A DNA stretch of 64,000 nt from Johnsonella sp. (lineage in GTDB: Bacteria; Bacillota; Clostridia; Lachnospirales; Lachnospiraceae), in the NCBI GenBank assembly GCA_030529445.1, contig JAUMWW010000002.1, forward strand, positions 54,595 to 118,594. The letters run 5' to 3'. Positions 1-64,000 of the stretch are shown here, piece by piece; position 1 is the first letter of the stretch; every line of letters begins with the position of its first letter. The position numbers and the translations under genes were made by a program. Below the pieces are notes generated by a model. That model saw only the letters and a program-made list of their open reading frames with translations. It did no database searches and was not told the origin of the DNA.

Positions 1-644
1 GCGATCACCTCTTTTGCCATGGAAATCAGTTCCTCGACGATGAGCGCTTTTTTATCTTCTCCATGTTTTTTATCAAAAATCAGGAGCGTGCTCAGCAGCA
101 TGCAGGTACAGGATCCCGTCATCGCAAATCCCTTATCGTTGGAATCCGCCGGCATCAGCGCCACATAGGCATTTTCCTTACCCTTCAGACTCTTTGCCAG
201 CTCTCCCTCCTGCGCGCAGGTAATGGCAAGATGATATGCATTTGTACATATTTGATTGACCAGTTTCACCGCCTGCAAGCTCTCGGGAGAGTTGCCGCTT
301 CTTGCAAAGGATACCAAAAGAGTCGGAACATCCCAGAGGTATACCTTAGGACTGGATACCAGATCCGTTGTCGCAACGGACTCGAAAGAAAACCTTTCGT
401 CCGCCTGGCTCAGCAGATACGGAAGAGCGATATTGCCCACATATTCGGAGCTTCCTGCTCCGGTAAAGATGACCCTGAGCTTTTTGCCTTCCTTCCCTAT
501 TCTGTTGAAGAAGTTTTCGATGGACTCCTTTTCCTTTTTATAATTTTCAAACGCCTCCTTCCATAAACGGGGTTGATTTGCAATCTCGCTCACCGTATGA
601 AAGGCCTTCAGACAATGAAGCTTTTCTTCTGTAAACTCAAACAT
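1..644 (-). CDS. agaS: SIS-domain sugar-phosphate isomerase/deaminase, AgaS-like. Gene runs off the window edge; only the 5' part is present.
   Basis: My own reverse-complement translation starts MFEFTEEKLHCLKAFHTVSEIANQPRLWKE...IFTGAGSSEYVGNIA...FARSGNSPESLQAVKLVNQ...YHLAITCAQEG...DKGFAMTGSCT. These are the conserved SIS motifs of E. coli AgaS. An AGGAGG RBS lies 6 nt upstream of the ATG at 644. The + strand ORF 63..566 is its antisense shadow. Confidence 0.75.
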   Translation of the reverse strand, partial: MFEFTEEKLHCLKAFHTVSEIANQPRLWKEAFENYKKEKESIENFFNRIGKEGKKLRVIFTGAGSSEYVGNIALPYLLSQADERFSFESVATTDLVSSPKVYLWDVPTLLVSFARSGNSPESLQAVKLVNQICTNAYHLAITCAQEGELAKSLKGKENAYVALMPADSNDKGFAMTGSCTCMLLSTLLIFDKKHGEDKKALIVEELISMAKEVI

Positions 645-864
645 AGCGCCTCCTGATTTAACTGTATAGGTTTTTATAACTGGTAATGACCTCTTCTATA
701 TTAAGCTATTCGTAAGAAAATGTAAAGCTTTTCATTCGAAAATTTCAGCATGCCGTATTGAAGCATATCATCTGATAAATAGCGGCATTCAGGCAAAAAA
801 GAGACCATCTCACCGTGATGATCTCTTTTTTTTCGAGCGCTTTTTATCCTGCTCTTCCTGATTT

Positions 865-1839
865 TCATATTGATTTCCGAGGGATCAGATCCACAATGAC
901 CAGCTCTGGTTTATTATTCAGCCTGATCTTGATGCTATGCGTTCCCAGGCCCGAAGAGATAATCATGCTGGTGGATCTTTTTTCTTTCAAGCCGTGCACA
1001 TGTCGATTAAAGAATTGGAACTGCGGAGTCATCAGCCCGATTTCCTTCCACAGCCGTATCGTTCCGCCGTGAAAATGACCCGAAAGCACCAAATCCGCGC
1101 CCCAGCGCGCATATGCATCCAGATAGAGGGGAGAATGGGCAAGCAGAATCTCGAAGCAGTCCTTTGAAGAAGGGCCGAGCCTCTCCTGAATATAGCCCGG
1201 ATCCATCTTTTTTCCGGAAAACTTTTTATAATACTCTTCATTGATATCCAACCCGCTGATTCGAATCCCCGCTCCTGCTCCTCTTTCATCCTCTCTCTTT
1301 TCGTTCTCTCTTTTTTCATTTTGTGCAAATTTGCAGTTCTTGATTGCAGGATCAAAGAGAGGAGGCTCATACATCGCAGAGGAATCGCTGAGATGGGAAA
1401 TCCCCAGACATTGGAGACTATAGGTTAAGAAAGCGTATTTATTTTGATATTTCTCCTTATTTTTCAGCCTCTGCTCATGATTTCCGTTTCCGTAATAAAC
1501 CGGATACTTTAAGGACAGTTCCCTGCAAAGACTGAGACCGGTCTCGAGCCTTGCCTGCTTCTTGACCAGAGGAAGATCTCCCCCGATCAATATAAGATCC
1601 GGAGCATATGCATCAATTCTCTTCAGAAGATCCTTATTCTTCTTTCCGAAGCGCATATCATGAAGATCCGTAAGAAAAGCGATCCGCCTTCTTCCCCTCA
1701 GCTTCTTGTCCGTCCGGATCTGATAATATGCCACGCTCAGAGATCTCTTTTCATACTCGGAACGAAGCAATGCAAGCAGCCCCGAAAGGAGGGCGGCCAA
1801 GCCCGCGATCTTTACGATTAAAAAATTTCTTTTCTTCAT
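865..1839 (-). CDS. Membrane-anchored metallophosphoesterase (calcineurin-like)
   Basis: N-terminal TM helix; motifs AFLTDLHD, LIGGDL, GNGNHE, LSGHFHGG. Its start abuts the stop of the upstream dacB-like gene, so they are probably co-transcribed. Confidence 0.7.
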   Translation of the reverse strand: MKKRNFLIVKIAGLAALLSGLLALLRSEYEKRSLSVAYYQIRTDKKLRGRRRIAFLTDLHDMRFGKKNKDLLKRIDAYAPDLILIGGDLPLVKKQARLETGLSLCRELSLKYPVYYGNGNHEQRLKNKEKYQNKYAFLTYSLQCLGISHLSDSSAMYEPPLFDPAIKNCKFAQNEKRENEKREDERGAGAGIRISGLDINEEYYKKFSGKKMDPGYIQERLGPSSKDCFEILLAHSPLYLDAYARWGADLVLSGHFHGGTIRLWKEIGLMTPQFQFFNRHVHGLKEKRSTSMIISSGLGTHSIKIRLNNKPELVIVDLIPRKSI

Positions 1840-3285
1840 TTATTCTATCCAGACGCCCTGCGCATCGACTTTGTAACCGTCGGGAGTCGTCGCGTCAACC
1901 AGCATCTTTCCGCTATCTGATAAATAATACCAAAGTTTCTTGTACTGGATCCAGGAAGAAGTCTGCATGCTTCCGTCTTCCCGAAAATAAAACCAATTTC
2001 CGAAAGCGTCCTGCCTCCAGCCCGTTCCCATATAAGCATCGGCGTCAAACCAGTAGTCCTTGGATTCGATCTTCAGGATTTCCGATTCCGCCCTCTTTCC
2101 GTTTTCTTTAATATAATACCAGCCTCTTACATCCAATACCCAACCTCGCTTCACCGGCTTTCCGGGACCGGAAAGCGAGGGCGATCCCGACTCCCTAAGA
2201 GCTTCTTGAGCATCGGCAGGGGCAGCTTCCTTTGTCTGCCCGGGTTGCGCCGCTTCTTCTTTCGGGAGGCTTTTTCCCACGGGACCGATTTTTCCGGCGG
2301 GAGCTTCTTTTACCGCCTCTTCTTTGCGGGGAGCTTCTTTTGCTCCCGTATTTTCTTGTGCTCCCGCGTTTTCTTTCGCTCCCCGGCTTTCTTTTTCCTC
2401 CGGCTTCCCGCTTCCTTCCTCTCCCTGATGATACAGAGCGAATCCGTAGTCCAAAAGCTTCTTTGTATCCGAATAATGCGTGCCCGAGCTCTTCAGGATA
2501 ACCGCAATAAGCTTTACATCCTCTCTTTGCGCAGCCGTAACCAAGGTGTTTCCGGCTTTCATCGTATAGCCGGTCTTGCCTCCTATGATGCCCTTATAAT
2601 ATCTGTAATCCGCCTCAAAAATCATCTTATGCCCCATGGTAAGCAGAACAGGTTTGGGATTATTCTTGATTGCCGGAAAAGAATAGGTTCTGGTGGAGAC
2701 AATTCCCTTAAAGACCTCATTCTCAAAGCAGGCTCTTGCAATCAAAGCCATATCTCTTGCCGTAGTATAATGAGAGTCGCTGTTGAGCCCGCTCGGATTG
2801 ACAAAGTTTGTATTCGTACAGCCGAGGGCCTTCGCTCTTTGATTCATCATCGCGGCAAAACCCTGTATGGATCCCCCCGTATGTTCGGCAAGACCGTTTG
2901 CCGCGTCATTGGCGGATCTGAGCATGAGCGCATAAAGACAGTCCTTTACGCTCACGCTGTCCCCCTCCGAAAGTCCGAGCTTTACGGCTCCCGATTCGAG
3001 ATTGGTCGTTGCCGTTTTGGAAAAATGAACCTTATCCTTGAAATCCGTATTTTCTATAACCAAAAGAGCCGTCATGATTTTAGTTATGGATGCGGGATAA
3101 AACCTCGTATCCGCATTTTTTTCAAACAATACCTCTCCCGTCTTCGCATCGACGAGAATGGCTCCCTGTGCCGCAATTTCCGGCTTTGAAGGATCGGCAA
3201 AGGCTTCCTTTTGCAAAAAGCATAAGCATAGATAGGATAATAATAACGTCCAAAGAAGCGTTTTTCTGATTATTTTTCTTCTCAT
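1840..3285 (-). CDS. dacB: Serine-type D-Ala-D-Ala carboxypeptidase (PBP5/DacB-like) fused to C-terminal cell-wall-binding repeats
   Basis: Signal peptide. SxxK active site ASITKIMTA; peptidase S11 core. Low-complexity E/K/A/P linker. C-terminus has GW..WYY/WF.F..DGSM repeats typical of choline/cell-wall-binding repeats. Confidence 0.75.
   Translation of the reverse strand: MRRKIIRKTLLWTLLLSYLCLCFLQKEAFADPSKPEIAAQGAILVDAKTGEVLFEKNADTRFYPASITKIMTALLVIENTDFKDKVHFSKTATTNLESGAVKLGLSEGDSVSVKDCLYALMLRSANDAANGLAEHTGGSIQGFAAMMNQRAKALGCTNTNFVNPSGLNSDSHYTTARDMALIARACFENEVFKGIVSTRTYSFPAIKNNPKPVLLTMGHKMIFEADYRYYKGIIGGKTGYTMKAGNTLVTAAQREDVKLIAVILKSSGTHYSDTKKLLDYGFALYHQGEEGSGKPEEKESRGAKENAGAQENTGAKEAPRKEEAVKEAPAGKIGPVGKSLPKEEAAQPGQTKEAAPADAQEALRESGSPSLSGPGKPVKRGWVLDVRGWYYIKENGKRAESEILKIESKDYWFDADAYMGTGWRQDAFGNWFYFREDGSMQTSSWIQYKKLWYYLSDSGKMLVDATTPDGYKVDAQGVWIE
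2190..2430 (-). repeat. Low-complexity imperfect tandem repeat encoding the E/K/A/G/P-rich linker of the carboxypeptidase
   Basis: Reiterated gggagcttcttt / gctcccg units on the + strand. They translate to GAKE/KEAP-like repeats. Confidence 0.4.
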
Positions 3286-3305
3286 ATATCACTGCCCCAA
3301 TTTTT

Positions 3306-3953
3306 TTAGTTTACCGGCAATACATCCAGGCTGTAAATTCCCACCGGTGAATCCGCGTTCAGGGTTCTTCCCTCATTCAGCGCAATAATAAACATATAGC
3401 CCTCGCTGACAAACTCCAGAGTTTCCTGATCCTTCTTTCCTATCGTGAATTCGCTCTCGTCCACATTTTTATTATAGGAAACATCCTCAGCGCTAAGCGA
3501 ATTGAGGAAGTCCTCAGACTTGATCTCTTCCTTCCCGATTCCCCAAAGATCCCCCATCGTTGTCGTAACCACCCAGCAAAGACCTGCCTCGTCCGCCTCT
3601 CCCTGCTCCGGATAAAGCACGAACATTCTGTCCGGATCCTTATAATACAATATGCTCGATATCTCGTCTTTCTTTTCCTCCGCCGGCGCGCCCAGTTCCA
3701 GCAGAATCGAGTCGTAATCTCCGCCCACATGGTTTGCCACGTCGAAATTCAACTCCACTCCTTCTACCTTCTTGTCCTTATTCTGCTCCGCCTCCGTGCT
3801 GCTCTCCTGTGTTTCCTTCGCGCTGCTTTCCTCTGCCGTACTGCTCTGAGCCGATGTGCTTTCCTCCTCTGCCTTCTTTGCGCATCCCGCTGCTCCGAGA
3901 GACGAAAGCGCTAATACCAGTGCCGCACATATAAGTATGTTTTTCTTTTTCAT
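3306..3953 (-). CDS. Hypothetical lipoprotein
   Basis: Signal peptide with lipobox (LGAAGC). Acidic S/T/E-rich low-complexity region after the lipidated Cys. No recognisable catalytic motif. Confidence 0.55.
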   Translation of the reverse strand: MKKKNILICAALVLALSSLGAAGCAKKAEEESTSAQSSTAEESSAKETQESSTEAEQNKDKKVEGVELNFDVANHVGGDYDSILLELGAPAEEKKDEISSILYYKDPDRMFVLYPEQGEADEAGLCWVVTTTMGDLWGIGKEEIKSEDFLNSLSAEDVSYNKNVDESEFTIGKKDQETLEFVSEGYMFIIALNEGRTLNADSPVGIYSLDVLPVN

Positions 3954-4160
3954 GTCTTATCCTCCCTGATAGAAAATAGTTAAGCAAATCATCCGCCTAT
4001 GCTTATCAATATTCCGGCTCATCCTGCAATTTGCCGATTTTACTAAGACTTTAGCATAGTTAAATGATAAAAGCCATAGAAAACTTCTTATAATTTGTTT
4101 AACACTTCGATTAGAGCAATAAAAACGACCGCAGATTTACATCCGCAGCCGTTTCTCCTG

Positions 4161-4949
4161 CTAAGCTCCGATCAGCCCGAGCTTTCGGCAGGCATTGAAT
4201 ATTCCGTCCTTATCGATATCATCCGTAATCAGATCCGCGATCTCTTTAAGCGCATCGACCGCATTTCCCATCGCCACGCCGATTCCCGCCTCCGAGAGAA
4301 TCTCATAATCATTCATCGAATCTCCGAAAGCTACGGTATCAGCAAGAGCAATGCCGAAATAATCGCAAAGCTTTTTCAATCCCTCCGCCTTGCTGTTTCC
4401 GTGCTCTATGACGTCCGCTCCGCTCACTCCGGCAAAGGACCTGCATTTGAGAGCGGGAAAATGCTTCTCGATTTCCCTTGCCCCCTCTTCATAGCCCACA
4501 TATGCCAAGGTTCCGATATCCAGATCGATGAGGCGCTGCGGATCCGCAAACCTCCGCCATGACTGTCCCCATGATTTGATGTCGAATTCTCTGACCTTCT
4601 CCGGGTGCAGATAATAATCTTCCTCTCCCACGGTTACCCCTATGGAGTACTCTCTTTCGAGACAAAAATCGATCAGCCTTCTCAGGAGCCGCTTATCAAA
4701 ATAATGCCGGTAAATCAGTTCCTCTCCTATCGTAATCTTCGTTCCGTTCAGCTCGATCATCGCATCGGGGCGAATCATTTCATAAAACGGCTTTCCGTGA
4801 TGATTTCCCATATCTCTTCCGGTCGCAATCACGATCTTATGCCCGTTTGCTCTGAGCAGATCGAGCGCTCTGAGCGCCGAATCCGGTATTTTGTAATCCG
4901 CATGATTCAGCAATGTCATATCCAAGTCGAAACTTATTATTTTTTTCAT
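4161..4949 (-). CDS. Cof-type HAD-IIB family phosphatase
   Basis: FDLDMTLL (DxD) motif I, ATGR motif II, FGDSMNDYEIL motif IV. Confidence 0.8.
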   Translation of the reverse strand: MKKIISFDLDMTLLNHADYKIPDSALRALDLLRANGHKIVIATGRDMGNHHGKPFYEMIRPDAMIELNGTKITIGEELIYRHYFDKRLLRRLIDFCLEREYSIGVTVGEEDYYLHPEKVREFDIKSWGQSWRRFADPQRLIDLDIGTLAYVGYEEGAREIEKHFPALKCRSFAGVSGADVIEHGNSKAEGLKKLCDYFGIALADTVAFGDSMNDYEILSEAGIGVAMGNAVDALKEIADLITDDIDKDGIFNACRKLGLIGA

Positions 4950-4979
4950 TCCGGTCTTTCTTTCCCGCTTTGCCTTTTC

Positions 4980-7445
4980 TTAAAGCGATTCTTCCAAAGA
5001 AACCCTTACCTTCTTCAGGTGCCAGATATCCCTCACATATTCCTCTATCGTTCTGTCCGAAGAAAACTTTCCGCAGGACGCGGTCTGTAAAAATGCCATC
5101 TTTGCCCAGCGCTTCTTATCCCTGTAAGCTTTGTCCACTTCCTCATGGGCATTTGCATATGCACGGAAATCCTTAAGAATGAAATACACATCCGCGCGAT
5201 CTCCCCCGATCGGATAGAGAAGGGAATCATAAATTTCTTTGAACATCCCCGCATTTTCGGCAGAGAAATATCCGTTGGTCAGCTGCATCAGAACCTTTCT
5301 GATTTCGGGATCCTGATTAAAGATTTCCAGAGGATCGTAGCCTCCGTTCTGCTCGTAGGCGATCACCTCATCTGAGGATAATCCGAAGATAAAGGCATTA
5401 TCCCTTCCCACCTCTTCTACGATCTCGACGTTTGCTCCGTCCATCGTACCCAGAGTGGGCGCTCCGTTCAGCATAAACTTCATGTTTCCGGTTCCGGAAG
5501 CCTCCTTGCTTGCCGTCGATATCTGCTCGCTGACATCCGCTCCGGCAAAGATGATCTCCGCACTGGAAACCTTGTAATCTTCGATGAATACGACCTTGAT
5601 CTTTCCGTTTATGGAAGCATCATTATTGATCACATCCGCAACCGCATTGATCAGCTTGATCGTCAGCTTCGCTCTTCTATAGCCTGCCGCAGCCTTCGCA
5701 CCGAAAATAAAGGTTCTCGGATACATATCGAATCCGCTGTCATCCTTAAGTTTATTGTACAGATACATGATATGCAGGATGTTTAAAAGCTGACGCTTAT
5801 ACTCGTGAAGGCGCTTTACCTGAACATCGAAAATCGAATTGGGATCGACATCGATATTGTTTTTCTCCTTGATCAGTTTTGCCAGCCTGAGTTTGTTTTT
5901 ATGCTTGATCTCCATAAACTCCGCCAGAGCCTGCTCATCATCGGAGAATTGATTGAGCTTTGAGATGCTTGCCAGGTTGCAGATCCAGTCCTCGCCGATC
6001 TTCTTGCTGATCCATTTTGCCAGCAGGGGATTGGCATGCAGCATGAATCTTCTCTGCGTGATTCCGTTGGTCTTATTATTGAACTTCTGCGGCATCATCC
6101 GGTAGAAATCCTTCAGCTCCTGATTTTTCAGGATCTCGGTATGCAGCCTCGCCACGCCGTTTACCGAAAAGCTGCCGACAATCGCCATATATGCCATTCT
6201 CACCTGACCCTCGTATAATACCGCCATTTTGGCGATCTTATCCTGATCGTTCGGATATTTTTCTTCGATCTGCGCAACAAATCTTCGATTGATCTCCTCC
6301 ACGATCTGGTACACTCTGGGAAGCAGCCTGGAGAAGAGATCGATGGGCCATTTCTCAAGCGCCTCCGACATAATGGTATGATTGGTATAGGCACAGGTCC
6401 TGGTCGTAATATCCCATGCCTCGTCCCAATTCAGCCCCTCCTCGTCCAGCAATATCCTCATCAGCTCCGGTACGGTTACCGTAGGATGCGTATCATTCAT
6501 CTGGAATACCACCTTTTCGGGGAGCAGCCTGATATCCTCATGTTTTTCCTTAAATTTTGCAATCGCCCTCTGCACGCTTGCCGAGATAAAGAAATACTGC
6601 TGTTTTAAGCGAAGTTCTTTTCCCGCATAATGATTGTCGTTTGGATAAAGCACCTCCACGATGGTTCTTGCCAGATTTTCCTGCTCTACCGCCTTCTGGT
6701 ACTCTCCCTTATCAAAATGCGCAAGACTGAAATTGGTAATTGCCTCCGCATCCCAGATTCTTAAGGTATTGACAATATTGTTCTCGTATCCGACGATGGG
6801 CATATCATAGGGGATTGCTCTGACCGAGCCGTAGTTTTCGTGAATAAATCTCTCCTCGCCGTTTTCCGTCTCTACCCTGACATTTCCTCCGAAACGAACC
6901 TCACATGCGTATTCCGGTCTCTTCATCTCGAAGGGATAGGGGTTTTTAAGCCATTCATCCGGCACCTCTATCTGATAGCCCTTCTCTATCTTCTGCTTGA
7001 ACATTCCGTAACGGTAGCGAATGCCGCAGCCGTATGCCGGATATCCCAGAGAAGCGAGCGAATCCAAAAAGCATGCCGCAAGCCTTCCGAGGCCTCCGTT
7101 GCCCAGCGCCGGATCGGGCTCCTGATCCTCGATCAGATTCAGATCGAAGCCGAGCTCGTCCAATGCCTCCTTTACTTCCTCAAAGGCGCCGATATTGATT
7201 ATATTATTTCCGAGAGCACGTCCCATCAGAAATTCCATCGACATATAGTAAAGGATCTTGCTGTCCTGCTTTTCATATTCGTTATGCGTTGCAATCCAGC
7301 GATCGATCACCAGATCCTTCACGGAATTCGAAACCGCCTGAAAAATCTGCTCTGCACTTGCCTCTTCCAAAGTCTTTCTATAAAGAATCTTTACATTATC
7401 CTCTATGGACTTCTTAAATATTTCTTTATCTATTACCTTCTTCAT
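4980..7445 (-). CDS. glgP: Glycogen/alpha-glucan phosphorylase
   Basis: 821 aa. Pyridoxal-phosphate site EASGTGNMKFMLNGA and a GT35 family-wide match. Confidence 0.95.
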   Translation of the reverse strand: MKKVIDKEIFKKSIEDNVKILYRKTLEEASAEQIFQAVSNSVKDLVIDRWIATHNEYEKQDSKILYYMSMEFLMGRALGNNIINIGAFEEVKEALDELGFDLNLIEDQEPDPALGNGGLGRLAACFLDSLASLGYPAYGCGIRYRYGMFKQKIEKGYQIEVPDEWLKNPYPFEMKRPEYACEVRFGGNVRVETENGEERFIHENYGSVRAIPYDMPIVGYENNIVNTLRIWDAEAITNFSLAHFDKGEYQKAVEQENLARTIVEVLYPNDNHYAGKELRLKQQYFFISASVQRAIAKFKEKHEDIRLLPEKVVFQMNDTHPTVTVPELMRILLDEEGLNWDEAWDITTRTCAYTNHTIMSEALEKWPIDLFSRLLPRVYQIVEEINRRFVAQIEEKYPNDQDKIAKMAVLYEGQVRMAYMAIVGSFSVNGVARLHTEILKNQELKDFYRMMPQKFNNKTNGITQRRFMLHANPLLAKWISKKIGEDWICNLASISKLNQFSDDEQALAEFMEIKHKNKLRLAKLIKEKNNIDVDPNSIFDVQVKRLHEYKRQLLNILHIMYLYNKLKDDSGFDMYPRTFIFGAKAAAGYRRAKLTIKLINAVADVINNDASINGKIKVVFIEDYKVSSAEIIFAGADVSEQISTASKEASGTGNMKFMLNGAPTLGTMDGANVEIVEEVGRDNAFIFGLSSDEVIAYEQNGGYDPLEIFNQDPEIRKVLMQLTNGYFSAENAGMFKEIYDSLLYPIGGDRADVYFILKDFRAYANAHEEVDKAYRDKKRWAKMAFLQTASCGKFSSDRTIEEYVRDIWHLKKVRVSLEESL

Positions 7446-7463
7446 TTAATTCCTCCAAATTGC

Positions 7464-10400
7464 TTAAATCTTTGAAACTCCGAGTATAACATCTTCTCCG
7501 TTTAAGTTCCACTCTTTTTTATAACCGGAGAGCTCTTTTGTGCTTATTTCGTCCGCAAGAACCTCGGATTTGATCATTTCCAGATTATCCTTTATGATTC
7601 CCTCGATTCTTGCATTGCCCGTCTGGGAAAGGAGAATATGATCCGTTACCTCGAATCCTGCTTCCTTCCTCATCGTCTGCACCTTGCTGATCAGTTCTCT
7701 GACAAAGCCCTCATTAATCAGCTCATCGCTCATTCGAATATCCAAAACCACCGTGGTCCTCGCATCTCCGTCGGATACAAAATCCTCGCTCTTTACCGTA
7801 TCGATCAAAAGATCCTCTCTGCCCAGCACAACAGGCTCTCCCTTGAGTTCAAGCCTTAATACGCCTTCGCGGTTGAGCCGGTTCATCGCTTCGTTGCCCT
7901 TAAGCTCGGAAAGCGCGGTTTTGATCTCCCCGAGCAGCTTGCCGTATTTCGGGCCTACGGTCTTTAACTGGGGCTTAAATACATAGCTCACGAATTCATC
8001 CACATCGTTTTTGAATTCTATCGATTTTACATTGAGCTCATCCTTGATGATATCCGTATAAAATCTGTCCAAGCTCCTCGGCGCCTTCACATACATTCCG
8101 GCAAGCGGCTGGCGGTTCTTGACATTTGCCGCATTTCTTGCCGCACGTCCGAATACGACGATATCAAGCACCTCGTCCATATCCTCCTCGAGCTTCTTAT
8201 TGATGAAGCTCTCCTTTGCAATCGGGAAATCACAAAGATGTATGCTCTCTTTTGCCTCCTTATCGACGCTTCTTACCATATTCTGATAAATCGCCTCCGT
8301 AATAAAGGGAATCATCGGAGCCGCAAGCCTGCAAAGGCTTTCCAATGCGGTATAAAGCGTCATATACGCATTGATCTTATCCTGCTCCATTCCCTTTGCC
8401 CAGAATCTCTCTCTGCAGCGGCGCACATACCAGTTGCTCATCGCATCCGTAAAGTTCTGCAGCGCTCTTGCCGCCTCGGTGATCTTATAATTGTTCAGAT
8501 TCTCATCGACCTCGCGAATCAGGGTATTGAGCTTGGAGAGGAGCCATTTATCCATGACCGAAAGCTTTTCAAACGCAAGCTCATGTTTTGTCGGGTCGAA
8601 TTGATCGATTTCCGCATAGAGAATATAAAATGCATAGGTATTCCAAAGCGTTCCCATGAATTTTCTCTGCCCCTCGGAAACTGCCTTGCCGTGGAAACGG
8701 TTCGGAAGCCAGGGAGCGGAATTCACATAAAAATACCAGCGGATCGCATCCGCGCCGTACTCGCCCAGCGCCTCCATAGGATCGACCGAATTGCCCTTGG
8801 ACTTGCTCATTTTCTGCCCGTTCTCATCCTGCACATGCCCCATGACGATAACGTTCTTATACGGAGCCTGATTAAAGATCAGGGTGGAAATCGCAAGCAA
8901 AGAATAGAACCATCCTCTGGTCTGATCCACCGCCTCCGAGATGAAATCCGCGGGGAACTGAGCCTCGAATAATTCCTTGTTTTCAAAGGGATAATGATGC
9001 TGCGCAAATGGCATCGCACCGGAATCGAACCAGCAGTCTATAACCTCCGGAGTCCTCTGCATCTGCCCTCCGCATTTTTCGCATCTGATCTTTACCTCGT
9101 CGATATAGGGTCTGTGCAGCTCTATATTCTCCGGGCAATTATCCGACATGGACCTAAGCTCCTCTATGCTTCCTATGCTATGCATATGGCCGCAGTCACA
9201 GATCCATATATTCAGCGGAGTTCCCCAATATCTGTTTCTGGATATCGCCCAGTCCTGAACATTCTCCAGCCAGTCTCCGAATCTTCCCTTTCCTATGCTT
9301 TCCGGAATCCAGTTGATCGTATTATTGTTCCGGATCAGATCCTCTTTCACCGCGCTCATCTTGATATACCAGGATTCTCTCGCGTAATAAATGAGCGGGG
9401 TCGAGCATCTCCAGCAATGAGGATAGCTATGCTCGAAATCCGGTGCGCAGAAGAGCTTTCCGCTCTCCTCAAGATCCTGCAGGATCAGCGGGTCCGCCTT
9501 CTTGACAAAGACGCCCGGCCATTTGGTCTCCTCTGTCATCTCTCCCTTGCTGTCAACCAGCTGCACGAAGGGAAGGTCATACTTTTTTCCTACTCTGGAG
9601 TCGTCCTCACCGAAAGCCGGAGCCGTATGCACGATACCGGTACCGTCCGTCAGGGTTACATAATGATCGCATACGACGAACCATGCCTTCTTGTCGGTTT
9701 TGACAAAATCAAAGAGGGGCTCGTATTCCTTATATTCCAGGCTCTTTCCGCTGAAACTCTCCAGAATTTCGTAATTCTCCTTCAACACGCTCTCACAGAG
9801 CGCCTCCGCCATGATATAGGTATGCTCTCCCTGCCTCACGCGCACATAGCTCTCATCCGGATTAACGCAGAGCGCGACATTGCTCGGCAAAGTCCAGGGC
9901 GTCGTCGTCCATGCAAGAAAATATGCGTCCTCTCCCTTTACCTTAAATCTTACAATCGCCGAACGCTCCTTGATATCCTTATAGCCCTGAGCCACCTCAT
10001 GGCTGGAGAGAGGGGTTCCGCATCTCGGGCAATAGGGAACGATCTTGAAGCCCTTATAAAGAAGACCCTTTTCCCAGATCTGCTTCAATGCCCAAAATTC
10101 GGATTCGATAAATTCATTATGATAGGTTACATAGGGATTTTCCATATCCGCCCAAAATCCGACTACAGAGGAAAATTCCTCCCACATTCCCTTGTACTGC
10201 CATACGCTCTTCTTGCATTCCTCGATAAAGGGAGCAAGCCCGTACTCCTCGATCTGTTCCTTTCCGTCCAGTCCGAGCGCCTTCTCGACCTCAAGCTCCA
10301 CCGGCAGTCCGTGCGTATCCCAGCCCGCCTTTCTGGGAACCTTCGATCCCTTCATCGTCCGATACCTCGGGATCATATCCTTGATCACCCTGGTTAAAAC

Positions 10401-10575
10401 ATGACCGATATGGGGCTTTCCGTTTGCCGTCGGCGGTCCGTCATAAAACATATAGGTCGGAGCATCCTTTCTCGTCTCTATACTCTTTTCAAAGATTGCT
10501 TCCTTCTTCCAAAACGCTTCTATTTCTTTCTCTCTCTCAACAAATTTCAAATCCGTCGATACTTTTTTATACATT
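7464..10575 (-). CDS. ileS: Isoleucine--tRNA ligase, long (type 2-like) form
   Basis: HIGH motif (PHIGHV), KMSKS motif, class I editing domain. The track ORF extends to 10631, but the ATG at 10575 (MYKKVST...) is preceded by an AAGGAAGGGAAG RBS. About 1036 aa. Confidence 0.9.
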
Positions 10576-10918
10576 GCTTCCCTTCCTTTTCTCTTTGATT
10601 CTTTTTTGCATTCTTTACCTGTTTTTTCCAAAATATAAAATGCCCCATCCTGCGAACAGGACGAGGCCTAAGCTTCGTTTAAAACCACCTATCACAGCAT
10701 ACAGGCATATGCCTTCCCTTTAACGCAGGACTGCGGCTTAGCCTAGTACAGGATTCTGCACGGAAAAGGATTCCGATTGCCAGATGCCGATCCCTGTCTT
10801 CGGTAAGCGACTCGGGAGTGATTTTCATCCGTACCTTCCGCACCGGGCTCCCACCATCCCCGGCTCGCTATGCCTTCTTGATACGATTACTCTCTCCGTC
10901 AAAGTCTTTGACCTACCC
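10576..10918 (-). promoter_or_regulatory. Long 5' leader of ileS; candidate T-box-type leader, not confirmed
   Basis: About 340-nt untranslated leader between a strong promoter and the ileS start. It contains AGAGA, AUC triplets, a GGUGG-containing segment and a GC hairpin just upstream of the RBS. I could not find the canonical T-box antiterminator sequence by eye. Confidence 0.3.
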
Positions 10919-10950
10919 ATTATATATATGCAATATCACTCTGTCAAGCT
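10915..10950 (-). promoter_or_regulatory. Sigma-A type promoter for ileS
   Basis: Minus strand reads TTGACA-17 nt-TATAAT (-35 at 10942..10947, -10 at 10919..10924). Confidence 0.6.
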
Positions 10951-11007
10951 TGATCTCCCATCTCTCCCGAAGGAAGATGCGCAAGCCCTGGTCCGCCGCT
11001 TTTGCCG

Positions 11008-11802
11008 CTAAAGATTTACCACCCCGGAAAGCTGCTCTCTTTTTGCCACCTCTATCGGAATATCCCCCGCCGAAGAAAAGCCTGCCAAATAACTTAATTC
11101 ACATTTCACCGCTTCATAGGCGAGAGAGGGATAATTATTTTCACTGCTCAAATGACCGAGAAAAATTTTCTTAAGCCCCTGATGAAAAATTCTGCATAAG
11201 AGCTTCCCTGCGCTCTCATTGGAAAGATGCCCGAAATCGCTTAAAATTCTCCTCTTTAAGTGGTAGGGATAGGGACCCGCTTCAAGCATTCTGATATCAT
11301 GGTTCGCTTCCACCAAAACCGCATCCAGATTTCTCAGGTGCTCGACGATCTCTTCGGTATAATGCCCCAAATCCGTCGCCACCGCCACCGCCCTCTCTCC
11401 GGAGCTGACCCTGTATGCAAAGGGTTCTCTCGCATCATGATCTACCCGAAAGGGTTTAACCGTCAAGTCTCCGATCTTTGTCCTGCATTCCGAAGAAATC
11501 GGAATCAGCAGATCCTCAAAGCCCTCCGCCAGACCCATTCTCCGGATTTCTTCCAGACTTCCCGGTGAAGCATAGACCGGAATCCGGTGTTTTTTTAAAA
11601 ACACTTTCAATCCCTTGATATGATCGCTATGTTCATGGGTAATCAGTAATGCGCTCAGCTCATCCGCCTTGATTCCCAGCTCACTTAATCCGCATTCTAT
11701 CCGCTTATTGCTGATTCCCGCATCGATCAGGATATGTGTCTTATCCGAACCGAGATAAATTGAATTGCCGCTGCTCCCGCTGGCAATGCTCGCCATCCTC
11801 AT
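11008..11802 (-). CDS. MBL-fold metallo-hydrolase (YycJ/WalJ-like)
   Basis: HEHSDH zinc-binding motif; beta-lactamase fold signature along the length. Confidence 0.75.
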   Translation of the reverse strand: MRMASIASGSSGNSIYLGSDKTHILIDAGISNKRIECGLSELGIKADELSALLITHEHSDHIKGLKVFLKKHRIPVYASPGSLEEIRRMGLAEGFEDLLIPISSECRTKIGDLTVKPFRVDHDAREPFAYRVSSGERAVAVATDLGHYTEEIVEHLRNLDAVLVEANHDIRMLEAGPYPYHLKRRILSDFGHLSNESAGKLLCRIFHQGLKKIFLGHLSSENNYPSLAYEAVKCELSYLAGFSSAGDIPIEVAKREQLSGVVNL

Positions 11803-11850
11803 CTTCTTTACTTCCGTTCTGTTTTTATGATAGAAAACGCCTTCTGTTTC

Positions 11851-12054
11851 TCAGCTGACAAAGTTTCGGCTGATATGCCATAAAAAAGCGAAGATAAAAA
11901 AGATTCCGAGCAGAAAATAAATGATGCGGAGATTCTTTCTCCCCCAAAATTTTGCCAGCTTCGGGAGGTATCTCCCTCTATACATGCCCTCGGGGTCTTC
12001 TTTCGCAAGATAAATCAGATAAGCTCCGATTAAAAAAGCAATATAAGGCTCCAT
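11851..12054 (-). CDS. Small hydrophobic membrane protein, about 68 aa
   Basis: Internal ATG (MEPYIAFLIGAYLIYL...) with a GGAGGAAGAG RBS. Two predicted TM helices. The track ORF 11851..12147 is N-terminally over-extended. Confidence 0.4.
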   Translation of the reverse strand: MEPYIAFLIGAYLIYLAKEDPEGMYRGRYLPKLAKFWGRKNLRIIYFLLGIFFIFAFLWHISRNFVS

Positions 12055-12163
12055 TTTCTCTTCCTCCTTCGGTGATTTCCCGCAGCTTCCGCTTTCTTTT
12101 TCGGCGTTTGTCCAGTCTATTGTAGCAAGATTTATCCTCCAAAGCAATAAAATTTCCAGGCAA

Positions 12164-12200
12164 AAGAAGAGCCCCGCTTTTTAAGGCTTCGGCTCTTCTT
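12164..12200 (-). terminator. Rho-independent terminator-like hairpin downstream of the CoADR fusion gene
   Basis: aagaagagcc...ggctcttctt, a 10-bp stem, flanked by T/A-rich runs. Confidence 0.4.
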
Positions 12201-12225
12201 TCTTACTTTCAGGATCTTATTCCTC

Positions 12226-14730
12226 TTATATAAATAAATTCATATTGGAGTTATCATTTGCCTCAAGCATGGTCGCAACTCCTCCTATTTCTACGCCCTC
12301 GATCAGCTCCTCCTTCGTAATGCCCATCACATCCATCGACATCTGGCAGGCGATCATCCTGATTCCCGCCTTCTGTGCGCTTTGAATCAGATCCTCGAGA
12401 GAATAAATATTATTATCCTTCATTACCTTTCTGATCATTTTGGCTCCCATACCGAGCATATTCATTTTCGAAAGACCGAGCTTTCGGCTCCCTCTTGGCA
12501 TCATCCCGGCAAACATCTTGGAGATCAGGTTTTTCTTGACCGGAATATTTTCGCTCTTCCTTAAAATATTCAGCCCCCAGAAGGTGAAGAACATATTGAC
12601 CTTATCTCCCATCGCAACCGCTCCGTTGGCAATGATAAAGGAAGCGATCGCCTTATCGAGATCCGAGCTGAATACGATCATGCTCTTTTCCTGCCGCCTC
12701 TGCATCGTCGTGCAGCCCTGCAGGCTCACCGAACCCGAAGAAGCCAGCTTTCTGATCAGGGCATAAAACCTTCCCCCCTCGCAATTTCTCTCTATCAGCT
12801 CGTTTCCGGTATTCTTTACCCAGCTGATAATATCGGAATAAAAACCGGGATCGGTCGATTTCACACGCAGAAGCTCTCCTTTTTCCAGTCCCTCCATCGC
12901 CCTGGCAACCTCTACGATGGGACCGGGGCAGCAAAGCCCGCAGACATCAAGCTCCTTTACCGATTGCATTTCTTCAGTTTTTTTTTGCTCTTTCCCCTCT
13001 TCTTTTTCCTGCACCTCAATCAGCTCTCCGTTATCCTTAAAACCTGCATAGGAAGCGCCGCCCGCATCCTGATCCGGATGCAGTATTCGGTAGCTTCTGT
13101 ATCCTCCCAGAAGATTTTTCGCCTTAAATCCGTTTTGGAGCATCAGCCTTGCTCCGATATATCCCCTCAGACCGACTGCACAGCTTAATACATAGGTTTT
13201 ATTCCTATCCAGATTCTTCATTTCTTCTCGCAGCGATCCGAGCGGTATCGGAAGCGCTCCGGGAAGAGTGCCGCTCATCCGCTCCATATCCTCCCTGACA
13301 TCGATCAGCACGATTTCCTCTCCCTGATCGATCAGCTCCTCCGGACGAAGGACCTCGATCAATCCCTCCAATTGATTCATCGCCGTAAATCCCGCCATAT
13401 TTACGGGATCTTTTGCGGAGGAATAAGGAGGCGCATAGGCAAGTTCAAGCTCCGCAAGATCTTCCACGCTTCCCTTCATTCTGATCAGCGCCGCGATCAC
13501 GTCTATTCTCTTATCGACGCCGTCATAACCGACGATCTGGGCACCCAGGACTCTGCCCTCCGTATCAAAAATCAGCTTGATGCTCATTGCCGCCGCACCG
13601 GGATAATATCCGGCATGGGAATTGGGATGGATCAGAGTCACTCTGTAATCTCTCTTATATTCTTTTCCCGCGGCGCGCAGAGCCTTCTCGTTTAATCCCG
13701 TCGCGGCAACCGAAAGATCGAAAATCTTAGCCACGCTCGTTCCCTGCGTTCCCTTATAAGTACGCTTTTTGCCGAGCACGATATTGTCCGCCGCGATTCT
13801 TCCCTGCTTATTTGCCGGTCCCGCAAGCGGAATCATCGTCTTATTGCCGAGCACGAAATGGTCCACTTCGATAATATCTCCCACCGCCAAAATATCCGGA
13901 TCGGAAGTCTGCATATATTCATCCACGACGAGTCCGCCTCTGGCATTGAGTTCCAAGCCCGCTTCTTTGGCAAGCTCCGAATTCGGGCGTATTCCTATCG
14001 AAAGAATAACCATCTCCGCCTCTACCTTGCTTTCATCCTCAAGGAGGATCTCGGAGATTCCTTCCCGATGCAGGATCTTTTGAACGCCGTTATTGGTGAT
14101 GAGCCTCACTCCCTTATCTCTTAAATGCTGCTCGACGATCTGCGCCATATCGAAGTCCAGCGGAGCCATAACCTGATCCGCCTTTTCGATTACGCTCACC
14201 TCTATCCCTCTGTGGGCGAAGTTTTCCGCCATCTCAAGTCCGATAAATCCGCCTCCGATCACCGCCGCTTTTTTCACCCCGTGCTCCTTGATATAGGAGT
14301 AGATCTTGTCGGTATCCGGAATATTCCAAAGCGTAAACACGTTGTCGGCTTCAAATCCCTCTACCGGAGGCTTGATCGGTCTTGAACCCGTGGATAAAAG
14401 AAGCTTATCATAGGGAAGGGTATAGCTCTCGCCGCTTTTAAGATCTTTTACTTCCACTTCCTTCTTTTCTCTGTCTATCCTGAGCGCCTCGCTGTTTACT
14501 CTGACATCGATGCGATATTTTTTGGAAATCTCTTCCGGCGTGGAAACAAAGAGCGCATCTCTTTCCTTGATCACTCCGCCGATATAATAGGGAAGCCCGC
14601 AGTTGGCAAAAGAAACATATCCGCCTCTCTCCAAAAGTATGATATTTGCGTCCTCATCCATTCTTCTCAATCTTGCCGCCGCGGTAGCGCCTCCCGCAAC
14701 ACCGCCGATGATGATAATATTTTTATGCAT
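12226..14730 (-). CDS. cdr: CoA-disulfide reductase / NADH oxidase fused to rhodanese, TusA-like and DsrE-like domains (CoA persulfide reductase type)
   Basis: N-terminal FAD fold (GGVAGGATAAARL) with the redox Cys in SFANCGLPY. Rhodanese segment with active-site Cys (SCAVGLRG). TusA-type CPxP motif (CGLCCPGP). C-terminal DsrE/DsrF-like domain. Confidence 0.8.
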   Translation of the reverse strand: MHKNIIIIGGVAGGATAAARLRRMDEDANIILLERGGYVSFANCGLPYYIGGVIKERDALFVSTPEEISKKYRIDVRVNSEALRIDREKKEVEVKDLKSGESYTLPYDKLLLSTGSRPIKPPVEGFEADNVFTLWNIPDTDKIYSYIKEHGVKKAAVIGGGFIGLEMAENFAHRGIEVSVIEKADQVMAPLDFDMAQIVEQHLRDKGVRLITNNGVQKILHREGISEILLEDESKVEAEMVILSIGIRPNSELAKEAGLELNARGGLVVDEYMQTSDPDILAVGDIIEVDHFVLGNKTMIPLAGPANKQGRIAADNIVLGKKRTYKGTQGTSVAKIFDLSVAATGLNEKALRAAGKEYKRDYRVTLIHPNSHAGYYPGAAAMSIKLIFDTEGRVLGAQIVGYDGVDKRIDVIAALIRMKGSVEDLAELELAYAPPYSSAKDPVNMAGFTAMNQLEGLIEVLRPEELIDQGEEIVLIDVREDMERMSGTLPGALPIPLGSLREEMKNLDRNKTYVLSCAVGLRGYIGARLMLQNGFKAKNLLGGYRSYRILHPDQDAGGASYAGFKDNGELIEVQEKEEGKEQKKTEEMQSVKELDVCGLCCPGPIVEVARAMEGLEKGELLRVKSTDPGFYSDIISWVKNTGNELIERNCEGGRFYALIRKLASSGSVSLQGCTTMQRRQEKSMIVFSSDLDKAIASFIIANGAVAMGDKVNMFFTFWGLNILRKSENIPVKKNLISKMFAGMMPRGSRKLGLSKMNMLGMGAKMIRKVMKDNNIYSLEDLIQSAQKAGIRMIACQMSMDVMGITKEELIEGVEIGGVATMLEANDNSNMNLFI

Positions 14731-14741
14731 AATTCCTCTCC

Positions 14742-15035
14742 CTAAAAAAATGATTTAATCATATTGCTGATATCCTTGTCGACGAGGCTGTAATAAACCT
14801 CGGTTCCCTGCTTTTTCGCCTCTACGATTCCCATATCCCTGAGCTTCGACAGATGCTGTGAAATCCCCGACTGGGAGATGCCCATACAATCCGTAAAATA
14901 TCCCACATTGCAGGGTCCCTCTCTGAAAAGTCTTTTCACAATGCATAGCCTCGCCGGATGAGAAACCGCCTTCAATAGATTTGCCAAATGCAGAATTCTT
15001 GCATTATCGGGATTATCTTCCCTTTCCTCTCGCAT
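14742..15035 (-). CDS. ArsR/SmtB-family transcriptional regulator, possibly a thiol/persulfide sensor
   Basis: Winged-helix HTH (GISQSGISQHLSKLRDMGIV). Cysteines in alpha2 (ARLCIVKRL) and around GPCNVGYFTDC. Sits immediately upstream of the CoADR-RHD fusion on the same strand. Confidence 0.75.
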   Translation of the reverse strand: MREEREDNPDNARILHLANLLKAVSHPARLCIVKRLFREGPCNVGYFTDCMGISQSGISQHLSKLRDMGIVEAKKQGTEVYYSLVDKDISNMIKSFF

Positions 15036-15101
15036 TCCTCTACCTCCTCTCCATCCTGATGAGTTTTCTTTCGGATGTTCATTTTTATATTATTATATTC
15101 T

Positions 15102-15115
15102 AATATTATAATATT
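15102..15115. promoter_or_regulatory. Perfect 14-bp palindrome (aatattataatatt) in the ArsR promoter region; candidate operator
   Basis: The palindrome sits about 65 nt upstream of the ArsR start inside an AT-rich promoter-like stretch. Confidence 0.3.
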
Positions 15116-15143
15116 CAAATGCTCTAATGTAATGATATGATAA

Positions 15144-15182
15144 AAATCCGTTTCTGTCAAGCAAAAAAACAAAAACGGATTT
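15144..15182 (-). terminator. Terminator hairpin downstream of prfC
   Basis: aaatccgttt ... aaacggattt stem followed by a U-tract on the minus strand. Confidence 0.5.
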
Positions 15183-15193
15183 CCTCTTTAGAT

Positions 15194-16777
15194 CTATCCT
15201 CTTCCGAACTCGCTCAGCCTAAGCCCCGGATTTCTTTCCTCCACCATGCGTATGCTCCACGGATTGATGAAAATCAAAAGCGGGCGCTCCTTTAAGTCCT
15301 TGATTTTTTTCATATCGCTCGTTCCCTGGAGCTTATCCGTATCGATTTCATCCGGATTCTCTATCCAGCGGATATGCTCATAAGGAAGCTTTTCCAGCTT
15401 GATCTCTACATTGTACTCGTTTTCCAGCCTATAGCTGAGCACATCGAACTGAAGCTGACCGACGACGCCGACGATGATTTCTTCCATTCCGGTATTGAAC
15501 TCCTGGAAGATCTGTATCGCTCCCTCCTGCGCAATCTGATAAACTCCTTTGATAAACTGCTTGCGCTTCATCGTATCGACCTGGCGCACTCTGGCAAAAT
15601 GCTCGGGTGCAAAGGTCGGAATTCCTTCAAATTCCAGCCTCTCTTTTGCGGAAGAGAGCGTATCCCCGATCGAAAAAATTCCCGGATCAAAGACGCCGAT
15701 AATATCTCCCGCATAGGCTTCCTCGACGATCTTTCTCTCGTCCGCCATCATCTGCGTGGATTGATTCAGCCTGATCTTCTTTCCTCCCTGGGTATGAAAA
15801 ACCTCCATTCCCGGGCTGTAACGACCTGTGCAGATGCGCATGAAGGCGATCCTGTCCCGATGCGCCTTATTCATATTCGCCTGTATCTTAAAGACAAAGG
15901 CGGAGAAAAAATCATCCCGCATAGGCTCAACCATACCCTCCACGGTCTTTCTCGGCAAGGGAGGGCTGGTCATCTTAAGAAAATGCTCCAAAAAGGTCTC
16001 CACTCCGAAATTGGTCAGCGCCGAACCGAAAAAGACGGGAGAAAGCTCTCCCCTGCTCACTCTCTCCATATCCAGCTCATCGCTCGCCCCGTCGAGGAGT
16101 TCGATATCTTCCATCAGTTTCTCATACTCGCCTTCCCCGAGCTGCCCGCGCGCCTCTTCCAAAGGATAATCCTTCGTTTCCACCTCCTTCATGCCGGCAA
16201 GCGCCGCTCTGAAGGTGCTCACTCTCCCGCTCTTTCTGTCATACACTCCCCGGAAGCCTTTTCCGCATCCGATGGGCCAATTTACCGGACAGGTTCTGAT
16301 TTTAAGCACCTCTTCAATCTCATCCATCAGCTCGAAGGGATCCTTTGCCTCCCTGTCCAGCTTATTGATAAAAGTAAAAATCGGAATATTTCGAAGCACG
16401 CAGACCTTAAAGAGCTTGATCGTCTGCGCCTCCACTCCCTTTCCCGCATCGATGACCATTACCGCAGAGTCGGCAGCCATCAGCGTACGGTAGGTATCCT
16501 CCGAAAAGTCCTGATGCCCGGGCGTATCCAGAATATTGATGCAAAATCCCTCATAATTAAACTGCATCACCGAAGAGGATACGGATATTCCTCTCTCCTT
16601 TTCGATCTCCATCCAGTCGCTGACCGCATATTTCGCCGTTTTTCTTCCCTTGACGCTTCCCGCCAGATTGATCGCTCCTCCGTAGAGAAGGAATTTTTCG
16701 GTCAATGTCGTCTTTCCCGCATCCGGGTGGCTGATGATCGCAAAGGTTCTCCTTTTTTTTACTTCTTCAAAATTCAA
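15194..16777 (-). CDS. prfC: Peptide chain release factor 3
   Basis: GTPase G1 AIISHPDAGKTTLTEK; RF3 family along the full length (527 aa). Confidence 0.9.
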   Translation of the reverse strand: MNFEEVKKRRTFAIISHPDAGKTTLTEKFLLYGGAINLAGSVKGRKTAKYAVSDWMEIEKERGISVSSSVMQFNYEGFCINILDTPGHQDFSEDTYRTLMAADSAVMVIDAGKGVEAQTIKLFKVCVLRNIPIFTFINKLDREAKDPFELMDEIEEVLKIRTCPVNWPIGCGKGFRGVYDRKSGRVSTFRAALAGMKEVETKDYPLEEARGQLGEGEYEKLMEDIELLDGASDELDMERVSRGELSPVFFGSALTNFGVETFLEHFLKMTSPPLPRKTVEGMVEPMRDDFFSAFVFKIQANMNKAHRDRIAFMRICTGRYSPGMEVFHTQGGKKIRLNQSTQMMADERKIVEEAYAGDIIGVFDPGIFSIGDTLSSAKERLEFEGIPTFAPEHFARVRQVDTMKRKQFIKGVYQIAQEGAIQIFQEFNTGMEEIIVGVVGQLQFDVLSYRLENEYNVEIKLEKLPYEHIRWIENPDEIDTDKLQGTSDMKKIKDLKERPLLIFINPWSIRMVEERNPGLRLSEFGRG

Positions 16778-16858
16778 ATCTGTATTTCCCCCAGTCTCTT
16801 TTAAAATTCCGCCGCAGAAAACGCTTTTTTCTCAGAGAGAAAGAGTTTTTTCTCTTCT

Positions 16859-18070
16859 TTATCCTCTCCCCGACATTTCCCGGCATTTTGATATGATCTC
16901 GTCCAATATCGCATGTGCCAATTCTCTCTTCGTCATCAATGCAAGATCCTTTGTCCTCTCTTTGGTAATCAGGGTCACGCGGTTCGTATCGACACCGAAT
17001 CCCGCCCCCTCCTCATTCAGATTATTCGCCACGATCATATCCAGATTCTTTTTATACAGCTTTTTGGAAGAATTTTCAATCAGATTTTCCGTTTCCATCG
17101 AAAAACCGCAAAGAAATTGATGAGTTTTCTTATGCTCTCCCAAAAACCGCAGAATGTCCCGGGTCCTCTCCAGCTCTATCGCGGCATCCTCTCCGCTTTT
17201 TTTGATCTTATTCTCCGCGATATGCTTCGGTCTGTAATCGGCTACCGCCGCCGCCTTGATAATGATATCCTGCGCTTCGTATCTGGATTGAATCGCTTCA
17301 AACATCTCCTTTGCCGAGACGATTTGCACCAAATCTACAAATGCGGGAAGCTTCTCTGCCGTGCTGCCGACGACCAGCGTCGTTTTCGCCCCTCTGTCGG
17401 CAGCCGCCCGGGCAAGCTCTATGCCCATTTTTCCGCTGGAATGGTTGCTGATGAACCTGACCGGATCGATCGCCTCCCTCGTGGGACCCGCGCTGATGAG
17501 GATTCTTTTTCCTCTCAGATCCTTCTCATAGGCGACTTCATGGATCGCATATTCCAGAATCGTATCCGGATCCGCCATTTTTCCCTTTCCGATATCGCCG
17601 CAGGCAAGATGACCGCAGACAGGCTCTATGAGCTTGATTTTATACAGCTTCAGCCTGTCCATATTATCCTGCACGATCGGATTTTCATACATTCTGGTAT
17701 TCATCGCGGGGGCAATGAGAATCGGGCATTTTGCGGCAAGCAGAGTCGTCGTCAGCATATCATCCGCAATTCCGTTTGCCATCTTGCCGATGATATCCGC
17801 CGTAGCGGGGGCTACGATAAAAAGATCGGCTTTTTTTGCCAATTCGATATGCTCCACCTTAAATTCAAAATTTCGCTCAAAGGTATCCGTCAGACATTTA
17901 TGGGAGGAAAGGCTCTCAAAGGTAATCGGACCGATAAAATGCAATGCGTTCCTGGTCATAATGACATGCACCTCAGCTCCCTCCCTGACCAAAGCGCTCA
18001 CGAGTCCCGCCGTCTTATATGCGGCGATGCCTCCCGATACGCCTACGATAATTGTTTTTCCTTTCAGCAT
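16859..18070 (-). CDS. coaBC: Bifunctional phosphopantothenoylcysteine decarboxylase / phosphopantothenate-cysteine ligase
   Basis: Flavoprotein N-domain (IVGVSGGIAAYK) plus C-terminal DFP ligase domain; 403 aa. Confidence 0.9.
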   Translation of the reverse strand: MLKGKTIIVGVSGGIAAYKTAGLVSALVREGAEVHVIMTRNALHFIGPITFESLSSHKCLTDTFERNFEFKVEHIELAKKADLFIVAPATADIIGKMANGIADDMLTTTLLAAKCPILIAPAMNTRMYENPIVQDNMDRLKLYKIKLIEPVCGHLACGDIGKGKMADPDTILEYAIHEVAYEKDLRGKRILISAGPTREAIDPVRFISNHSSGKMGIELARAAADRGAKTTLVVGSTAEKLPAFVDLVQIVSAKEMFEAIQSRYEAQDIIIKAAAVADYRPKHIAENKIKKSGEDAAIELERTRDILRFLGEHKKTHQFLCGFSMETENLIENSSKKLYKKNLDMIVANNLNEEGAGFGVDTNRVTLITKERTKDLALMTKRELAHAILDEIISKCREMSGRG

Positions 18071-18155
18071 AGCTCCCTCCTTTTATTGTTTTCATCCTTT
18101 GCTTATGATAAAATATGAACTTAGCTTATTCTAACATAAGGAAAGGAAAGAAACC

Positions 18156-18923
18156 ATGATTTTAGCAATAGATATGGGCAATACCAATATCGTGATCGGG
18201 GGAATCGACGAAGAGAAGATCTATTTCCTCGAAAGAATCACGACGGACAGAGGAAGAACCGATCTCGAATATGCGGTCAATATTAAAAATATTTTTGAAA
18301 TCCATAAAATAGAAGCGGATACGATAGAGGGCTGCATCATCTCAAGCGTGGTGCCCCCTCTGAATAATACGATCTTTTCCGCACTTGGAAAGATCACCGG
18401 TAAAAAAAGCATCCTCGTAAGACATAATATGAATACCGGGCTCTGCATCGATATGGATAATCCTCAGTCGGTGGGTGCCGATCTTATCGTGGATTCGGTT
18501 GCGGCGATGGCGGAATACCCCCTCCCGCTTGCCGTCATTGATATGGGAACGGCTACGACGATCTTCGTCGTAGATGAAGAGAAAAAATTCATCGGAGGCA
18601 TCATCCATCCCGGGCTTCGGGTTTCTCTCGACTCCCTCAGCTCCCGAACCGCCCAGCTTCCCCATATTAATCTCGAATATCCCTCCAGAATCATCTCGAA
18701 AAACACGATCGAAAGCATGAGGAGCGGAATCCTGTACGGACATGCGGGAATGATAGACGGCTGCATCTCCAATATGGAAGAGGAACTGCAAAAAAAGCTC
18801 ACCGCGATTGCAACCGGAGGTCTTGCCCAGTTTATCGCCCCTCTTTGCCGTCATCGGGTCATTGTCGATGATCATCTGCTCCTGAAAGGACTCCTGATCC
18901 TCTACCGCAAAAATCAGGATTAA
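18156..18923 (+). CDS. coaX: Type III pantothenate kinase
   Basis: MILAIDMGNTN N-terminus; ASKHA fold; 255 aa. Confidence 0.9.
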   Translation: MILAIDMGNTNIVIGGIDEEKIYFLERITTDRGRTDLEYAVNIKNIFEIHKIEADTIEGCIISSVVPPLNNTIFSALGKITGKKSILVRHNMNTGLCIDMDNPQSVGADLIVDSVAAMAEYPLPLAVIDMGTATTIFVVDEEKKFIGGIIHPGLRVSLDSLSSRTAQLPHINLEYPSRIISKNTIESMRSGILYGHAGMIDGCISNMEEELQKKLTAIATGGLAQFIAPLCRHRVIVDDHLLLKGLLILYRKNQD

Positions 18924-21082
18924 AAAAGAGGGAGCTCTTCTTCGAGCCTTTCCTTAAGGAGGGTCTTCCTGTCCGATACCTTTACGTTTTCTACCGCATA
19001 GGCAAGCGCTTTTTTGCTCCCGACAATCACCAAAATCTTTTTTGCCCTCGTAATCCCGGTATAAATTAAATTTCTTTGCAGCATCATATAATGATTCATC
19101 AAAACCGGCATGACGACGATCTTATATTCCGAACCTTGGGATTTATGTATCGTGGAGGCATAGGCAAGCACGATCTCGTCCAGACGGGCGCTCTCATAGA
19201 GGAGGGAGCGCCCCTCAAAATTGATGCTAAGCACCCCTTCTTCGGCATCCACGCTTTCTATCCTGCCGATATCTCCGTTAAACACCTCGTTATCGTAATT
19301 ATTGCGGATCTGCATCACCTTATCGCCGCGGCAATAAAAATATCCTCCTCTTCGGATCCCCTCTTTGCTCGGATTGAGAGCCCGCTGCAGAGCCTGATTC
19401 AGGTTTTCCGCTCCTATCTCCCCTTTTTGCATCGGAGTCAGCACCTGGATATCCCCGGGCTTTACGCCGTAATAGCGCGGAAGCTTATCCGAAACGAGGG
19501 AAACGATCGTTTTCAATGCTCTTTCCGGATTTTCCTCCTCCATAAAAAAGAAATCGCTTTCCCTTCCGTTTGAAATATCGGGCATCTTTCCCGTATTGAT
19601 CCTATGGGCATTGAGAATGATCCTGCTGGACTGCGCCTGCCGGAAAATCCTGCACAGCCTGATCAGCGGAAATCTCTCCGAATCTATCATATCCCTGAGC
19701 ACGTTTCCCGCCCCGACGCTCGGCAGCTGATCGATATCACCGACCAATATAAGGCTCATCGAATTCGGAACCGCCTTGAGGAGGTGATACATCAAAAGCA
19801 GATCGATCATCGAGCATTCATCGAGAATGAGCACATCCCCCTCCAGCGGTTCTTCTTCATTTTTCTGATATGCATCCGGAGGCTTGATCTCCAGGAGACG
19901 ATGTATGGTTTTTGCCTCCAGCCCCGTCGCCTCGCTCAGTCTCTTTGCCGCCCTTCCCGTAGGCGCCGCCAAAAGAATCCTCGCTCCGCTCTCCTTATAT
20001 GCCTCGATAATCCCCAGCGTGGTTGTCGTCTTTCCCGTTCCCGGTCCCCCCGTAAGAATCATGATTTTACTTTTCAGTGCTGTTTTTATCGCTTCAATCT
20101 GCACCTCATCGTATTCGATTTTGCTTTTGTTTTTTATCCTTTTGAGGATGCTTTCCTCCGCTTTTCCCTCTTCCAAAGCCGATCTCTTGGGCGCTTTAAA
20201 AATTGCGGAGAGATGCTTGGCGGTTCCGGATTCGGCAAAAAAGAAAGGCGGAAGATAGATAATCTTCTCCTCCTCCCGGATTTCCGTAAACAAATCCCTT
20301 ACCCGTATCATCTCATCCAAGGTCATGGAAAGCAGAGATTCCTCGACCTCAAGAAGCTTGCATCCCGTTTCCAGCAGAAGCTCCCTGGTCGCATAGCAAT
20401 GCCCTTCATCGGCAAGCCGATTCATCGTATACAAGAGCCCGCTTCTTAACCTTACATATTTGAGATGATCAAATCCCATCTTGGAGGCGATAATATCCGC
20501 GGTTTTAAATCCGATTCCTCTGACCTCATCGGCGAGGCGATAGGGATTTTCTCTCACGACCCGAATGCTCTCATCTCCGTACTCCTTATAAATCCTGGTT
20601 GCGTGCAGGGTGCTCACATCATGGCTCTGCAAAAAGATCATGATGTTCTTGATCTCTTTTTGCTCCACCCAGCTTGTTTTAATCCGCTCGACAAGCATTT
20701 TCCCTATCCCGGGAACCGAAAGCAGCCGATCCGGATCTTTTTCTATGATTTCCAAGGTGTCTTTTCCGAATTTCGCGACAATTTTTTTGGCAAACTTCGG
20801 ACCGATTCCCCTGATCATGCCGCTGCCCAGATATTTCTCCATGCCGAATACGGTGGCGGGAAGCTGCTCTTCAAAGCTTTCCATCGCAAACTGCCTTCCG
20901 TATCTGCTGTCTATTGTCCAGCTTCCCTCCGCCCTAAGCACCGTCCCGACATAGACCCGCGGCAGATTTCCCACCAGTGTAATCAGCTCCTGATAGCCCT
21001 TCACCCGGCATCTGAGCACCGTATATCCCGTTTCCTGATTTTGGTAGGTGATTCTTTCAATAACACATCTGATCTGATCCAT
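18920..21082 (-). CDS. recD2: ATP-dependent RecD-like DNA helicase (RecD2/SF1B)
   Basis: Walker A LTGGPGTGKTTT. N-terminal HhH/OB segment. C-terminal SF1 helicase motifs (VGDIDQLPSVGAG, ASTIHKSQGSE). Confidence 0.85.
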   Translation of the reverse strand: MDQIRCVIERITYQNQETGYTVLRCRVKGYQELITLVGNLPRVYVGTVLRAEGSWTIDSRYGRQFAMESFEEQLPATVFGMEKYLGSGMIRGIGPKFAKKIVAKFGKDTLEIIEKDPDRLLSVPGIGKMLVERIKTSWVEQKEIKNIMIFLQSHDVSTLHATRIYKEYGDESIRVVRENPYRLADEVRGIGFKTADIIASKMGFDHLKYVRLRSGLLYTMNRLADEGHCYATRELLLETGCKLLEVEESLLSMTLDEMIRVRDLFTEIREEEKIIYLPPFFFAESGTAKHLSAIFKAPKRSALEEGKAEESILKRIKNKSKIEYDEVQIEAIKTALKSKIMILTGGPGTGKTTTTLGIIEAYKESGARILLAAPTGRAAKRLSEATGLEAKTIHRLLEIKPPDAYQKNEEEPLEGDVLILDECSMIDLLLMYHLLKAVPNSMSLILVGDIDQLPSVGAGNVLRDMIDSERFPLIRLCRIFRQAQSSRIILNAHRINTGKMPDISNGRESDFFFMEEENPERALKTIVSLVSDKLPRYYGVKPGDIQVLTPMQKGEIGAENLNQALQRALNPSKEGIRRGGYFYCRGDKVMQIRNNYDNEVFNGDIGRIESVDAEEGVLSINFEGRSLLYESARLDEIVLAYASTIHKSQGSEYKIVVMPVLMNHYMMLQRNLIYTGITRAKKILVIVGSKKALAYAVENVKVSDRKTLLKERLEEELPLF

Positions 21083-21085
21083 TCT

Positions 21086-22465
21086 TTATAACCCTCTTTG
21101 AGCGTGGCTCCTTCCCTTCTTCTCTTCAAGCCCTCTCATATTTTTCCAAAGAAAATAGCTTCCGCTCAGCGCCGCAAGAAAATCCGTGACCGGATAGGTC
21201 ATCCACGCTCCTTGCATTCCAAATATTTTGGCAAGTATATAGAGCAGCGGGATGAATAAGAGCAGCTGCCTGTAGACGGACAGGAAGAAGCCGAGCCCCG
21301 CCTTCCCCACGGACTGGCAATAATAAATACATACATAGTAAAAGCTGATCACGGGAAAAATCATAATCGTAAAACGGAACACGGATACCGTTTCTTCCAA
21401 AAGCTCCGGATTTTTCATAAAGCTGCCGATGATCTGCCCCGTAAAAAGCAGAAACGCCGCCCATAAAAGCGCAGAGCTCAAAAGCACCATTAAGGAAGTG
21501 ATTTTAACGATCTTTTTCACCCTCGGATAATCGCCCGCCCCATAGCTATAGGCTGCCAGAGGCTGCATGCCGGCACTGATTCCGATGATCATGATATACA
21601 TAAACATCGATACTCTGGTAATCGCCCCTATGATAATAACCGCATCGTTGCCGCCGACGGGCAGGAGAATATTGTTCAGCGCGGCGATCAGAACGGCATC
21701 GGAAATCTCTACGATAAATGTCGCAAAGCCGACCGCAAGGATGATCCTCATCAAGCGCAGATTGCAGACGGGCTTTAGCAAAAAGCCGTGCAGCCTTCGA
21801 TAGATTCTTACCTTATACAGGGTATAGAGCAGGGCACAGAACTGTGAAAATAAAGTTGCGGCTGCCGCTCCCCTCACCCCCATCCCGTACTTCCCGACCA
21901 GAAGATAATCCGCCGCAATATTGGTCAAAGCGCCGATCGAGGTTGCAATCAGGGTGATCCCCGGATGCCCCAATGCGGTCATCTGATAACCGAATATATT
22001 CGTAAAGCCCAGAAAAAAAGTGCCGACGACAATAATATCAAGATAAGATTTTGACTGCTTCAGAATCTCTCCTCTTGCGCCGAGCATATTGAGAATCTGC
22101 GCGGAAAAAAGGTAAAAAAACAGGGGAACCAGCGCCAGAACGACAAAGCCGAGGCTAAGGGATGCGCCGATGTTTGCGCTGATGTTTTTATTGTTTTTTT
22201 CTCCCAGCGCCCGGGATACCGCAGTCGCACTTCCCACGCCGATCATCAAGGAAAGCGCGATGATCAGCCTCTGCACGGGAAAGGCGATTCCCAGAGCGCC
22301 TATCCCGGAAGCCCCCTGATGCGAAGCCCCCGCATAAAATCCGACGAAAAAAGTATCGACCATATTATAAAGCTCAGCCATCAGGATCGTGATTACCCCC
22401 GGTACGGCAAATCTGATCAATGCGAGCGGAATATTTTTTTGTGTAAAGCCGCTGTTTAGAGACAT
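21086..22465 (-). CDS. MATE-family multidrug efflux transporter
   Basis: 12 predicted TM segments and MATE duplicated-repeat architecture; 459 aa. Confidence 0.8.
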   Translation of the reverse strand: MSLNSGFTQKNIPLALIRFAVPGVITILMAELYNMVDTFFVGFYAGASHQGASGIGALGIAFPVQRLIIALSLMIGVGSATAVSRALGEKNNKNISANIGASLSLGFVVLALVPLFFYLFSAQILNMLGARGEILKQSKSYLDIIVVGTFFLGFTNIFGYQMTALGHPGITLIATSIGALTNIAADYLLVGKYGMGVRGAAAATLFSQFCALLYTLYKVRIYRRLHGFLLKPVCNLRLMRIILAVGFATFIVEISDAVLIAALNNILLPVGGNDAVIIIGAITRVSMFMYIMIIGISAGMQPLAAYSYGAGDYPRVKKIVKITSLMVLLSSALLWAAFLLFTGQIIGSFMKNPELLEETVSVFRFTIMIFPVISFYYVCIYYCQSVGKAGLGFFLSVYRQLLLFIPLLYILAKIFGMQGAWMTYPVTDFLAALSGSYFLWKNMRGLEEKKGRSHAQRGL

Positions 22466-22588
22466 CTTAAAAACCTTTCCTTAATTTATTGATATACCGA
22501 AAAAGCCGATACCTCTCGGTATTGGCTTTCTCAGCATAACATCTTATCTCTTATAAGTCCATCTCTTTTAGGCTCTTGTCTTATTCCC

Positions 22589-23521
22589 CTAAATTATGCC
22601 CCGGCTCTGCTTCCCGTCCGCAATCTCCTCCTCCGGAGGGCAATAGACCTGTATATGAGAGGGTAAAACCGCAATCTCTACCGGAAGCGCATCTCCCTCG
22701 TCTCCGTCAATATTGACCCTGAGAGCCTCATCTTCCTTCTGCTCTATCCTTGCTTCCTTAAACCTGATATATTCGACATTGCCGACGGACTCATCGATCC
22801 CGATGAGGAGGTCGGGCACCGCCTTTATCGTATCGAGCAGAGTTTCGTCCTTGATATAAATCATATGCAAAAGCCCGTCATTGACTTGGGCTTCGGGCAA
22901 AATCCCCTCGAATCCCCCGATGGAATTGGTCAAGCCGATCAGCAGAATGCTGCTTCTTATCTCTCTCTTTTCTCCGTCGATCTCGAGGAGGAAAGCATAG
23001 GAACGGGAGGAGATGATTTTTTTAAAGCCTGCCATAAAATAGGCGAGCTTGCCCCATCTTGTTTTTTCCTCGGATTCCACGGTATTGATTGCCTCGGGGA
23101 TGGCGCCTATCGCCACCACATTCATGAAATACCCCTCGTTTACCCTGCCGATATCCATTGATCTCAGGCAAAATCGGTCGAAGCTTTCGATTGCCTTATC
23201 GGGATTCAGCGGAATATGCAGCGCCCTTGCCAGATCATTGACCGTGCCGAGAGGAAAAAATCCGAATGCCGGTCTGTATTCCTCCTGTGCAATTCCCCCT
23301 ATCCCCTCATTCACCGTACCGTCTCCGCCCATGACAAAGACCGCCTTATATCGTTCTCTCGCCGCCTCCTTGGCAAAGAGGAAGGCATCCTTGGCTTTTT
23401 TCGTGTATCTGACTTCTACCTCCTCAAATCTGCTCCGAAGCTTGGAAAGAACCTTATCTTCGTAATTTTTTGCCTTTTCTCCACCCGAACTCGGATTAAT
23501 AATCAGCAAAGCCTTCTCCAT
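22589..23521 (-). CDS. Diacylglycerol-kinase-family lipid kinase (YegS/BmrU-like)
   Basis: GGDGTVNEG catalytic motif; DAGK_cat fold; 310 aa. Confidence 0.8.
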   Translation of the reverse strand: MEKALLIINPSSGGEKAKNYEDKVLSKLRSRFEEVEVRYTKKAKDAFLFAKEAARERYKAVFVMGGDGTVNEGIGGIAQEEYRPAFGFFPLGTVNDLARALHIPLNPDKAIESFDRFCLRSMDIGRVNEGYFMNVVAIGAIPEAINTVESEEKTRWGKLAYFMAGFKKIISSRSYAFLLEIDGEKREIRSSILLIGLTNSIGGFEGILPEAQVNDGLLHMIYIKDETLLDTIKAVPDLLIGIDESVGNVEYIRFKEARIEQKEDEALRVNIDGDEGDALPVEIAVLPSHIQVYCPPEEEIADGKQSRGII

Positions 23522-23590
23522 ACATTTACCTCTCCTATGATCAAAAAGACGGATTTTTCATTTTTTTCTCTCTTCCCCCGCAGAATGATT

Positions 23591-24814
23591 CTACTCATAG
23601 CGCAGAGCCACGATGGGATCTCTCTTTGCCGCTTTCAGCGCGGGATATATTCCGAAAAAGACTCCGACCAAAGCAGAAAAGCCTACCGCAATCAATACGA
23701 CGACGGGCTTAACCACAACAGCCTGACCGAATGCCGCTCCGGCAATCGAGACCAGCCCCACGGCAATCGCAATCCCTATCATCCCTCCGATCGCAGATAA
23801 AAACGCCGATTCCACCAGAAACTGCGTAAGAATATCTCCCGTCGTCGCCCCGAGCGCCTTTCTCGTACCGATCTCCCTCGTCCTTTCGGTCACCGATACG
23901 AGCATGATATTCATGATCCCTATGCCGCCCACCAAAAGGGAGATTGCGGCAATTCCTCCGATCGCAACCGAAACGCCTCCGAGAAAAGCGTTGACCTGCT
24001 CCATTTCATTGATTACCGAATAGAATTCAACCTCCTCCGGTGTTCTTCCCTTTACTCTTGCAATATATTTCCGAAATTCCGTCTGAAAGCTCTGAATCTG
24101 CGCCGTCGTAAATTCCGTATTGGAAAAGCAGCGCATCATATAATAGCTTCCCCACTCCGGAACATCGAACATGCTGGCGGGAATCATGACCTGGGAAGTC
24201 AAATCGTTTCCCGCTCCTCCCAATAATGCTTTCTGCATCGGAGAGAGCGTCATCCGATAGACTCCGACTACCGTAAATTCGGTCATATCGTTATAAAAGG
24301 GAACCCTGAAGCTCCTCCCTACGGCATTTTCCGTTCCGAACATTTTTTTTGCAGCCGTATCCTCAATCACGCAGACATGCTTGACCTCGCTGATATCCGA
24401 TTTGTTCAGAAACCTTCCGTGCAGCATTTCCATCGGCTGGAGATCGATAAAGCCGGATCTCACGCCCTGCAGCTCGACCTTATGTGTTCCCAGCTTGGTC
24501 TTGACATCCGCAGCTCTGCTTCTGTTGAAATCGATATATATGAGCTCTTCCTCAAAAACCTCCAGGTATTTCTTCATTTCTTCCGGGGTAAAGGCATCCG
24601 AAGTCCTGTATTCATCCACATTCATATATACAAAGAGCTGCGTTTTTCCAACATCCTCATAGATGCTGGCTACCAGCCCCCTGATCGTATCCCCTATCGA
24701 GGTGATGGCGATCACCGAGCCGATTCCGATAATAATGCCAAGCATCGTCAAAAACGAGCGCAGCTTATTGGCAAGCAGGGCGGAAAGCGCCATCTTAATA
24801 TTTTCCAGTAACAT
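23591..24814 (-). CDS. ABC transporter permease, FtsX/MacB type
   Basis: N-terminal TM helix, large extracytoplasmic domain, then a C-terminal 3-TM FtsX domain. Confidence 0.8.
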   Translation of the reverse strand: MLLENIKMALSALLANKLRSFLTMLGIIIGIGSVIAITSIGDTIRGLVASIYEDVGKTQLFVYMNVDEYRTSDAFTPEEMKKYLEVFEEELIYIDFNRSRAADVKTKLGTHKVELQGVRSGFIDLQPMEMLHGRFLNKSDISEVKHVCVIEDTAAKKMFGTENAVGRSFRVPFYNDMTEFTVVGVYRMTLSPMQKALLGGAGNDLTSQVMIPASMFDVPEWGSYYMMRCFSNTEFTTAQIQSFQTEFRKYIARVKGRTPEEVEFYSVINEMEQVNAFLGGVSVAIGGIAAISLLVGGIGIMNIMLVSVTERTREIGTRKALGATTGDILTQFLVESAFLSAIGGMIGIAIAVGLVSIAGAAFGQAVVVKPVVVLIAVGFSALVGVFFGIYPALKAAKRDPIVALRYE

Positions 24815-24824
24815 CGTCCTTCTC

Positions 24825-25559
24825 CTAACTTAATCGATCGCCGAGCCCCGCAGCCTCGCGGATCGGAGTTGGGTTCTCGTTTCTGATATCGCTTTCGAGC
24901 CTCCCGTCCTTAAAGGTCAGTATTCTATGCGTATATGCGGCAATATTATCTTCATGTGTGACAACGACAACGGTAGATCCTGCTCTGTGCAGCCTCGCAA
25001 AGATCTCCATGATCTCCAGGGAAGCTTGAGAATCAAGATTTCCGGTCGGTTCGTCCGCCAGAATCAGCGGAGGATCGTTGGCAAGCGCTCTGGCAATCGC
25101 AACCCTCTGCCTCTGTCCTCCCGAAAGCTCGTTCGGCTCATGATCCGTTCTGGATCCGAGACCGACAAGCTCAAGCAGCTCCCTGGCTCTCTTTCTCCTT
25201 TCAGCCGGTCTCTTCTTTGCATAGATCATCGGCACCTCTACATTTTTAAGCACCGACATCCGGCTGATCAGATTAAAGGATTGAAAAACAAAGCCGATTT
25301 TTTGATTCCTCACCCTGCTCAGCTCGTCATCGCTCATCTCCTCCACATCGATTCCGTCAAGCTGATAATTCCCCAAGGTCGGTCTGTCCAGGCAGCCGAG
25401 TATATTCAGCAGGGTCGATTTCCCGGAGCCCGATCTTCCCATTACGGCGACAAACTCTCCCTGCCTGATATCAAGATCGATTCGATTCAGTCCGAGCACC
25501 TTGATTGCCCCGGTATCATAGATCTTTACCAAATCCCTAAGCCTGATTATCTCCCTCAT
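24825..25559 (-). CDS. ABC transporter ATP-binding protein (MacB/LolD type)
   Basis: Walker [11 protein letters not shown], signature LSGGQRQR, Walker B ILADEPTG. Confidence 0.9.
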
Positions 25560-25564
25560 ACGCC

Positions 25565-27073
25565 CTATTCTCCCGACTTGCTTTCCGAGGGGGAGGCAGC
25601 CTTTTGCCCGCCCTCCTCCTGCAGAGGAGAGTCGTTTTTGTTCAAAGAGGTGCCGCTCTCAAATCGGATCTTTGCGCCCTCCGTAAGATTGGAATCATAG
25701 GTCTTCAGGTACCTCGCCTCATGCTCCATCCCCTGATTTACAAAAGGATCCTCCAGAAGCTCTATATCCATCTCTCCCTCTATGCCCGTGGATACGGGAA
25801 GGATTCTGATGCTTCCCATTCCCTCTCCTTCTATGGAGATGAACTGCATCACGCTCTGCCCCGTTCCGTCGTCTCCTATTGCGGAAATCGGGACAACCAG
25901 AGTATCTTCTTTTTCTTCCAGCAATATTTCCGCCCTTGCGTTGATTCCGGAAATCAGACCGCTTCCCTCTTTACTGATCCTGACGGTAACCGGGATCACT
26001 CTCTCCGAAGCCGATCCCTCCTTGATTTCTCCGGAGGGGCTGATGCTGATCACCTCTCCCTCCACACTCTTGTCTTTTCCCAGAATATCGGCGGAAACGC
26101 TGACTTTTTGCCCTATCTTTATCTTTCCTATGCTGTATTCGCTGACCAGAAGTTTTACCTCGAGCTTATCGAGCTTCTCAATCGTAATCAGAGGAGTATT
26201 TCTATTGTCCACATAATCGGCAAATTTTCCGACCTTGGTATTGACTCTTGTTACGGTTCCGCTGATCGGAGCGATCAGGGTCGCGCTCTCCAGCTTTTTT
26301 TCCACTCTGTCCAGCTCAAGCTTTGCATTATTTACCTGAATCTCCATCGATTCGTCGGCAAGCACCTTTCCGCCCTTGACCGTAAACGAAGAGAGTTCGA
26401 GATTCGCCTGATGAAGCTCTTCGGAAGCCTTTTCAAGCTCCGCCTGAGCAAGCGCTCCCTCCGCCGCAAGCGCGGAAAGCCTGTTATAATTGTTCTGGGC
26501 AAGGCTCTGCGCTCCCGCCGCCTTATCATATGCATTCTGCCGGTCACGCTCTCTTTCATCCCTCTGATAAAGCGCAAGCTCATATTGCCCCTTCGCCCTC
26601 TCCACTTCGTTCAGCAGCTCCTCCGTATCGATTTTTGCAAGCACGGTGACGCCTTCCCTGACCTCATCCCCCTCCTTCACGTTGATCTCCGTGATTTTGG
26701 AATGAAGATTGGAGGTGATATCCACGCTGTCCGTACCCTCCACCGGTCCGGTAACGGAAACAGTCTGCTCTATCCTTCCCTTGGAAAGCAGAGCCGTTTC
26801 TACGACCGGAAGCGCCGCATTTCCCGCACTCATCGAACGCAGAATGAAAAAGACCGAGATGAGGATGAATGCAAAAACTCCGATCAGAATAAATTTCTTC
26901 TTTCCCCTCTTCTTCGGCTTTTTCTTCTTCCCCTCCTGATTTTCCTGCATGATCCTGTCGATTTCGGAAGCTGTCTTATCCTCCGCTTTGCTCTCCTGAA
27001 TTCTTCCTATATCCGTCATACTTACCTCCGATCCCCATACTTTCTTTCTGACTATCTTAACATATCGATCCAC
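25565..27073 (-). CDS. HlyD/MacA-family periplasmic adaptor (membrane fusion protein)
   Basis: Lys-rich N-terminal cytoplasmic region, TM helix, long coiled coils, beta-barrel/MP domains. Forms a tripartite-type exporter with the two downstream genes. Confidence 0.75.
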   Translation of the reverse strand: MDRYVKIVRKKVWGSEVSMTDIGRIQESKAEDKTASEIDRIMQENQEGKKKKPKKRGKKKFILIGVFAFILISVFFILRSMSAGNAALPVVETALLSKGRIEQTVSVTGPVEGTDSVDITSNLHSKITEINVKEGDEVREGVTVLAKIDTEELLNEVERAKGQYELALYQRDERERDRQNAYDKAAGAQSLAQNNYNRLSALAAEGALAQAELEKASEELHQANLELSSFTVKGGKVLADESMEIQVNNAKLELDRVEKKLESATLIAPISGTVTRVNTKVGKFADYVDNRNTPLITIEKLDKLEVKLLVSEYSIGKIKIGQKVSVSADILGKDKSVEGEVISISPSGEIKEGSASERVIPVTVRISKEGSGLISGINARAEILLEEKEDTLVVPISAIGDDGTGQSVMQFISIEGEGMGSIRILPVSTGIEGEMDIELLEDPFVNQGMEHEARYLKTYDSNLTEGAKIRFESGTSLNKNDSPLQEEGGQKAASPSESKSGE

Positions 27074-27137
27074 ATTTACAATTAAGTTTTATTAAAAGTA
27101 AATATAAAAATCTTTAACGGATCTAAAAAAATCTTTC

Positions 27138-27875
27138 TTATTTGATAAAGAGCGCTCTTCCCTTTTCCTCGCCCTCATAGCGAAATCCCGCAAACTCGAT
27201 CTTCCTGATTTCTTCGATATTCTCCACCCGATTGCGCATCAAATAGCTTAAAAGCTCTCCTCTCGCCTTTTTGGAAACGGTGGAATGCACTCTTAGCCCG
27301 GACTGCGTTCTTTCTTTAAAGAGAGGGCTGATCCAATGCCTTGTTTTTTCCTTTGAAAACACGGATTCGAATTCTTCGGAAAGCAGGGAAAGAACCTCTT
27401 TCTCCCCGGCAATTTCCTTTTCAAACTCCTCTCTCCAATACTGCTTCAGACTCCTGCCCTCTATTTTGATATTCTGCAAAAAATCCAGTCTATGCTCGGA
27501 GATCAGTGTATAGGGCGGAATCATTCCGTATAAGGAGGAGCAGATCAGGACATTTTTTTGCAGATAATCCTCTTCCTCGCTTGAAAGCCCCCCTCTGGAA
27601 ATGCTGCGGTACATTAAGCCGTCGAATAAGAGGATTGCCGGATACATGGCGGCAGTTCCCTCCTTGATTTGATCAAATCTCTCCTTTTCTTTTTTTGCCT
27701 GCTCTTCTTTTATTTTATAAAGCCGGGCAAGCTCTCCCGTGCTCATTTGCGAAAGCCTCTCAATAATTTTCCTTGTTTTTTCTTTCACCGGCTCGAAGTG
27801 CTTCGGAGAAAGCGTTTTACTCATATCCTTTGCCGTCGGTATTAAGATCTTCATTGCGTTTTTCTCCCTTTTCAT
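27138..27875 (-). CDS. yaaA: YaaA-family (UPF0246/DUF328) peroxide-stress protein
   Basis: MKILIPTAKDM N-terminal signature and YaaA family length. Confidence 0.75.
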   Translation of the reverse strand: MKREKNAMKILIPTAKDMSKTLSPKHFEPVKEKTRKIIERLSQMSTGELARLYKIKEEQAKKEKERFDQIKEGTAAMYPAILLFDGLMYRSISRGGLSSEEEDYLQKNVLICSSLYGMIPPYTLISEHRLDFLQNIKIEGRSLKQYWREEFEKEIAGEKEVLSLLSEEFESVFSKEKTRHWISPLFKERTQSGLRVHSTVSKKARGELLSYLMRNRVENIEEIRKIEFAGFRYEGEEKGRALFIK

Positions 27876-27911
27876 TTTTCCGGAAACTTTTCCCTTCTCT
27901 TTTTATTTGAT

Positions 27912-27940
27912 AAAAAAAGAAACCGAAGCCGGTTTCTTTT
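27912..27940. terminator. Bidirectional intrinsic terminator (gaaaccg-aagc-cggtttc) flanked by A- and T-tracts
   Basis: Perfect 7-bp GC-containing stem with A7 upstream and T4 downstream. It terminates the tRNA operon on the minus strand. Confidence 0.6.
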
Positions 27941-27944
27941 CTTA

Positions 27945-28017
27945 AGCTCATGGCCGGACTCGAACCGGCGACCTACTCATTACGAATGAGTTGCGCTACC
28001 AACTGCGCCACATAAGC
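27945..28017 (-). tRNA. tRNA-Thr (anticodon CGU)
   Basis: Reverse complement GCTTATGTGGCGCAGTTGGTAGCGCAACTCATTCGTAATGAGTAGGTCGCCGGTTCGAGTCCGGCCATGAGCT. Cloverleaf with anticodon loop TTCGTAA. No encoded CCA. Confidence 0.8.
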
Positions 28018-28059
28018 ATTCTTTATAAAAAATGCTTTGAGCGGCAGCCCAAAGCAAAA

Positions 28060-28131
28060 TGACCAATCCGGGAATCGAACCCGGGTTTGCGCCGTGAGAG
28101 GGCGCCGTCTTAGCCGCTTGACCAATTGGCC
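28060..28131 (-). tRNA. tRNA-Glu (anticodon CUC)
   Basis: Reverse complement GGCCAATTGGTCAAGCGGCTAAGACGGCGCCCTCTCACGGCGCAAACCCGGGTTCGATTCCCGGATTGGTCA. Closely resembles Gram-positive tRNA-Glu; anticodon loop CTCTCAC. Confidence 0.8.
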
Positions 28132-28139
28132 ATATATAG

Positions 28140-28213
28140 TCGAGGCGACAAGATTTGAACTTGCGGCCTCAGCGTCCCGAACGCTGCGCTCTACCAAACT
28201 GAGCCACGCCTCG
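28140..28213 (-). tRNA. tRNA-Pro (anticodon CGG)
   Basis: Reverse complement CGAGGCGTGGCTCAGTTTGGTAGAGCGCAGCGTTCGGGACGCTGAGGCCGCAAGTTCAAATCTTGTCGCCTCGA. C1-G72 acceptor pair typical of tRNA-Pro; anticodon loop TTCGGGA. Confidence 0.8.
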
Positions 28214-28441
28214 ATTACGTTACCTTGGGTAGTATAAAGGATAATCTCCGATCTGTCAATAACTTTTTTCATTTTTTTATTTCCGGATCGGAGATTAGGT
28301 TTTTATTTTGCGCCGCCCTCTTGTCTTCTCCCGCTTTCCGCCTTATTTTGCGGGCTTTGAGAAGATCCGAGGGCAGGCAGCATTCTTCGTCGGATGATTT
28401 TTTAAAATTGATCCGGTCTTTTTCTCAAAAAATTTCTACCG

Positions 28442-29629
28442 CTATTCTTTAAAGATCGAGTTTTTAAGCATTTCCTTCGCCTCTTCTTCGCTCAGCTCAT
28501 AATGATAGAAAAGCTGGTAAAACTCCCTTGCCTGCTCCACCATATCATATGGATATTCTTCCGGGAAGAGCAGACTTCCCAGCCATTGCATTCCGAGAAT
28601 CCTGTTTACCGAGGGCGGTCTTCCCACCCAGTTATAGGGCAGAGAGGGTGCAAGATATACCTTTTTATTCTTCACCGCCTCCAGGCTCGACCATGCGGCA
28701 TCCGACAATATTAATTCATATACTTTTTCGTCTGCCGTGATAATCACATCCGGAGCCCAGTTGATGAGCTGCTCCATCGATACTTCCGCTCCGCTCTTGC
28801 TTCCCTTTTCCAGCTTTGCCACATTCTCCGCGCCGAGGAATTCTATGGTTTCCGAATGGATGGATTCCGCTCCTATCGTCGTAAGTCCGTTTTCACCCTC
28901 GGCATAAAACACCTTCGGCTTGGTCGTGACTTTTTGAGCATTGCTCCTTGCCAGATCCAGAGCTTCCTTGCAGTACTGCGAAAGCTTATTTGCCTGCTCC
29001 TCTTCTCCTAAAATTTTGCCCAGCGTAATATACGCCTCCGGAAGCTTCTCAAATGTTGCCTCGATAAATACGGTCGGTATCCCGGTCTGGGTCTGTATCG
29101 TATCCATCCCTTCCTTGATATCATCCTTCGGCTCTCCGAGATCTATGACAAGCACAGGTCCCGCCGCAATCAGCGCCTCCATGTTCAGATTTGCATTCTT
29201 TCCGTAAAATGCGCCGAATTCCGGCTTTTCCGCATACTTTTCTGCGATATACTTCATCTGCTCTTCTTTCGGCTTCGAACCCCAGCCCACCATTTTATCT
29301 GGAGCGACGGAATAAAGCATAATTTGCGCCAAATATCCGGAGGGGGCTATTTTCTCTATCTTTTCCGGAATTTCAACTTCTCTTCCTATTGAGTCCGTAA
29401 ACATCACCGTCCCGGATTCCTGCTCCTTCCCGGATTCTTTTGAGGCTTCCTGCGAAGTCTGCTCCGCGCTTTCCTGCGCTTGGCTGCTCTGCGCGCTCTG
29501 CTTTGCAGTCGCTTCCTCTTTGCTTGTCTGTTCCTGCGCTGTCTGACTCTGTGTGTTCTGCTGATTTGCACAGCCCGGTACGGAAATCACGATTCCGATC
29601 AGCAGGGGTAACCAAAATCTCTTCATCAC
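28442..29629 (-). CDS. ABC transporter substrate-binding lipoprotein, cluster-8 class (iron-siderophore/corrinoid type, FecB/BtuF-like)
   Basis: Lipobox (VPGCANQ). Q/S/E-rich linker. Bilobed PBP fold with the GAESIHSE / LAPSLPYNW region typical of Fe3+-hydroxamate/B12 binding proteins. Confidence 0.7.
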   Translation of the reverse strand: MMKRFWLPLLIGIVISVPGCANQQNTQSQTAQEQTSKEEATAKQSAQSSQAQESAEQTSQEASKESGKEQESGTVMFTDSIGREVEIPEKIEKIAPSGYLAQIMLYSVAPDKMVGWGSKPKEEQMKYIAEKYAEKPEFGAFYGKNANLNMEALIAAGPVLVIDLGEPKDDIKEGMDTIQTQTGIPTVFIEATFEKLPEAYITLGKILGEEEQANKLSQYCKEALDLARSNAQKVTTKPKVFYAEGENGLTTIGAESIHSETIEFLGAENVAKLEKGSKSGAEVSMEQLINWAPDVIITADEKVYELILSDAAWSSLEAVKNKKVYLAPSLPYNWVGRPPSVNRILGMQWLGSLLFPEEYPYDMVEQAREFYQLFYHYELSEEEAKEMLKNSIFKE

Positions 29630-29678
29630 TTTTTCCTCCTCATTTTATTTTATACCGCAGCCAAATCAGGCTGCGTGA

Positions 29679-30242
29679 TTAAACATTTTCCAATACCCGG
29701 TAATAACTCTTTCCGGCACAGTTTTTGCACATGGTCTTCCCGTCTTTTACGAGCTCTTTTCTGTCAATGATCTCTTCCCCGCAGATAGCGCAGCTTGTCG
29801 CTCCGATCGGTTTTCCCGGTCTGTCCTCCGCTCTGATTTCTATCTCTATTTTTTTTACCGAAAACAGTTCTTCGTTTTTCAGATCCGCAAAAAACTGCGC
29901 GATATCTTCCCCCTCGGGAGGATATATGCAGGATTTCCTGTAAATCCTGTACCCTTCCCCGGTATCCATATTGATAAAGCTGCATGCCGTTTTTCCGTAG
30001 TCCAGAAATACAAACCTTCTTTTCCCCGCTTTGCAGCCCGTAACGCTCATGATGGAATCCGCTATGCAGCGATCCGTTTCCACATATATTTTTAAGTTCT
30101 TATAATCTTCTTTTACTCCGAGATGAAGCAGCTCTATCGCATATAGAGCCATCTTCACCCCAATTGCCTGCCCCGAGCAAAGATGCCCGTGATAAGCCGT
30201 CGCCTGATCCAATTTTTTCAAATAATAGTTTTTATCGAACAT
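29679..30242 (-). CDS. FmdE-family protein with C-terminal zinc ribbon
   Basis: AYHGHLC...GVKMA N-terminal FmdE/FwdE-like domain. CAICGEEI...CKNCAG CxxC-N-CxxC ribbon. Confidence 0.6.
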   Translation of the reverse strand: MFDKNYYLKKLDQATAYHGHLCSGQAIGVKMALYAIELLHLGVKEDYKNLKIYVETDRCIADSIMSVTGCKAGKRRFVFLDYGKTACSFINMDTGEGYRIYRKSCIYPPEGEDIAQFFADLKNEELFSVKKIEIEIRAEDRPGKPIGATSCAICGEEIIDRKELVKDGKTMCKNCAGKSYYRVLENV

Positions 30243-30243
30243 C

Positions 30244-31002
30244 TCAACTCCTTTCTTTTTCTTTTGCAGCCTTCCTGATGATCAGGATGCTGATTCTTTT
30301 GTCAACGCTGATAAAAAACCGAAAGCCTTCATTTAATATTCTGTATTCTTCCTTTAATCTGCTCTCCTCGATGATTTCCTGTATTTCGCTTTCGGTGTTT
30401 TGAGTATAGGAGTGCAAAAAATTTCTCGCATCCTCCTCATCTCTTAAATACTGACCGTTTTCACATTGCAGCTCTATTTTCTCGTATTCCAGATTTTCAC
30501 TGTCGAGATAAGGGCAGATCGTATCCGCATTCTCTTTTCCTCTCCTGACGTCATCATCCGTATTCATCCCACTGTATTCGGTGGTATTTACGATTAAAAT
30601 CACTCCCTCCTTCGCCATGGAAAGAATCTTTTTTAAATCCCTCGTCGGTCTTAAGAAAAATTTTGCGACCATATAATCCCTGTCATAAAAACAGCTCTCG
30701 TAAATATCCGTTCTTATCGGAATAATATTTTTTATCTTCCGCTTTTTGATGTTTGCCGCCAAAACATCGAGGACTTTGCTTTGGATATCGGCTGCAATCA
30801 CGCTATCCGCATATTTTGACATTGCAAGGGAGAAATACCCGGTGCCGCATCCTAATTCCGCCACTTTTTTCCCTTCTATATAGGGTTTGATTTTTTCAAC
30901 GATTTTTTCGCTGATTTGATTGCTTTCATTGCATACGATATTCCAATATATCTTATCCTCGTTCCAATGAAACATGGTTTTTTCCTCTCCCATTTCTGCC
31001 AC
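30244..31002 (-). CDS. Class I SAM-dependent methyltransferase
   Basis: Motif I VAELGCGTGYFSLAMS; acidic residue after beta2 (AADIQ); 252 aa. Embedded between the transporter genes. Confidence 0.75.
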   Translation of the reverse strand: MAEMGEEKTMFHWNEDKIYWNIVCNESNQISEKIVEKIKPYIEGKKVAELGCGTGYFSLAMSKYADSVIAADIQSKVLDVLAANIKKRKIKNIIPIRTDIYESCFYDRDYMVAKFFLRPTRDLKKILSMAKEGVILIVNTTEYSGMNTDDDVRRGKENADTICPYLDSENLEYEKIELQCENGQYLRDEEDARNFLHSYTQNTESEIQEIIEESRLKEEYRILNEGFRFFISVDKRISILIIRKAAKEKERS

Positions 31003-31051
31003 CTTTCGCCCAGCCGGGACTCATCCGCTCTCCTCCCTCATCCCGGATGAA

Positions 31052-31816
31052 CTAGACGATCGGCACACAGACCTGCATGCCGTCTATCTCTTTGATATCT
31101 ATCTCTATCTTATAAATATTTTCGAGTGTCTCTATCGTAACCGCATCCCTGGTATCCCCATAGCGCAAAACCTTTCCGTCCTTTAGGATCAGCGCCTTCT
31201 CGCTGAATAATAAGGAGTGCTGAGGATTGTGATTTGAGAGAATCACAATATATCCCTCCCGGGAAAGCTGCCTGATCTTTTTCATCACCCTGATTTGATT
31301 CCCGTAATCGAGATTGGAAGTCGGCTCATCCATGATCAGTATTTTGGCATCCTGAAGCATGGCTCTTGCAATCAATACAAGCTGCCGCTCTCCCCCGCTG
31401 ATATCCAAATAGCCCCGATCCGCAAGATCGCATATGCCCAGATACTCAAGAATATCGGCAGCCTTGGCAAAATCTTCCTTCTTCGGTGAGGAAAATATAT
31501 TGATCCTGCTTGCGGAACCCATGATCACGACATCCATCACTCTGTAATTAAAGTGCGGAATATGAACCTGCGGGATATAAGCTATTCTTTTTGATATTTC
31601 CTTTGCCGAAAGCTGCGAGATTTCGGTCTGATCCAAATAGACGGCACCTGTTTTCGGCTTCAATACTCCAAGCATACATTTGAAAAGCGTGGATTTTCCC
31701 GCCCCGTTTTTCCCCAATACGCAGAGCAGGGTATCCTTTTCGACCCTGAAACTGATCCGGTCGAGGATGAGCTTTTCTTTATACGCAAAGCTTAAGTTTT
31801 CAACCCTGATATCCAT
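31052..31816 (-). CDS. ABC transporter ATP-binding protein (FepC/FecE/BtuD type)
   Basis: Walker A GKNGAGKSTLFK, signature ISGGERQL, Walker B ILIMDEPTS. Confidence 0.9.
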   Translation of the reverse strand: MDIRVENLSFAYKEKLILDRISFRVEKDTLLCVLGKNGAGKSTLFKCMLGVLKPKTGAVYLDQTEISQLSAKEISKRIAYIPQVHIPHFNYRVMDVVIMGSASRINIFSSPKKEDFAKAADILEYLGICDLADRGYLDISGGERQLVLIARAMLQDAKILIMDEPTSNLDYGNQIRVMKKIRQLSREGYIVILSNHNPQHSLLFSEKALILKDGKVLRYGDTRDAVTIETLENIYKIEIDIKEIDGMQVCVPIV

Positions 31817-31823
31817 TCTCCTC

Positions 31824-32825
31824 CTACTTGCTTTCTCCGACTTTATAAATCAGATATAAAAACATCGGCGCACCTATCATTGAAGTGAGTATCCCCAGAG
31901 GAATCTCCGAGGTGGCAATATTCCTTGCAAAATTATCCACGAATAATAAGAAGGTCGCCCCGAGCATGCAGGATGCCAGAAGCAAATATCTGTAATCATA
32001 GCCCACCAGCATCCTTGCAAAATGAGGGATCACAAGACCTACCCACCCGATAATGCCGCTTACGCTGACGCTTGCCGAAGTCATCAGCGTTGCGCATACA
32101 ATAATGACAAGCTTGAGCAGTTTGACATTGATCCCGAGACTGAGCGCCTCCTCCTCCCCCATCGTAAGCATGTTTATCCTCCACCGGATCAAAAACAAAG
32201 GAATAAAAGCAATCAAAACGGGGAGGCTTAAGAAAAGCACATCCTCGATCTTTATTGAGGCAAGCGAGCCCATCAGCCAATAGGTTATCGCCGGCAGGGT
32301 GTTTTCGGTATCCGCAATCAATTTCAAATAGGAAATAAATGCGGAAAACAACGAGCCCACCATAATGCCGGACAATATCATGCTGAAGGTTTTTTCCGCT
32401 CTTGATCTCTCACTGATGAAATAGGCGAGACTCACCGCAAAGAGTCCCATAAAGAATGAAATTACCGTTATGTTTGCATAGCCGAGTGAAAAAAAGATTC
32501 CCAATGCCGCTCCGAATCCCGCCCCGTTCGACGCCCCCAAGACCTCGGGCGAAACCATGGGGTTTTTAAACAGTCCCTGATACACGCAGCCCGCACAGGA
32601 TAAGGCGCTCCCTATCAATGCTCCCGCGATGATCCTCGGCAATCGGATTTGAAAGATTACCGTCTGCGCATTATTATCCCATGTCTGATCCAGTCTTATC
32701 AGCCTCGATAAGAGGATTTTAATGACATCAAAAGGATGTATGCTATACCTGCCTACGGCAAAAGAAAATATGAAGGTAAGGATTAATATCAAAAACATGA
32801 CTGCAAGTTTTCTTTTTCTATTCAT
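31824..32825 (-). CDS. ABC transporter permease, FecCD/BtuC family
   Basis: About 9-10 TM segments; FecCD family conserved Gly-rich regions; 333 aa. Confidence 0.85.
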   Translation of the reverse strand: MNRKRKLAVMFLILILTFIFSFAVGRYSIHPFDVIKILLSRLIRLDQTWDNNAQTVIFQIRLPRIIAGALIGSALSCAGCVYQGLFKNPMVSPEVLGASNGAGFGAALGIFFSLGYANITVISFFMGLFAVSLAYFISERSRAEKTFSMILSGIMVGSLFSAFISYLKLIADTENTLPAITYWLMGSLASIKIEDVLFLSLPVLIAFIPLFLIRWRINMLTMGEEEALSLGINVKLLKLVIIVCATLMTSASVSVSGIIGWVGLVIPHFARMLVGYDYRYLLLASCMLGATFLLFVDNFARNIATSEIPLGILTSMIGAPMFLYLIYKVGESK

Positions 32826-33026
32826 CTTCCCTCTGAAACACGCTCCATCTTAAATGTATTGATTGAATGCAGTTTTTAAATCTCCTGTTTTTGTCAATTT
32901 TCTTCTTTGTCTTACATTAAAAATCAGTTGTTTTAATCTGTGTTTTGTTTTTATCCACAAATCTCTTTGGTCAGATTTCATATCATTGCAGCTTTTATTA
33001 TACTTCATTTATTAAATAATATCAAT

Positions 33027-33069
33027 GCCCCTCCGCCCCTGATTTTCAGAAAATCAGGGGCGGAGGGGC
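33027..33069. terminator. Perfect 17-bp GC-rich palindromic hairpin; terminator between the rSAM operon and the ABC importer operon
   Basis: gcccctccgcccctgatttt-cag-aaaatcaggggcggaggggc, 27 nt downstream of the radical SAM gene stop. It is a perfect palindrome, so it folds on either strand. Confidence 0.6.
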
Positions 33070-33095
33070 AGAAAATTACTCTCCGGATAAACCCT

Positions 33096-34073
33096 CTAAG
33101 CCGTCGTCCCTCCGCAGCTTGAACCGGCGCCTGCGGTACATGCATAGCAATGCTTTCCGGTTATGATGGTTCTGGGCTTCATCTCTTCGTTTAGGATATC
33201 GAATATGCTGAGTCTGCCCTCCGCCTTGATATCCGCCGCCTGATTGAAATCACAATCATAGATATACCCCTCCCATGAGACGGAAATCTGATTTCTGCAC
33301 ATCATATTTTCTACGGCAGCCTCATTATAGTTTAAGTAAAGCGCCTCGAGATAGGATTCCAAATTTCCGCTCTCCTTGAGGAAATCCCCGAATCTTCCGA
33401 TCGGATTATTCGTAATCGTATAAAGATCATTGAAAACGATGCCGTGCTCTTTACCAAGTCTTTCTTTATAGAGTTTTTTCATCGCCTCCTGGCAGGGCGG
33501 CATAAAGGCTCCCGCGGGATTGTATACGATATCCAGCTTAAGATTTTCATCCCTTCCGTAACCGATCTCATTGAGCAGCTTGAGCACTTTAAGCGATTTT
33601 TCAAACACCCTGTCTCCCCTCTGGATATCGGTGTTTCTTTCCGTATAAAAAGGCAATGAGCAGACAATGTTCACCTTATGCTTTTTATAAAATTCCGGGA
33701 GATGGCGGTATTTTTCTCCCAGGAGGATGACCAGATTGCTCCTGACAATCACATGCTTTGCAAGCTTTGCCGATTCACTCACGAAAAACTCGAAATTAGG
33801 GAACATCTCCGGTGCTCCCCCGGTGATATCGATGGTCTCGAAGCCGTATTTTTTTGCAGCCGAAAGACAGGCCTGCATGACCTCCATGGACATGATTTCT
33901 TTTCTCTCCGGTCCCGCCTCCAGATGGCAGTGCCTGCAGCGCAAATTACAGAGTCTTCCCAGATTAACCTGCAAACCCCCGAGTTTATTCAATGTTTTGA
34001 GCCATTCCTTATGATCCACGGTCTCGGCAAATTCCGGAATGCTTACACATTTTCCCAATTCCTCTATATTCAC
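33096..34073 (-). CDS. arsS: ArsS-family radical SAM protein with Cys-rich C-terminal domain (rSAM_SeCys/DUF3641-type); Cys rather than Sec version
   Basis: CX3CX2C cluster motif CNLRCRHC at residues 42-49. C-terminal HCYACTAGAGSSCGGTTA tail matching the CxxCTAGxGSSCGG-type signature of this family. No in-frame TGA. Confidence 0.7.
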   Translation of the reverse strand: MNIEELGKCVSIPEFAETVDHKEWLKTLNKLGGLQVNLGRLCNLRCRHCHLEAGPERKEIMSMEVMQACLSAAKKYGFETIDITGGAPEMFPNFEFFVSESAKLAKHVIVRSNLVILLGEKYRHLPEFYKKHKVNIVCSLPFYTERNTDIQRGDRVFEKSLKVLKLLNEIGYGRDENLKLDIVYNPAGAFMPPCQEAMKKLYKERLGKEHGIVFNDLYTITNNPIGRFGDFLKESGNLESYLEALYLNYNEAAVENMMCRNQISVSWEGYIYDCDFNQAADIKAEGRLSIFDILNEEMKPRTIITGKHCYACTAGAGSSCGGTTA

Positions 34074-34082
34074 AAAAACCTC

Positions 34083-34424
34083 CTATTTCATCGATAATTT
34101 ATTCGATATATTCTTGCTTTGAACGCCGAATGCCAAAGTCGCGCCCCCCTTGATCGCAGCCGCAACATGGATGGCTTCCATAATCTGATCCTGATCGCAG
34201 CCATGGGAAAGCGAAGCGTTGGTATATGCATCGATACAGTAGGGGCACTGTACCGTATGCGCCACCGCAAGCGCAATCAAGGCCTTTTCTCTCGCGGTAA
34301 GCGCTCCCTCCGCAAATACATTGGCATAGTATTCCATAAATTTATTCCAAAGCTCTCCCGCATCTTCTCCGATAATGCCCGCTCCGAATTTTTCCAAATC
34401 TTCTTTATTGAAATAACTGCTCAT
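34083..34424 (-). CDS. AhpD-like (carboxymuconolactone decarboxylase fold) CxxC protein; rSAM-associated 'peroxidase-like' partner
   Basis: MSSYFNKEDL... is about 113 aa with a VQCPYC motif on the AhpD core helix. The track ORF 34083..34499 is N-terminally over-extended; the MSSYF start overlaps the upstream gene end by about 20 nt. Confidence 0.6.
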   Translation of the reverse strand: MSSYFNKEDLEKFGAGIIGEDAGELWNKFMEYYANVFAEGALTAREKALIALAVAHTVQCPYCIDAYTNASLSHGCDQDQIMEAIHVAAAIKGGATLAFGVQSKNISNKLSMK

Positions 34425-35409
34425 TTTCCTCTCCCTCTCTTTCTGAATCTTCTCTCTCTTTCTTTGCCTCGCAGAGTGTAAATCCCTGCAAAAGAGCATC
34501 TTTGATTTCCATGCAGCAAATCCCCATTATCCTCTCCCGGTAAGAGAGGGCGGCGGGGCTTGTTTTCTCCCAATTGCTGTCAAAATGACGGAGAAACTCC
34601 CGATGCGGATAATGGATCGGAAGCGCTTCTATATAGGTTCCTTCCAGCTCGCAGCGATAGAGCGCAAGCGGATGCTTCGTCTTTCCGATTCTTGTCAGCA
34701 GGCCGAAATGCGTACCCGAAAAATTCGGCATGCCTGCGGCACCGTTATTGATCACCGCTTTCTTCTCCAGCCGCAGCGCAGCCGGAGCACAGGTATGGGT
34801 GCAGGCTATGATATCGATGCGGTTTTCTTCCATCCATTTTCCGAGCTCCTCCTGCCTTTGTCTTTCCCGGAGATTCTCCCTCGCACAGCCCCAGCCTGCC
34901 AGAGACTTCTCGTCTCCGTGCAGCAGGGCAACTCTCTTGCCCGCAGCCAGACAGCAGCAGGATTTTTTTCTCTTTCTCATCCCCTCCCCGGGATAGGAGT
35001 TCTTTTGCAGCATCTCTTTTAAGCCCTTATGGATCAGATTGGAGCGCTCCACCACTTTCTCATCCACATAGGGAGGATAGGCGCAGCCGCAGCCCGCGCC
35101 GATATCCTCTTCTCTGATCAGCTCCGCCTCTACATTGCCCAAAATCGCGCCATGCTTCTTTGCCGCATTTTCTATTTTAATAAAGTCTTGCATCTCTCTC
35201 TCGAACCAATGCAGATCTCCGTTAAAAATAATTTCTGCGCCCCCCTCTTCCTCCTCTGCCATGGCAAGGACTTTTTCCAGAGCATAGGTATTTCCGTAAA
35301 GCCCGCCTACCGCATAGAGGGTGTCGCAGGATAACTCCTCCTTTTTGTTCTTAAAATCCTCTCCCTCCAGCCCGTATCCCGAGGGACAGAACCTCCCCGC
35401 CTGCTTCAT
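34405..35409 (-). CDS. Metallophosphoesterase-family protein (TIGR04168-like, rSAM-associated)
   Basis: LYAVGGLYGN, FNGDLHWFE, VALLHGDE calcineurin-like motifs. Multiple Cys pairs (GAGCGCAYPP, SCCCLAAG). Acidic C-terminus. Confidence 0.55.
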   Translation of the reverse strand: MKQAGRFCPSGYGLEGEDFKNKKEELSCDTLYAVGGLYGNTYALEKVLAMAEEEEGGAEIIFNGDLHWFEREMQDFIKIENAAKKHGAILGNVEAELIREEDIGAGCGCAYPPYVDEKVVERSNLIHKGLKEMLQKNSYPGEGMRKRKKSCCCLAAGKRVALLHGDEKSLAGWGCARENLRERQRQEELGKWMEENRIDIIACTHTCAPAALRLEKKAVINNGAAGMPNFSGTHFGLLTRIGKTKHPLALYRCELEGTYIEALPIHYPHREFLRHFDSNWEKTSPAALSYRERIMGICCMEIKDALLQGFTLCEAKKEREDSEREGEENEQLFQ

Positions 35410-35429
35410 AAAATTTCCCTCATTTCTCC

Positions 35430-36818
35430 TTATGCCGGCTCTTTTGCTCCCGCAGGATATTTAAGCAATATGCCCGGCAGGATACAGCCCGCACTGCAAA
35501 GAAGCAGCCCGTAGAGATTCACGCCAAGCAATAATGCCTGTTTTCCCGTGCCTATCGCAAAAAAAGCGGGAACTGCGCCTAATGTCAGTGCAAAGCCCAG
35601 AATGATTCCGCACCAGAAGCTCAAATGAAATCCGAGTTTCGTCGGTCTTACGATTCCATGCAGTAAAAATACGGGAGCGAGCCCGATCACCATCGTACCG
35701 CTGATTGTCGTCGCCTTTAAGATATCCGTACCCAGAACCATAGGAATATTTCCGAGAAAAGCAAAAAGCACCATTACCGCCATTCCTAACTTTCTTCCCC
35801 TTTCTCCCAGATCCTTTTTACGCATCTGCGGCAGGTCAAATGCGACCAGCTTTGCCACGCTCGAAAAGGTGGAGTCGAGAGTGGAGCCGGCTGCGGATAC
35901 CATGACCGTGATCATCAGGAAATAGGCGAGACCTCCCATCATCTTTCCCAGCTGCGCGGGCACATTATCCGATACCTCTATGCCCTGATTCGCCGCGTAA
36001 ATGCCGATAAAGCTGAATACCAGGATGGCAAGAAAGCCCAAAATTCCCGAAATAATAAAGGATTTTAACATCACTTTCTCATCCGAAATAAATCCCCTGT
36101 CCGTGAGCACCGGATCATGAAAAGGATAGCTTAAAATCTGCAGGCAGGATACCAAAAGCATATCCACTCCGGTTTCCAGCTTCCACTCTCCCGAGCCGAG
36201 TACGGCGGAAAATGAGGTCTTGGGCATAATCAATACCAGAATCCATATTACGAAAAAGACAAAGATAATCGCCTGAATGGCATCCGTTACAATCGAGCTT
36301 CTAAGCCCTCCCTTCATCGAATATGCCAGGGTGATGACCGTAAACAAAAGAGCCGGGATCACAAAACTCTTGCTGCCGGAAGCCCCGTAATATCCTCCGA
36401 CTACGGAGGTATTGCTCCAGACCTCATTGAAGAGCCGGATTAAAATCGCCGCGGAAAAGGCAAAAGCGGCTCCGTGCCCGTAATTGGAAGTCAGAAAGCT
36501 TACCAGACCGGTCGCTCCGTATTTTTTGCGCAGCCGGTAAATCGCAAATCCTGCCAAAGGAATACAAAGCCAGTATGCCGCATACGCCACTCCGCCGACG
36601 ATTCCGTACTTTGCCCCGAGATTCGCCGCATTGGTAACCGATTTTGCAAAAATCCAGCTGATAAAGAGGCTTGCCGTAAGCATGAAAGGAGATGCCGCCC
36701 TTCCTTTGCTGTCCTCTCCTCTGAAAAATCCGCCGAGCGTAACATGGCGCGGCAAAAAAATCATCATCAGCAAGCCGTAAACCACCAAAAATCCCCAAAA
36801 AAATATTCCCGTATTCAA
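35430..36818 (-). CDS. Sodium:solute symporter (SSS) family transporter
   Basis: About 13 TM segments. SSS signature GGLRSSIVTDAIQ. Confidence 0.75.
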   Translation of the reverse strand: MNTGIFFWGFLVVYGLLMMIFLPRHVTLGGFFRGEDSKGRAASPFMLTASLFISWIFAKSVTNAANLGAKYGIVGGVAYAAYWLCIPLAGFAIYRLRKKYGATGLVSFLTSNYGHGAAFAFSAAILIRLFNEVWSNTSVVGGYYGASGSKSFVIPALLFTVITLAYSMKGGLRSSIVTDAIQAIIFVFFVIWILVLIMPKTSFSAVLGSGEWKLETGVDMLLVSCLQILSYPFHDPVLTDRGFISDEKVMLKSFIISGILGFLAILVFSFIGIYAANQGIEVSDNVPAQLGKMMGGLAYFLMITVMVSAAGSTLDSTFSSVAKLVAFDLPQMRKKDLGERGRKLGMAVMVLFAFLGNIPMVLGTDILKATTISGTMVIGLAPVFLLHGIVRPTKLGFHLSFWCGIILGFALTLGAVPAFFAIGTGKQALLLGVNLYGLLLCSAGCILPGILLKYPAGAKEPA

Positions 36819-36857
36819 TGCCGATACCCCCTTCTTTCTTTTCCTTATTTTTTGATT

Positions 36858-37328
36858 TTATATGCTCTTATCATCACTCTTTTCTTCCGCCTTTTGCTCC
36901 GCCAGAACCTGCTTAAGCAAAAGAATCACATCCTCCGTCAGCTTCGGGCAAAAATCCAGAAGCTTTCCGCTTTCCAGGGCTTTTTGCAGTTCCTCGGGCT
37001 TGGATAAATCATATTCCAAAAGATCTCTGCACATCGTAGAGCCGTATTTTTCAACAAAGAGCTTCTTGAAGGCATCCGATTTCTCTCTCATCACCGCCTT
37101 CTGTTCGCTGTCTCCCTCCTTATCATGACCGAATTTCATTCCGATAATCATTAAGGCGGCGATGACCGATCCGCAGGTCTCCCCTCTCATCATGCCTCCG
37201 CCGAAGCATGCGCCCAGCCTTCTCATCACCTCCTTATCCAGTCCGAGCTCCTGCGCGAAATTTTCCGCTACCACCTGGGAACAATCTATGCCCTGCATAA
37301 ATAGTCCCTTGATTTCCTCACTGTTCAT
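36858..37328 (-). CDS. C_GCAxxG_C_C family putative redox-active protein
   Basis: IDCSQ...GACFGGGMMRGETCG matches the C-GCAxxG-C-C Cys spacing; 156 aa. Confidence 0.7.
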   Translation of the reverse strand: MNSEEIKGLFMQGIDCSQVVAENFAQELGLDKEVMRRLGACFGGGMMRGETCGSVIAALMIIGMKFGHDKEGDSEQKAVMREKSDAFKKLFVEKYGSTMCRDLLEYDLSKPEELQKALESGKLLDFCPKLTEDVILLLKQVLAEQKAEEKSDDKSI

Positions 37329-37406
37329 CTTATTTCTCCCTCTTACCGCTTCAAAATATTGTGTTTTTATACAAAAAGTTTCAGCCTATGTATTTTATAA
37401 TAAGGT

Positions 37407-37453
37407 TAAAAAAAATGCAAGGAAGTTTCGGTCAAATACGCAAAACTTCCTTA
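37407..37453 (-). terminator. Intrinsic terminator downstream of the ABC exporter pair
   Basis: Minus-strand hairpin aaggaagttt / aaacttcctt (10 bp) followed by U8. Confidence 0.55.
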
Positions 37454-37520
37454 CATTCTCTATTTTTCTTTTTTTCATGAAGAAGAGGAAAGCGCTTGTT
37501 TATTTTAAGAGATTTTTCCC

Positions 37521-39269
37521 TCAGCCTTCTTCTCCGATTTTCCAATTCAGGCTCTCCTGCTGAATCCGATAGAGCCTTGAAAATAAGCCTTCTTTGGCAA
37601 GCAGCTCCCCGCCGCTCCCTTCTTCGATTATCCTTCCCTTATCCAAAACAATGATCCGGTCGGCATTGATGATCGTGCGCAGCCGATGCGCAATGACCAG
37701 AACGGTCTTTTTTGCCACCAGCCGATTGATTGCCTGCTGCACAAAGACTTCGCTTTCGGGATCAAGAGAGGCGGTCGCCTCATCAAGAATAACGATGGGT
37801 GCATCCTTTAATAAGGCTCTTGCGATAGAAATTCTCTGACGCTCTCCCCCCGAGAGCGTCGCTCCGTTTTCTCCGAGCAGTGTTTGATACCCGAGAGGAA
37901 GCTTCTCTATAAATGCCGCGCAGCATGCCGACTCCGCCGCCGCTCTTATCTCTTCCTTCGTGGCGTCGGGGCGCCCTATGCGGATATTTTCTTCCACCGT
38001 ATCATGAAAAAGAGTCACTTCCTGAAAGACAAAAGAAAATTTTTTCATCAGTATTTCGGGATCGATTTCCTTTATCTGTCTTCCTCCGAGGAGGATCCTT
38101 CCCTCGTTTGCATCCCAGAATCTTGCGGCAAGCTTGGAGATCGTGCTCTTTCCGCTTCCGGAGGGACCGACAAGCGCCGTAATCTTCCCTTCTTCGGCAA
38201 GGAAGCTGATCTCTTTGAGCACCCGGTCTTTTCCGTAAGCAAAGGAGACTCCCTCAAAGGATATTTCCGTCTTCTCGGGCGGCATATCCGTACTGCCTTC
38301 CATCGGGATGCTCTTCATCAGTTCTTGCAGGCGTTTCGTCGAAACCTGCAAATAGAGCATATCCGGGAGCAAGGTAAGGACGGTCAGGATAGGACCGTAT
38401 ATTCTTCCCGCAATCAGCAAAAACATGAGCAAATGCAAAAAATCAAGCTCTCCCGCCGACAATAAGCCGATGCCGACAAAGCTTACGATTCCTATACCGC
38501 ATCTGAGCAGCATGGTCGAAAGAGCCATCACGGATCCCGAAAATAATTCGATACGGATTGCCGCCTTCTTCAGCTCCATAAAGGCATCATCCAAATACCT
38601 GAACTTTTCCCCTCCCAGTCCGCACGCCCTGATTACCTTGATTCCGTCGAGGTATTCCTGCGCCTGTTTTTGCGCGTCAAGCTTTGCGGTTACATGCTGT
38701 TCAAAAAAGTATTTTTGCAGCCTGCGGCTCAGATAAAATACGAGTGCCGCTATCGGAAGCATGAGATAAAGAACAAGCGCCATCCTCCAATCAAACGCGG
38801 CAAGAGCTATGCAAACAATCGTGGAAGAGATGAGGCTGGCAAAAAGCTGAGGAACGATATTCGAAGTGCTCGTTTCGATATTGGTACAGTCCTCCATAAT
38901 ATTTGCGGAGAGCTCCGCAAGATCTCTGGCATTGAAAAAGCTCATCGGAAGCTTCCTCATCTGTTCCGCCACGCGCATGCGGTTTTTTTCCGATTGCCGA
39001 TAAGAATTGAGATAGGTTTTTAAATAATCATGTTTTGAAAGCGTAAAGATGAAAAAAAACACCAATATGCCGATACCGAATAAAATCCATATCAAAGTCC
39101 ATGAAACCTCACCTCCGGATAAGGGCTTCATCAACTCCGTAAAGAGCCGGATCGTAATCGCAAAAGGAAGCATGAGAGAAATACTCGTAAACAAACAGGC
39201 TAGGATTGCTCCCCTGAGCCCTTTCTGTGCATCTTCATCCAAAAGCAAAAGCGTTTTCAGCTTCCTCAT
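37521..39269 (-). CDS. ABC exporter half-transporter (TMD-NBD fusion), heterodimer partner B
   Basis: 6-TM N-domain. Walker A GPSGSGKST, signature LSGGERQR, Walker B IVILDEATS. The internal start MRKLKTLLL overlaps the upstream stop (ATGA). Confidence 0.85.
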   Translation of the reverse strand: MRKLKTLLLLDEDAQKGLRGAILACLFTSISLMLPFAITIRLFTELMKPLSGGEVSWTLIWILFGIGILVFFFIFTLSKHDYLKTYLNSYRQSEKNRMRVAEQMRKLPMSFFNARDLAELSANIMEDCTNIETSTSNIVPQLFASLISSTIVCIALAAFDWRMALVLYLMLPIAALVFYLSRRLQKYFFEQHVTAKLDAQKQAQEYLDGIKVIRACGLGGEKFRYLDDAFMELKKAAIRIELFSGSVMALSTMLLRCGIGIVSFVGIGLLSAGELDFLHLLMFLLIAGRIYGPILTVLTLLPDMLYLQVSTKRLQELMKSIPMEGSTDMPPEKTEISFEGVSFAYGKDRVLKEISFLAEEGKITALVGPSGSGKSTISKLAARFWDANEGRILLGGRQIKEIDPEILMKKFSFVFQEVTLFHDTVEENIRIGRPDATKEEIRAAAESACCAAFIEKLPLGYQTLLGENGATLSGGERQRISIARALLKDAPIVILDEATASLDPESEVFVQQAINRLVAKKTVLVIAHRLRTIINADRIIVLDKGRIIEEGSGGELLAKEGLFSRLYRIQQESLNWKIGEEG

Positions 39270-41038
39270 GCCTCTTCCTCCTTTCTCCCGATGCCCCATT
39301 TGATCGTCTCCTGATATCGGGTCCACATCCCCGCATAGAGGAAGTTTTTTTCCAGAAGCTCGGCATGCGTACCGCTTTCTGCCAGCCTTCCCCCCTCCAT
39401 TACCAATATTTGATCCGCGGATTTGATGGTTCCCAATCTATGCGCGATGATGATGAGCGTCTTCCCCCTGCTTAGTTTACTCAGGGCAATCTGTATCTTG
39501 CGCTCGTTTTCCGAATCCGCAAAGGCGGTTGCCTCATCCAGCACCAAAACGGGAGCGTTTTTCATGATTGCGCGGGCAATCGCAATACGCTGCGCCTCCC
39601 CTCCGGACAGATGCACTCCCTCTTTTCCGATTACCGTATCATATCCCTTCGGCAGCTTTCTTATAAAATCGTCGCACATTGCCGCCTTCGCCGCACGGAT
39701 CACCTCCTCATCCCCCGCATTCGGACTTCCCATGCGGATATTATCCCGAATGCTCCGGCTGAAAAGATACACATCCTGAAAGACAAAGCTTACCCGGCGC
39801 ATCAGCTCCTCCTCCGCCATATCCCGGATATCCACGCCGCCTATCGATATGCTTCCCGAGCTCACATCCCAAAATCTCGGAATCAGATGCGCGATTGTGC
39901 TCTTTCCTCCTCCCGAAGGACCGACAATTGCGGTTATTTTTCCTTCCGGAGCAGTAAAGCTCAGATCCGAGAGCGCCAAGGAATCATTCCCCTCATAAGA
40001 AAAGGAAACCTTATCAAATACCAGCGCATTGCTCCTCGGAGCTTTATCATTCTTCCCCTCGGGCATCCTGGGAAGAGCCATCATGGCATCATAGCTTCTG
40101 ACTCCTCCGGATACTCTCATGCTCGAAGAAGATACATACATAAACTTATGCAGCACGGAAGCGATCGCCGGCGCAAAGACGAGATAAAACATGAAATTCA
40201 GCAGAAAATGCCGATAGTTTTTGCTTCTGCTTCCTATCACTATGCCGAGGGGAATCAGAAAAAGATAAATATTATTTATCATCGCCATAAATAAAGCCGT
40301 GGAATTCTTCCACTTCATCGTATATGCCAGCATAAATTCGGTATATTTTTTTATTGACCCGCAAAGCTGCTTAAAGGAATGTGCGGTTTGCCCGAATGCC
40401 TTCAAGACCGGCATCCCTCTGACATATTCTACGGTCGCCTCCGTCATATCCGCCTCATTTTTTTGCAGCTTCTCCATTAATTCGGAGACGGATACTCCCA
40501 TCGCCGCAAACTGAATGGCAAAAGCAATCATAACCGCAGCCAGAGAGGCAAGCCCGAAGCGCCAGTCAAAAACAAATAAAATAATCAGCAGAGCAATCGG
40601 AGCCACAAAAGAGGAAACCATATCCGGATAAACATGGGCAAGAAAGCTTTCCATCTTCTCGATATCCTGATTCATTACCTTGCGGAAGCGTCCGCTTCCG
40701 ATATTCAGATGAAATCCCAAGGGGATTTTTGCGAGATGCTTTGCAAATCCCCTTTTTAACTTATATTGTGTACCGAAAGCAGCCAAATGGGCACAGATCG
40801 AGGAGAGCAGAAAGCAGAGAGCATCCGCTGCGGCAAATAGGATCGCAAGCCCTCCGTATCCGAGCAGGAGCTTCGTATCGATTCCTCCCATATCCGGGTA
40901 GATCTCTATCAAATGCCGAATGAGCAGATATACGAAGACATAAGGAATCAATGAAGCGGCGGCGGCAAAAGCCGCAAGCAATCCGCTGATCAGAAGCAAT
41001 CCCCTATGCTCCGCTGCCAATTCAAATATTCGCTTCAT
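39266..41038 (-). CDS. ABC exporter half-transporter (TMD-NBD fusion), heterodimer partner A
   Basis: 6-TM N-domain. Walker A GPSGGGKST, signature LSGGEAQR, Walker B VLVLDEATA. Confidence 0.85.
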   Translation of the reverse strand: MKRIFELAAEHRGLLLISGLLAAFAAAASLIPYVFVYLLIRHLIEIYPDMGGIDTKLLLGYGGLAILFAAADALCFLLSSICAHLAAFGTQYKLKRGFAKHLAKIPLGFHLNIGSGRFRKVMNQDIEKMESFLAHVYPDMVSSFVAPIALLIILFVFDWRFGLASLAAVMIAFAIQFAAMGVSVSELMEKLQKNEADMTEATVEYVRGMPVLKAFGQTAHSFKQLCGSIKKYTEFMLAYTMKWKNSTALFMAMINNIYLFLIPLGIVIGSRSKNYRHFLLNFMFYLVFAPAIASVLHKFMYVSSSSMRVSGGVRSYDAMMALPRMPEGKNDKAPRSNALVFDKVSFSYEGNDSLALSDLSFTAPEGKITAIVGPSGGGKSTIAHLIPRFWDVSSGSISIGGVDIRDMAEEELMRRVSFVFQDVYLFSRSIRDNIRMGSPNAGDEEVIRAAKAAMCDDFIRKLPKGYDTVIGKEGVHLSGGEAQRIAIARAIMKNAPVLVLDEATAFADSENERKIQIALSKLSRGKTLIIIAHRLGTIKSADQILVMEGGRLAESGTHAELLEKNFLYAGMWTRYQETIKWGIGRKEEEA

Positions 41039-41053
41039 CTTCCTTCTCCTCTC

Positions 41054-41674
41054 TTATTTCATTTCTTTTATGAAGCCCGCCTTGATCAAATGCTTCTGAA
41101 AGATCTTTTTTGCAAGCAATGCTCCCGAAATGGACATGAGAAACGTAAGCAGCAGGGCAAAGGCAAGATAAGGTCCGTTGATAAAATTCACCAGCCGAAC
41201 CATAAATTCCTTATCAATGCCGTTCCCCTCGGCGAGCTTAAGGTAATACTCCTTCATCAGAAGAAAGGGCATATAGGAGCCGATTGCCGTTGCAATCATC
41301 AGGACGGCATAGCCCATCGTCTCACGAAAATAGCTTTGCTCTCCCCCTCCCCTGATCAGCTCGGCGATCAGGGCGCCGAGAAAGACGGAGACAAAGATCG
41401 GCCATCCGCTTCCCATCCCGAACATAATGAGTCCGAATAAGCTTCCGAAGAGGATGATCGCTCCTCTTTTGGGCGTTTTTGAACGAAGCAGCATATAGAC
41501 GGAGGCTCCGACAAAAGATCCCAATGCGACACCGAAGGGAAGCGTATAGACGCTCATGCTCATGATCATAATGCAAAGCATAAAAAGGATCAGAAAGATC
41601 ACGCCGAATATTCCTATGCCGATAAAGTCCTTTCCCTTCAGCTTTTTGCCCGCAGTATTCATGTTTTTCATCAT
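41054..41674 (-). CDS. Putative ECF-transporter S component, Trep_Strep/MptD-like family
   Basis: About 206 aa. 5-6 hydrophobic helices. Strongly basic C-terminal tail (KKIFQKHLIKAGFIKEMK), as described for the Trep_Strep family. Immediately downstream of EcfAA'/EcfT. Confidence 0.5.
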   Translation of the reverse strand: MMKNMNTAGKKLKGKDFIGIGIFGVIFLILFMLCIMIMSMSVYTLPFGVALGSFVGASVYMLLRSKTPKRGAIILFGSLFGLIMFGMGSGWPIFVSVFLGALIAELIRGGGEQSYFRETMGYAVLMIATAIGSYMPFLLMKEYYLKLAEGNGIDKEFMVRLVNFINGPYLAFALLLTFLMSISGALLAKKIFQKHLIKAGFIKEMK

Positions 41675-41690
41675 CTTATCTTCCTCGCTT

Positions 41691-43082
41691 TCATCTTTTT
41701 ATTTTTTCCAAATCGATTACTCTTGTAGAGATTTTTTCCAGAAATTCATTATCATGGGAAATCACCAGCAGCGCCCTTCCCTGATCGGATAATTTTTTCA
41801 GCATTTCGGCGACATTGCACATATTCCGGTAATCCAATCCGCTCGTCGGTTCGTCAAAAATAAGAAGCGGCGCAGCCGAAAGCGCTGCAAGCACAATGGA
41901 GAGGCGCTGTTTCTGCCCACCGGATAAAGAAAGAGGATGTCTTTGGATAAAGCCCTCCAGTTCCAATGCCTTCAAAACCGCCTCTATTTCCTTTCGGTCG
42001 GGAGATTTTCCTCCGGCAATGAGTGAAAGTTCATTTTCCACGCTCTCCGTAAAAAGCTGATAATTCGGATCCTGCATCACAAGATAGGAAGCTTTCCTTC
42101 TTTGCTTCGCATCGGACAAAACCCCTTTTAAATAAATCTCTCCCCCCTTCTCTTTGGTCAGCCCGCAAAGAATTCTTGCCAAAGTCGTCTTTCCCGCTCC
42201 GTTTTCTCCTTTTATCCCGATAATCTCACCCTCATCCGCACTCAGGCTGATCCGGGTCTGCTTCCCTGCAAAAAGCGCAATATCCCTCAGCTCCAGGACA
42301 GGAATGCGAGCCGGACAGCTTGCCGGGCTGCCGTAAATCTTTCTCTCACGAAGGGAGCGCAGCCCTCTTTCATGGGGCCCCTCTTCCCCGATTCCTTCAA
42401 GCTCCTCCATGCCGTAATCGGCTTTGCACCTTCCCTCTTCGAGCAGAATCACTCTATCCGCAAGGTCGCGCAGATAATAAAGGCGATGCTCGGAAACAAG
42501 TATGGTCTTACCCTCTTTTTTGAGCTTGTTCAAGGTTTTTTTCAGTCTCTCAATCGCAGCTTCATCCAAATTGGCAGAGGGTTCGTCCAAAACATAGATC
42601 TCCGGATGAAGCGCATAGACGCTTCCGAATGCGATGCTCTGTTTCTCCCCTCCCGAGAGGGCAAAAATATTTCTCTTACAGAGTTTTTCGAGCTCGAGCT
42701 CCTCAACCGTACGCTTATAGCGCCGATGCATTTCCTCATAAGGAATACCGCAGTTTTCCATTGAAAATACCAGTTCGCTCCTTGTATCCGTACAGAAAAA
42801 CTGTGTTCTCGGATTCTGAAAAACGGAGCCGACCAAAGCGGCAAGCTCGTGCGGTTCCTTTTCCCTGATGCTCTCTCCCTTTATTCTTATCTCTCCAAAA
42901 AGATCTCCCGGATAAAAACTCGGAATCAATCCGTTGATCAGCCTGGTAATCGTCGTTTTCCCGCAGCCCGAACTTCCCGAAAGAACGACACATTCTCCCG
43001 CCTTTACATGCAGGGAAAAATCCCGCAATGCCGCGGTCTCGGAACCCTCATAGAAAAAGCTCACCCTATCCAGCCTGATCAT
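41691..43082 (-). CDS. ecfA: Energy-coupling-factor transporter ATPase with duplicated NBDs (EcfA-EcfA' fusion)
   Basis: Two ABC cassettes: GSSGCGKTT/LSGGEKQ/VLDEPSANLD and GENGAGKTT/LSGGQKQR/IFDEPTSGLD. Confidence 0.85.
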   Translation of the reverse strand: MIRLDRVSFFYEGSETAALRDFSLHVKAGECVVLSGSSGCGKTTITRLINGLIPSFYPGDLFGEIRIKGESIREKEPHELAALVGSVFQNPRTQFFCTDTRSELVFSMENCGIPYEEMHRRYKRTVEELELEKLCKRNIFALSGGEKQSIAFGSVYALHPEIYVLDEPSANLDEAAIERLKKTLNKLKKEGKTILVSEHRLYYLRDLADRVILLEEGRCKADYGMEELEGIGEEGPHERGLRSLRERKIYGSPASCPARIPVLELRDIALFAGKQTRISLSADEGEIIGIKGENGAGKTTLARILCGLTKEKGGEIYLKGVLSDAKQRRKASYLVMQDPNYQLFTESVENELSLIAGGKSPDRKEIEAVLKALELEGFIQRHPLSLSGGQKQRLSIVLAALSAAPLLIFDEPTSGLDYRNMCNVAEMLKKLSDQGRALLVISHDNEFLEKISTRVIDLEKIKR

Positions 43083-43783
43083 GCCGAATCACCTCCGGCT
43101 CTTATTTTCAGCAGGAAAATCCCTGCAAAAATAAGGAGAAATATCAGGCTGAACAAAATATCCCGCCATCCCGGACGAAGCCTCGTAAATGCGCTTCTTT
43201 TTGCAGGATTGTCCAGTCCCCGCGTAATGGAGGAGGCGGAGAGTTCATCCGCAATCGTCGAGGAACGCACGAGCAGAGGAAGCATAAAGCTTTCAAAAAC
43301 CATCACAGGTCGCTTTCTCAATGCGGAAGGAGAAATTTCGATTCCCCGGAGGCGCATCGCATCCCGGATACAGGATATCTCTTCTTTTACCGTAGGAAAG
43401 AAGCGCATGGCTACGGCAAATGTAATCACAAAGGACTTCGGGAGATGCAGCGCATACATTCCCGTAATCATTTCATTGACCTCCGTGGTTTTTAAAAATA
43501 CATGCCCGTAAAGCATAATCGGCATGCAGATCCTTGCTCCCAAAACCAGCAGTAAAAGCATGCTTTTGAGAAAAAGCGGGAGATGATTCGCCCCCGCAAT
43601 AAAGAGGCTCAGCAGCGCATAGACAAGCATAAATTTCAGTGTTTTTTTTATTTGTCCCAACGCAAAAGATAAGGCGGAAACCGTAAAAAACACATAGGAA
43701 CCGTACCTTATATCCTTAACGGAAAACGCCATAAAGGAGACGGCAAAAAAAAGCAAAAACCTGCATCTCACATCCGGTCTCAA
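43079..43783 (-). CDS. ecfT: Energy-coupling-factor transporter transmembrane subunit EcfT (CbiQ family)
   Basis: 5 TM segments. Conserved Arg-containing coupling helices (ARxxR-like MRLRGIE). ATGA overlap with ecfA. Confidence 0.75.
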   Translation of the reverse strand: MRPDVRCRFLLFFAVSFMAFSVKDIRYGSYVFFTVSALSFALGQIKKTLKFMLVYALLSLFIAGANHLPLFLKSMLLLLVLGARICMPIMLYGHVFLKTTEVNEMITGMYALHLPKSFVITFAVAMRFFPTVKEEISCIRDAMRLRGIEISPSALRKRPVMVFESFMLPLLVRSSTIADELSASSITRGLDNPAKRSAFTRLRPGWRDILFSLIFLLIFAGIFLLKIRAGGDSA

Positions 43784-43964
43784 ACAGATCCCCCCTTCCT
43801 TGAATATCCTCTTTATTCATGCTATAACTATTATGGTTAGTCTGTCCTGACTCAATGCGATTATAGCAAAGAAAGCGCTTCCGAATAAGCGATTTCGGGG
43901 AACTATGTCTTTTCCTGAAAGAAAAATGTCCGATCGATAAAATAATGAGAAGGAGGAGAGTTTT

Positions 43965-44918
43965 ATGGAGGAGGCGATTCGAAAAATCTGTGAAGAAATG
44001 GGGATGCGGGAAAATACAAAAGAAAATCCCTTCGGATGCGGTACTTTTTTTGCAGGAGATAAAAATATTTCTCAGGGATATTTTTGGTACCTTGTTTATG
44101 AAAAGCATTTCATTATTACGAAATGTGATTTTCTTTTTTGCAGGGATACCAAAGTCACCCTCCCCGCCAATTCTATTTTTATCGCTCTTCGTCTGGATTA
44201 TGCGAGGCATCTGCCTCCCGGCAAAATACTCGCCTTCCTGGAAGAGGAGGGCAGGCTTTCTTCGGTACGGATGAAGGAGGGAGCGAGAGTCGCATATACG
44301 GAAGTCTTATATATCCCGCTTTTTTACCGAAAACATCTGAATACGATGTTTACCGCAAAGAAGGCAAATCCCATCGAGATCTTAAAAAACATGGGAGGGG
44401 AGCATAATTGGTCCTCTGAAATGATGGATTCCCTCATCAGAATTTCCAAATGCGAAATGACGGGGATCTCCGCGGAGCTCTTTTATATCGCGGAAGCATA
44501 CAGGCTGATGTCCGCAGTTTTGGAAATGGGAAGCGGCAGGCTGCCGAAAAAGAGCACGGATTATGAAGATATTTTGCGCGTGATACAGTATATCGATCAG
44601 CACTATACCGAAACGATCCGGCAGGAGGCTCTTGTTCGTCTTGCCAAAATGAGCCCGACAAAGCTGAAGAATCTTTTTCGCCAATTTACGGGCTCCGCAA
44701 TTACGGATTATATTCTGACAAAAAAAGCGGATCGGGCAGCTCATCTTCTCTCGGATACGGATCTCTCCGTGGAGGAAATCGCTTCTATGCTGGGCTTCCA
44801 TACAGTTTCCGGATTTTCCACCTCATTTAAAAAGAAAATGGGCATACCTCCCTCCGAATACCGTAAACAAATGGAATTTATCTGCTATAAAAATCCCTCA
44901 AGCGGTATTTCCTTTTGA
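43965..44918 (+). CDS. AraC-family transcriptional regulator
   Basis: C-terminal dual HTH (LAKMSPTKLKNLFRQFTGSAITDYI...EEIASMLGFHTVSGFSTSFKKKMGIPPSEYRK) plus an N-terminal ligand-binding domain. Divergent from the ECF/ABC operon. Confidence 0.85.
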   Translation: MEEAIRKICEEMGMRENTKENPFGCGTFFAGDKNISQGYFWYLVYEKHFIITKCDFLFCRDTKVTLPANSIFIALRLDYARHLPPGKILAFLEEEGRLSSVRMKEGARVAYTEVLYIPLFYRKHLNTMFTAKKANPIEILKNMGGEHNWSSEMMDSLIRISKCEMTGISAELFYIAEAYRLMSAVLEMGSGRLPKKSTDYEDILRVIQYIDQHYTETIRQEALVRLAKMSPTKLKNLFRQFTGSAITDYILTKKADRAAHLLSDTDLSVEEIASMLGFHTVSGFSTSFKKKMGIPPSEYRKQMEFICYKNPSSGISF

Positions 44919-44954
44919 AAAGATGAAAGAATTTCAAGAATTTTTATCCATATC

Positions 44955-44992
44955 AAAAAGACTCCGATCTCATCGAAATCGGAGTCTTTTTT
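44955..44992. terminator. Bidirectional intrinsic terminator between araC-like gene and tRNA-Leu
   Basis: gactccgat-ctcatcgaa-atcggagtc hairpin with A5 upstream and T6 downstream. Confidence 0.6.
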
Positions 44993-44994
44993 CC

Positions 44995-45077
44995 TGCCGG
45001 TGGCGAGACTCGAACTCGCACACCCTTTCGAATAACAGATTTTGAGTCTGTCGCGTCTGCCATTCCGCCACACCGGC
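44995..45077 (-). tRNA. tRNA-Leu (anticodon CAA), class II with long variable arm
   Basis: Reverse complement GCCGGTGTGGCGGAATGGCAGACGCGACAGACTCAAAATCTGTTATTCGAAAGGGTGTGCGAGTTCGAGTCTCGCCACCGGCA; anticodon loop CTCAAAA. Confidence 0.8.
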
Positions 45078-45236
45078 ATATCTCAATCAAACGAGATTAT
45101 TCTAACATAAAAGCAAACTCTGCGCAAGCGGAAATATTTTATCTTTCCATAATAATTTTATAAAGACATATCCTTGTAAATAAGGTATAATCTTTAAGAA
45201 AATGAATCTGAACATATAAAGAACTCTATCTCGGAG

Positions 45237-46079
45237 GTGCTTATGAAAACAAGTAAAAAATCCTTTTATTCCATTATTATTTTTTCGATTCTGGCGGGGC
45301 TTTCCTTAAGCCTTGGCGCATGCAAAAAACATAAGGAGATCGATCTTTCGAGCATTCACAGCTCTCCCGCCTCCACGCAGGCGCAAACCATGGCATCCAC
45401 TAAAGAATCCTCTTCGGAAGTGCCGAAAACGACAAGCGCAAAAAGCACGGAAGCCGCAAAGACCGAAAAAATCGAATCCTCCGCAAAAAAATATACAGAA
45501 GGCAAGCTCCAGCTTGATTATCCGCAGATCAGCGGAATAGAGGACAGCCAAAAGCTTTCCGAAATCAATGCCTTAATCGAAAACAATGTGAAATCCGTAA
45601 TCCCCGCTCTCGGTCTTGATCCGCAAAAGGACAGCATGGAAATCAAATCCTCCGTGATCAGCGCCGACAGAAAGCGTCTGATCATCGTATATCGGGGCAC
45701 TTACCAAAAATCCGGAGAAAAAGAAAAGCACAATCTCTTCTTTACGAATAATATCGATATCAACGCGGGGAAAAATCTCGGATTAAATGATTTTACCGAT
45801 CCCTACACGATGGCGGGATACCTGCTCTCGGACGATGTGCTCCTTGCCGATGCAAATGAAGAGCTCAGCAAAGCATTTATGGAAGGACGCAAACAAAAAA
45901 CGCTGGAAGAGTATACAAAGCTCCTGAGCAATTCCGACTTTCCGATTAAAGCTGAAAACGGCGGCTCTTTCCCGAGCAGTTTCAGCTATATCAAAAACGG
46001 GGATATTTATTTCAGCATACCTCTGGATCATGCTCTCGGCGATTATGTGATCATTAAATACTCGCCGAGCTCAAAATAA
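45237..46079 (+). CDS. Lipoprotein with DUF4163/DUF3298-like (RsiV-type) extracytoplasmic domains
   Basis: Lipobox [16 protein letters not shown] and [15 protein letters not shown] motifs resemble DUF4163/DUF3298 hallmarks. Confidence 0.5.
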
Positions 46080-46096
46080 TATTAAGGAGATGGATT

Positions 46097-46750
46097 ATGT
46101 CTGCACTTTCACTATCTGAAACCAAAGAAATCTTTATTAACGATCATCCGCTGATACAACATAAAATCACGAGGCTGCGTGATAAAAACACGGGAACCAA
46201 CGAGTTTCGCTCCCTCGTCGGCGAGATTGCCATGCTGATGGGATATGAGGCGCTTCGGGATCTTCCCATTGAAGAAACGGAAGTCGAAACTCCGATTGAA
46301 AAATGCTTTTCTCCGAGTATTGCCGGAAGAAAGCTTGCCATCGTTCCCATACTCAGAGCCGGGCTCGGAATGGTGGACGGCATACTTGCCCTCGTTCCCA
46401 CCGCAAAGGTCGGCCATATCGGCTTATACCGGGATGAGGTGACCCATCTTCCTCATGAATATTACTGCAAGCTTCCCAAGCCCATCGAAGAAAGAACCAT
46501 CGTCGTTTTGGATCCCATGCTTGCCACGGGAGGCTCTGCGGTGGATGCAATTTCTCAAATCAAGGAACATGGAGGCATTAAAATTAAGTTTATGTGTATC
46601 ATTGCCGCTCCCGAGGGACTGAAAAAGCTTCACGAGGCGCATCCCGATGTACAGATCTATATCGGCCATCTCGACCGGCAGCTCAATAAGGATGCTTATA
46701 TCTGTCCCGGGCTCGGAGATGCGGGAGACCGAATCTTCGGAACAAAATAA
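46097..46750 (+). CDS. upp: Uracil phosphoribosyltransferase
   Basis: PRPP-binding [12 protein letters not shown] and C-terminal [17 protein letters not shown]; 217 aa. Confidence 0.95.
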
Positions 46751-46800
46751 AAAGGCGCAGAAAATTAAAAAACGAAACATTAAAAAGCAAAAACTCAACA

Positions 46801-46845
46801 AGAAGCGCAGAACCTTTTCCTCAAGGTTCTGCGCTTCTTTTTATT
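46801..46845. terminator. Bidirectional intrinsic terminator between upp (+) and nifJ (-)
   Basis: agaagcgcagaacc-ttttcctcaa-ggttctgcgcttct, a 14-bp stem, followed by T5. Confidence 0.65.
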
Positions 46846-46886
46846 TCATATAGATCCGCCCGAAGGCATCTTTTCCGATTGCGAAA

Positions 46887-49800
46887 TTATGAGTAGAGAG
46901 TCACCAGCTTCTGCAGGTATTCGTATCTCTCCTTTGCATCCTCCTCATTGCGCTTGAAGAGTGCTTCCGCTCTCTCCGGATTCTTGAGTGCAAGAGAAGC
47001 GTAACGCACCTCTCCCTTGAGGAATTCCTGATAATCTCCCGTCGGCGCTTTGGAATCGAGCGTAAACTTCTTCTCCGCAGCGGGATTGTATCTGAAGTTA
47101 TGCCAGTAGCCCGCCTCGACCGCAAGCTTCTCTTCCGTCATGGACTTGCCCATGCCGAGCTTGATTCCATGTGCGATACAGGGTGCATATGCGATGATCA
47201 GCGAGGGACCGGGATATGCTTCCGCCTCGGCGATTGCCTTAACCGTCTGGTTATAATCCGCACCCATCGCGATCTGTGCAACATATACATAGCCGTAGCT
47301 CATGGCGATGCTTGCCAGATCCTTCTTCTTGGTTTCCTTTCCGCCTGCCGCAAACTGTGCCGTAGCACCGGTCTTGGTCGACTTCGAGGACTGTCCTCCC
47401 GTATTGGAGTAAACTTCCGTATCGAATACGAAAATATTGACATCATGGCCGCTTGCCAGTACATGGTCGAGACCGCCGAATCCGATATCGTATGCCCATC
47501 CGTCTCCTCCGAAGATCCACTGGCTCTTCTTGGAGAGGAAATCCTTATTCTTCAGGAGGTGCTTTGCATCCTCTCCCTCTTCCTTCTGCAAAAGCTCTAC
47601 CAGCTGATCCGTAGCCGTTCCGTTTGTCGCTCCTACGGTATAGGTATCCAGATAGTTTTGGCATGCCGCTTTGAGCTCCTCGGAAGAAGTCGAAGCCATA
47701 AGAGATTCCACTTTCTTCTTCAGTCCGTTTCTGATTGCGGAGTTTGCCAGATACATACCGTAACCGAATTCCGCATTATCCTCAAAGAGGGAGTTTGACC
47801 ATACCGGACCCTTGCCCTGCGGATTTACCGTATAGGGTGTGGAGGGTGAGGAGTTGCCCCAGATCGAAGAGCAGCCCGTTGCGTTTGCAATATACATTCT
47901 GTCTCCGAAGAGCTGAGTAACCAATCTTGCATACGGTGTCTCTCCGCAGCCCGCACATGCGCCCGAGAACTCGAGCAGAGGCTTCTTAAACTGAGAACCC
48001 TTCACCGTGGTTTCTTTAAACTTTGCAATAACTTCCTTCTTCTCCGGAAGATTGGTTCCGTAATCGAAGTATTTCTGTGTTCCTTCATTTTCCGCAAGCT
48101 TCTGCATCGTCAATGCCTTAAGCTGCTGTCCGCTCTCCTTGTCCTTCTTTCCCGGACATACGTTTGCACAGGAGCCGCATCCCGTACAGTCTAATGCGGA
48201 TACCGCGATTGCAAACTTATAACCGGGCATTCCGGTGAGTCCGAGGGTCTGCATTCCTTCCGGAACATGATTTGCTTCCTCCTCGCTCAGCGCAACGGTT
48301 CTGATTACCGCATGCGGGCAAACATATGCGCAGAAACCGCACTGAATACAGTTATTGCTGTTCCATACCGGAATATTTACCGCAATTCCTCTCTTCTCGT
48401 ATGCTGCCGTGCCGCTGGGCGTGCTTCCGTCTACATAATCGAGGAATGCCGATACCGGAAGATTATTACCCTCCTGTGCATTGACATGGGACTGAATATT
48501 GTTTACGAAATCGATAACTTCTTTTCTTCCCTCCGAAACAACCTTGAAATCCAAGCCCTCATCCTGTGCATTTGCCCAGCTTGCGGGAACCTCAACCTTA
48601 ACAACCTGCTTTGCACCCGCATCGATCGCCGCCCAGTTCGTTGCAACGACTTCCTGACCCTTACGTCCGTAGGTCTTTTCTGCGGCCTTCTTCATCAGCT
48701 CGATCGCCTTTTCCTGCGGAATGATTGCGGCAAGACTGAAGAATGCGGACTGCAGTATCGTATTGATTCTGGTCGCTCCCATTCCCGTCTCGATACCGAT
48801 CTTCACACCGTCTATCGTATAGAAATTGATCTTATGATCCGCGATATACTTCTTTACCTGTCCCGGAAGATGGGTCTCCAGCTCCTGCGCATTCCATGGG
48901 CAGTTAAGCAGGAAGGTTCCTCCGTCCACCAATTCCTGTACCATATTATACTTACGGATATATGCCGGGTTATGGCAGGCAACGAAGTCCGCTTTTCTGA
49001 TCAGATAGGTCGATTTGATCGGCTTATGTCCGAATCTGAGGTGAGATATCGTAACACCGCCCGATTTTTTGGAGTCATAATCAAAGTATGCCTGTGCATA
49101 CATGTCCGTATTGTCTCCGATGATCTTAATGGAGTTCTTATTCGCTCCTACGGTTCCGTCCGCACCGAGTCCCCAGAACTTACAGTTCTTTGTTCCCTCC
49201 GGAGTTGTAATGATATGCTCCTTGATATCAAGCGAAAGATGGGTTACATCATCTACGATTCCGACCGTAAAATGCTTCTTCTCGGTATTTCTGAATACCG
49301 CAAGCATCTGTGAAGGTGTGGTATCCTTCGAGCTCAATCCGTAGCGTCCGGACATAATCGGAATATCATGGAATTTGGTATCCCTCAGAGCAGCCACCAC
49401 ATCAAGGTATAAGGGCTCGCCCAATGCTCCCGGCTCCTTCGTTCTGTCAAGCACATGGATTCTCTTTACCGTATCCGGGATCGCCGCCAAAAGCGCCTCT
49501 GCGTTAAATGGTCTGTAAAGCCTTACCTTTACGGAACCGACCTTCTCTCCGTTTGCCATCAGATAATCCACGGTCTCTTCGATTGCCTCGTTTACGGATC
49601 CCATTGCGATAATGATCGTCTCCGCATCCTCCGCACCGTAATAATTAAACAGCTTATAGTTCGTGCCTATTTTTTGGTTTACCTTGTCCATGTATTCCTG
49701 AACAATCGCGGGAAGCGCCATATAATGTTTATTGCATGCCTCTCTTGCCTGGAAGAAAATATCCGGATTTTGAGCAGATCCTCTCTCCAGGGGATGGTTC

Positions 49801-50432
49801 GGGTTGAGTGCGTTCTTTCTGAAGGCGTCGATTGCATCCATATCCGCCATTTCCTTGAGATCCTCATAATCCCAAGCTTCTATCTTCTGAATCTCATGTG
49901 AGGTTCTGAATCCGTCAAAGAAATTGATAAAGGGCAGTCTTCCCTTTATCGCCGAAAGATGAGATACCGGAGTAAGGTCCATAACTTCCTGTACGGATGA
50001 GCTGCAAAGCATAGCGCATCCCGTCTGACGACATGCGTAAACGTCGGAATGGTCCCCGAATATACTCAGTGCATGGGTAGCAACGGTTCTTGCCGAAACA
50101 TTGAACACACCGGGGAGAAGCTCTCCCGCTATCTTATAAAGGTTGGGAAGCATGAGAAGAAGTCCCTGTGACGCCGTATACGTCGTTGTCAATGCACCTG
50201 CGGAAAGCGAGCCGTGTACCGCACCTGCTGCTCCTGCCTCGGACTGCATCTCGGTTACCTGTACGGTCTGACCGAAGATGTTTTCCCTTCCCTCCGTCGC
50301 CCAAACATCGGTATGCTCAGCCATAACCGAAGACGGTGTGATCGGATAGATCGCAGCCACATCGGTATATGCATATGAAGCATGAGATGCGGCTTGATTG
50401 CCATCCATGGTTTTCATTTTTCTGTTTGCCAT
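46887..50432 (-). CDS. nifJ: Pyruvate:ferredoxin (flavodoxin) oxidoreductase, single-polypeptide type
   Basis: 1181 aa. Two 4Fe-4S ferredoxin CxxCxxCxxxCP motifs. TPP-binding GGDGW/GDG domain VI. N-terminus MANRK...AIYPITPSS. Confidence 0.95.
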   Translation of the reverse strand: MANRKMKTMDGNQAASHASYAYTDVAAIYPITPSSVMAEHTDVWATEGRENIFGQTVQVTEMQSEAGAAGAVHGSLSAGALTTTYTASQGLLLMLPNLYKIAGELLPGVFNVSARTVATHALSIFGDHSDVYACRQTGCAMLCSSSVQEVMDLTPVSHLSAIKGRLPFINFFDGFRTSHEIQKIEAWDYEDLKEMADMDAIDAFRKNALNPNHPLERGSAQNPDIFFQAREACNKHYMALPAIVQEYMDKVNQKIGTNYKLFNYYGAEDAETIIIAMGSVNEAIEETVDYLMANGEKVGSVKVRLYRPFNAEALLAAIPDTVKRIHVLDRTKEPGALGEPLYLDVVAALRDTKFHDIPIMSGRYGLSSKDTTPSQMLAVFRNTEKKHFTVGIVDDVTHLSLDIKEHIITTPEGTKNCKFWGLGADGTVGANKNSIKIIGDNTDMYAQAYFDYDSKKSGGVTISHLRFGHKPIKSTYLIRKADFVACHNPAYIRKYNMVQELVDGGTFLLNCPWNAQELETHLPGQVKKYIADHKINFYTIDGVKIGIETGMGATRINTILQSAFFSLAAIIPQEKAIELMKKAAEKTYGRKGQEVVATNWAAIDAGAKQVVKVEVPASWANAQDEGLDFKVVSEGRKEVIDFVNNIQSHVNAQEGNNLPVSAFLDYVDGSTPSGTAAYEKRGIAVNIPVWNSNNCIQCGFCAYVCPHAVIRTVALSEEEANHVPEGMQTLGLTGMPGYKFAIAVSALDCTGCGSCANVCPGKKDKESGQQLKALTMQKLAENEGTQKYFDYGTNLPEKKEVIAKFKETTVKGSQFKKPLLEFSGACAGCGETPYARLVTQLFGDRMYIANATGCSSIWGNSSPSTPYTVNPQGKGPVWSNSLFEDNAEFGYGMYLANSAIRNGLKKKVESLMASTSSEELKAACQNYLDTYTVGATNGTATDQLVELLQKEEGEDAKHLLKNKDFLSKKSQWIFGGDGWAYDIGFGGLDHVLASGHDVNIFVFDTEVYSNTGGQSSKSTKTGATAQFAAGGKETKKKDLASIAMSYGYVYVAQIAMGADYNQTVKAIAEAEAYPGPSLIIAYAPCIAHGIKLGMGKSMTEEKLAVEAGYWHNFRYNPAAEKKFTLDSKAPTGDYQEFLKGEVRYASLALKNPERAEALFKRNEEDAKERYEYLQKLVTLYS

Positions 50433-50522
50433 CTTGATATCCTCCTACTTTTTATTGCTGAAATTATAAAAGATTGCTTTAATCAATTAAATCATTAAAA
50501 GTTTTTATGATATAAAATTAAA

Positions 50523-50582
50523 TAAGCCTTTCCTTAATTATTATAGCAATTATATGGATAATTGCAATTAAGAAAAGGCTTA
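50523..50582. terminator. 60-bp nested AT-rich palindrome between the vanW-like gene and the nifJ promoter region; likely terminator, possibly also an operator
   Basis: taagcctttccttaatt ... gcaattat-atgg-ataattgc ... aattaagaaaaggctta. Outer 17-bp arms with one mismatch, inner 8-bp perfect arms. Followed on the minus strand by a T-rich run. Confidence 0.4.
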
Positions 50583-50651
50583 ATATGTGTATTATTATTG
50601 AAACAATCCGGAGGATTTGTATAAATTTAAATACATATACTATTTTTTATC

Positions 50652-52526
50652 TTAGGGATTGGACGGAAGCGGAGGAATCGTCTCCTCTTCTCCTCCCGAA
50701 GTCGGAGCATTGCTTGGCGCGGGAGCCTGTGTAGCGGCAGGAGAGCTTGTCTGTGCCGCCGTACTTGCAGCCGCCTTGCTCGAGCTCTTGGTGCTCGGCT
50801 GAGCGGAACTTGTCGCAGCGGTTTGAGCCGCACTCTGATGCGCAGCGGAAGTATGCGCGGTATTGGAACCTGCGGAAATGCTCTCCCTGCTCCTGCTCGC
50901 TTCGCTGCTTCTCGTCGCATCGATCGGAGAATTGCCCGATTCGACGCCGTAATCCGCTCCCATATCGTCGGACGAGGAAATCTCGTCTATGATCGTACCC
51001 AAGGTTCCGTCCATGCTGTCGCTCTCTACCGTTTCCGTACCCACTGCCGCCAGAGGATCTATCACTCCGCCGGAGGAAGCCAGCGCATCCGTATTTCTTC
51101 TCACAATGGGAGGCTTGCCCTTATAAGTGCTGTTATGGAAAAATGCCGAGGATACGACCTCGCCGTTTTTGGTTTTGACGACATTGGTCTCCCATCTGCT
51201 TCCCTTGGTTCCCTCTTTTGCCAGAACCTCCACTCCTTTTGCGATCGTATCGTCCTCCTCGTACTGCGGTGCGGGAGAGTCCATTTCCTGAATCTTTTTT
51301 GAACTCATCGCTATCTTTTCGCCCTCCGCAAGAATCGGAATACCCACCACCGAGACCGTGAGTTTTTGATCCACGAGCTTTGCCCTGAGCGCGATTGCGG
51401 TATCGGAGGTATTGAGGAACTTCATATCCGGTCCGTCATAACCGTCATAGCTCACCATCGCATCCTCTCCCGGGGTTACATAAGAGGGCTCAAAGGTATG
51501 CGCATGCCTCTCGGTCGGCTGTAAACCGGCAAAAATAACCGCATTATACAGCGTCGAGGAAACCTGGCAGACACCGCCTCCCGGCTCCGCGACCAAAACG
51601 CCGTTTAAATATGCTCCGGCAGGCTTATATCCTCTTTCAAGCGTCCGGTTGCCCGTCGTTTTGTTAAAGGAGAAGGTCTCTCCCGGATGAATGATCATTC
51701 CGTCCAATGCCTCGCAGGCAAGGCGGATATTCGTGTTTCTGTCCTTATTGCTCGTGGTCGTGGTCGTAAACGCACCGATCACCTTATACATCGCTTTTGC
51801 CTGATCTCTTGTGATCTCTGCCGGCACCGTTTCCGAAAGCACGGTAATCACCGTCTTGAAATTCTTGGTCGCAAGTGCTTCCTGAATATCCTTCGTCAGC
51901 TTGACCTCATCTATCTCCAATCCGTTTTCTTCGTTGGAGTATATAAAGGAATTCGTCGTCTTATCAAATCCCTGTATCGAACCGTTTTTCGCTTTGATAT
52001 TCCATTTTTCCGCCATGGCGGCAACTTCCGCCTGAATCTGTGCATCCAGTCCGCTGAAATCAAGGCTGTAATTTTCTTCCGGATTGGGATTTGCATATAT
52101 TTTTTCGATCAGCTCATCAATCTTTGGTTCGATCAGATTTCCGATCTCATAGATCTCCTCCTCCGCCGATCCGTTAAGCCTTGCCTTCAAATCCCAGGTA
52201 TAGCTCTTGGTCAGCGTTTCTTTCGCCTCCGTCTTTGACATGCCCGTAATGATGATATCATCGACAAAAACATTCTTTTCCAGCGGCGCCTCCGTTGTCT
52301 CGACGAGGGCTTCTGTCTGCTGCTCCTCCTTTTTTTCTCCCTTGAACAAGCCCGCAATCCCTTTTATCGTAAAAATCAAAGAAATAATGACGATAAGCGA
52401 TACTCCGCATACGATCGCAATCTTGCGATAATCCCATCCCCCTCTGTTTCGTCTTTTCTTTGCCCCCTGTCTTCTTATAGTTTGATGTCTGTATCTCGAT
52501 TCTCTGCCACGATTTGCCATTCTCAT
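50652..52526 (-). CDS. VanW/YoaR-family protein with G5 domain and S/T/A-rich C-terminal tail
   Basis: N-terminal TM anchor. VanW core (PGETFSFN...AGAYLNG...GGGVCQVSSTLYNA). G5-like segment (KGTKGSRWETNVVKTKNGEVV). About 120 aa low-complexity Ser/Thr/Ala tail. Confidence 0.75.
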   Translation of the reverse strand: MRMANRGRESRYRHQTIRRQGAKKRRNRGGWDYRKIAIVCGVSLIVIISLIFTIKGIAGLFKGEKKEEQQTEALVETTEAPLEKNVFVDDIIITGMSKTEAKETLTKSYTWDLKARLNGSAEEEIYEIGNLIEPKIDELIEKIYANPNPEENYSLDFSGLDAQIQAEVAAMAEKWNIKAKNGSIQGFDKTTNSFIYSNEENGLEIDEVKLTKDIQEALATKNFKTVITVLSETVPAEITRDQAKAMYKVIGAFTTTTTSNKDRNTNIRLACEALDGMIIHPGETFSFNKTTGNRTLERGYKPAGAYLNGVLVAEPGGGVCQVSSTLYNAVIFAGLQPTERHAHTFEPSYVTPGEDAMVSYDGYDGPDMKFLNTSDTAIALRAKLVDQKLTVSVVGIPILAEGEKIAMSSKKIQEMDSPAPQYEEDDTIAKGVEVLAKEGTKGSRWETNVVKTKNGEVVSSAFFHNSTYKGKPPIVRRNTDALASSGGVIDPLAAVGTETVESDSMDGTLGTIIDEISSSDDMGADYGVESGNSPIDATRSSEASRSRESISAGSNTAHTSAAHQSAAQTAATSSAQPSTKSSSKAAASTAAQTSSPAATQAPAPSNAPTSGGEEETIPPLPSNP

Positions 52527-52895
52527 TCATCCTCTTGCCTAGTTTATGGAGTATATTTATAGAAAACCGTCTGCATGAAGTATGCAGAATCGGAATAAAT
52601 TAAAAAAATCCTTACCCTACTCATCCGCGAATCGTAAGGAAGTCCTGCTCTTTCTACAGTATAGCATATCTCAATATGTATTACTAATAAATATTTTTAT
52701 TAATAATTCGAAAAATTTTATTAAACTTATTTTTTCCGATTTAATTTCTTATTTTTTTCTTATCCCTTTTGCCCTGCCCTCCCCTCGGATTTGGCTTGAA
52801 AAATACCCGATCTTCATGTTAGGATTAGCTTATCCTGATCTGTGCAGAAAACACCGAACGCATATTCAGAGCGTTCCCCCGGGAAAGGAGAAAGA

Positions 52896-53798
52896 ATGAA
52901 CAAGGAAGTATTGGAAAAAGAACAATTTATCGATCTTCATACGCATACCCTCGCCTCGGACGGAACATTGCAGCCCGCAGAGCTCGTCCGCCGCGCAGAG
53001 GAAATCGGACTTGCCGCGCTCGCCATTACCGATCATGATACAATGGACGGCTTTGCGGAGCTTTCGCAAGATCGCACTTTGCGAAGAATCCGCCTGATTC
53101 CGGGCGTTGAGATGAGCGCGGTTTATCAAGAGAAGGAAATCCATATCTTAGGCTATCTTTTTCAAGAGGACGGCTTCTCATTTTCTTCCGTCGATCGCTC
53201 GATTTTATCGGATCTGGAAGAGTTTGCGCTTGAAAGAAGGCGGCGCAATTTGGAAATCATTCGCAGGCTTTGCAATGACGGAATAAATATCCGAGAAGAG
53301 GATCTGTATTTCGGCAATCCCAAAACCAAAATTACCAGAGCGCATTTTGCAAGATTTCTGGCGGAAAACGCCTACGTCAAGGATATCCCTTCCGCATTTC
53401 AGCTCTATTTAAAAACAAACGGAAAATACTGCCCTCCGAAGACGAGCAGTTCAGATAAAATCATGAGCTTTTTCCGCCGTCACGGATTCTTCATCTCTCT
53501 TGCCCATCCTCTCGAATACCGTTTTTCAAACAGAGAGCTGGAAAAACTGATTCTCGAGCTGAAGGAGCAGGGATTGCACGGCTTGGAAGCCTATCATTCC
53601 ACGCATAAGCCCCCGGATACCAAAAAACTCCTTTCCTATGCAAAGCGTTTTGCTCTGCTTCCCACCGGAGGCTCGGATTTTCACGGAACAAATAAGCCCG
53701 ATATCCAAATCGGCACGGGATACGGGGGGCTCAGAATTCCTCTTTCCCTCCTCAATGATATCGATACCTTTATCTTGAAAAACGAATCGCTGCATTAG
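52896..53798 (+). CDS. PHP-domain (polymerase and histidinol phosphatase) metal-dependent phosphoesterase, TrpH/YciV-like
   Basis: [12 protein letters not shown] and AITDHDT motifs. GGAGAAAGA RBS before the ATG at 52896; the track ORF starts 54 nt too early. Confidence 0.8.
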
Positions 53799-53829
53799 TT
53801 TCCTTTTGCAGCGATTCTCTCTTTTTTAT

Positions 53830-54087
53830 TTACTCTCCCTGATACATATACTTGATCAGTCTCTCTATATCCTCCTTATCATGGGCAACGAGATCAAGCT
53901 CCTTGATGTATCCGTTGGAAAAAATCGTCGCCATGGAAAGATACTGACTCAGTTTGCTCTTGAGGTTAATCCTGTCTCCCTCCGGTGATACCAACTCAAC
54001 GACTCCCTTGCACTCATCGACCACCTTGAAAAATGCATCAATATCCGTTATATTCTGTACTTTCATAGAAACCTCCGTCTTTTTCAA
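53830..54087 (-). CDS. Small HPr-like protein lacking the phospho-accepting His
   Basis: 85 aa. The GDRINLKSKLSQYLSM segment parallels HPr GKxVNLKSIMGVMSLG, but the His15 region is ITDIDAFFKVV. GGAGG RBS present. Confidence 0.35.
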   Translation of the reverse strand: MKKTEVSMKVQNITDIDAFFKVVDECKGVVELVSPEGDRINLKSKLSQYLSMATIFSNGYIKELDLVAHDKEDIERLIKYMYQGE

Positions 54088-54233
54088 TCCGAGCGGAGCA
54101 TAAAGCTCCCTCTCTTTTTGATTCCTTATTTCAAGTGGATTATACCAAAATTAACAATCCTATTCAAGCAGAATCTTATCCGGATGCTCCCGCCCCCGCC
54201 GCAGCAGGCGGATTTTAGTTTTTTGCGCCTTCC

Positions 54234-54776
54234 TCAGGCTTTGAGTTCCTTCTTCAAGCCTTGCAGCATCCCCGTTTTTTCCATTGTCTTGGTGATCAGC
54301 AGTGCAATCAGCGTTCCTCCCGCGGTGCTGATCAAAAAGGGAAGCACAAAGGTAAATATTGCAGCATCCCGGTTTCCGATTATAAAATATGCGATCGGAT
54401 AGGAAAGAATACCTCCGATCAGGGCTGTTCCTATGATTTCTCCGAGATAGGCAAAGGAAAGCGTTTTCGTCCTTTGGTAAAGCAGCCCTGCCAGAAAAGC
54501 TCCCGGCATGCTTCCCGGAAAAGCAAGCAGCGTTCCTATTCCGAGCAAATTTCTGATCACACTCGTGCAAAATGCGCTTGCAAGAGCATAATAAGGTCCG
54601 AGAAATACCGCGGAAAGAATATTAACCATATGCTGAACCGGCGCACATTTCGATCCGAATATCGGAAAATGATAGAGCGAGCCTATGATCGATACCGCGC
54701 TGAAAATCGCCGCCAATGCAAGCCTTTTGATATCCGGCATTTTTATTTCCCTCTCTTTTTTGTTTTTTGCTTCCAT
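54234..54776 (-). CDS. thiW: ECF-type thiazole transporter S component
   Basis: FPIFGSKCAPVQHMVNILSAVFLGP matches the ThiW signature. The start could alternatively be the internal MPDIK ATG at 54740. Confidence 0.8.
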   Translation of the reverse strand: MEAKNKKEREIKMPDIKRLALAAIFSAVSIIGSLYHFPIFGSKCAPVQHMVNILSAVFLGPYYALASAFCTSVIRNLLGIGTLLAFPGSMPGAFLAGLLYQRTKTLSFAYLGEIIGTALIGGILSYPIAYFIIGNRDAAIFTFVLPFLISTAGGTLIALLITKTMEKTGMLQGLKKELKA

Positions 54777-54808
54777 ATTTCCTCCTCTTCTCTTCCATCA
54801 GCTCGTTT

Positions 54809-55990
54809 TTAAGCGAGTCTTGAATACCTTTCTATCACTCTGTCCACTCCGACGCAAATCAAAATCGTAATCAGCATACTGGGCAATGTGCTTCCGAAGC
54901 CTCCGTCCACCCTGAGCAGCATTCTGTATATGCAAAACCCGACCAGCCAGATCAAAAGATTTCTCTTATTGAACTCTCCGGGATATCCCGGCTTTCTTAA
55001 GATGAAATAATCCGTAATCTGGATTGCAATCATCGGGGCAAATACCGAGCCGATGAAAAACAAAAATCCCATAATATTATCCATCGGATATACCATTGCC
55101 GCGGCGGTTCCGAGCAGAGTAACGATGATTGCCGTATTTTTGCTCTTTATTTTTTCCGAAATCGATTCCGCCGAAATTCCCGCCGAATACACATCCAGAA
55201 ACGTCGTGGTTACGGTGGAAAATACGATAATCAAAAGCCCGGCAATGCCCAGCCCCGCCTTTACCATGATGGAGGCGATATCCCCTCCTCCCGTATGCAG
55301 TGCGGCTCCCATACCGATTGCATACATAAAGATGCTCACGAAATTGTATACGATCACGCTGGAAAGTGTAACCGAAAAAGGCTCTTTCGCATCCTTCGTA
55401 TAATCGCTGATCAGAGGAAGCCAGGAAAGCGGCATCGCTACCGAAAGCTCCAGGGCCGCACCGAAGCTCATTTTCTCCTCTACCCCCCGGGTAAAGGTTT
55501 CATCGGAAAACATAACCAGCTTAAAGAGAATGAGGCTTAAGACAAAAAGCAGCAGCATCGCAAGCGTATTGATCTTTCCCAGATTGGAGAGCCCGATTAA
55601 GAGCCATACTAAAATCAGGGCTCCGATCAGCAGCCCCCAAAACCACACTCCCTTGGATAGGATGCTGTCCGCGGCAAGCGCTCCGTCATAGATCATGATG
55701 GAGGTCCATCCTACGAGCTGAATAATGTTCAGCACCGAAAAAACTATGCTTCCTTTGCTGCCGAAGCTGAGCTTTACCGTATCCATCGCCGATCTCTCTT
55801 CCATTGCCCCTATCATCCCGGCGGTAAACATCAGAAAGCCTCCGATCAGATGCCCGACGATAATCGCCAGCATTCCCTTCATGAAACCGAGCGGTGCAAA
55901 ATAGGTTCCCGTGAGGATTTCGGCTATCGAAACCCCCGCTCCGAACCAGATTAAACTGTTTGAAATAACCCCCGTTTTTTGCTTCTTCAT
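54809..55990 (-). CDS. cytX: NCS1-type putative hydroxymethylpyrimidine transporter
   Basis: 393 aa, 12 TM segments, cytosine/purine permease-like fold. Sits directly downstream of a TPP riboswitch and upstream of thiW. Confidence 0.7.
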   Translation of the reverse strand: MKKQKTGVISNSLIWFGAGVSIAEILTGTYFAPLGFMKGMLAIIVGHLIGGFLMFTAGMIGAMEERSAMDTVKLSFGSKGSIVFSVLNIIQLVGWTSIMIYDGALAADSILSKGVWFWGLLIGALILVWLLIGLSNLGKINTLAMLLLFVLSLILFKLVMFSDETFTRGVEEKMSFGAALELSVAMPLSWLPLISDYTKDAKEPFSVTLSSVIVYNFVSIFMYAIGMGAALHTGGGDIASIMVKAGLGIAGLLIIVFSTVTTTFLDVYSAGISAESISEKIKSKNTAIIVTLLGTAAAMVYPMDNIMGFLFFIGSVFAPMIAIQITDYFILRKPGYPGEFNKRNLLIWLVGFCIYRMLLRVDGGFGSTLPSMLITILICVGVDRVIERYSRLA

Positions 55991-56071
55991 TAAAACCCCC
56001 CTTTATTCTCTTAATATACAGGCATGCTCTTTCCTCGTGCAAAGCCCTATTCTCTCCGATTCCGAATTGCA

Positions 56072-56110
56072 TGCAAAAAAATGCAGAACACCAAAATAGG
56101 CATTCTGCAT
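56072..56110 (-). terminator. Expression-platform terminator of the TPP riboswitch
   Basis: Minus-strand hairpin tgcagaatgcctattttggtgttctgca followed by U7. Confidence 0.55.
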
Positions 56111-56119
56111 CATCAGCAA

Positions 56120-56212
56120 AGCAATATTTCCCTACGTTGGCATTATCCAAATCAGGTTATAGGTTGCGGGAATCTCCCGCTCTCAGCCCTTTCAGAGCAC
56201 CCTTTTTTCTCC
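56120..56212 (-). ncRNA. TPP (THI-box) riboswitch
   Basis: Minus strand contains GGGUGCUCUGAAAGGGCUGAGAG...AACCUGAUUUGGAUAAUGCCAACGUAGGGAA. These are the canonical UGAGA and CUGAUcUGGAUAAUGCCAgCGUAGGGAA pyrimidine/pyrophosphate-sensing helices. Confidence 0.85.
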
Positions 56213-56215
56213 AGC

Positions 56216-56245
56216 ATTATAGCATATCCGTTCACTTTGTTTCAA
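56216..56245 (-). promoter_or_regulatory. Promoter for the riboswitch-cytX-thiW transcript
   Basis: Minus strand TTGAAA-18 nt-TATAAT immediately upstream of the aptamer. Confidence 0.5.
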
Positions 56246-56270
56246 GCATTTTCCTTTATTCCCGCAAAAA

Positions 56271-58691
56271 TTATTTTACGACGAAGTTTAGGATCTTCTT
56301 CGGAACATAAATCTCTTTGACAATGCTTCCCTCCAGCTTATTTGCCTTGGCAAGCGCCTCCTTTGCGGACTCTATCGCCTCTTCCCTGGAAACGGCTGCC
56401 GGAAGCTCCAAAACAAGCCTCGTCTTTCCGTTGATCTGCACCGGTATCTCAAGAACCTCGTCCTTCATCTTCTCTTCGTCATACTCCGGCCAGCTCTCGG
56501 AAAATACGCTCTTCTCTTCGCCCAGAAGGCTCCAGAGCTCCTCGCTGATATGGGGAGCAAAGGGGGAAAGCAGAATAATAAAGGTTTTTAAGGTTTCCTT
56601 ATCGATTCCTCCCTCGGCTTTTGCAAGATCAATCAGCTTATTATTATACTCCATAAAGCCGGCAATAACGGTATTCAGACTGAAGGAGCCAAAGCGGTAA
56701 TCGATATCGGCAATCAGCTTATGCCTTAGCTTCAGGCTCTCCTTGCTTTCCTTGATCTCCTTGTCCTTTGAGGCGATCACGAGATTCCAGAATTTATTCA
56801 AAAAGCGGAATACGCCCTCTATCCCTCTGTCATCCCATTCCGCATCCAGTTCCGGCGGTCCTACGAAAAGCTCATACATTCGAAGTGCATCGCAGCCGTA
56901 ATCCCTCACGAGCGCATCGGGAGATACGACATTCCCCTTCGATTTGCTCATCTTGATTCCGTTTTTTCCGGTGATCATTCCCTGATTGAAAAGCTTGATA
57001 AAAGGCTCTTCAAAATCCAGTACGCCGATATCATAAAGAAACTTCGTATAAAATCTCGAGTAGAGAAGATGAAGCACGGCATGCTCCACCCCTCCGATAT
57101 ACATATCCACGGGGAGGTATTTCTTTGCCTTCTCCTTGGATATCAGCGCATTATCGTTACGGCTGTCCACATAGCGCAGGAAGTACCAGCTCGATCCCGC
57201 CCACTGCGGCATGGTATTGGTCTCTCTCTTTGCGGCTCTCTTGCAGACAGGGCAGCTCGTATTGACCCAATCCTCTATCGCCGCAAGCGGAGATTCTCCC
57301 GTGCCCGTAGGCTGATAGCTGTCCACCTCGGGAAGCAGCAGAGGAAGCTCCTCTTCGGGAACCGGAACATTGCCGCAGTGCGGACAATGAATGATCGGTA
57401 TCGGCTCTCCCCAATACCTCTGACGGGAAAATACCCAGTCTCGAAGCTTGAAATTTTCGGTTTTCTTTCCGTATCCCAGCTTTTCGATCATAAACGGGGC
57501 TTCTTTTTTAAGCACGGAGGATTCCATTCCGTTCCATTCTCCGGAATTGATCACAATGCCTGCCGCCTCGGTATATGCCTCTTCCATATCCGCGATCTCT
57601 TTGCCCTCTTTTGCGATTACCTGCACGATGGGAAGATCGAATTTCTTCGCAAATTCGAAATCTCTCTCGTCATGCGCCGGAACGCACATAATCGCTCCGG
57701 TTCCGTAGTCTGCAAGCACATAATCGGCGATCCAGACCGGGATTTTTTGCTTGGAAAGCGGATTGACGGCATAGCGTCCGGTAAAAACTCCCGTCTTCTC
57801 CTTTGCCTGCATACGGTCCACATTGGATTTCATCGAGGCGTCCATGATGTACTGTTCTACTTCCCGACTCCGCTCTTCACAAGCAATTCCCGCAGAAAGC
57901 GCATGTTCTGGTGAAAGCACGATGAAGGTCGCTCCGTAAAGCGTATCCGGTCTGGTCGTATACACGCTTATGCTTTCTTCGCTGTTTTCGAGCGGGAAAT
58001 CAACCTCCGCACCATAGGACTTTCCGATCCAATCCGACTGCATCTTCTTTACCTTCTCGGGCCAGTCCAGCTGATCCAGATCATTCAGAAGGCGATCCGC
58101 ATAGGCTGTGATTTTAAGCATCCATTGACGAAGATTCTTTTTGCTCACCTTCGTGCCGCAGCGCTCGCACTCTCCGTCCACCACTTCCTCATTCGCCAAG
58201 CCCGTCTTGCAGGAGGGGCACCAGTTAATCGGAAATTCCTTCTCATATGCCAGCCCCTTCTTGAACATCTGCACAAAGATCCACTGCGTCCATTTATAAA
58301 AAGAGGGATCTGTCGTATTCACTTCCATATCCCAGTCATAAACCGCCGCAATTTCTTCCATCTGCTTCTTGATATTGCGGATATTTTCCTCTGTGGACTT
58401 CGCGGGATGAACCCCCATCTTGATCGCATAGTTCTCCGCCGGAAGCCCGAAGGCATCCCAGCCCATCGGATGAATGACATAGCGCCCCTTCAGGATCTGG
58501 TATCTGCTCCAGACATCCGAAATCACATATCCCCTCCAATGCCCGACATGAAGTCCGGAGCCCGAGGGATAAGGAAACATATCGAGACAGTAATACTTCT
58601 CCTTTTTCTCCTTATCCTGATTGATCGGCTTCTCCGCCCAGATCTTCCTCCATTTTTTTTCTATTGAACTATGATTATACTGCAAAGCCAT
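56271..58691 (-). CDS. leuS: Leucine--tRNA ligase
   Basis: 806 aa. HIGH-type [12 protein letters not shown] motif and KMSKS motif; LeuS CP1 editing domain. Confidence 0.95.
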
Positions 58692-58880
58692 GAAGTCCCT
58701 CCCTTTTATCTGCTAAAGCCCCGCATTGAAAAATGTCGGGGCTTTTCTTAATCTTTATTGTTTGTGCATGCCTGCCGCACCAATATAGCATAGAAGCGAA
58801 AGAAATGTCAAGAAAGGAGAGCTTTCCCGCAAATCCATTCTCCCGGTTTTAGATTCCTCTCTCCGAAGGAGAAAATCGCC

Positions 58881-60983
58881 TTACAGCTCCACATTCTCGA
58901 GCTTGGAAGCTCTTGCCTCCACTTCCTTCTTCTGCACATCGGAGGGAGCCTGCTCATAACGAACGAACTCATAGGAAAATACGCCGATGCCGCCCGTCAT
59001 GGAACGCAAATCGGTATTATATCCGAAAAGTTCGGACATCGGAACCTCCGCCATGATCTGCTGCTTTTTATTATGCGTGGATTCCATACCGAGAACTCTT
59101 CCTCTTCTCCGGTTCAAATCTCCCATTACATCTCCCGTAAACTTATCCGGAACCGTAACCTGCAGTGAAACGATGGGCTCAAGCAGAACCGGATTTGCCC
59201 TCATGAAGCCGTCCTTAAACGCAATCGTCGCCGCCATCTTAAATGCAAGCTCGGAGGAGTCCACCGGATGGTAGGAACCGTCCAAAAGCACCGCCTTGAC
59301 GCCGACCACCGGGTATGCGGCAAGAGGTCCCTTAAGGCAGCATTCCGCAACGCCTTTTTCCACCGCCGGGAAGTAATTCTTCGGCACCGCACCTCCGAAT
59401 ACCTCTTCCTCGAATACATAGGGAATCTTAAGATCATCCAGGGGCTCAAAGCTCATCTTCACATCGCCGAACTGACCATGTCCTCCCGACTGCTTCTTAT
59501 AGCGTCCTGCCGCCTCCACTTTCTTCTTGATCGTCTCTCTGAATGCGATCTTCGGCTTGGAAAGCTCGATATCCACCTTATATCTGTTTGAAAGCTTGCT
59601 TGCCACAACCTCAAGCTGCTGATCGCCGATACCGTATATCAATGCCTGTCTGTTTTCGGTATCCATAAGGGTCTTCAAGGTAAGATCCTCCTCCATCAGC
59701 TTGGCAAGTCCGGATGAAAGCTTGTCCTCATCTCCCTTATTGACCGTCTTATATCTCATATAGGTATAAGGTCTGGAAATCTTCGGGCGATGATAAAGTA
59801 TGGGGGCATTCTTCAGCGCTATCGTATCTCCGGTCTGGGTCACGCTGAGCTTTGCAATCGCTCCGATATCTCCCGCCTTGATCTCCGGGACTTCGATGGC
59901 TTCCTTTCCTCTGAGTATATAGAGCTTGCCCGTCTTTTCTTCCGTTTCCTTGGCAACATTGTAAATATTTCCGTCCGCCCTCAAGGTTCCCGTACAAACC
60001 TTGATCAAAGAATACTTTCCGATAAAGGGATCGACGATGGTCTTGAATACCTTCGCGGAAAGATTCACATCGGAATTGTATTTTGCAACAAAGCGCTCCC
60101 CGTTGCTTACATCGACTCCGACCACCTCTCTGAAATCCGGTGAGGGGAAATATCTGTCTATTGCGGTCAAAAGAGATTTGAAGCCCTGCACATTGATTCC
60201 CGAGCCCATCATAACCGGAACGATGGAGCCCTCGCTCACGTTGTTTCTCAGCGCATCCGCAATCTCGTCATCGCTGAATTCGTCTCCGGAAAGATATCTT
60301 TCCATATATTCCTCGCTGGTTTCCGCAACCGCCTCGATCAGCGCTTCTCTTGCAATCTTTAAGTTTGCTTCGGAATACTCCGGTATCGCGCATTCCTCAT
60401 AATCGGAAAGCTTTGTAAAGCGTCTTCCCTGCATCTTTACAACATTGACGAAGCCCACAAATTTCTCATTCTCTCTGATCGGCAAATGGAAGGGAGCGAT
60501 CTTTCTTCCGAATCTGGTCTCAAGCTTTAATAAAAGCTCTCTATAGCTCGCCTTATCATCATCCATATTGGTAACAAAAATAATTCTCGGCAGATGGTAT
60601 TCCTCGCAAAGCTCCCATGCTTTTTCCGTTCCCACTTCTATTCCCGCCTTGCAGTTGACTACGATGATCGCCGCATCCGCCACGCTTACCGCTTCCTCAA
60701 CTTCTCCTACAAAATCAAAATATCCGGGAGTATCAAGAAGATTGATTTTAATATTTCCGCTTTCCCCCTTATACTCTATCGGTATCAGTGAAGTATTGAT
60801 TGAAAATCCTCTCTTAATCTCTTCCTTATCATAATCGCTTACCGTATTGCCGTCCGTAATTTTTCCCATTTTGGAAATAGCTCCACTGACATAGCAAAGC
60901 GCCTCCGCCGCTGTAGATTTTCCGGCACCTCCATGTCCTAACAATACAACGTTTCTGATATTTTTTGTCTCATATACATTCAT
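58881..60983 (-). CDS. fusA: Elongation factor G paralog (EF-G2-like translational GTPase)
   Basis: G1 GHGGAGKST, DTPG, NMDD motifs; five-domain EF-G architecture, about 700 aa. Start at the MNVYETKNI ATG (GGAGG RBS); the track ORF is extended by 12 codons. Confidence 0.8.
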   Translation of the reverse strand: MNVYETKNIRNVVLLGHGGAGKSTAAEALCYVSGAISKMGKITDGNTVSDYDKEEIKRGFSINTSLIPIEYKGESGNIKINLLDTPGYFDFVGEVEEAVSVADAAIIVVNCKAGIEVGTEKAWELCEEYHLPRIIFVTNMDDDKASYRELLLKLETRFGRKIAPFHLPIRENEKFVGFVNVVKMQGRRFTKLSDYEECAIPEYSEANLKIAREALIEAVAETSEEYMERYLSGDEFSDDEIADALRNNVSEGSIVPVMMGSGINVQGFKSLLTAIDRYFPSPDFREVVGVDVSNGERFVAKYNSDVNLSAKVFKTIVDPFIGKYSLIKVCTGTLRADGNIYNVAKETEEKTGKLYILRGKEAIEVPEIKAGDIGAIAKLSVTQTGDTIALKNAPILYHRPKISRPYTYMRYKTVNKGDEDKLSSGLAKLMEEDLTLKTLMDTENRQALIYGIGDQQLEVVASKLSNRYKVDIELSKPKIAFRETIKKKVEAAGRYKKQSGGHGQFGDVKMSFEPLDDLKIPYVFEEEVFGGAVPKNYFPAVEKGVAECCLKGPLAAYPVVGVKAVLLDGSYHPVDSSELAFKMAATIAFKDGFMRANPVLLEPIVSLQVTVPDKFTGDVMGDLNRRRGRVLGMESTHNKKQQIMAEVPMSELFGYNTDLRSMTGGIGVFSYEFVRYEQAPSDVQKKEVEARASKLENVEL

Positions 60984-61227
60984 AGGTAAAACCTCCCGTC
61001 TTGATTTTTGTGCCTGCACATATTTTACTAAAATTTTTTCGATATTTCAATCTTTTAATTTAATTTATACAAAGTATTTTCTGTTTTACAGATATTACAC
61101 TGCCGATAAAATAAAGGAATTGACAGGTCGCCCAAAGCGGTATACCATATCTTTACCAAAACTTCGTATAAAAAGTTTTCGGGCTCTATGCCCCTGTATT
61201 CGGGCATACGGAAAGCGAGGATATAAG

Positions 61228-62244
61228 ATGATTATCATAAGCAAGGAATATGCGGAGAGATCGGATATCGAAAACATTGCCGCCCTGATTCGGAGCAGGG
61301 GAGGCAATGCGCGGATATTAAGAGAGGGATGCAGATTCTATATTTATATCGAGGGGGATTTAAAAAAACTCAACGAGATCCGTTTTGAGATCATGCCTGC
61401 CGTAGAAAAACTTGCCAAGGAAGAAGATCTCGGCACTGAGGAAGAGAAAACTCCATTTTATCTTCCGAAAAGCATTCGCGTGGGAGGCAGGGAAATTTCC
61501 GCCTCCTCCTTTCAGCTCATCGCCGGTCCCTGTGCCGTGGAAAGCCGCAAACAGCTTCTTTCCACTGCAAAAGCCGTAAAAGAGGCGGGAGCGGGCTTTT
61601 TGAGAGGAGGCGCATATAAGCCCAGAACCTCCCCATATTCCTTTCAGGGACTGGAGGAGGAAGGGCTGAAACTGCTGCGGGAGGCAAAAGAAGAGACCGG
61701 GCTCGCTCTCGTATCCGAGGCAACCTCGGCAAGATCTTTGGAAAGCGCGGTCAAATATGTCGATATGATTCAGATCGGCTCAAGAAATATGCAGAATTTC
61801 GAGCTTTTAAAAGAAGCGGGAAAATGCGGCAGACCCGTGCTCCTCAAACGCGGATTTTGCGCAACGATAGAGGAATGGCTCAATGCCGCCGAATACATCA
61901 TGGCGGAGGGAAATGCAAACATCGTATTATGTGAAAGAGGAATACGAACCTTTGAACATTCGACAAGAAACACTCTCGATATCAGCGCCCCCGCGGTGCT
62001 CAGAAGAAAGACGGATCTGCCCGTCTTTATCGATCCCTCCCATGCAAGCGGCTTTCATGAATATGTCGCGCCTCTTGCAAAGGCGGCTGTTGCCGCCGGA
62101 GCTGACGGTCTGCTGATCGAGGTGCATCCCGATCCTTCCCGCGCACTCTCGGACGGAAGGCAGTCTCTGAGTTTTGAAGCCTTTCGCCGACTGGCGGAAG
62201 AATTGAAGCCCTATATCGAACTGACAAAAAAATGCAGCCTATAA
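61228..62244 (+). CDS. aroF: 3-deoxy-7-phosphoheptulonate (DAHP) synthase, type I-beta, with N-terminal ferredoxin-like/ACT regulatory domain
   Basis: Catalytic core (GPCAVES...KPRTSPYSFQGL...IDPSHA...) preceded by an extension of about 75 aa, as in Thermotoga-type regulated DAH7PS. GAGG RBS before the MIIISKEY start. Confidence 0.8.
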   Translation: MIIISKEYAERSDIENIAALIRSRGGNARILREGCRFYIYIEGDLKKLNEIRFEIMPAVEKLAKEEDLGTEEEKTPFYLPKSIRVGGREISASSFQLIAGPCAVESRKQLLSTAKAVKEAGAGFLRGGAYKPRTSPYSFQGLEEEGLKLLREAKEETGLALVSEATSARSLESAVKYVDMIQIGSRNMQNFELLKEAGKCGRPVLLKRGFCATIEEWLNAAEYIMAEGNANIVLCERGIRTFEHSTRNTLDISAPAVLRRKTDLPVFIDPSHASGFHEYVAPLAKAAVAAGADGLLIEVHPDPSRALSDGRQSLSFEAFRRLAEELKPYIELTKKCSL

Positions 62245-63723
62245 AGCTGCATTTTTCTTTTCGCCGTCTTTCATTTTCTTTCTCATATAATACGGCATAT
62301 GACCGAACAAGATTTCGTCCGAATATCCCTTCTTCTTCCATGCGGAAAGCGAGACGAAATAGCATGCCGCTCCCAGGAGTATCCATCCCCCCGCTATGAT
62401 GAATTCCGCCGTCGTAAAGCCGGAGGGAAGCCCCGGGATATAAAGGATGAGCATGCCTCCGGTCAGAAGCAGAGCCATCGTTCCCACAAATCTCGGATAT
62501 CTTACCTTATACGGTCTTTCCATCTCCGGCTCCTGCTTTCTCAGAATCACAAAGGAAAGCGCCACGAAGAAATAAGCGACCACCGCACCGAAGCTTCCGG
62601 CATTTGTCAGCCAGGTCAGCATCTGCCTTCCGAAAAAAGGAGCGATAATCGAAAGAATACCGACCAGGGCAACCGAGATATAGGGAGTTTTAAACTTCGG
62701 ATGAAGCTTGGAAAAAACTCCCGGTATCAGATGAATCTCGGATAAGGCAAAGATCGCTCTGCTGCCTCCGATAAAAAAGGAATTCCAACTGCTTAAGATT
62801 CCCGCCATTCCTCCGATCAGCACGACATCTCCGGCAAGCTGGCTGTTATTAAAGAGTTTTTTCATCGCATCCGCCGTAACCAGATTGGCATTTGCCATTT
62901 CATCCGCATTCATTGCCAAAGAAACCGCCAAAATAATCGCAACATACCAAATCACCGCCATAACGATCGAAAAAATCATGACTCTTCCGATTCTCTTCAA
63001 GGGAACCTTGATCTCCTCCGCCGCCTGAGGGATCACATCAAAACCCAAAAACATAAAAGGAGTCATTACGGCAATGGAGAGAACCCCTTTATACCCGTCT
63101 TCAAAAAACGGTTTCATGTTTTCCGTATTTCCCCTGAGCAGGGAAAGCGCGATCAGGGCAATTCCGATTGCGGCGATAATATAGGTCAGCGCATTCTGAA
63201 GCTTCACCGCGGATTTTACCCCTTTGATATTGATCAGGGTCAAAATCAGGGCGGAAACGCTTCCTACCGCTACCCAGGAAGCATAGATATCAAAACCCGC
63301 TATCGTATACATATAGCCCTTGAGAAATCCGGGAAAAAGATACTGCAATACGGAGGGGAGCGCACAGGCTTCGAATGCGGTGACTCCCACATAGCTTAAA
63401 ATCAGTCCCCAGGTACAGATAAAAGAGCCGTTTTTTCCCAAAGCCCTCATGCTGAACTGCTGCTCTCCCCCCGTCAGAGGCATCGCGCTCGTCAGCTCCG
63501 CATAAATCAAACCTTCAAATACGACCATAAAACCTGCAATGATAAATGCAAGCATGGCTCCGATCGAACCGGCGCCTCCGACCCAAAAGCCTACGAGCAC
63601 CACCCATCCCCATCCTATCATCGCTCCAAACGCTATCGCAAATATATCCTTCTCTTTTAATACTTTTTCGAATCTTTCCTCTTTCTTTTTTGTATGCGTT
63701 TTTTTCTTGTCCATTCTGATCAT
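62239..63723 (-). CDS. APC-superfamily amino acid permease
   Basis: 12 TM segments; APC family N-terminal FGAMIGWGW motif; 494 aa. Confidence 0.8.
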   Translation of the reverse strand: MIRMDKKKTHTKKKEERFEKVLKEKDIFAIAFGAMIGWGWVVLVGFWVGGAGSIGAMLAFIIAGFMVVFEGLIYAELTSAMPLTGGEQQFSMRALGKNGSFICTWGLILSYVGVTAFEACALPSVLQYLFPGFLKGYMYTIAGFDIYASWVAVGSVSALILTLINIKGVKSAVKLQNALTYIIAAIGIALIALSLLRGNTENMKPFFEDGYKGVLSIAVMTPFMFLGFDVIPQAAEEIKVPLKRIGRVMIFSIVMAVIWYVAIILAVSLAMNADEMANANLVTADAMKKLFNNSQLAGDVVLIGGMAGILSSWNSFFIGGSRAIFALSEIHLIPGVFSKLHPKFKTPYISVALVGILSIIAPFFGRQMLTWLTNAGSFGAVVAYFFVALSFVILRKQEPEMERPYKVRYPRFVGTMALLLTGGMLILYIPGLPSGFTTAEFIIAGGWILLGAACYFVSLSAWKKKGYSDEILFGHMPYYMRKKMKDGEKKNAAL

Positions 63724-64000
63724 TTACCTTTCCGACTTATATTTTATTTACGGGGTTGACAGTGCCATATGAGTCCTGCGAAAATACCAATAGGTTTTGG
63801 AGAAGATACAGAAGGTTGAGATTGCTTATTATTATAACAGAATTTATACAATTTGGCAAATTTTTATCCAATTCACCTTCTGCGGAATCTTAAAAACCCT
63901 ATATATCAATCGATCTTTTAAAATAAAATCTCTTGTTTTTATACAGTTTTTTTGATTAAAAAATATCAAAGAATTGAGAAAGGATAAAGCATGAATCTGA

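Follow-up and report, generated by a model that had tools for sequence, protein, structure and literature searches.

Gene arrangement and boundaries of the unit

The window, that is, the whole 64-kb stretch of DNA from a Johnsonella species (Lachnospiraceae) that was analysed, contains five genes arranged head to tail on the minus strand. In the direction of transcription, these are a C_GCAxxG_C_C gene (36858..37328, 156 aa), an SSS-like transporter gene (35430..36818, 462 aa, TTG start), a gene for a phosphoesterase-like protein, designated MPE (34405..35409, 334 aa), an AhpD-like CxxC gene (34083..34424, 113 aa, ATG start preceded by GGGAGAGGAAA), and an ArsS-type radical SAM gene (33096..34073, 325 aa, GTG start preceded by AGGAGG). 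The stop of the MPE gene and the start of the AhpD-like gene overlap by exactly 20 nt (34405..34424), and the remaining gaps measure 9, 20 and 39 nt. A first-pass annotation of the region had described the same five open reading frames and the same overlap, together with the motifs CNLRCRHC, HCYACTAGAGSSCGGTTA and VQCPYC, each of which is present in the translations.

A minus-strand hairpin (33027..33069) lies 27 nt past the ArsS stop codon. It had been annotated as a perfect 17-bp GC hairpin; the hairpin is real, but its stem comprises 20-21 perfect pairs, of which 13 are G-C. Its folding energy is -46.2 kcal/mol (z = -7.2 relative to shuffled sequences), and the U-richness of its 3' tail (UUGAUAUUAU) is only moderate. 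It is likely the transcription terminator of the unit, and marks its 3' boundary; past it lies a strong promoter-like site of the next operon (33025-32997, 11/12 matches in a promoter scan). At the 5' boundary, a second minus-strand hairpin followed by a U-run (~37410..37461; -26.3 kcal/mol, z = -6.8) separates an upstream ABC exporter gene from the first gene of the unit, and is likely the terminator of the ABC-exporter genes. This hairpin did not figure in the first-pass annotation. The AT-rich segment 37330-37410, with TATAAA at 37399-37394, is likely the promoter region of the unit; the promoter scan called no consensus promoter within it. The five genes are thus bracketed by hairpins at both ends, no internal terminator was found between them in a scan of the window, and they are probably co-transcribed as one operon.

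Family assignment of the five proteins

Judged by its sequence, the last gene encodes a bona fide ArsS-family radical-SAM enzyme. The protein matches the ArsS model TIGR04167 end to end with 425 bits (cutoff 300) and PF12345 with 177 bits, which bears out its placement in the ArsS/rSAM_SeCys family, and it contains C42-x3-C46-x2-C49, a DUF3641 domain and the C-terminal tail HCYACTAGAGSSCGG. Its AlphaFold2 model (pLDDT 83) has no close solved structural relative among the folds searched; the nearest are SPASM/twitch/MoaA-type radical-SAM enzymes, SkfB, SuiB, anSME, PqqE and MoaA among them, with TM ~0.5. All motif residues and cysteines are retained. Of the columns that ArsM-linked ArsS proteins conserve, about 30% are different in the clade of the window's protein, some non-conservatively (positions 44, 95, 226, 229, 238, 262, 279-280 and 289); from the alignment, these differences could indicate another substrate or mere phylogeny. 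Characterised members of the family transfer the 5'-deoxyadenosyl radical of SAM to the arsenic atom of dimethylarsenite, and the product is 5'-deoxy-5'-dimethylarsinoyl-adenosine (PMC13598754; bioRxiv 10.64898/2026.04.29.721666). The earlier suggestion of a pathway never characterised in Firmicutes was overstated: GenBank already names this protein ArsS (MDO4787732.1, Johnsonella sp. MAG), and NCBI curates the wider gene system as 'arsenosugar biosynthesis'.

The two small thiol proteins were correctly recognized. The AhpD-fold CxxC protein reaches 167 bits with TIGR04169 (cutoff 120) and 65 bits with PF02627. It is a companion of ArsS nearly everywhere; in 74 of 80 ArsS-anchored genome loci, its gene is the one immediately upstream. 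The C_GCAxxG_C_C protein scores 93.7 bits on PF09719 (cutoff 27) and 58 bits on TIGR01909 (cutoff 47.4), and homologues adjoin ArsS in Dorea (L004-006), Clostridium aromativorans (L010) and loci L104, L108 and L172.

For the two other proteins, the family names required revision. The transporter had been called an SSS-family symporter; it resembles that family, but remains under the curated cutoffs (PF00474, 20.6 bits against 22.8; TIGR00813, 34.6 against 184), and no sequence match was found in the PDB. Its sequence suggests a divergent SSS/APC-type membrane carrier. Its orthologues in Treponema pedis, Peptostreptococcus, Desulfitobacterium and Pseudomonas show 63-76% identity to it and, in every context examined, adjoin a phosphoesterase-like gene.

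The MPE had been assigned to the TIGR04168 metallophosphoesterases. This assignment fails: neither the protein nor 10 of its relatives or look-alikes matched TIGR04168 or any other NCBIfam model, and its matches to Pfam Metallophos lie below the gathering score, so that by these profile searches it would fall outside every curated family. Its AlphaFold2 model (pLDDT 89.6) nevertheless confidently predicts a metallophosphoesterase fold, the best Foldseek match being the Ap4A hydrolase SapH (3qfn, E = 2e-9, TM 0.56/0.73). Dimetal phosphoesterases of the YfcE/SapH/Vps29 type (Pfam Metallophos_2) share this overall fold, and the MPE keeps their motif II GD, motif III GN, motif IV H and the first His of motif V. 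However, alignment with E. coli YfcE shows GxY in place of the motif I DxH, Val for the catalytic His of GNH, and THTC for GHxH, the last His being replaced by Cys; the MPE also gains a loop with an invariant CGC and an N-terminal GRxCPxDY segment. Among 40 homologues, C8, C107, C109, C207, D65, N92, H164 and H205 are invariant. In the sequence, the metal-1 ligands are thus replaced, and four of the invariant residues are cysteines.

Conservation of the arrangement

If the five genes were adjacent by chance, as the first-pass annotation had allowed for, their arrangement should not be conserved in related genomes. An identical five-gene order, with 82-98% identity, was found in locus L172, which comes from a close relative. 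AhpD, ArsS, SSS and MPE genes occur together in changed order in P. faecalis (L003), T. pedis (L090/091), Desulfitobacterium-type contigs (L173/L178) and L131; on the Peptostreptococcus, Treponema pedis and Desulfitobacterium-type contigs, it is the AhpD–ArsS and transporter–MPE pairs that co-occur, in differing orders. A Pseudomonas locus (L089) has ArsS-SSS-MPE without AhpD. Of the MPE-anchored metagenome loci, 28 have 3 kb of flank or more; 21 of these (75%) carry ArsS and 16 carry the SSS gene. The five-gene unit is not a chance adjacency, and very probably represents a conserved ArsS-family operon.

The MPE is not, for all that, the obligate partner of ArsS that it had been taken for: it is present in only 2 of the 80 ArsS-anchored genome loci, the other 78 having AhpD and ArsS without SSS or MPE, as do the closest relatives (L001/L002). 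Conversely, at least 8 loci have an SSS+MPE pair with no ArsS within 7-10 kb, which suggests that this pair may serve a separate function. Transporter and MPE form a second, widely conserved pair, usually beside an ArsS gene, and the Johnsonella unit joins a thiol-rich protein to two conserved modules of two genes each.

Substrate, proposed function and relation to known systems

None of the ~30 annotated genes of the window encodes ArsM, ArsR, Acr3/ArsB or ArsC, in agreement with the earlier report of no arsM, arsenite efflux or ars repressor gene; nor could a nucleoside phosphorylase, TIGR04282/04283 or VTT gene be detected in the 64 kb. Lacking arsenite methylase, nucleoside phosphorylase and transferases, the operon presumably cannot build arsenosugars from inorganic arsenic. 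In the ArsS tree, association with ArsM is confined to Bacteroidota and cyanobacterial clades, and only one of the 28 MPE-anchored loci has an ArsM-like gene. An ArsM-like methylase does occur in some related clusters: in L104, an ArsS-CGCA-SSS-MPE cluster, it lies beside an aquaglyceroporin (190 bits on NF008823), and in L176, an Acinetobacter plasmid cluster, it (177 bits) adjoins a phosphate transporter and an MTA phosphorylase. Arsenic therefore stays the most likely substrate, and we favor an arsenical by a modest margin of confidence.

The best explanation, to which we would give about an even chance, is a pared-down organoarsenical module whose substrate is imported, reduced or bound, and adenosylated. 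The Na+/solute-symporter-like carrier, proposed as the importer of the substrate, would take up an oxyanionic arsenical that is already methylated, dimethylarsinate for example. The phosphoesterase-fold protein, with the ligands of one metal site lost and an invariant CxC plus C (plus N-terminal C) gained, would bind this phosphate-like arsenical, and reduce it or hand over the trivalent form; its role as binder or reductase is speculative. Resulting disulfides would be recycled by the AhpD-like CxxC protein and by the C_GCAxxG_C_C protein, proposed as a component of a thiol/disulfide relay. ArsS would then adenosylate the trivalent arsenical, and the product might be released or trimmed by housekeeping nucleosidases. 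Phosphatase folds have given rise to arsenate reductases more than once (ArsC from LMW-PTPase, Acr2 from Cdc25/rhodanese), and As(III) is bound by three-cysteine sites. The specific roles proposed for transporter and MPE are tentative, and rather doubtful.

The alternative that survives best, though unlikely, is that ArsS of ArsM-less anaerobes adenosylates some other soft centre (selenium, sulfur, tellurium or antimony) in a compound brought by the transporter, and that the CxxC, C_GCAxxG and Cys-rich proteins handle a chalcogen instead of an arsenical. ArsM is absent from the window and from the window's ArsS clade, and the non-conservative differences from ArsM-linked ArsS listed above would fit this reading. 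So would the rhodanese sulfur/selenium-transfer domains recurring in Firmicute and Treponema clusters, an FGE-sulfatase/EgtB-like protein in T. pedis, and the SSS+MPE pair that P. equinus has near a glycine reductase selenoprotein operon. The rhodanese domains are, however, also found in ArsM-containing clusters (19/80 loci), and theirs is the fold of Acr2-type arsenate reductases. The ArsS family was reportedly first flagged through selenocysteine-containing members. The NCBIfam names of ArsS, AhpD-like, rhodanese and C_GCAxxG proteins all bear '(seleno)protein', and TIGR04167 is listed among predicted selenoproteins (PMC9312934), which counts for another nucleophile; but a selenocysteine in an enzyme is the sign of a redox-active residue and does not point to selenium as the substrate. 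Moreover, the only chemistry demonstrated for the family is that of arsenic, ArsM-like genes occur in two otherwise MPE- or VTT-type clusters, and the retained motif residues and cysteines argue in the same direction.

Somewhat less probable again is a role in resistance, not in salvage or biosynthesis: highly toxic trivalent methylarsenicals from neighbouring microbes would be converted to a pentavalent adenosyl adduct, with the transporter exporting the product or being functionally unrelated. The operon ends at the ArsS step, with no downstream arsenosugar genes, and the host lives in dense oral communities. High cross-phylum identity with Treponema pedis (SSS 75%, AhpD 79%, ArsS 65%) suggests horizontal spread, typical of resistance cassettes. 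Yet carriers of the SSS type are as a rule ion-coupled importers, neither an ArsR-type regulator nor an efflux pump lies nearby, and no plasmid or phage copies were found other than Burkholderia-type plasmids. Mutation of arsS in Synechocystis does not cause sensitivity to arsenite (bioRxiv 10.1101/2022.09.23.509062), which also counts against resistance.

We consider it improbable that the two pairs are independent, AhpD-ArsS doing one job and SSS-MPE (with or without C_GCAxxG) another, such as phosphoester uptake and hydrolysis, with no functional meaning in their adjacency. The loci having only one of the pairs would be explained in this way. Against it, both pairs co-occur in at least five phyla, their order reshuffled and their linkage kept, and three quarters of well-flanked MPE loci have ArsS. 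A single Maribacter ORF (MPE::AhpD, L070) joins the phosphoesterase-like and AhpD-like domains, and in P0195 and P0214 the MPE ORF continues into the ArsS N-terminus; in the window, the 20-nt overlap and the lack of an internal terminator point the same way. Finally, a SPASM/twitch peptide or protein maturase, similar to anaerobic sulfatase maturases and acting on a Cys-rich neighbour, is effectively refuted, since the likeness to solved folds is that of the radical-SAM core only, a precursor-peptide gene is absent, and the MoaA, AlbA and sulfatase-maturase models give only 19-38 bits (cutoffs 349-850) against 425 for TIGR04167. A grouping with sulfatase or peptide maturases, by which the first-pass annotation would have been refuted, is thus not seen.

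We regard the operon of this oral anaerobe as a partly new form of a known system, in which ArsS lacks the usual arsenic methylase and sugar-building genes and is accompanied by a transporter and a Cys-rich MPE-like protein. The arsS gene of Synechocystis adjoins arsM, and the two are co-transcribed (bioRxiv 10.1101/2022.09.23.509062). The window's radical SAM protein belongs to the same family (equivalog model TIGR04167), shares the CX3CX2C motif, DUF3641 domain and C-terminal Cys tail, and presumably adenosylates a trivalent arsenical by the same radical chemistry. A Pseudanabaena plasmid carries ArsM near ArsS, separated from it by a single VTT gene, along with VTT proteins and a MerA-like reductase; the window lacks ArsM, VTT and MerA-like genes alike, and AhpD, SSS, MPE-like and C_GCAxxG genes take the place of the cyanobacterial arsM-type neighbours.

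The Bacteroidota 'arsenosugar biosynthesis' clusters have the order TIGR04169-ArsS-TIGR04282-ArsM-PNP-TIGR04283-rhodanese (ArsM, NF038099, 578 bits; PNP, purine nucleoside phosphorylase; rhodanese, NF045521). The AhpD-like gene is directly upstream of ArsS in both, and the window's ArsS is 49-56% identical, but the window lacks ArsM, nucleoside phosphorylase, both transferases and the small rhodanese. Where the SSS and MPE-like pair does occur in Bacteroidota-type loci (2/80), the MPE-like protein is a shorter variant with 25-26% identity. The proteobacterial and soil clusters, ArsS-(SSS)-MPE-VTT::FAD-reductase-TIGR04283-TIGR04282, exemplified by Pseudomonas L089 and Burkholderia plasmids, have the same MPE-like (39-50% identity) and SSS (55-68%) families beside ArsS. 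Unlike the window, they carry the VTT-flavoprotein reductase fusion and two transferases; an AhpD-like gene is found in only one of 28 loci, and their ArsS proteins form separate clades, 43-50% identical to that of Johnsonella.

Anatomy of the five-gene unit and identity of its core proteins

As the first-pass annotation had described, the minus strand carries a head-to-tail series of five genes at 33096-37328. From 5' to 3' they encode a C_GCAxxG_C_C protein (36858-37328, 156 aa), an SSS-like carrier with a TTG start (35430-36818, 462 aa), a phosphoesterase-like protein, hereafter MPE (34405-35409, 334 aa), an AhpD-like protein (34083-34424, 113 aa) and the radical-SAM protein ArsS (33096-34073, 325 aa), which begins at a GTG after AGGAGG. 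Intergenic distances, in the same order, are 39, 20, -20 and 9 nt; the overlap of MPE and AhpD comprises the 20 nt at 34405..34424, exactly as had been claimed. The ArsS gene is followed by a perfect hairpin (-46.2 kcal/mol, z = -7.2 relative to shuffled sequence), with a stem of 20-21 bp rather than the 17 bp first reported. A second strong hairpin with a U-run (around 37410-37461; -26.3 kcal/mol, z = -6.8) lies just past the upstream ABC-exporter gene. A promoter-like site with 11/12 matches (33025-32997), 3' of the downstream hairpin, serves the next operon; overall, the consensus promoter scan that includes it was no better than chance (18 sites found, 17.4 expected). Bounded by the two hairpins and by the promoter-like site of the next operon, the five genes look like a single transcription unit, an anatomy that suggests co-transcription. 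Rfam searches of the whole window (gathering threshold) and of 32700-37700 (E <= 1) revealed no riboswitch or leader within or ahead of the operon, and the only matches, of miRNA models to the hairpin, were judged spurious.

Directly past the operon terminator is a five-gene minus-strand set (28442-32825) composed of a BtuCDF/FecCD-type ABC importer, namely permease (31824-32825), ATPase (31052-31816) and binding protein (28442-29629), with two unusual embedded genes, one for a class-I SAM methyltransferase (30244-31002), the other for a protein that combines an FmdE domain and a DksA/TraR zinc ribbon (29679-30242). Three clustered tRNA genes follow (27945-28213, minus). The region upstream of the operon (37521-43783, minus) begins with two ABC exporter genes, the ORFs of which share 61 nt (39266-39326), and goes on to an MptD/Trep_Strep ECF S-component (41054-41674), an ECF ATPase in duplicated form (41691-43082) and an ECF T component (43079-43783). 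Beyond it lie a divergent AraC-type regulator (43965-44918, plus), a single tRNA (44995-45077, minus) and a TPP riboswitch (56111-56214, minus; 60.1 bits) that precedes the gene at 54809-55990.

The radical-SAM protein scores 425 bits on the NCBIfam equivalog TIGR04167 (cutoff 300), in an alignment that spans positions 6-302 of the 303-position model, and 177.4 bits on PF12345/DUF3641 (cutoff 24.9). The next-best models, MoaA, AlbA and sulfatase maturase, reach just 19-38 bits against cutoffs of 230-850, so the outcome that the first-pass annotation had named as refuting its reading did not arise. GenBank names the protein "arsenosugar biosynthesis radical SAM protein ArsS" (MDO4787732.1). Its cluster motif CX3CX2C reads C42-N-L-R-C46-R-H-C49 and its C-terminal Cys motif HCxxC..GSSCGG reads H308-C309-Y-A-C312-T-A-G-A-G-S-S-C320-G-G; the motif positions are unchanged across 16 homologues. 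Only 34 of 138 tails from loci with an ArsS match fitted the C-terminal motif, and none of these had an in-frame TGA in it, which makes for a weak check on selenocysteine. In a neighbour-joining tree, the protein falls in a small clade with those of Peptostreptococcus faecalis, Treponema pedis and the comparison loci L001 and L002; these two loci, which hold its closest relatives (66% identity), carry the AhpD-ArsS pair only. Linkage to ArsM (arsenite methylase) and phosphorylase is confined, in this tree, to the Bacteroidota clade. Of the columns compared, 101/143 of those conserved in ArsM-linked ArsS, a phylogenetically narrow set, are kept in the window's clade. From work on other members, ArsS is known to form DDMAA by redox-neutral addition of the 5'-deoxyadenosyl radical to dimethylarsenite (PMC13598754; bioRxiv 10.64898/2026.04.29.721666). 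By homology, this activity is putative for the window protein. The literature found on DUF3641, the TIGR families and the annotation names consisted almost only of selenoprotein catalogues and ArsS enzymology.

The AhpD-like protein scores 167.2 bits on TIGR04169 (arsenosugar biosynthesis-associated peroxidase-like, AhpD fold; cutoff 120) and has the CxxC motif C-P-Y-C. Its gene, 9 nt from ArsS, lies directly upstream of it, as it does in 74/80 ArsS-anchored loci. The C_GCAxxG_C_C protein scores 93.7 bits on PF09719 (cutoff 27) and 58 bits on TIGR01909 (cutoff 47.4). Genes of this type adjoin ArsS in Dorea, in Clostridium aromativorans and in loci L104 and L108, where the order is ArsS-C_GCAxxG-SSS-MPE. 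The identities first proposed for ArsS, its AhpD-like partner and the C_GCAxxG_C_C protein are all borne out. Sequence searches of the PDB found no close solved relative of the C_GCAxxG_C_C protein, of the MPE profile or of ArsS, for which the only match was 8wm2 (E = 1e-4) over the cluster-binding stretch; for the transporter, no solved relative was detected.

The phosphoesterase-like protein and the transporter

The MPE had been taken for TIGR04168, an obligate third member of an ArsS triad. The gene is real and conserved, but this assignment did not hold, so that two of the three triad assignments stand. At E <= 1 the protein matched no NCBIfam model, TIGR04168 included (the presence of TIGR04168 in the searched library is unconfirmed). 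Nor was TIGR04168 or any other NCBIfam model matched at E <= 0.01 by any of ten MPE relatives or look-alikes from other phyla, seven of them family homologues (39-50% identity) and three more distant MPE-like proteins. The MPE is below the Pfam gathering thresholds for PF00149 (19.8 bits, threshold 21.5) and PF12850 (22.3 bits, threshold 27). It is named "calcineurin phosphoesterase" in GenBank (MDO4787734.1), and PGAP calls a Burkholderia homologue 'hypothetical protein'. Its AlphaFold2 model (pLDDT 89.6, pTM 0.89) was compared with the PDB using Foldseek: the best 50 matches were all of metallophosphoesterase fold bar one integrative model. The best was the Ap4A hydrolase SapH (E = 2e-9), and PF1218608, the Pyrococcus and Sphaerobacter MPEs, Vps29, lambda phosphatase and PP5 were also matched. 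The MPE is therefore predicted, from its model, to have a metallophosphoesterase fold.

When the MPE was aligned with E. coli YfcE and with 40 members of its own family, the full dimetal ligand set (DxH, GD, GNH, H, GHxH) was not found. The metal-2 ligands D65, N92, H164 and H205 are kept. Those of metal 1 are swapped, DxH being replaced by G36-L-Y38 and GHTH (GHxH) by T204-H205-T206-C207, and GNC/H reads G91-N92-V93, the catalytic His of GNH being Val. All 40 members share an invariant C107-G-C109 in an inserted loop and an invariant GRxC8PxDY segment at the N-terminus; shorter variants in Flavobacteriaceae retain the CGC and GHC cysteines.

In Maribacter sp. PR1 (L070, 8647-9852), a single ORF of 401 aa comprises a Cys-bearing MPE domain and a TIGR04169-type AhpD CxxC domain, and adjoins an SSS-like gene and ArsS. 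This fusion is a Rosetta-stone link between the MPE and AhpD-like proteins of the window. Three high-GC metagenome proteins from ENA (P0195, P0214 and P0196) run from an MPE ORF through a linker into an ArsS-type N-terminus (…NVTARCNLACAHCHVESGP…); each is either a genuine fusion or a pair of neighbouring genes joined by a frameshift. P0195 continues into RCC1 repeats, and its assembly may be chimeric. Taken together, the Maribacter fusion, the read-through ORFs and the MPE/AhpD overlap in the window point to physical or functional coupling.

The assignment of the transporter to the SSS family is tentative. The protein is named "sodium:solute symporter" in GenBank (MDO4787735.1), as are its homologues in their sources, but its scores are below the curated cutoffs (PF00474, 20.6 bits against 22.8; TIGR00813, 34.6 bits against 184) and concern the N-terminal 160 residues only, which suggests a divergent member. 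Between Johnsonella, Treponema, Peptostreptococcus, Desulfitobacterium and Pseudomonas (35430-36818 compared with homologues P0242-P0360), identity is 63-76%. Across Bacillota, Spirochaetota and Pseudomonadota, conservation of the transporter greatly exceeds that of its partner proteins (about 50%). Such conservation at the sequence level suggests either very strong constraint or recent horizontal spread.

Gene neighbourhoods of ArsS and of the phosphoesterase-like gene

Conservation of the neighbourhood, which the first-pass annotation had put forward as a check, was found. Locus L172, a close relative, has the identical five-gene order, with proteins 82-98% identical to those of the window. 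Elsewhere the modules recur reshuffled: AhpD-ArsS-SSS-MPE in P. faecalis; SSS-MPE-FGE-like-x-rhodanese-AhpD-ArsS in T. pedis; AhpD-ArsS-rSAM-rSAM-SSS-MPE in Desulfitobacterium-type contigs; ArsS-SSS-MPE followed by a VTT::flavoprotein fusion in Pseudomonas; and, in metagenome locus L131, all of AhpD, ArsS, SSS and MPE in an order differing from that of the window. The neighbourhood is thus conserved module by module. Some of these clusters have extra radical-SAM genes for proteins of about 316-335 aa, which in Desulfitobacterium-type contigs separate ArsS from the SSS gene (L173, 5828-7913; L178, 5426-7461) and in T. pedis lie one gene away from the SSS gene (L090, 3457-4407). They were considered as ArsL or other arsenic enzymes and rejected, with only weak BioB/PhpK-like matches.

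Two surveys were carried out. The first was anchored on ArsS and covered 80 loci of species-representative genomes, mostly Bacteroidota, with neighbours counted within 8 kb. Besides the AhpD-like gene (74/80), the neighbours were TIGR04282 in 52 loci, ArsM (NF038099) in 29, purine nucleoside phosphorylase (PNP) in 27, TIGR04283 in 24 and a small rhodanese (NF045521) in 19; MPE-like, SSS-like and C_GCAxxG genes were found in two loci each. The second was anchored on the MPE, using 28 metagenome loci flanked on either side by 3 kb or more: ArsS was a neighbour in 21, an SSS-like gene in 16 and a VTT protein in 12, with an AhpD-like and an ArsM-like gene in one each. From the proportions 2/80 and 21/28, the MPE is a frequent, non-obligate partner of ArsS, and it marks a cluster type distinct from the ArsM type.

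Other SSS-MPE pairs lack a DUF3641 radical-SAM gene in the surrounding 7-10 kb (L087/L088, L094, L107, L110, L111, L113, L114 and L177). In Peptostreptococcus equinus such a pair adjoins the selenoprotein operon for glycine reductase; the genes that flank the pair in L110 encode a rhodanese and a GNAT acetyltransferase.

We conclude that a conserved operon unites an ArsS-family enzyme and its usual CxxC partner with a C_GCAxxG protein, a transporter and a protein of Cys-substituted phosphoesterase fold. Its identity as an ArsS operon and as a functional unit is very probable.

Possible substrate and function of the operon

The absence of arsM, noted from the start, holds for the 64-kb window: tblastn with two ArsM references found no ArsM-like sequence, and homologues of ArsM, PNP/MTAP, the arsenosugar-cluster transferases TIGR04282 and TIGR04283, and VTT were lacking at E <= 1 beyond noise. 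The same queries readily detected the arsenosugar genes (ArsM, phosphorylase, TIGR04282/04283) in Bacteroidota loci. The methyltransferase at 30244-31002, 2 kb downstream, was considered as a hidden ArsM and is not one: it gave generic class-I matches only, including a weak CpaM-like one, with no ArsM model among 25 listed of 57 NCBIfam matches, and it belongs to the separate BtuCDF-type importer operon, which has its own promoter-like site. In Bacteroidota, ArsS is accompanied by an ArsM-type methylase (578 bits on NF038099), as it is on a plasmid of Pseudanabaena. The ArsM-like methylases of L104 and of an Acinetobacter plasmid cluster, in the latter adjoining a phosphate transporter and an MTA phosphorylase gene, are sub-threshold (177-190 bits on NF008823). 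In L104 (10495-12379), an aquaglyceroporin (MIP) gene and the ArsM-like methylase come directly after ArsS-C_GCAxxG-SSS-MPE; in three loci from Bacteroidota (L032, L037 and L049, around 10950-11660), the stretch just downstream of ArsS gives weak MIP-like matches.

As it encodes neither a methylase nor any of the later enzymes, the operon probably uses a methylated arsenical made elsewhere; on balance, we favour an arsenical as the substrate. A route can be sketched in which the symporter-like carrier would import the substrate, dimethylarsinate being a small oxyanion of the type that SSS carriers handle. The MPE would bind the phosphate-mimicking pentavalent arsenical and reduce it or hold it on its cysteines. 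ArsC and Acr2 both derive from phosphatase folds, the parallel proposed here for the MPE. The CxxC and C_GCAxxG proteins would then re-reduce the MPE cysteines, and ArsS would adenosylate the trivalent species. The specific roles given to the transporter and the MPE are tentative. More speculative still is the broader picture for ArsM-less host-associated anaerobes, in which the ArsS operon would serve to salvage or transform a methylated metalloid brought in by import. The MPE would then be an arsenical reductase or As(III)-handling protein, the fourth to derive independently from a phosphatase and hitherto unrecognised, or a selenium or tellurium handler, and the SSS-like carrier would be the first dedicated importer of an organoarsenical or other metalloid oxyanion.

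Among other explanations, the one that survives best is that ArsS acts on a non-arsenic soft nucleophile (selenium, sulfur or tellurium); the lack of ArsM, the selenoprotein-rich families concerned and the recurrent rhodaneses speak for it, and we hold it to be unlikely, on a par with the broader picture just outlined. Slightly less likely is detoxification of trivalent methylarsenicals produced by neighbouring microbes. That two unrelated modules merely sit side by side is improbable, the at least eight SSS-MPE pairs with no ArsS nearby being in its favour and the coupling of MPE with AhpD and ArsS pointing the other way. A SPASM-type maturase, suggested by the resemblance of the ArsS core fold to SkfB, SuiB, anSME and MoaA (TM ~0.5), is excluded by the NCBIfam scores (425 bits on TIGR04167 against 19-38 for the MoaA, AlbA and sulfatase maturase models) and can practically be dismissed.

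Gut and oral Clostridia, spirochaetes, Pseudomonas and soil bacteria widely carry ArsS-type genes, and the public label for all of these genes is "arsenosugar biosynthesis". The operon shows a sizeable ArsS group that has nothing else needed for arsenosugars and is linked to two conserved, uncurated and uncharacterised proteins. Resolving its function would correct a probable over-annotation. The cargo of the transporter and the function of the MPE would tell whether human-associated anaerobes turn dietary methylarsenicals into adenosyl-arsenic compounds or, alternatively, would show the ArsS reaction reaching other elements. Since the operon has five genes only, the question is directly testable by heterologous expression and element-specific mass spectrometry.

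In Synechocystis, arsS adjoins arsM and the two are co-transcribed (bioRxiv 10.1101/2022.09.23.509062). The characterised cyanobacterial system couples ArsS genomically to arsM, whereas the window ArsS has no such coupling within 64 kb. The system as such is known, being curated in NCBIfam and characterised in cyanobacteria, with the window protein itself named ArsS in GenBank; the compact variant without ArsM, and the two uncurated families that partner ArsS in it, had not been described.
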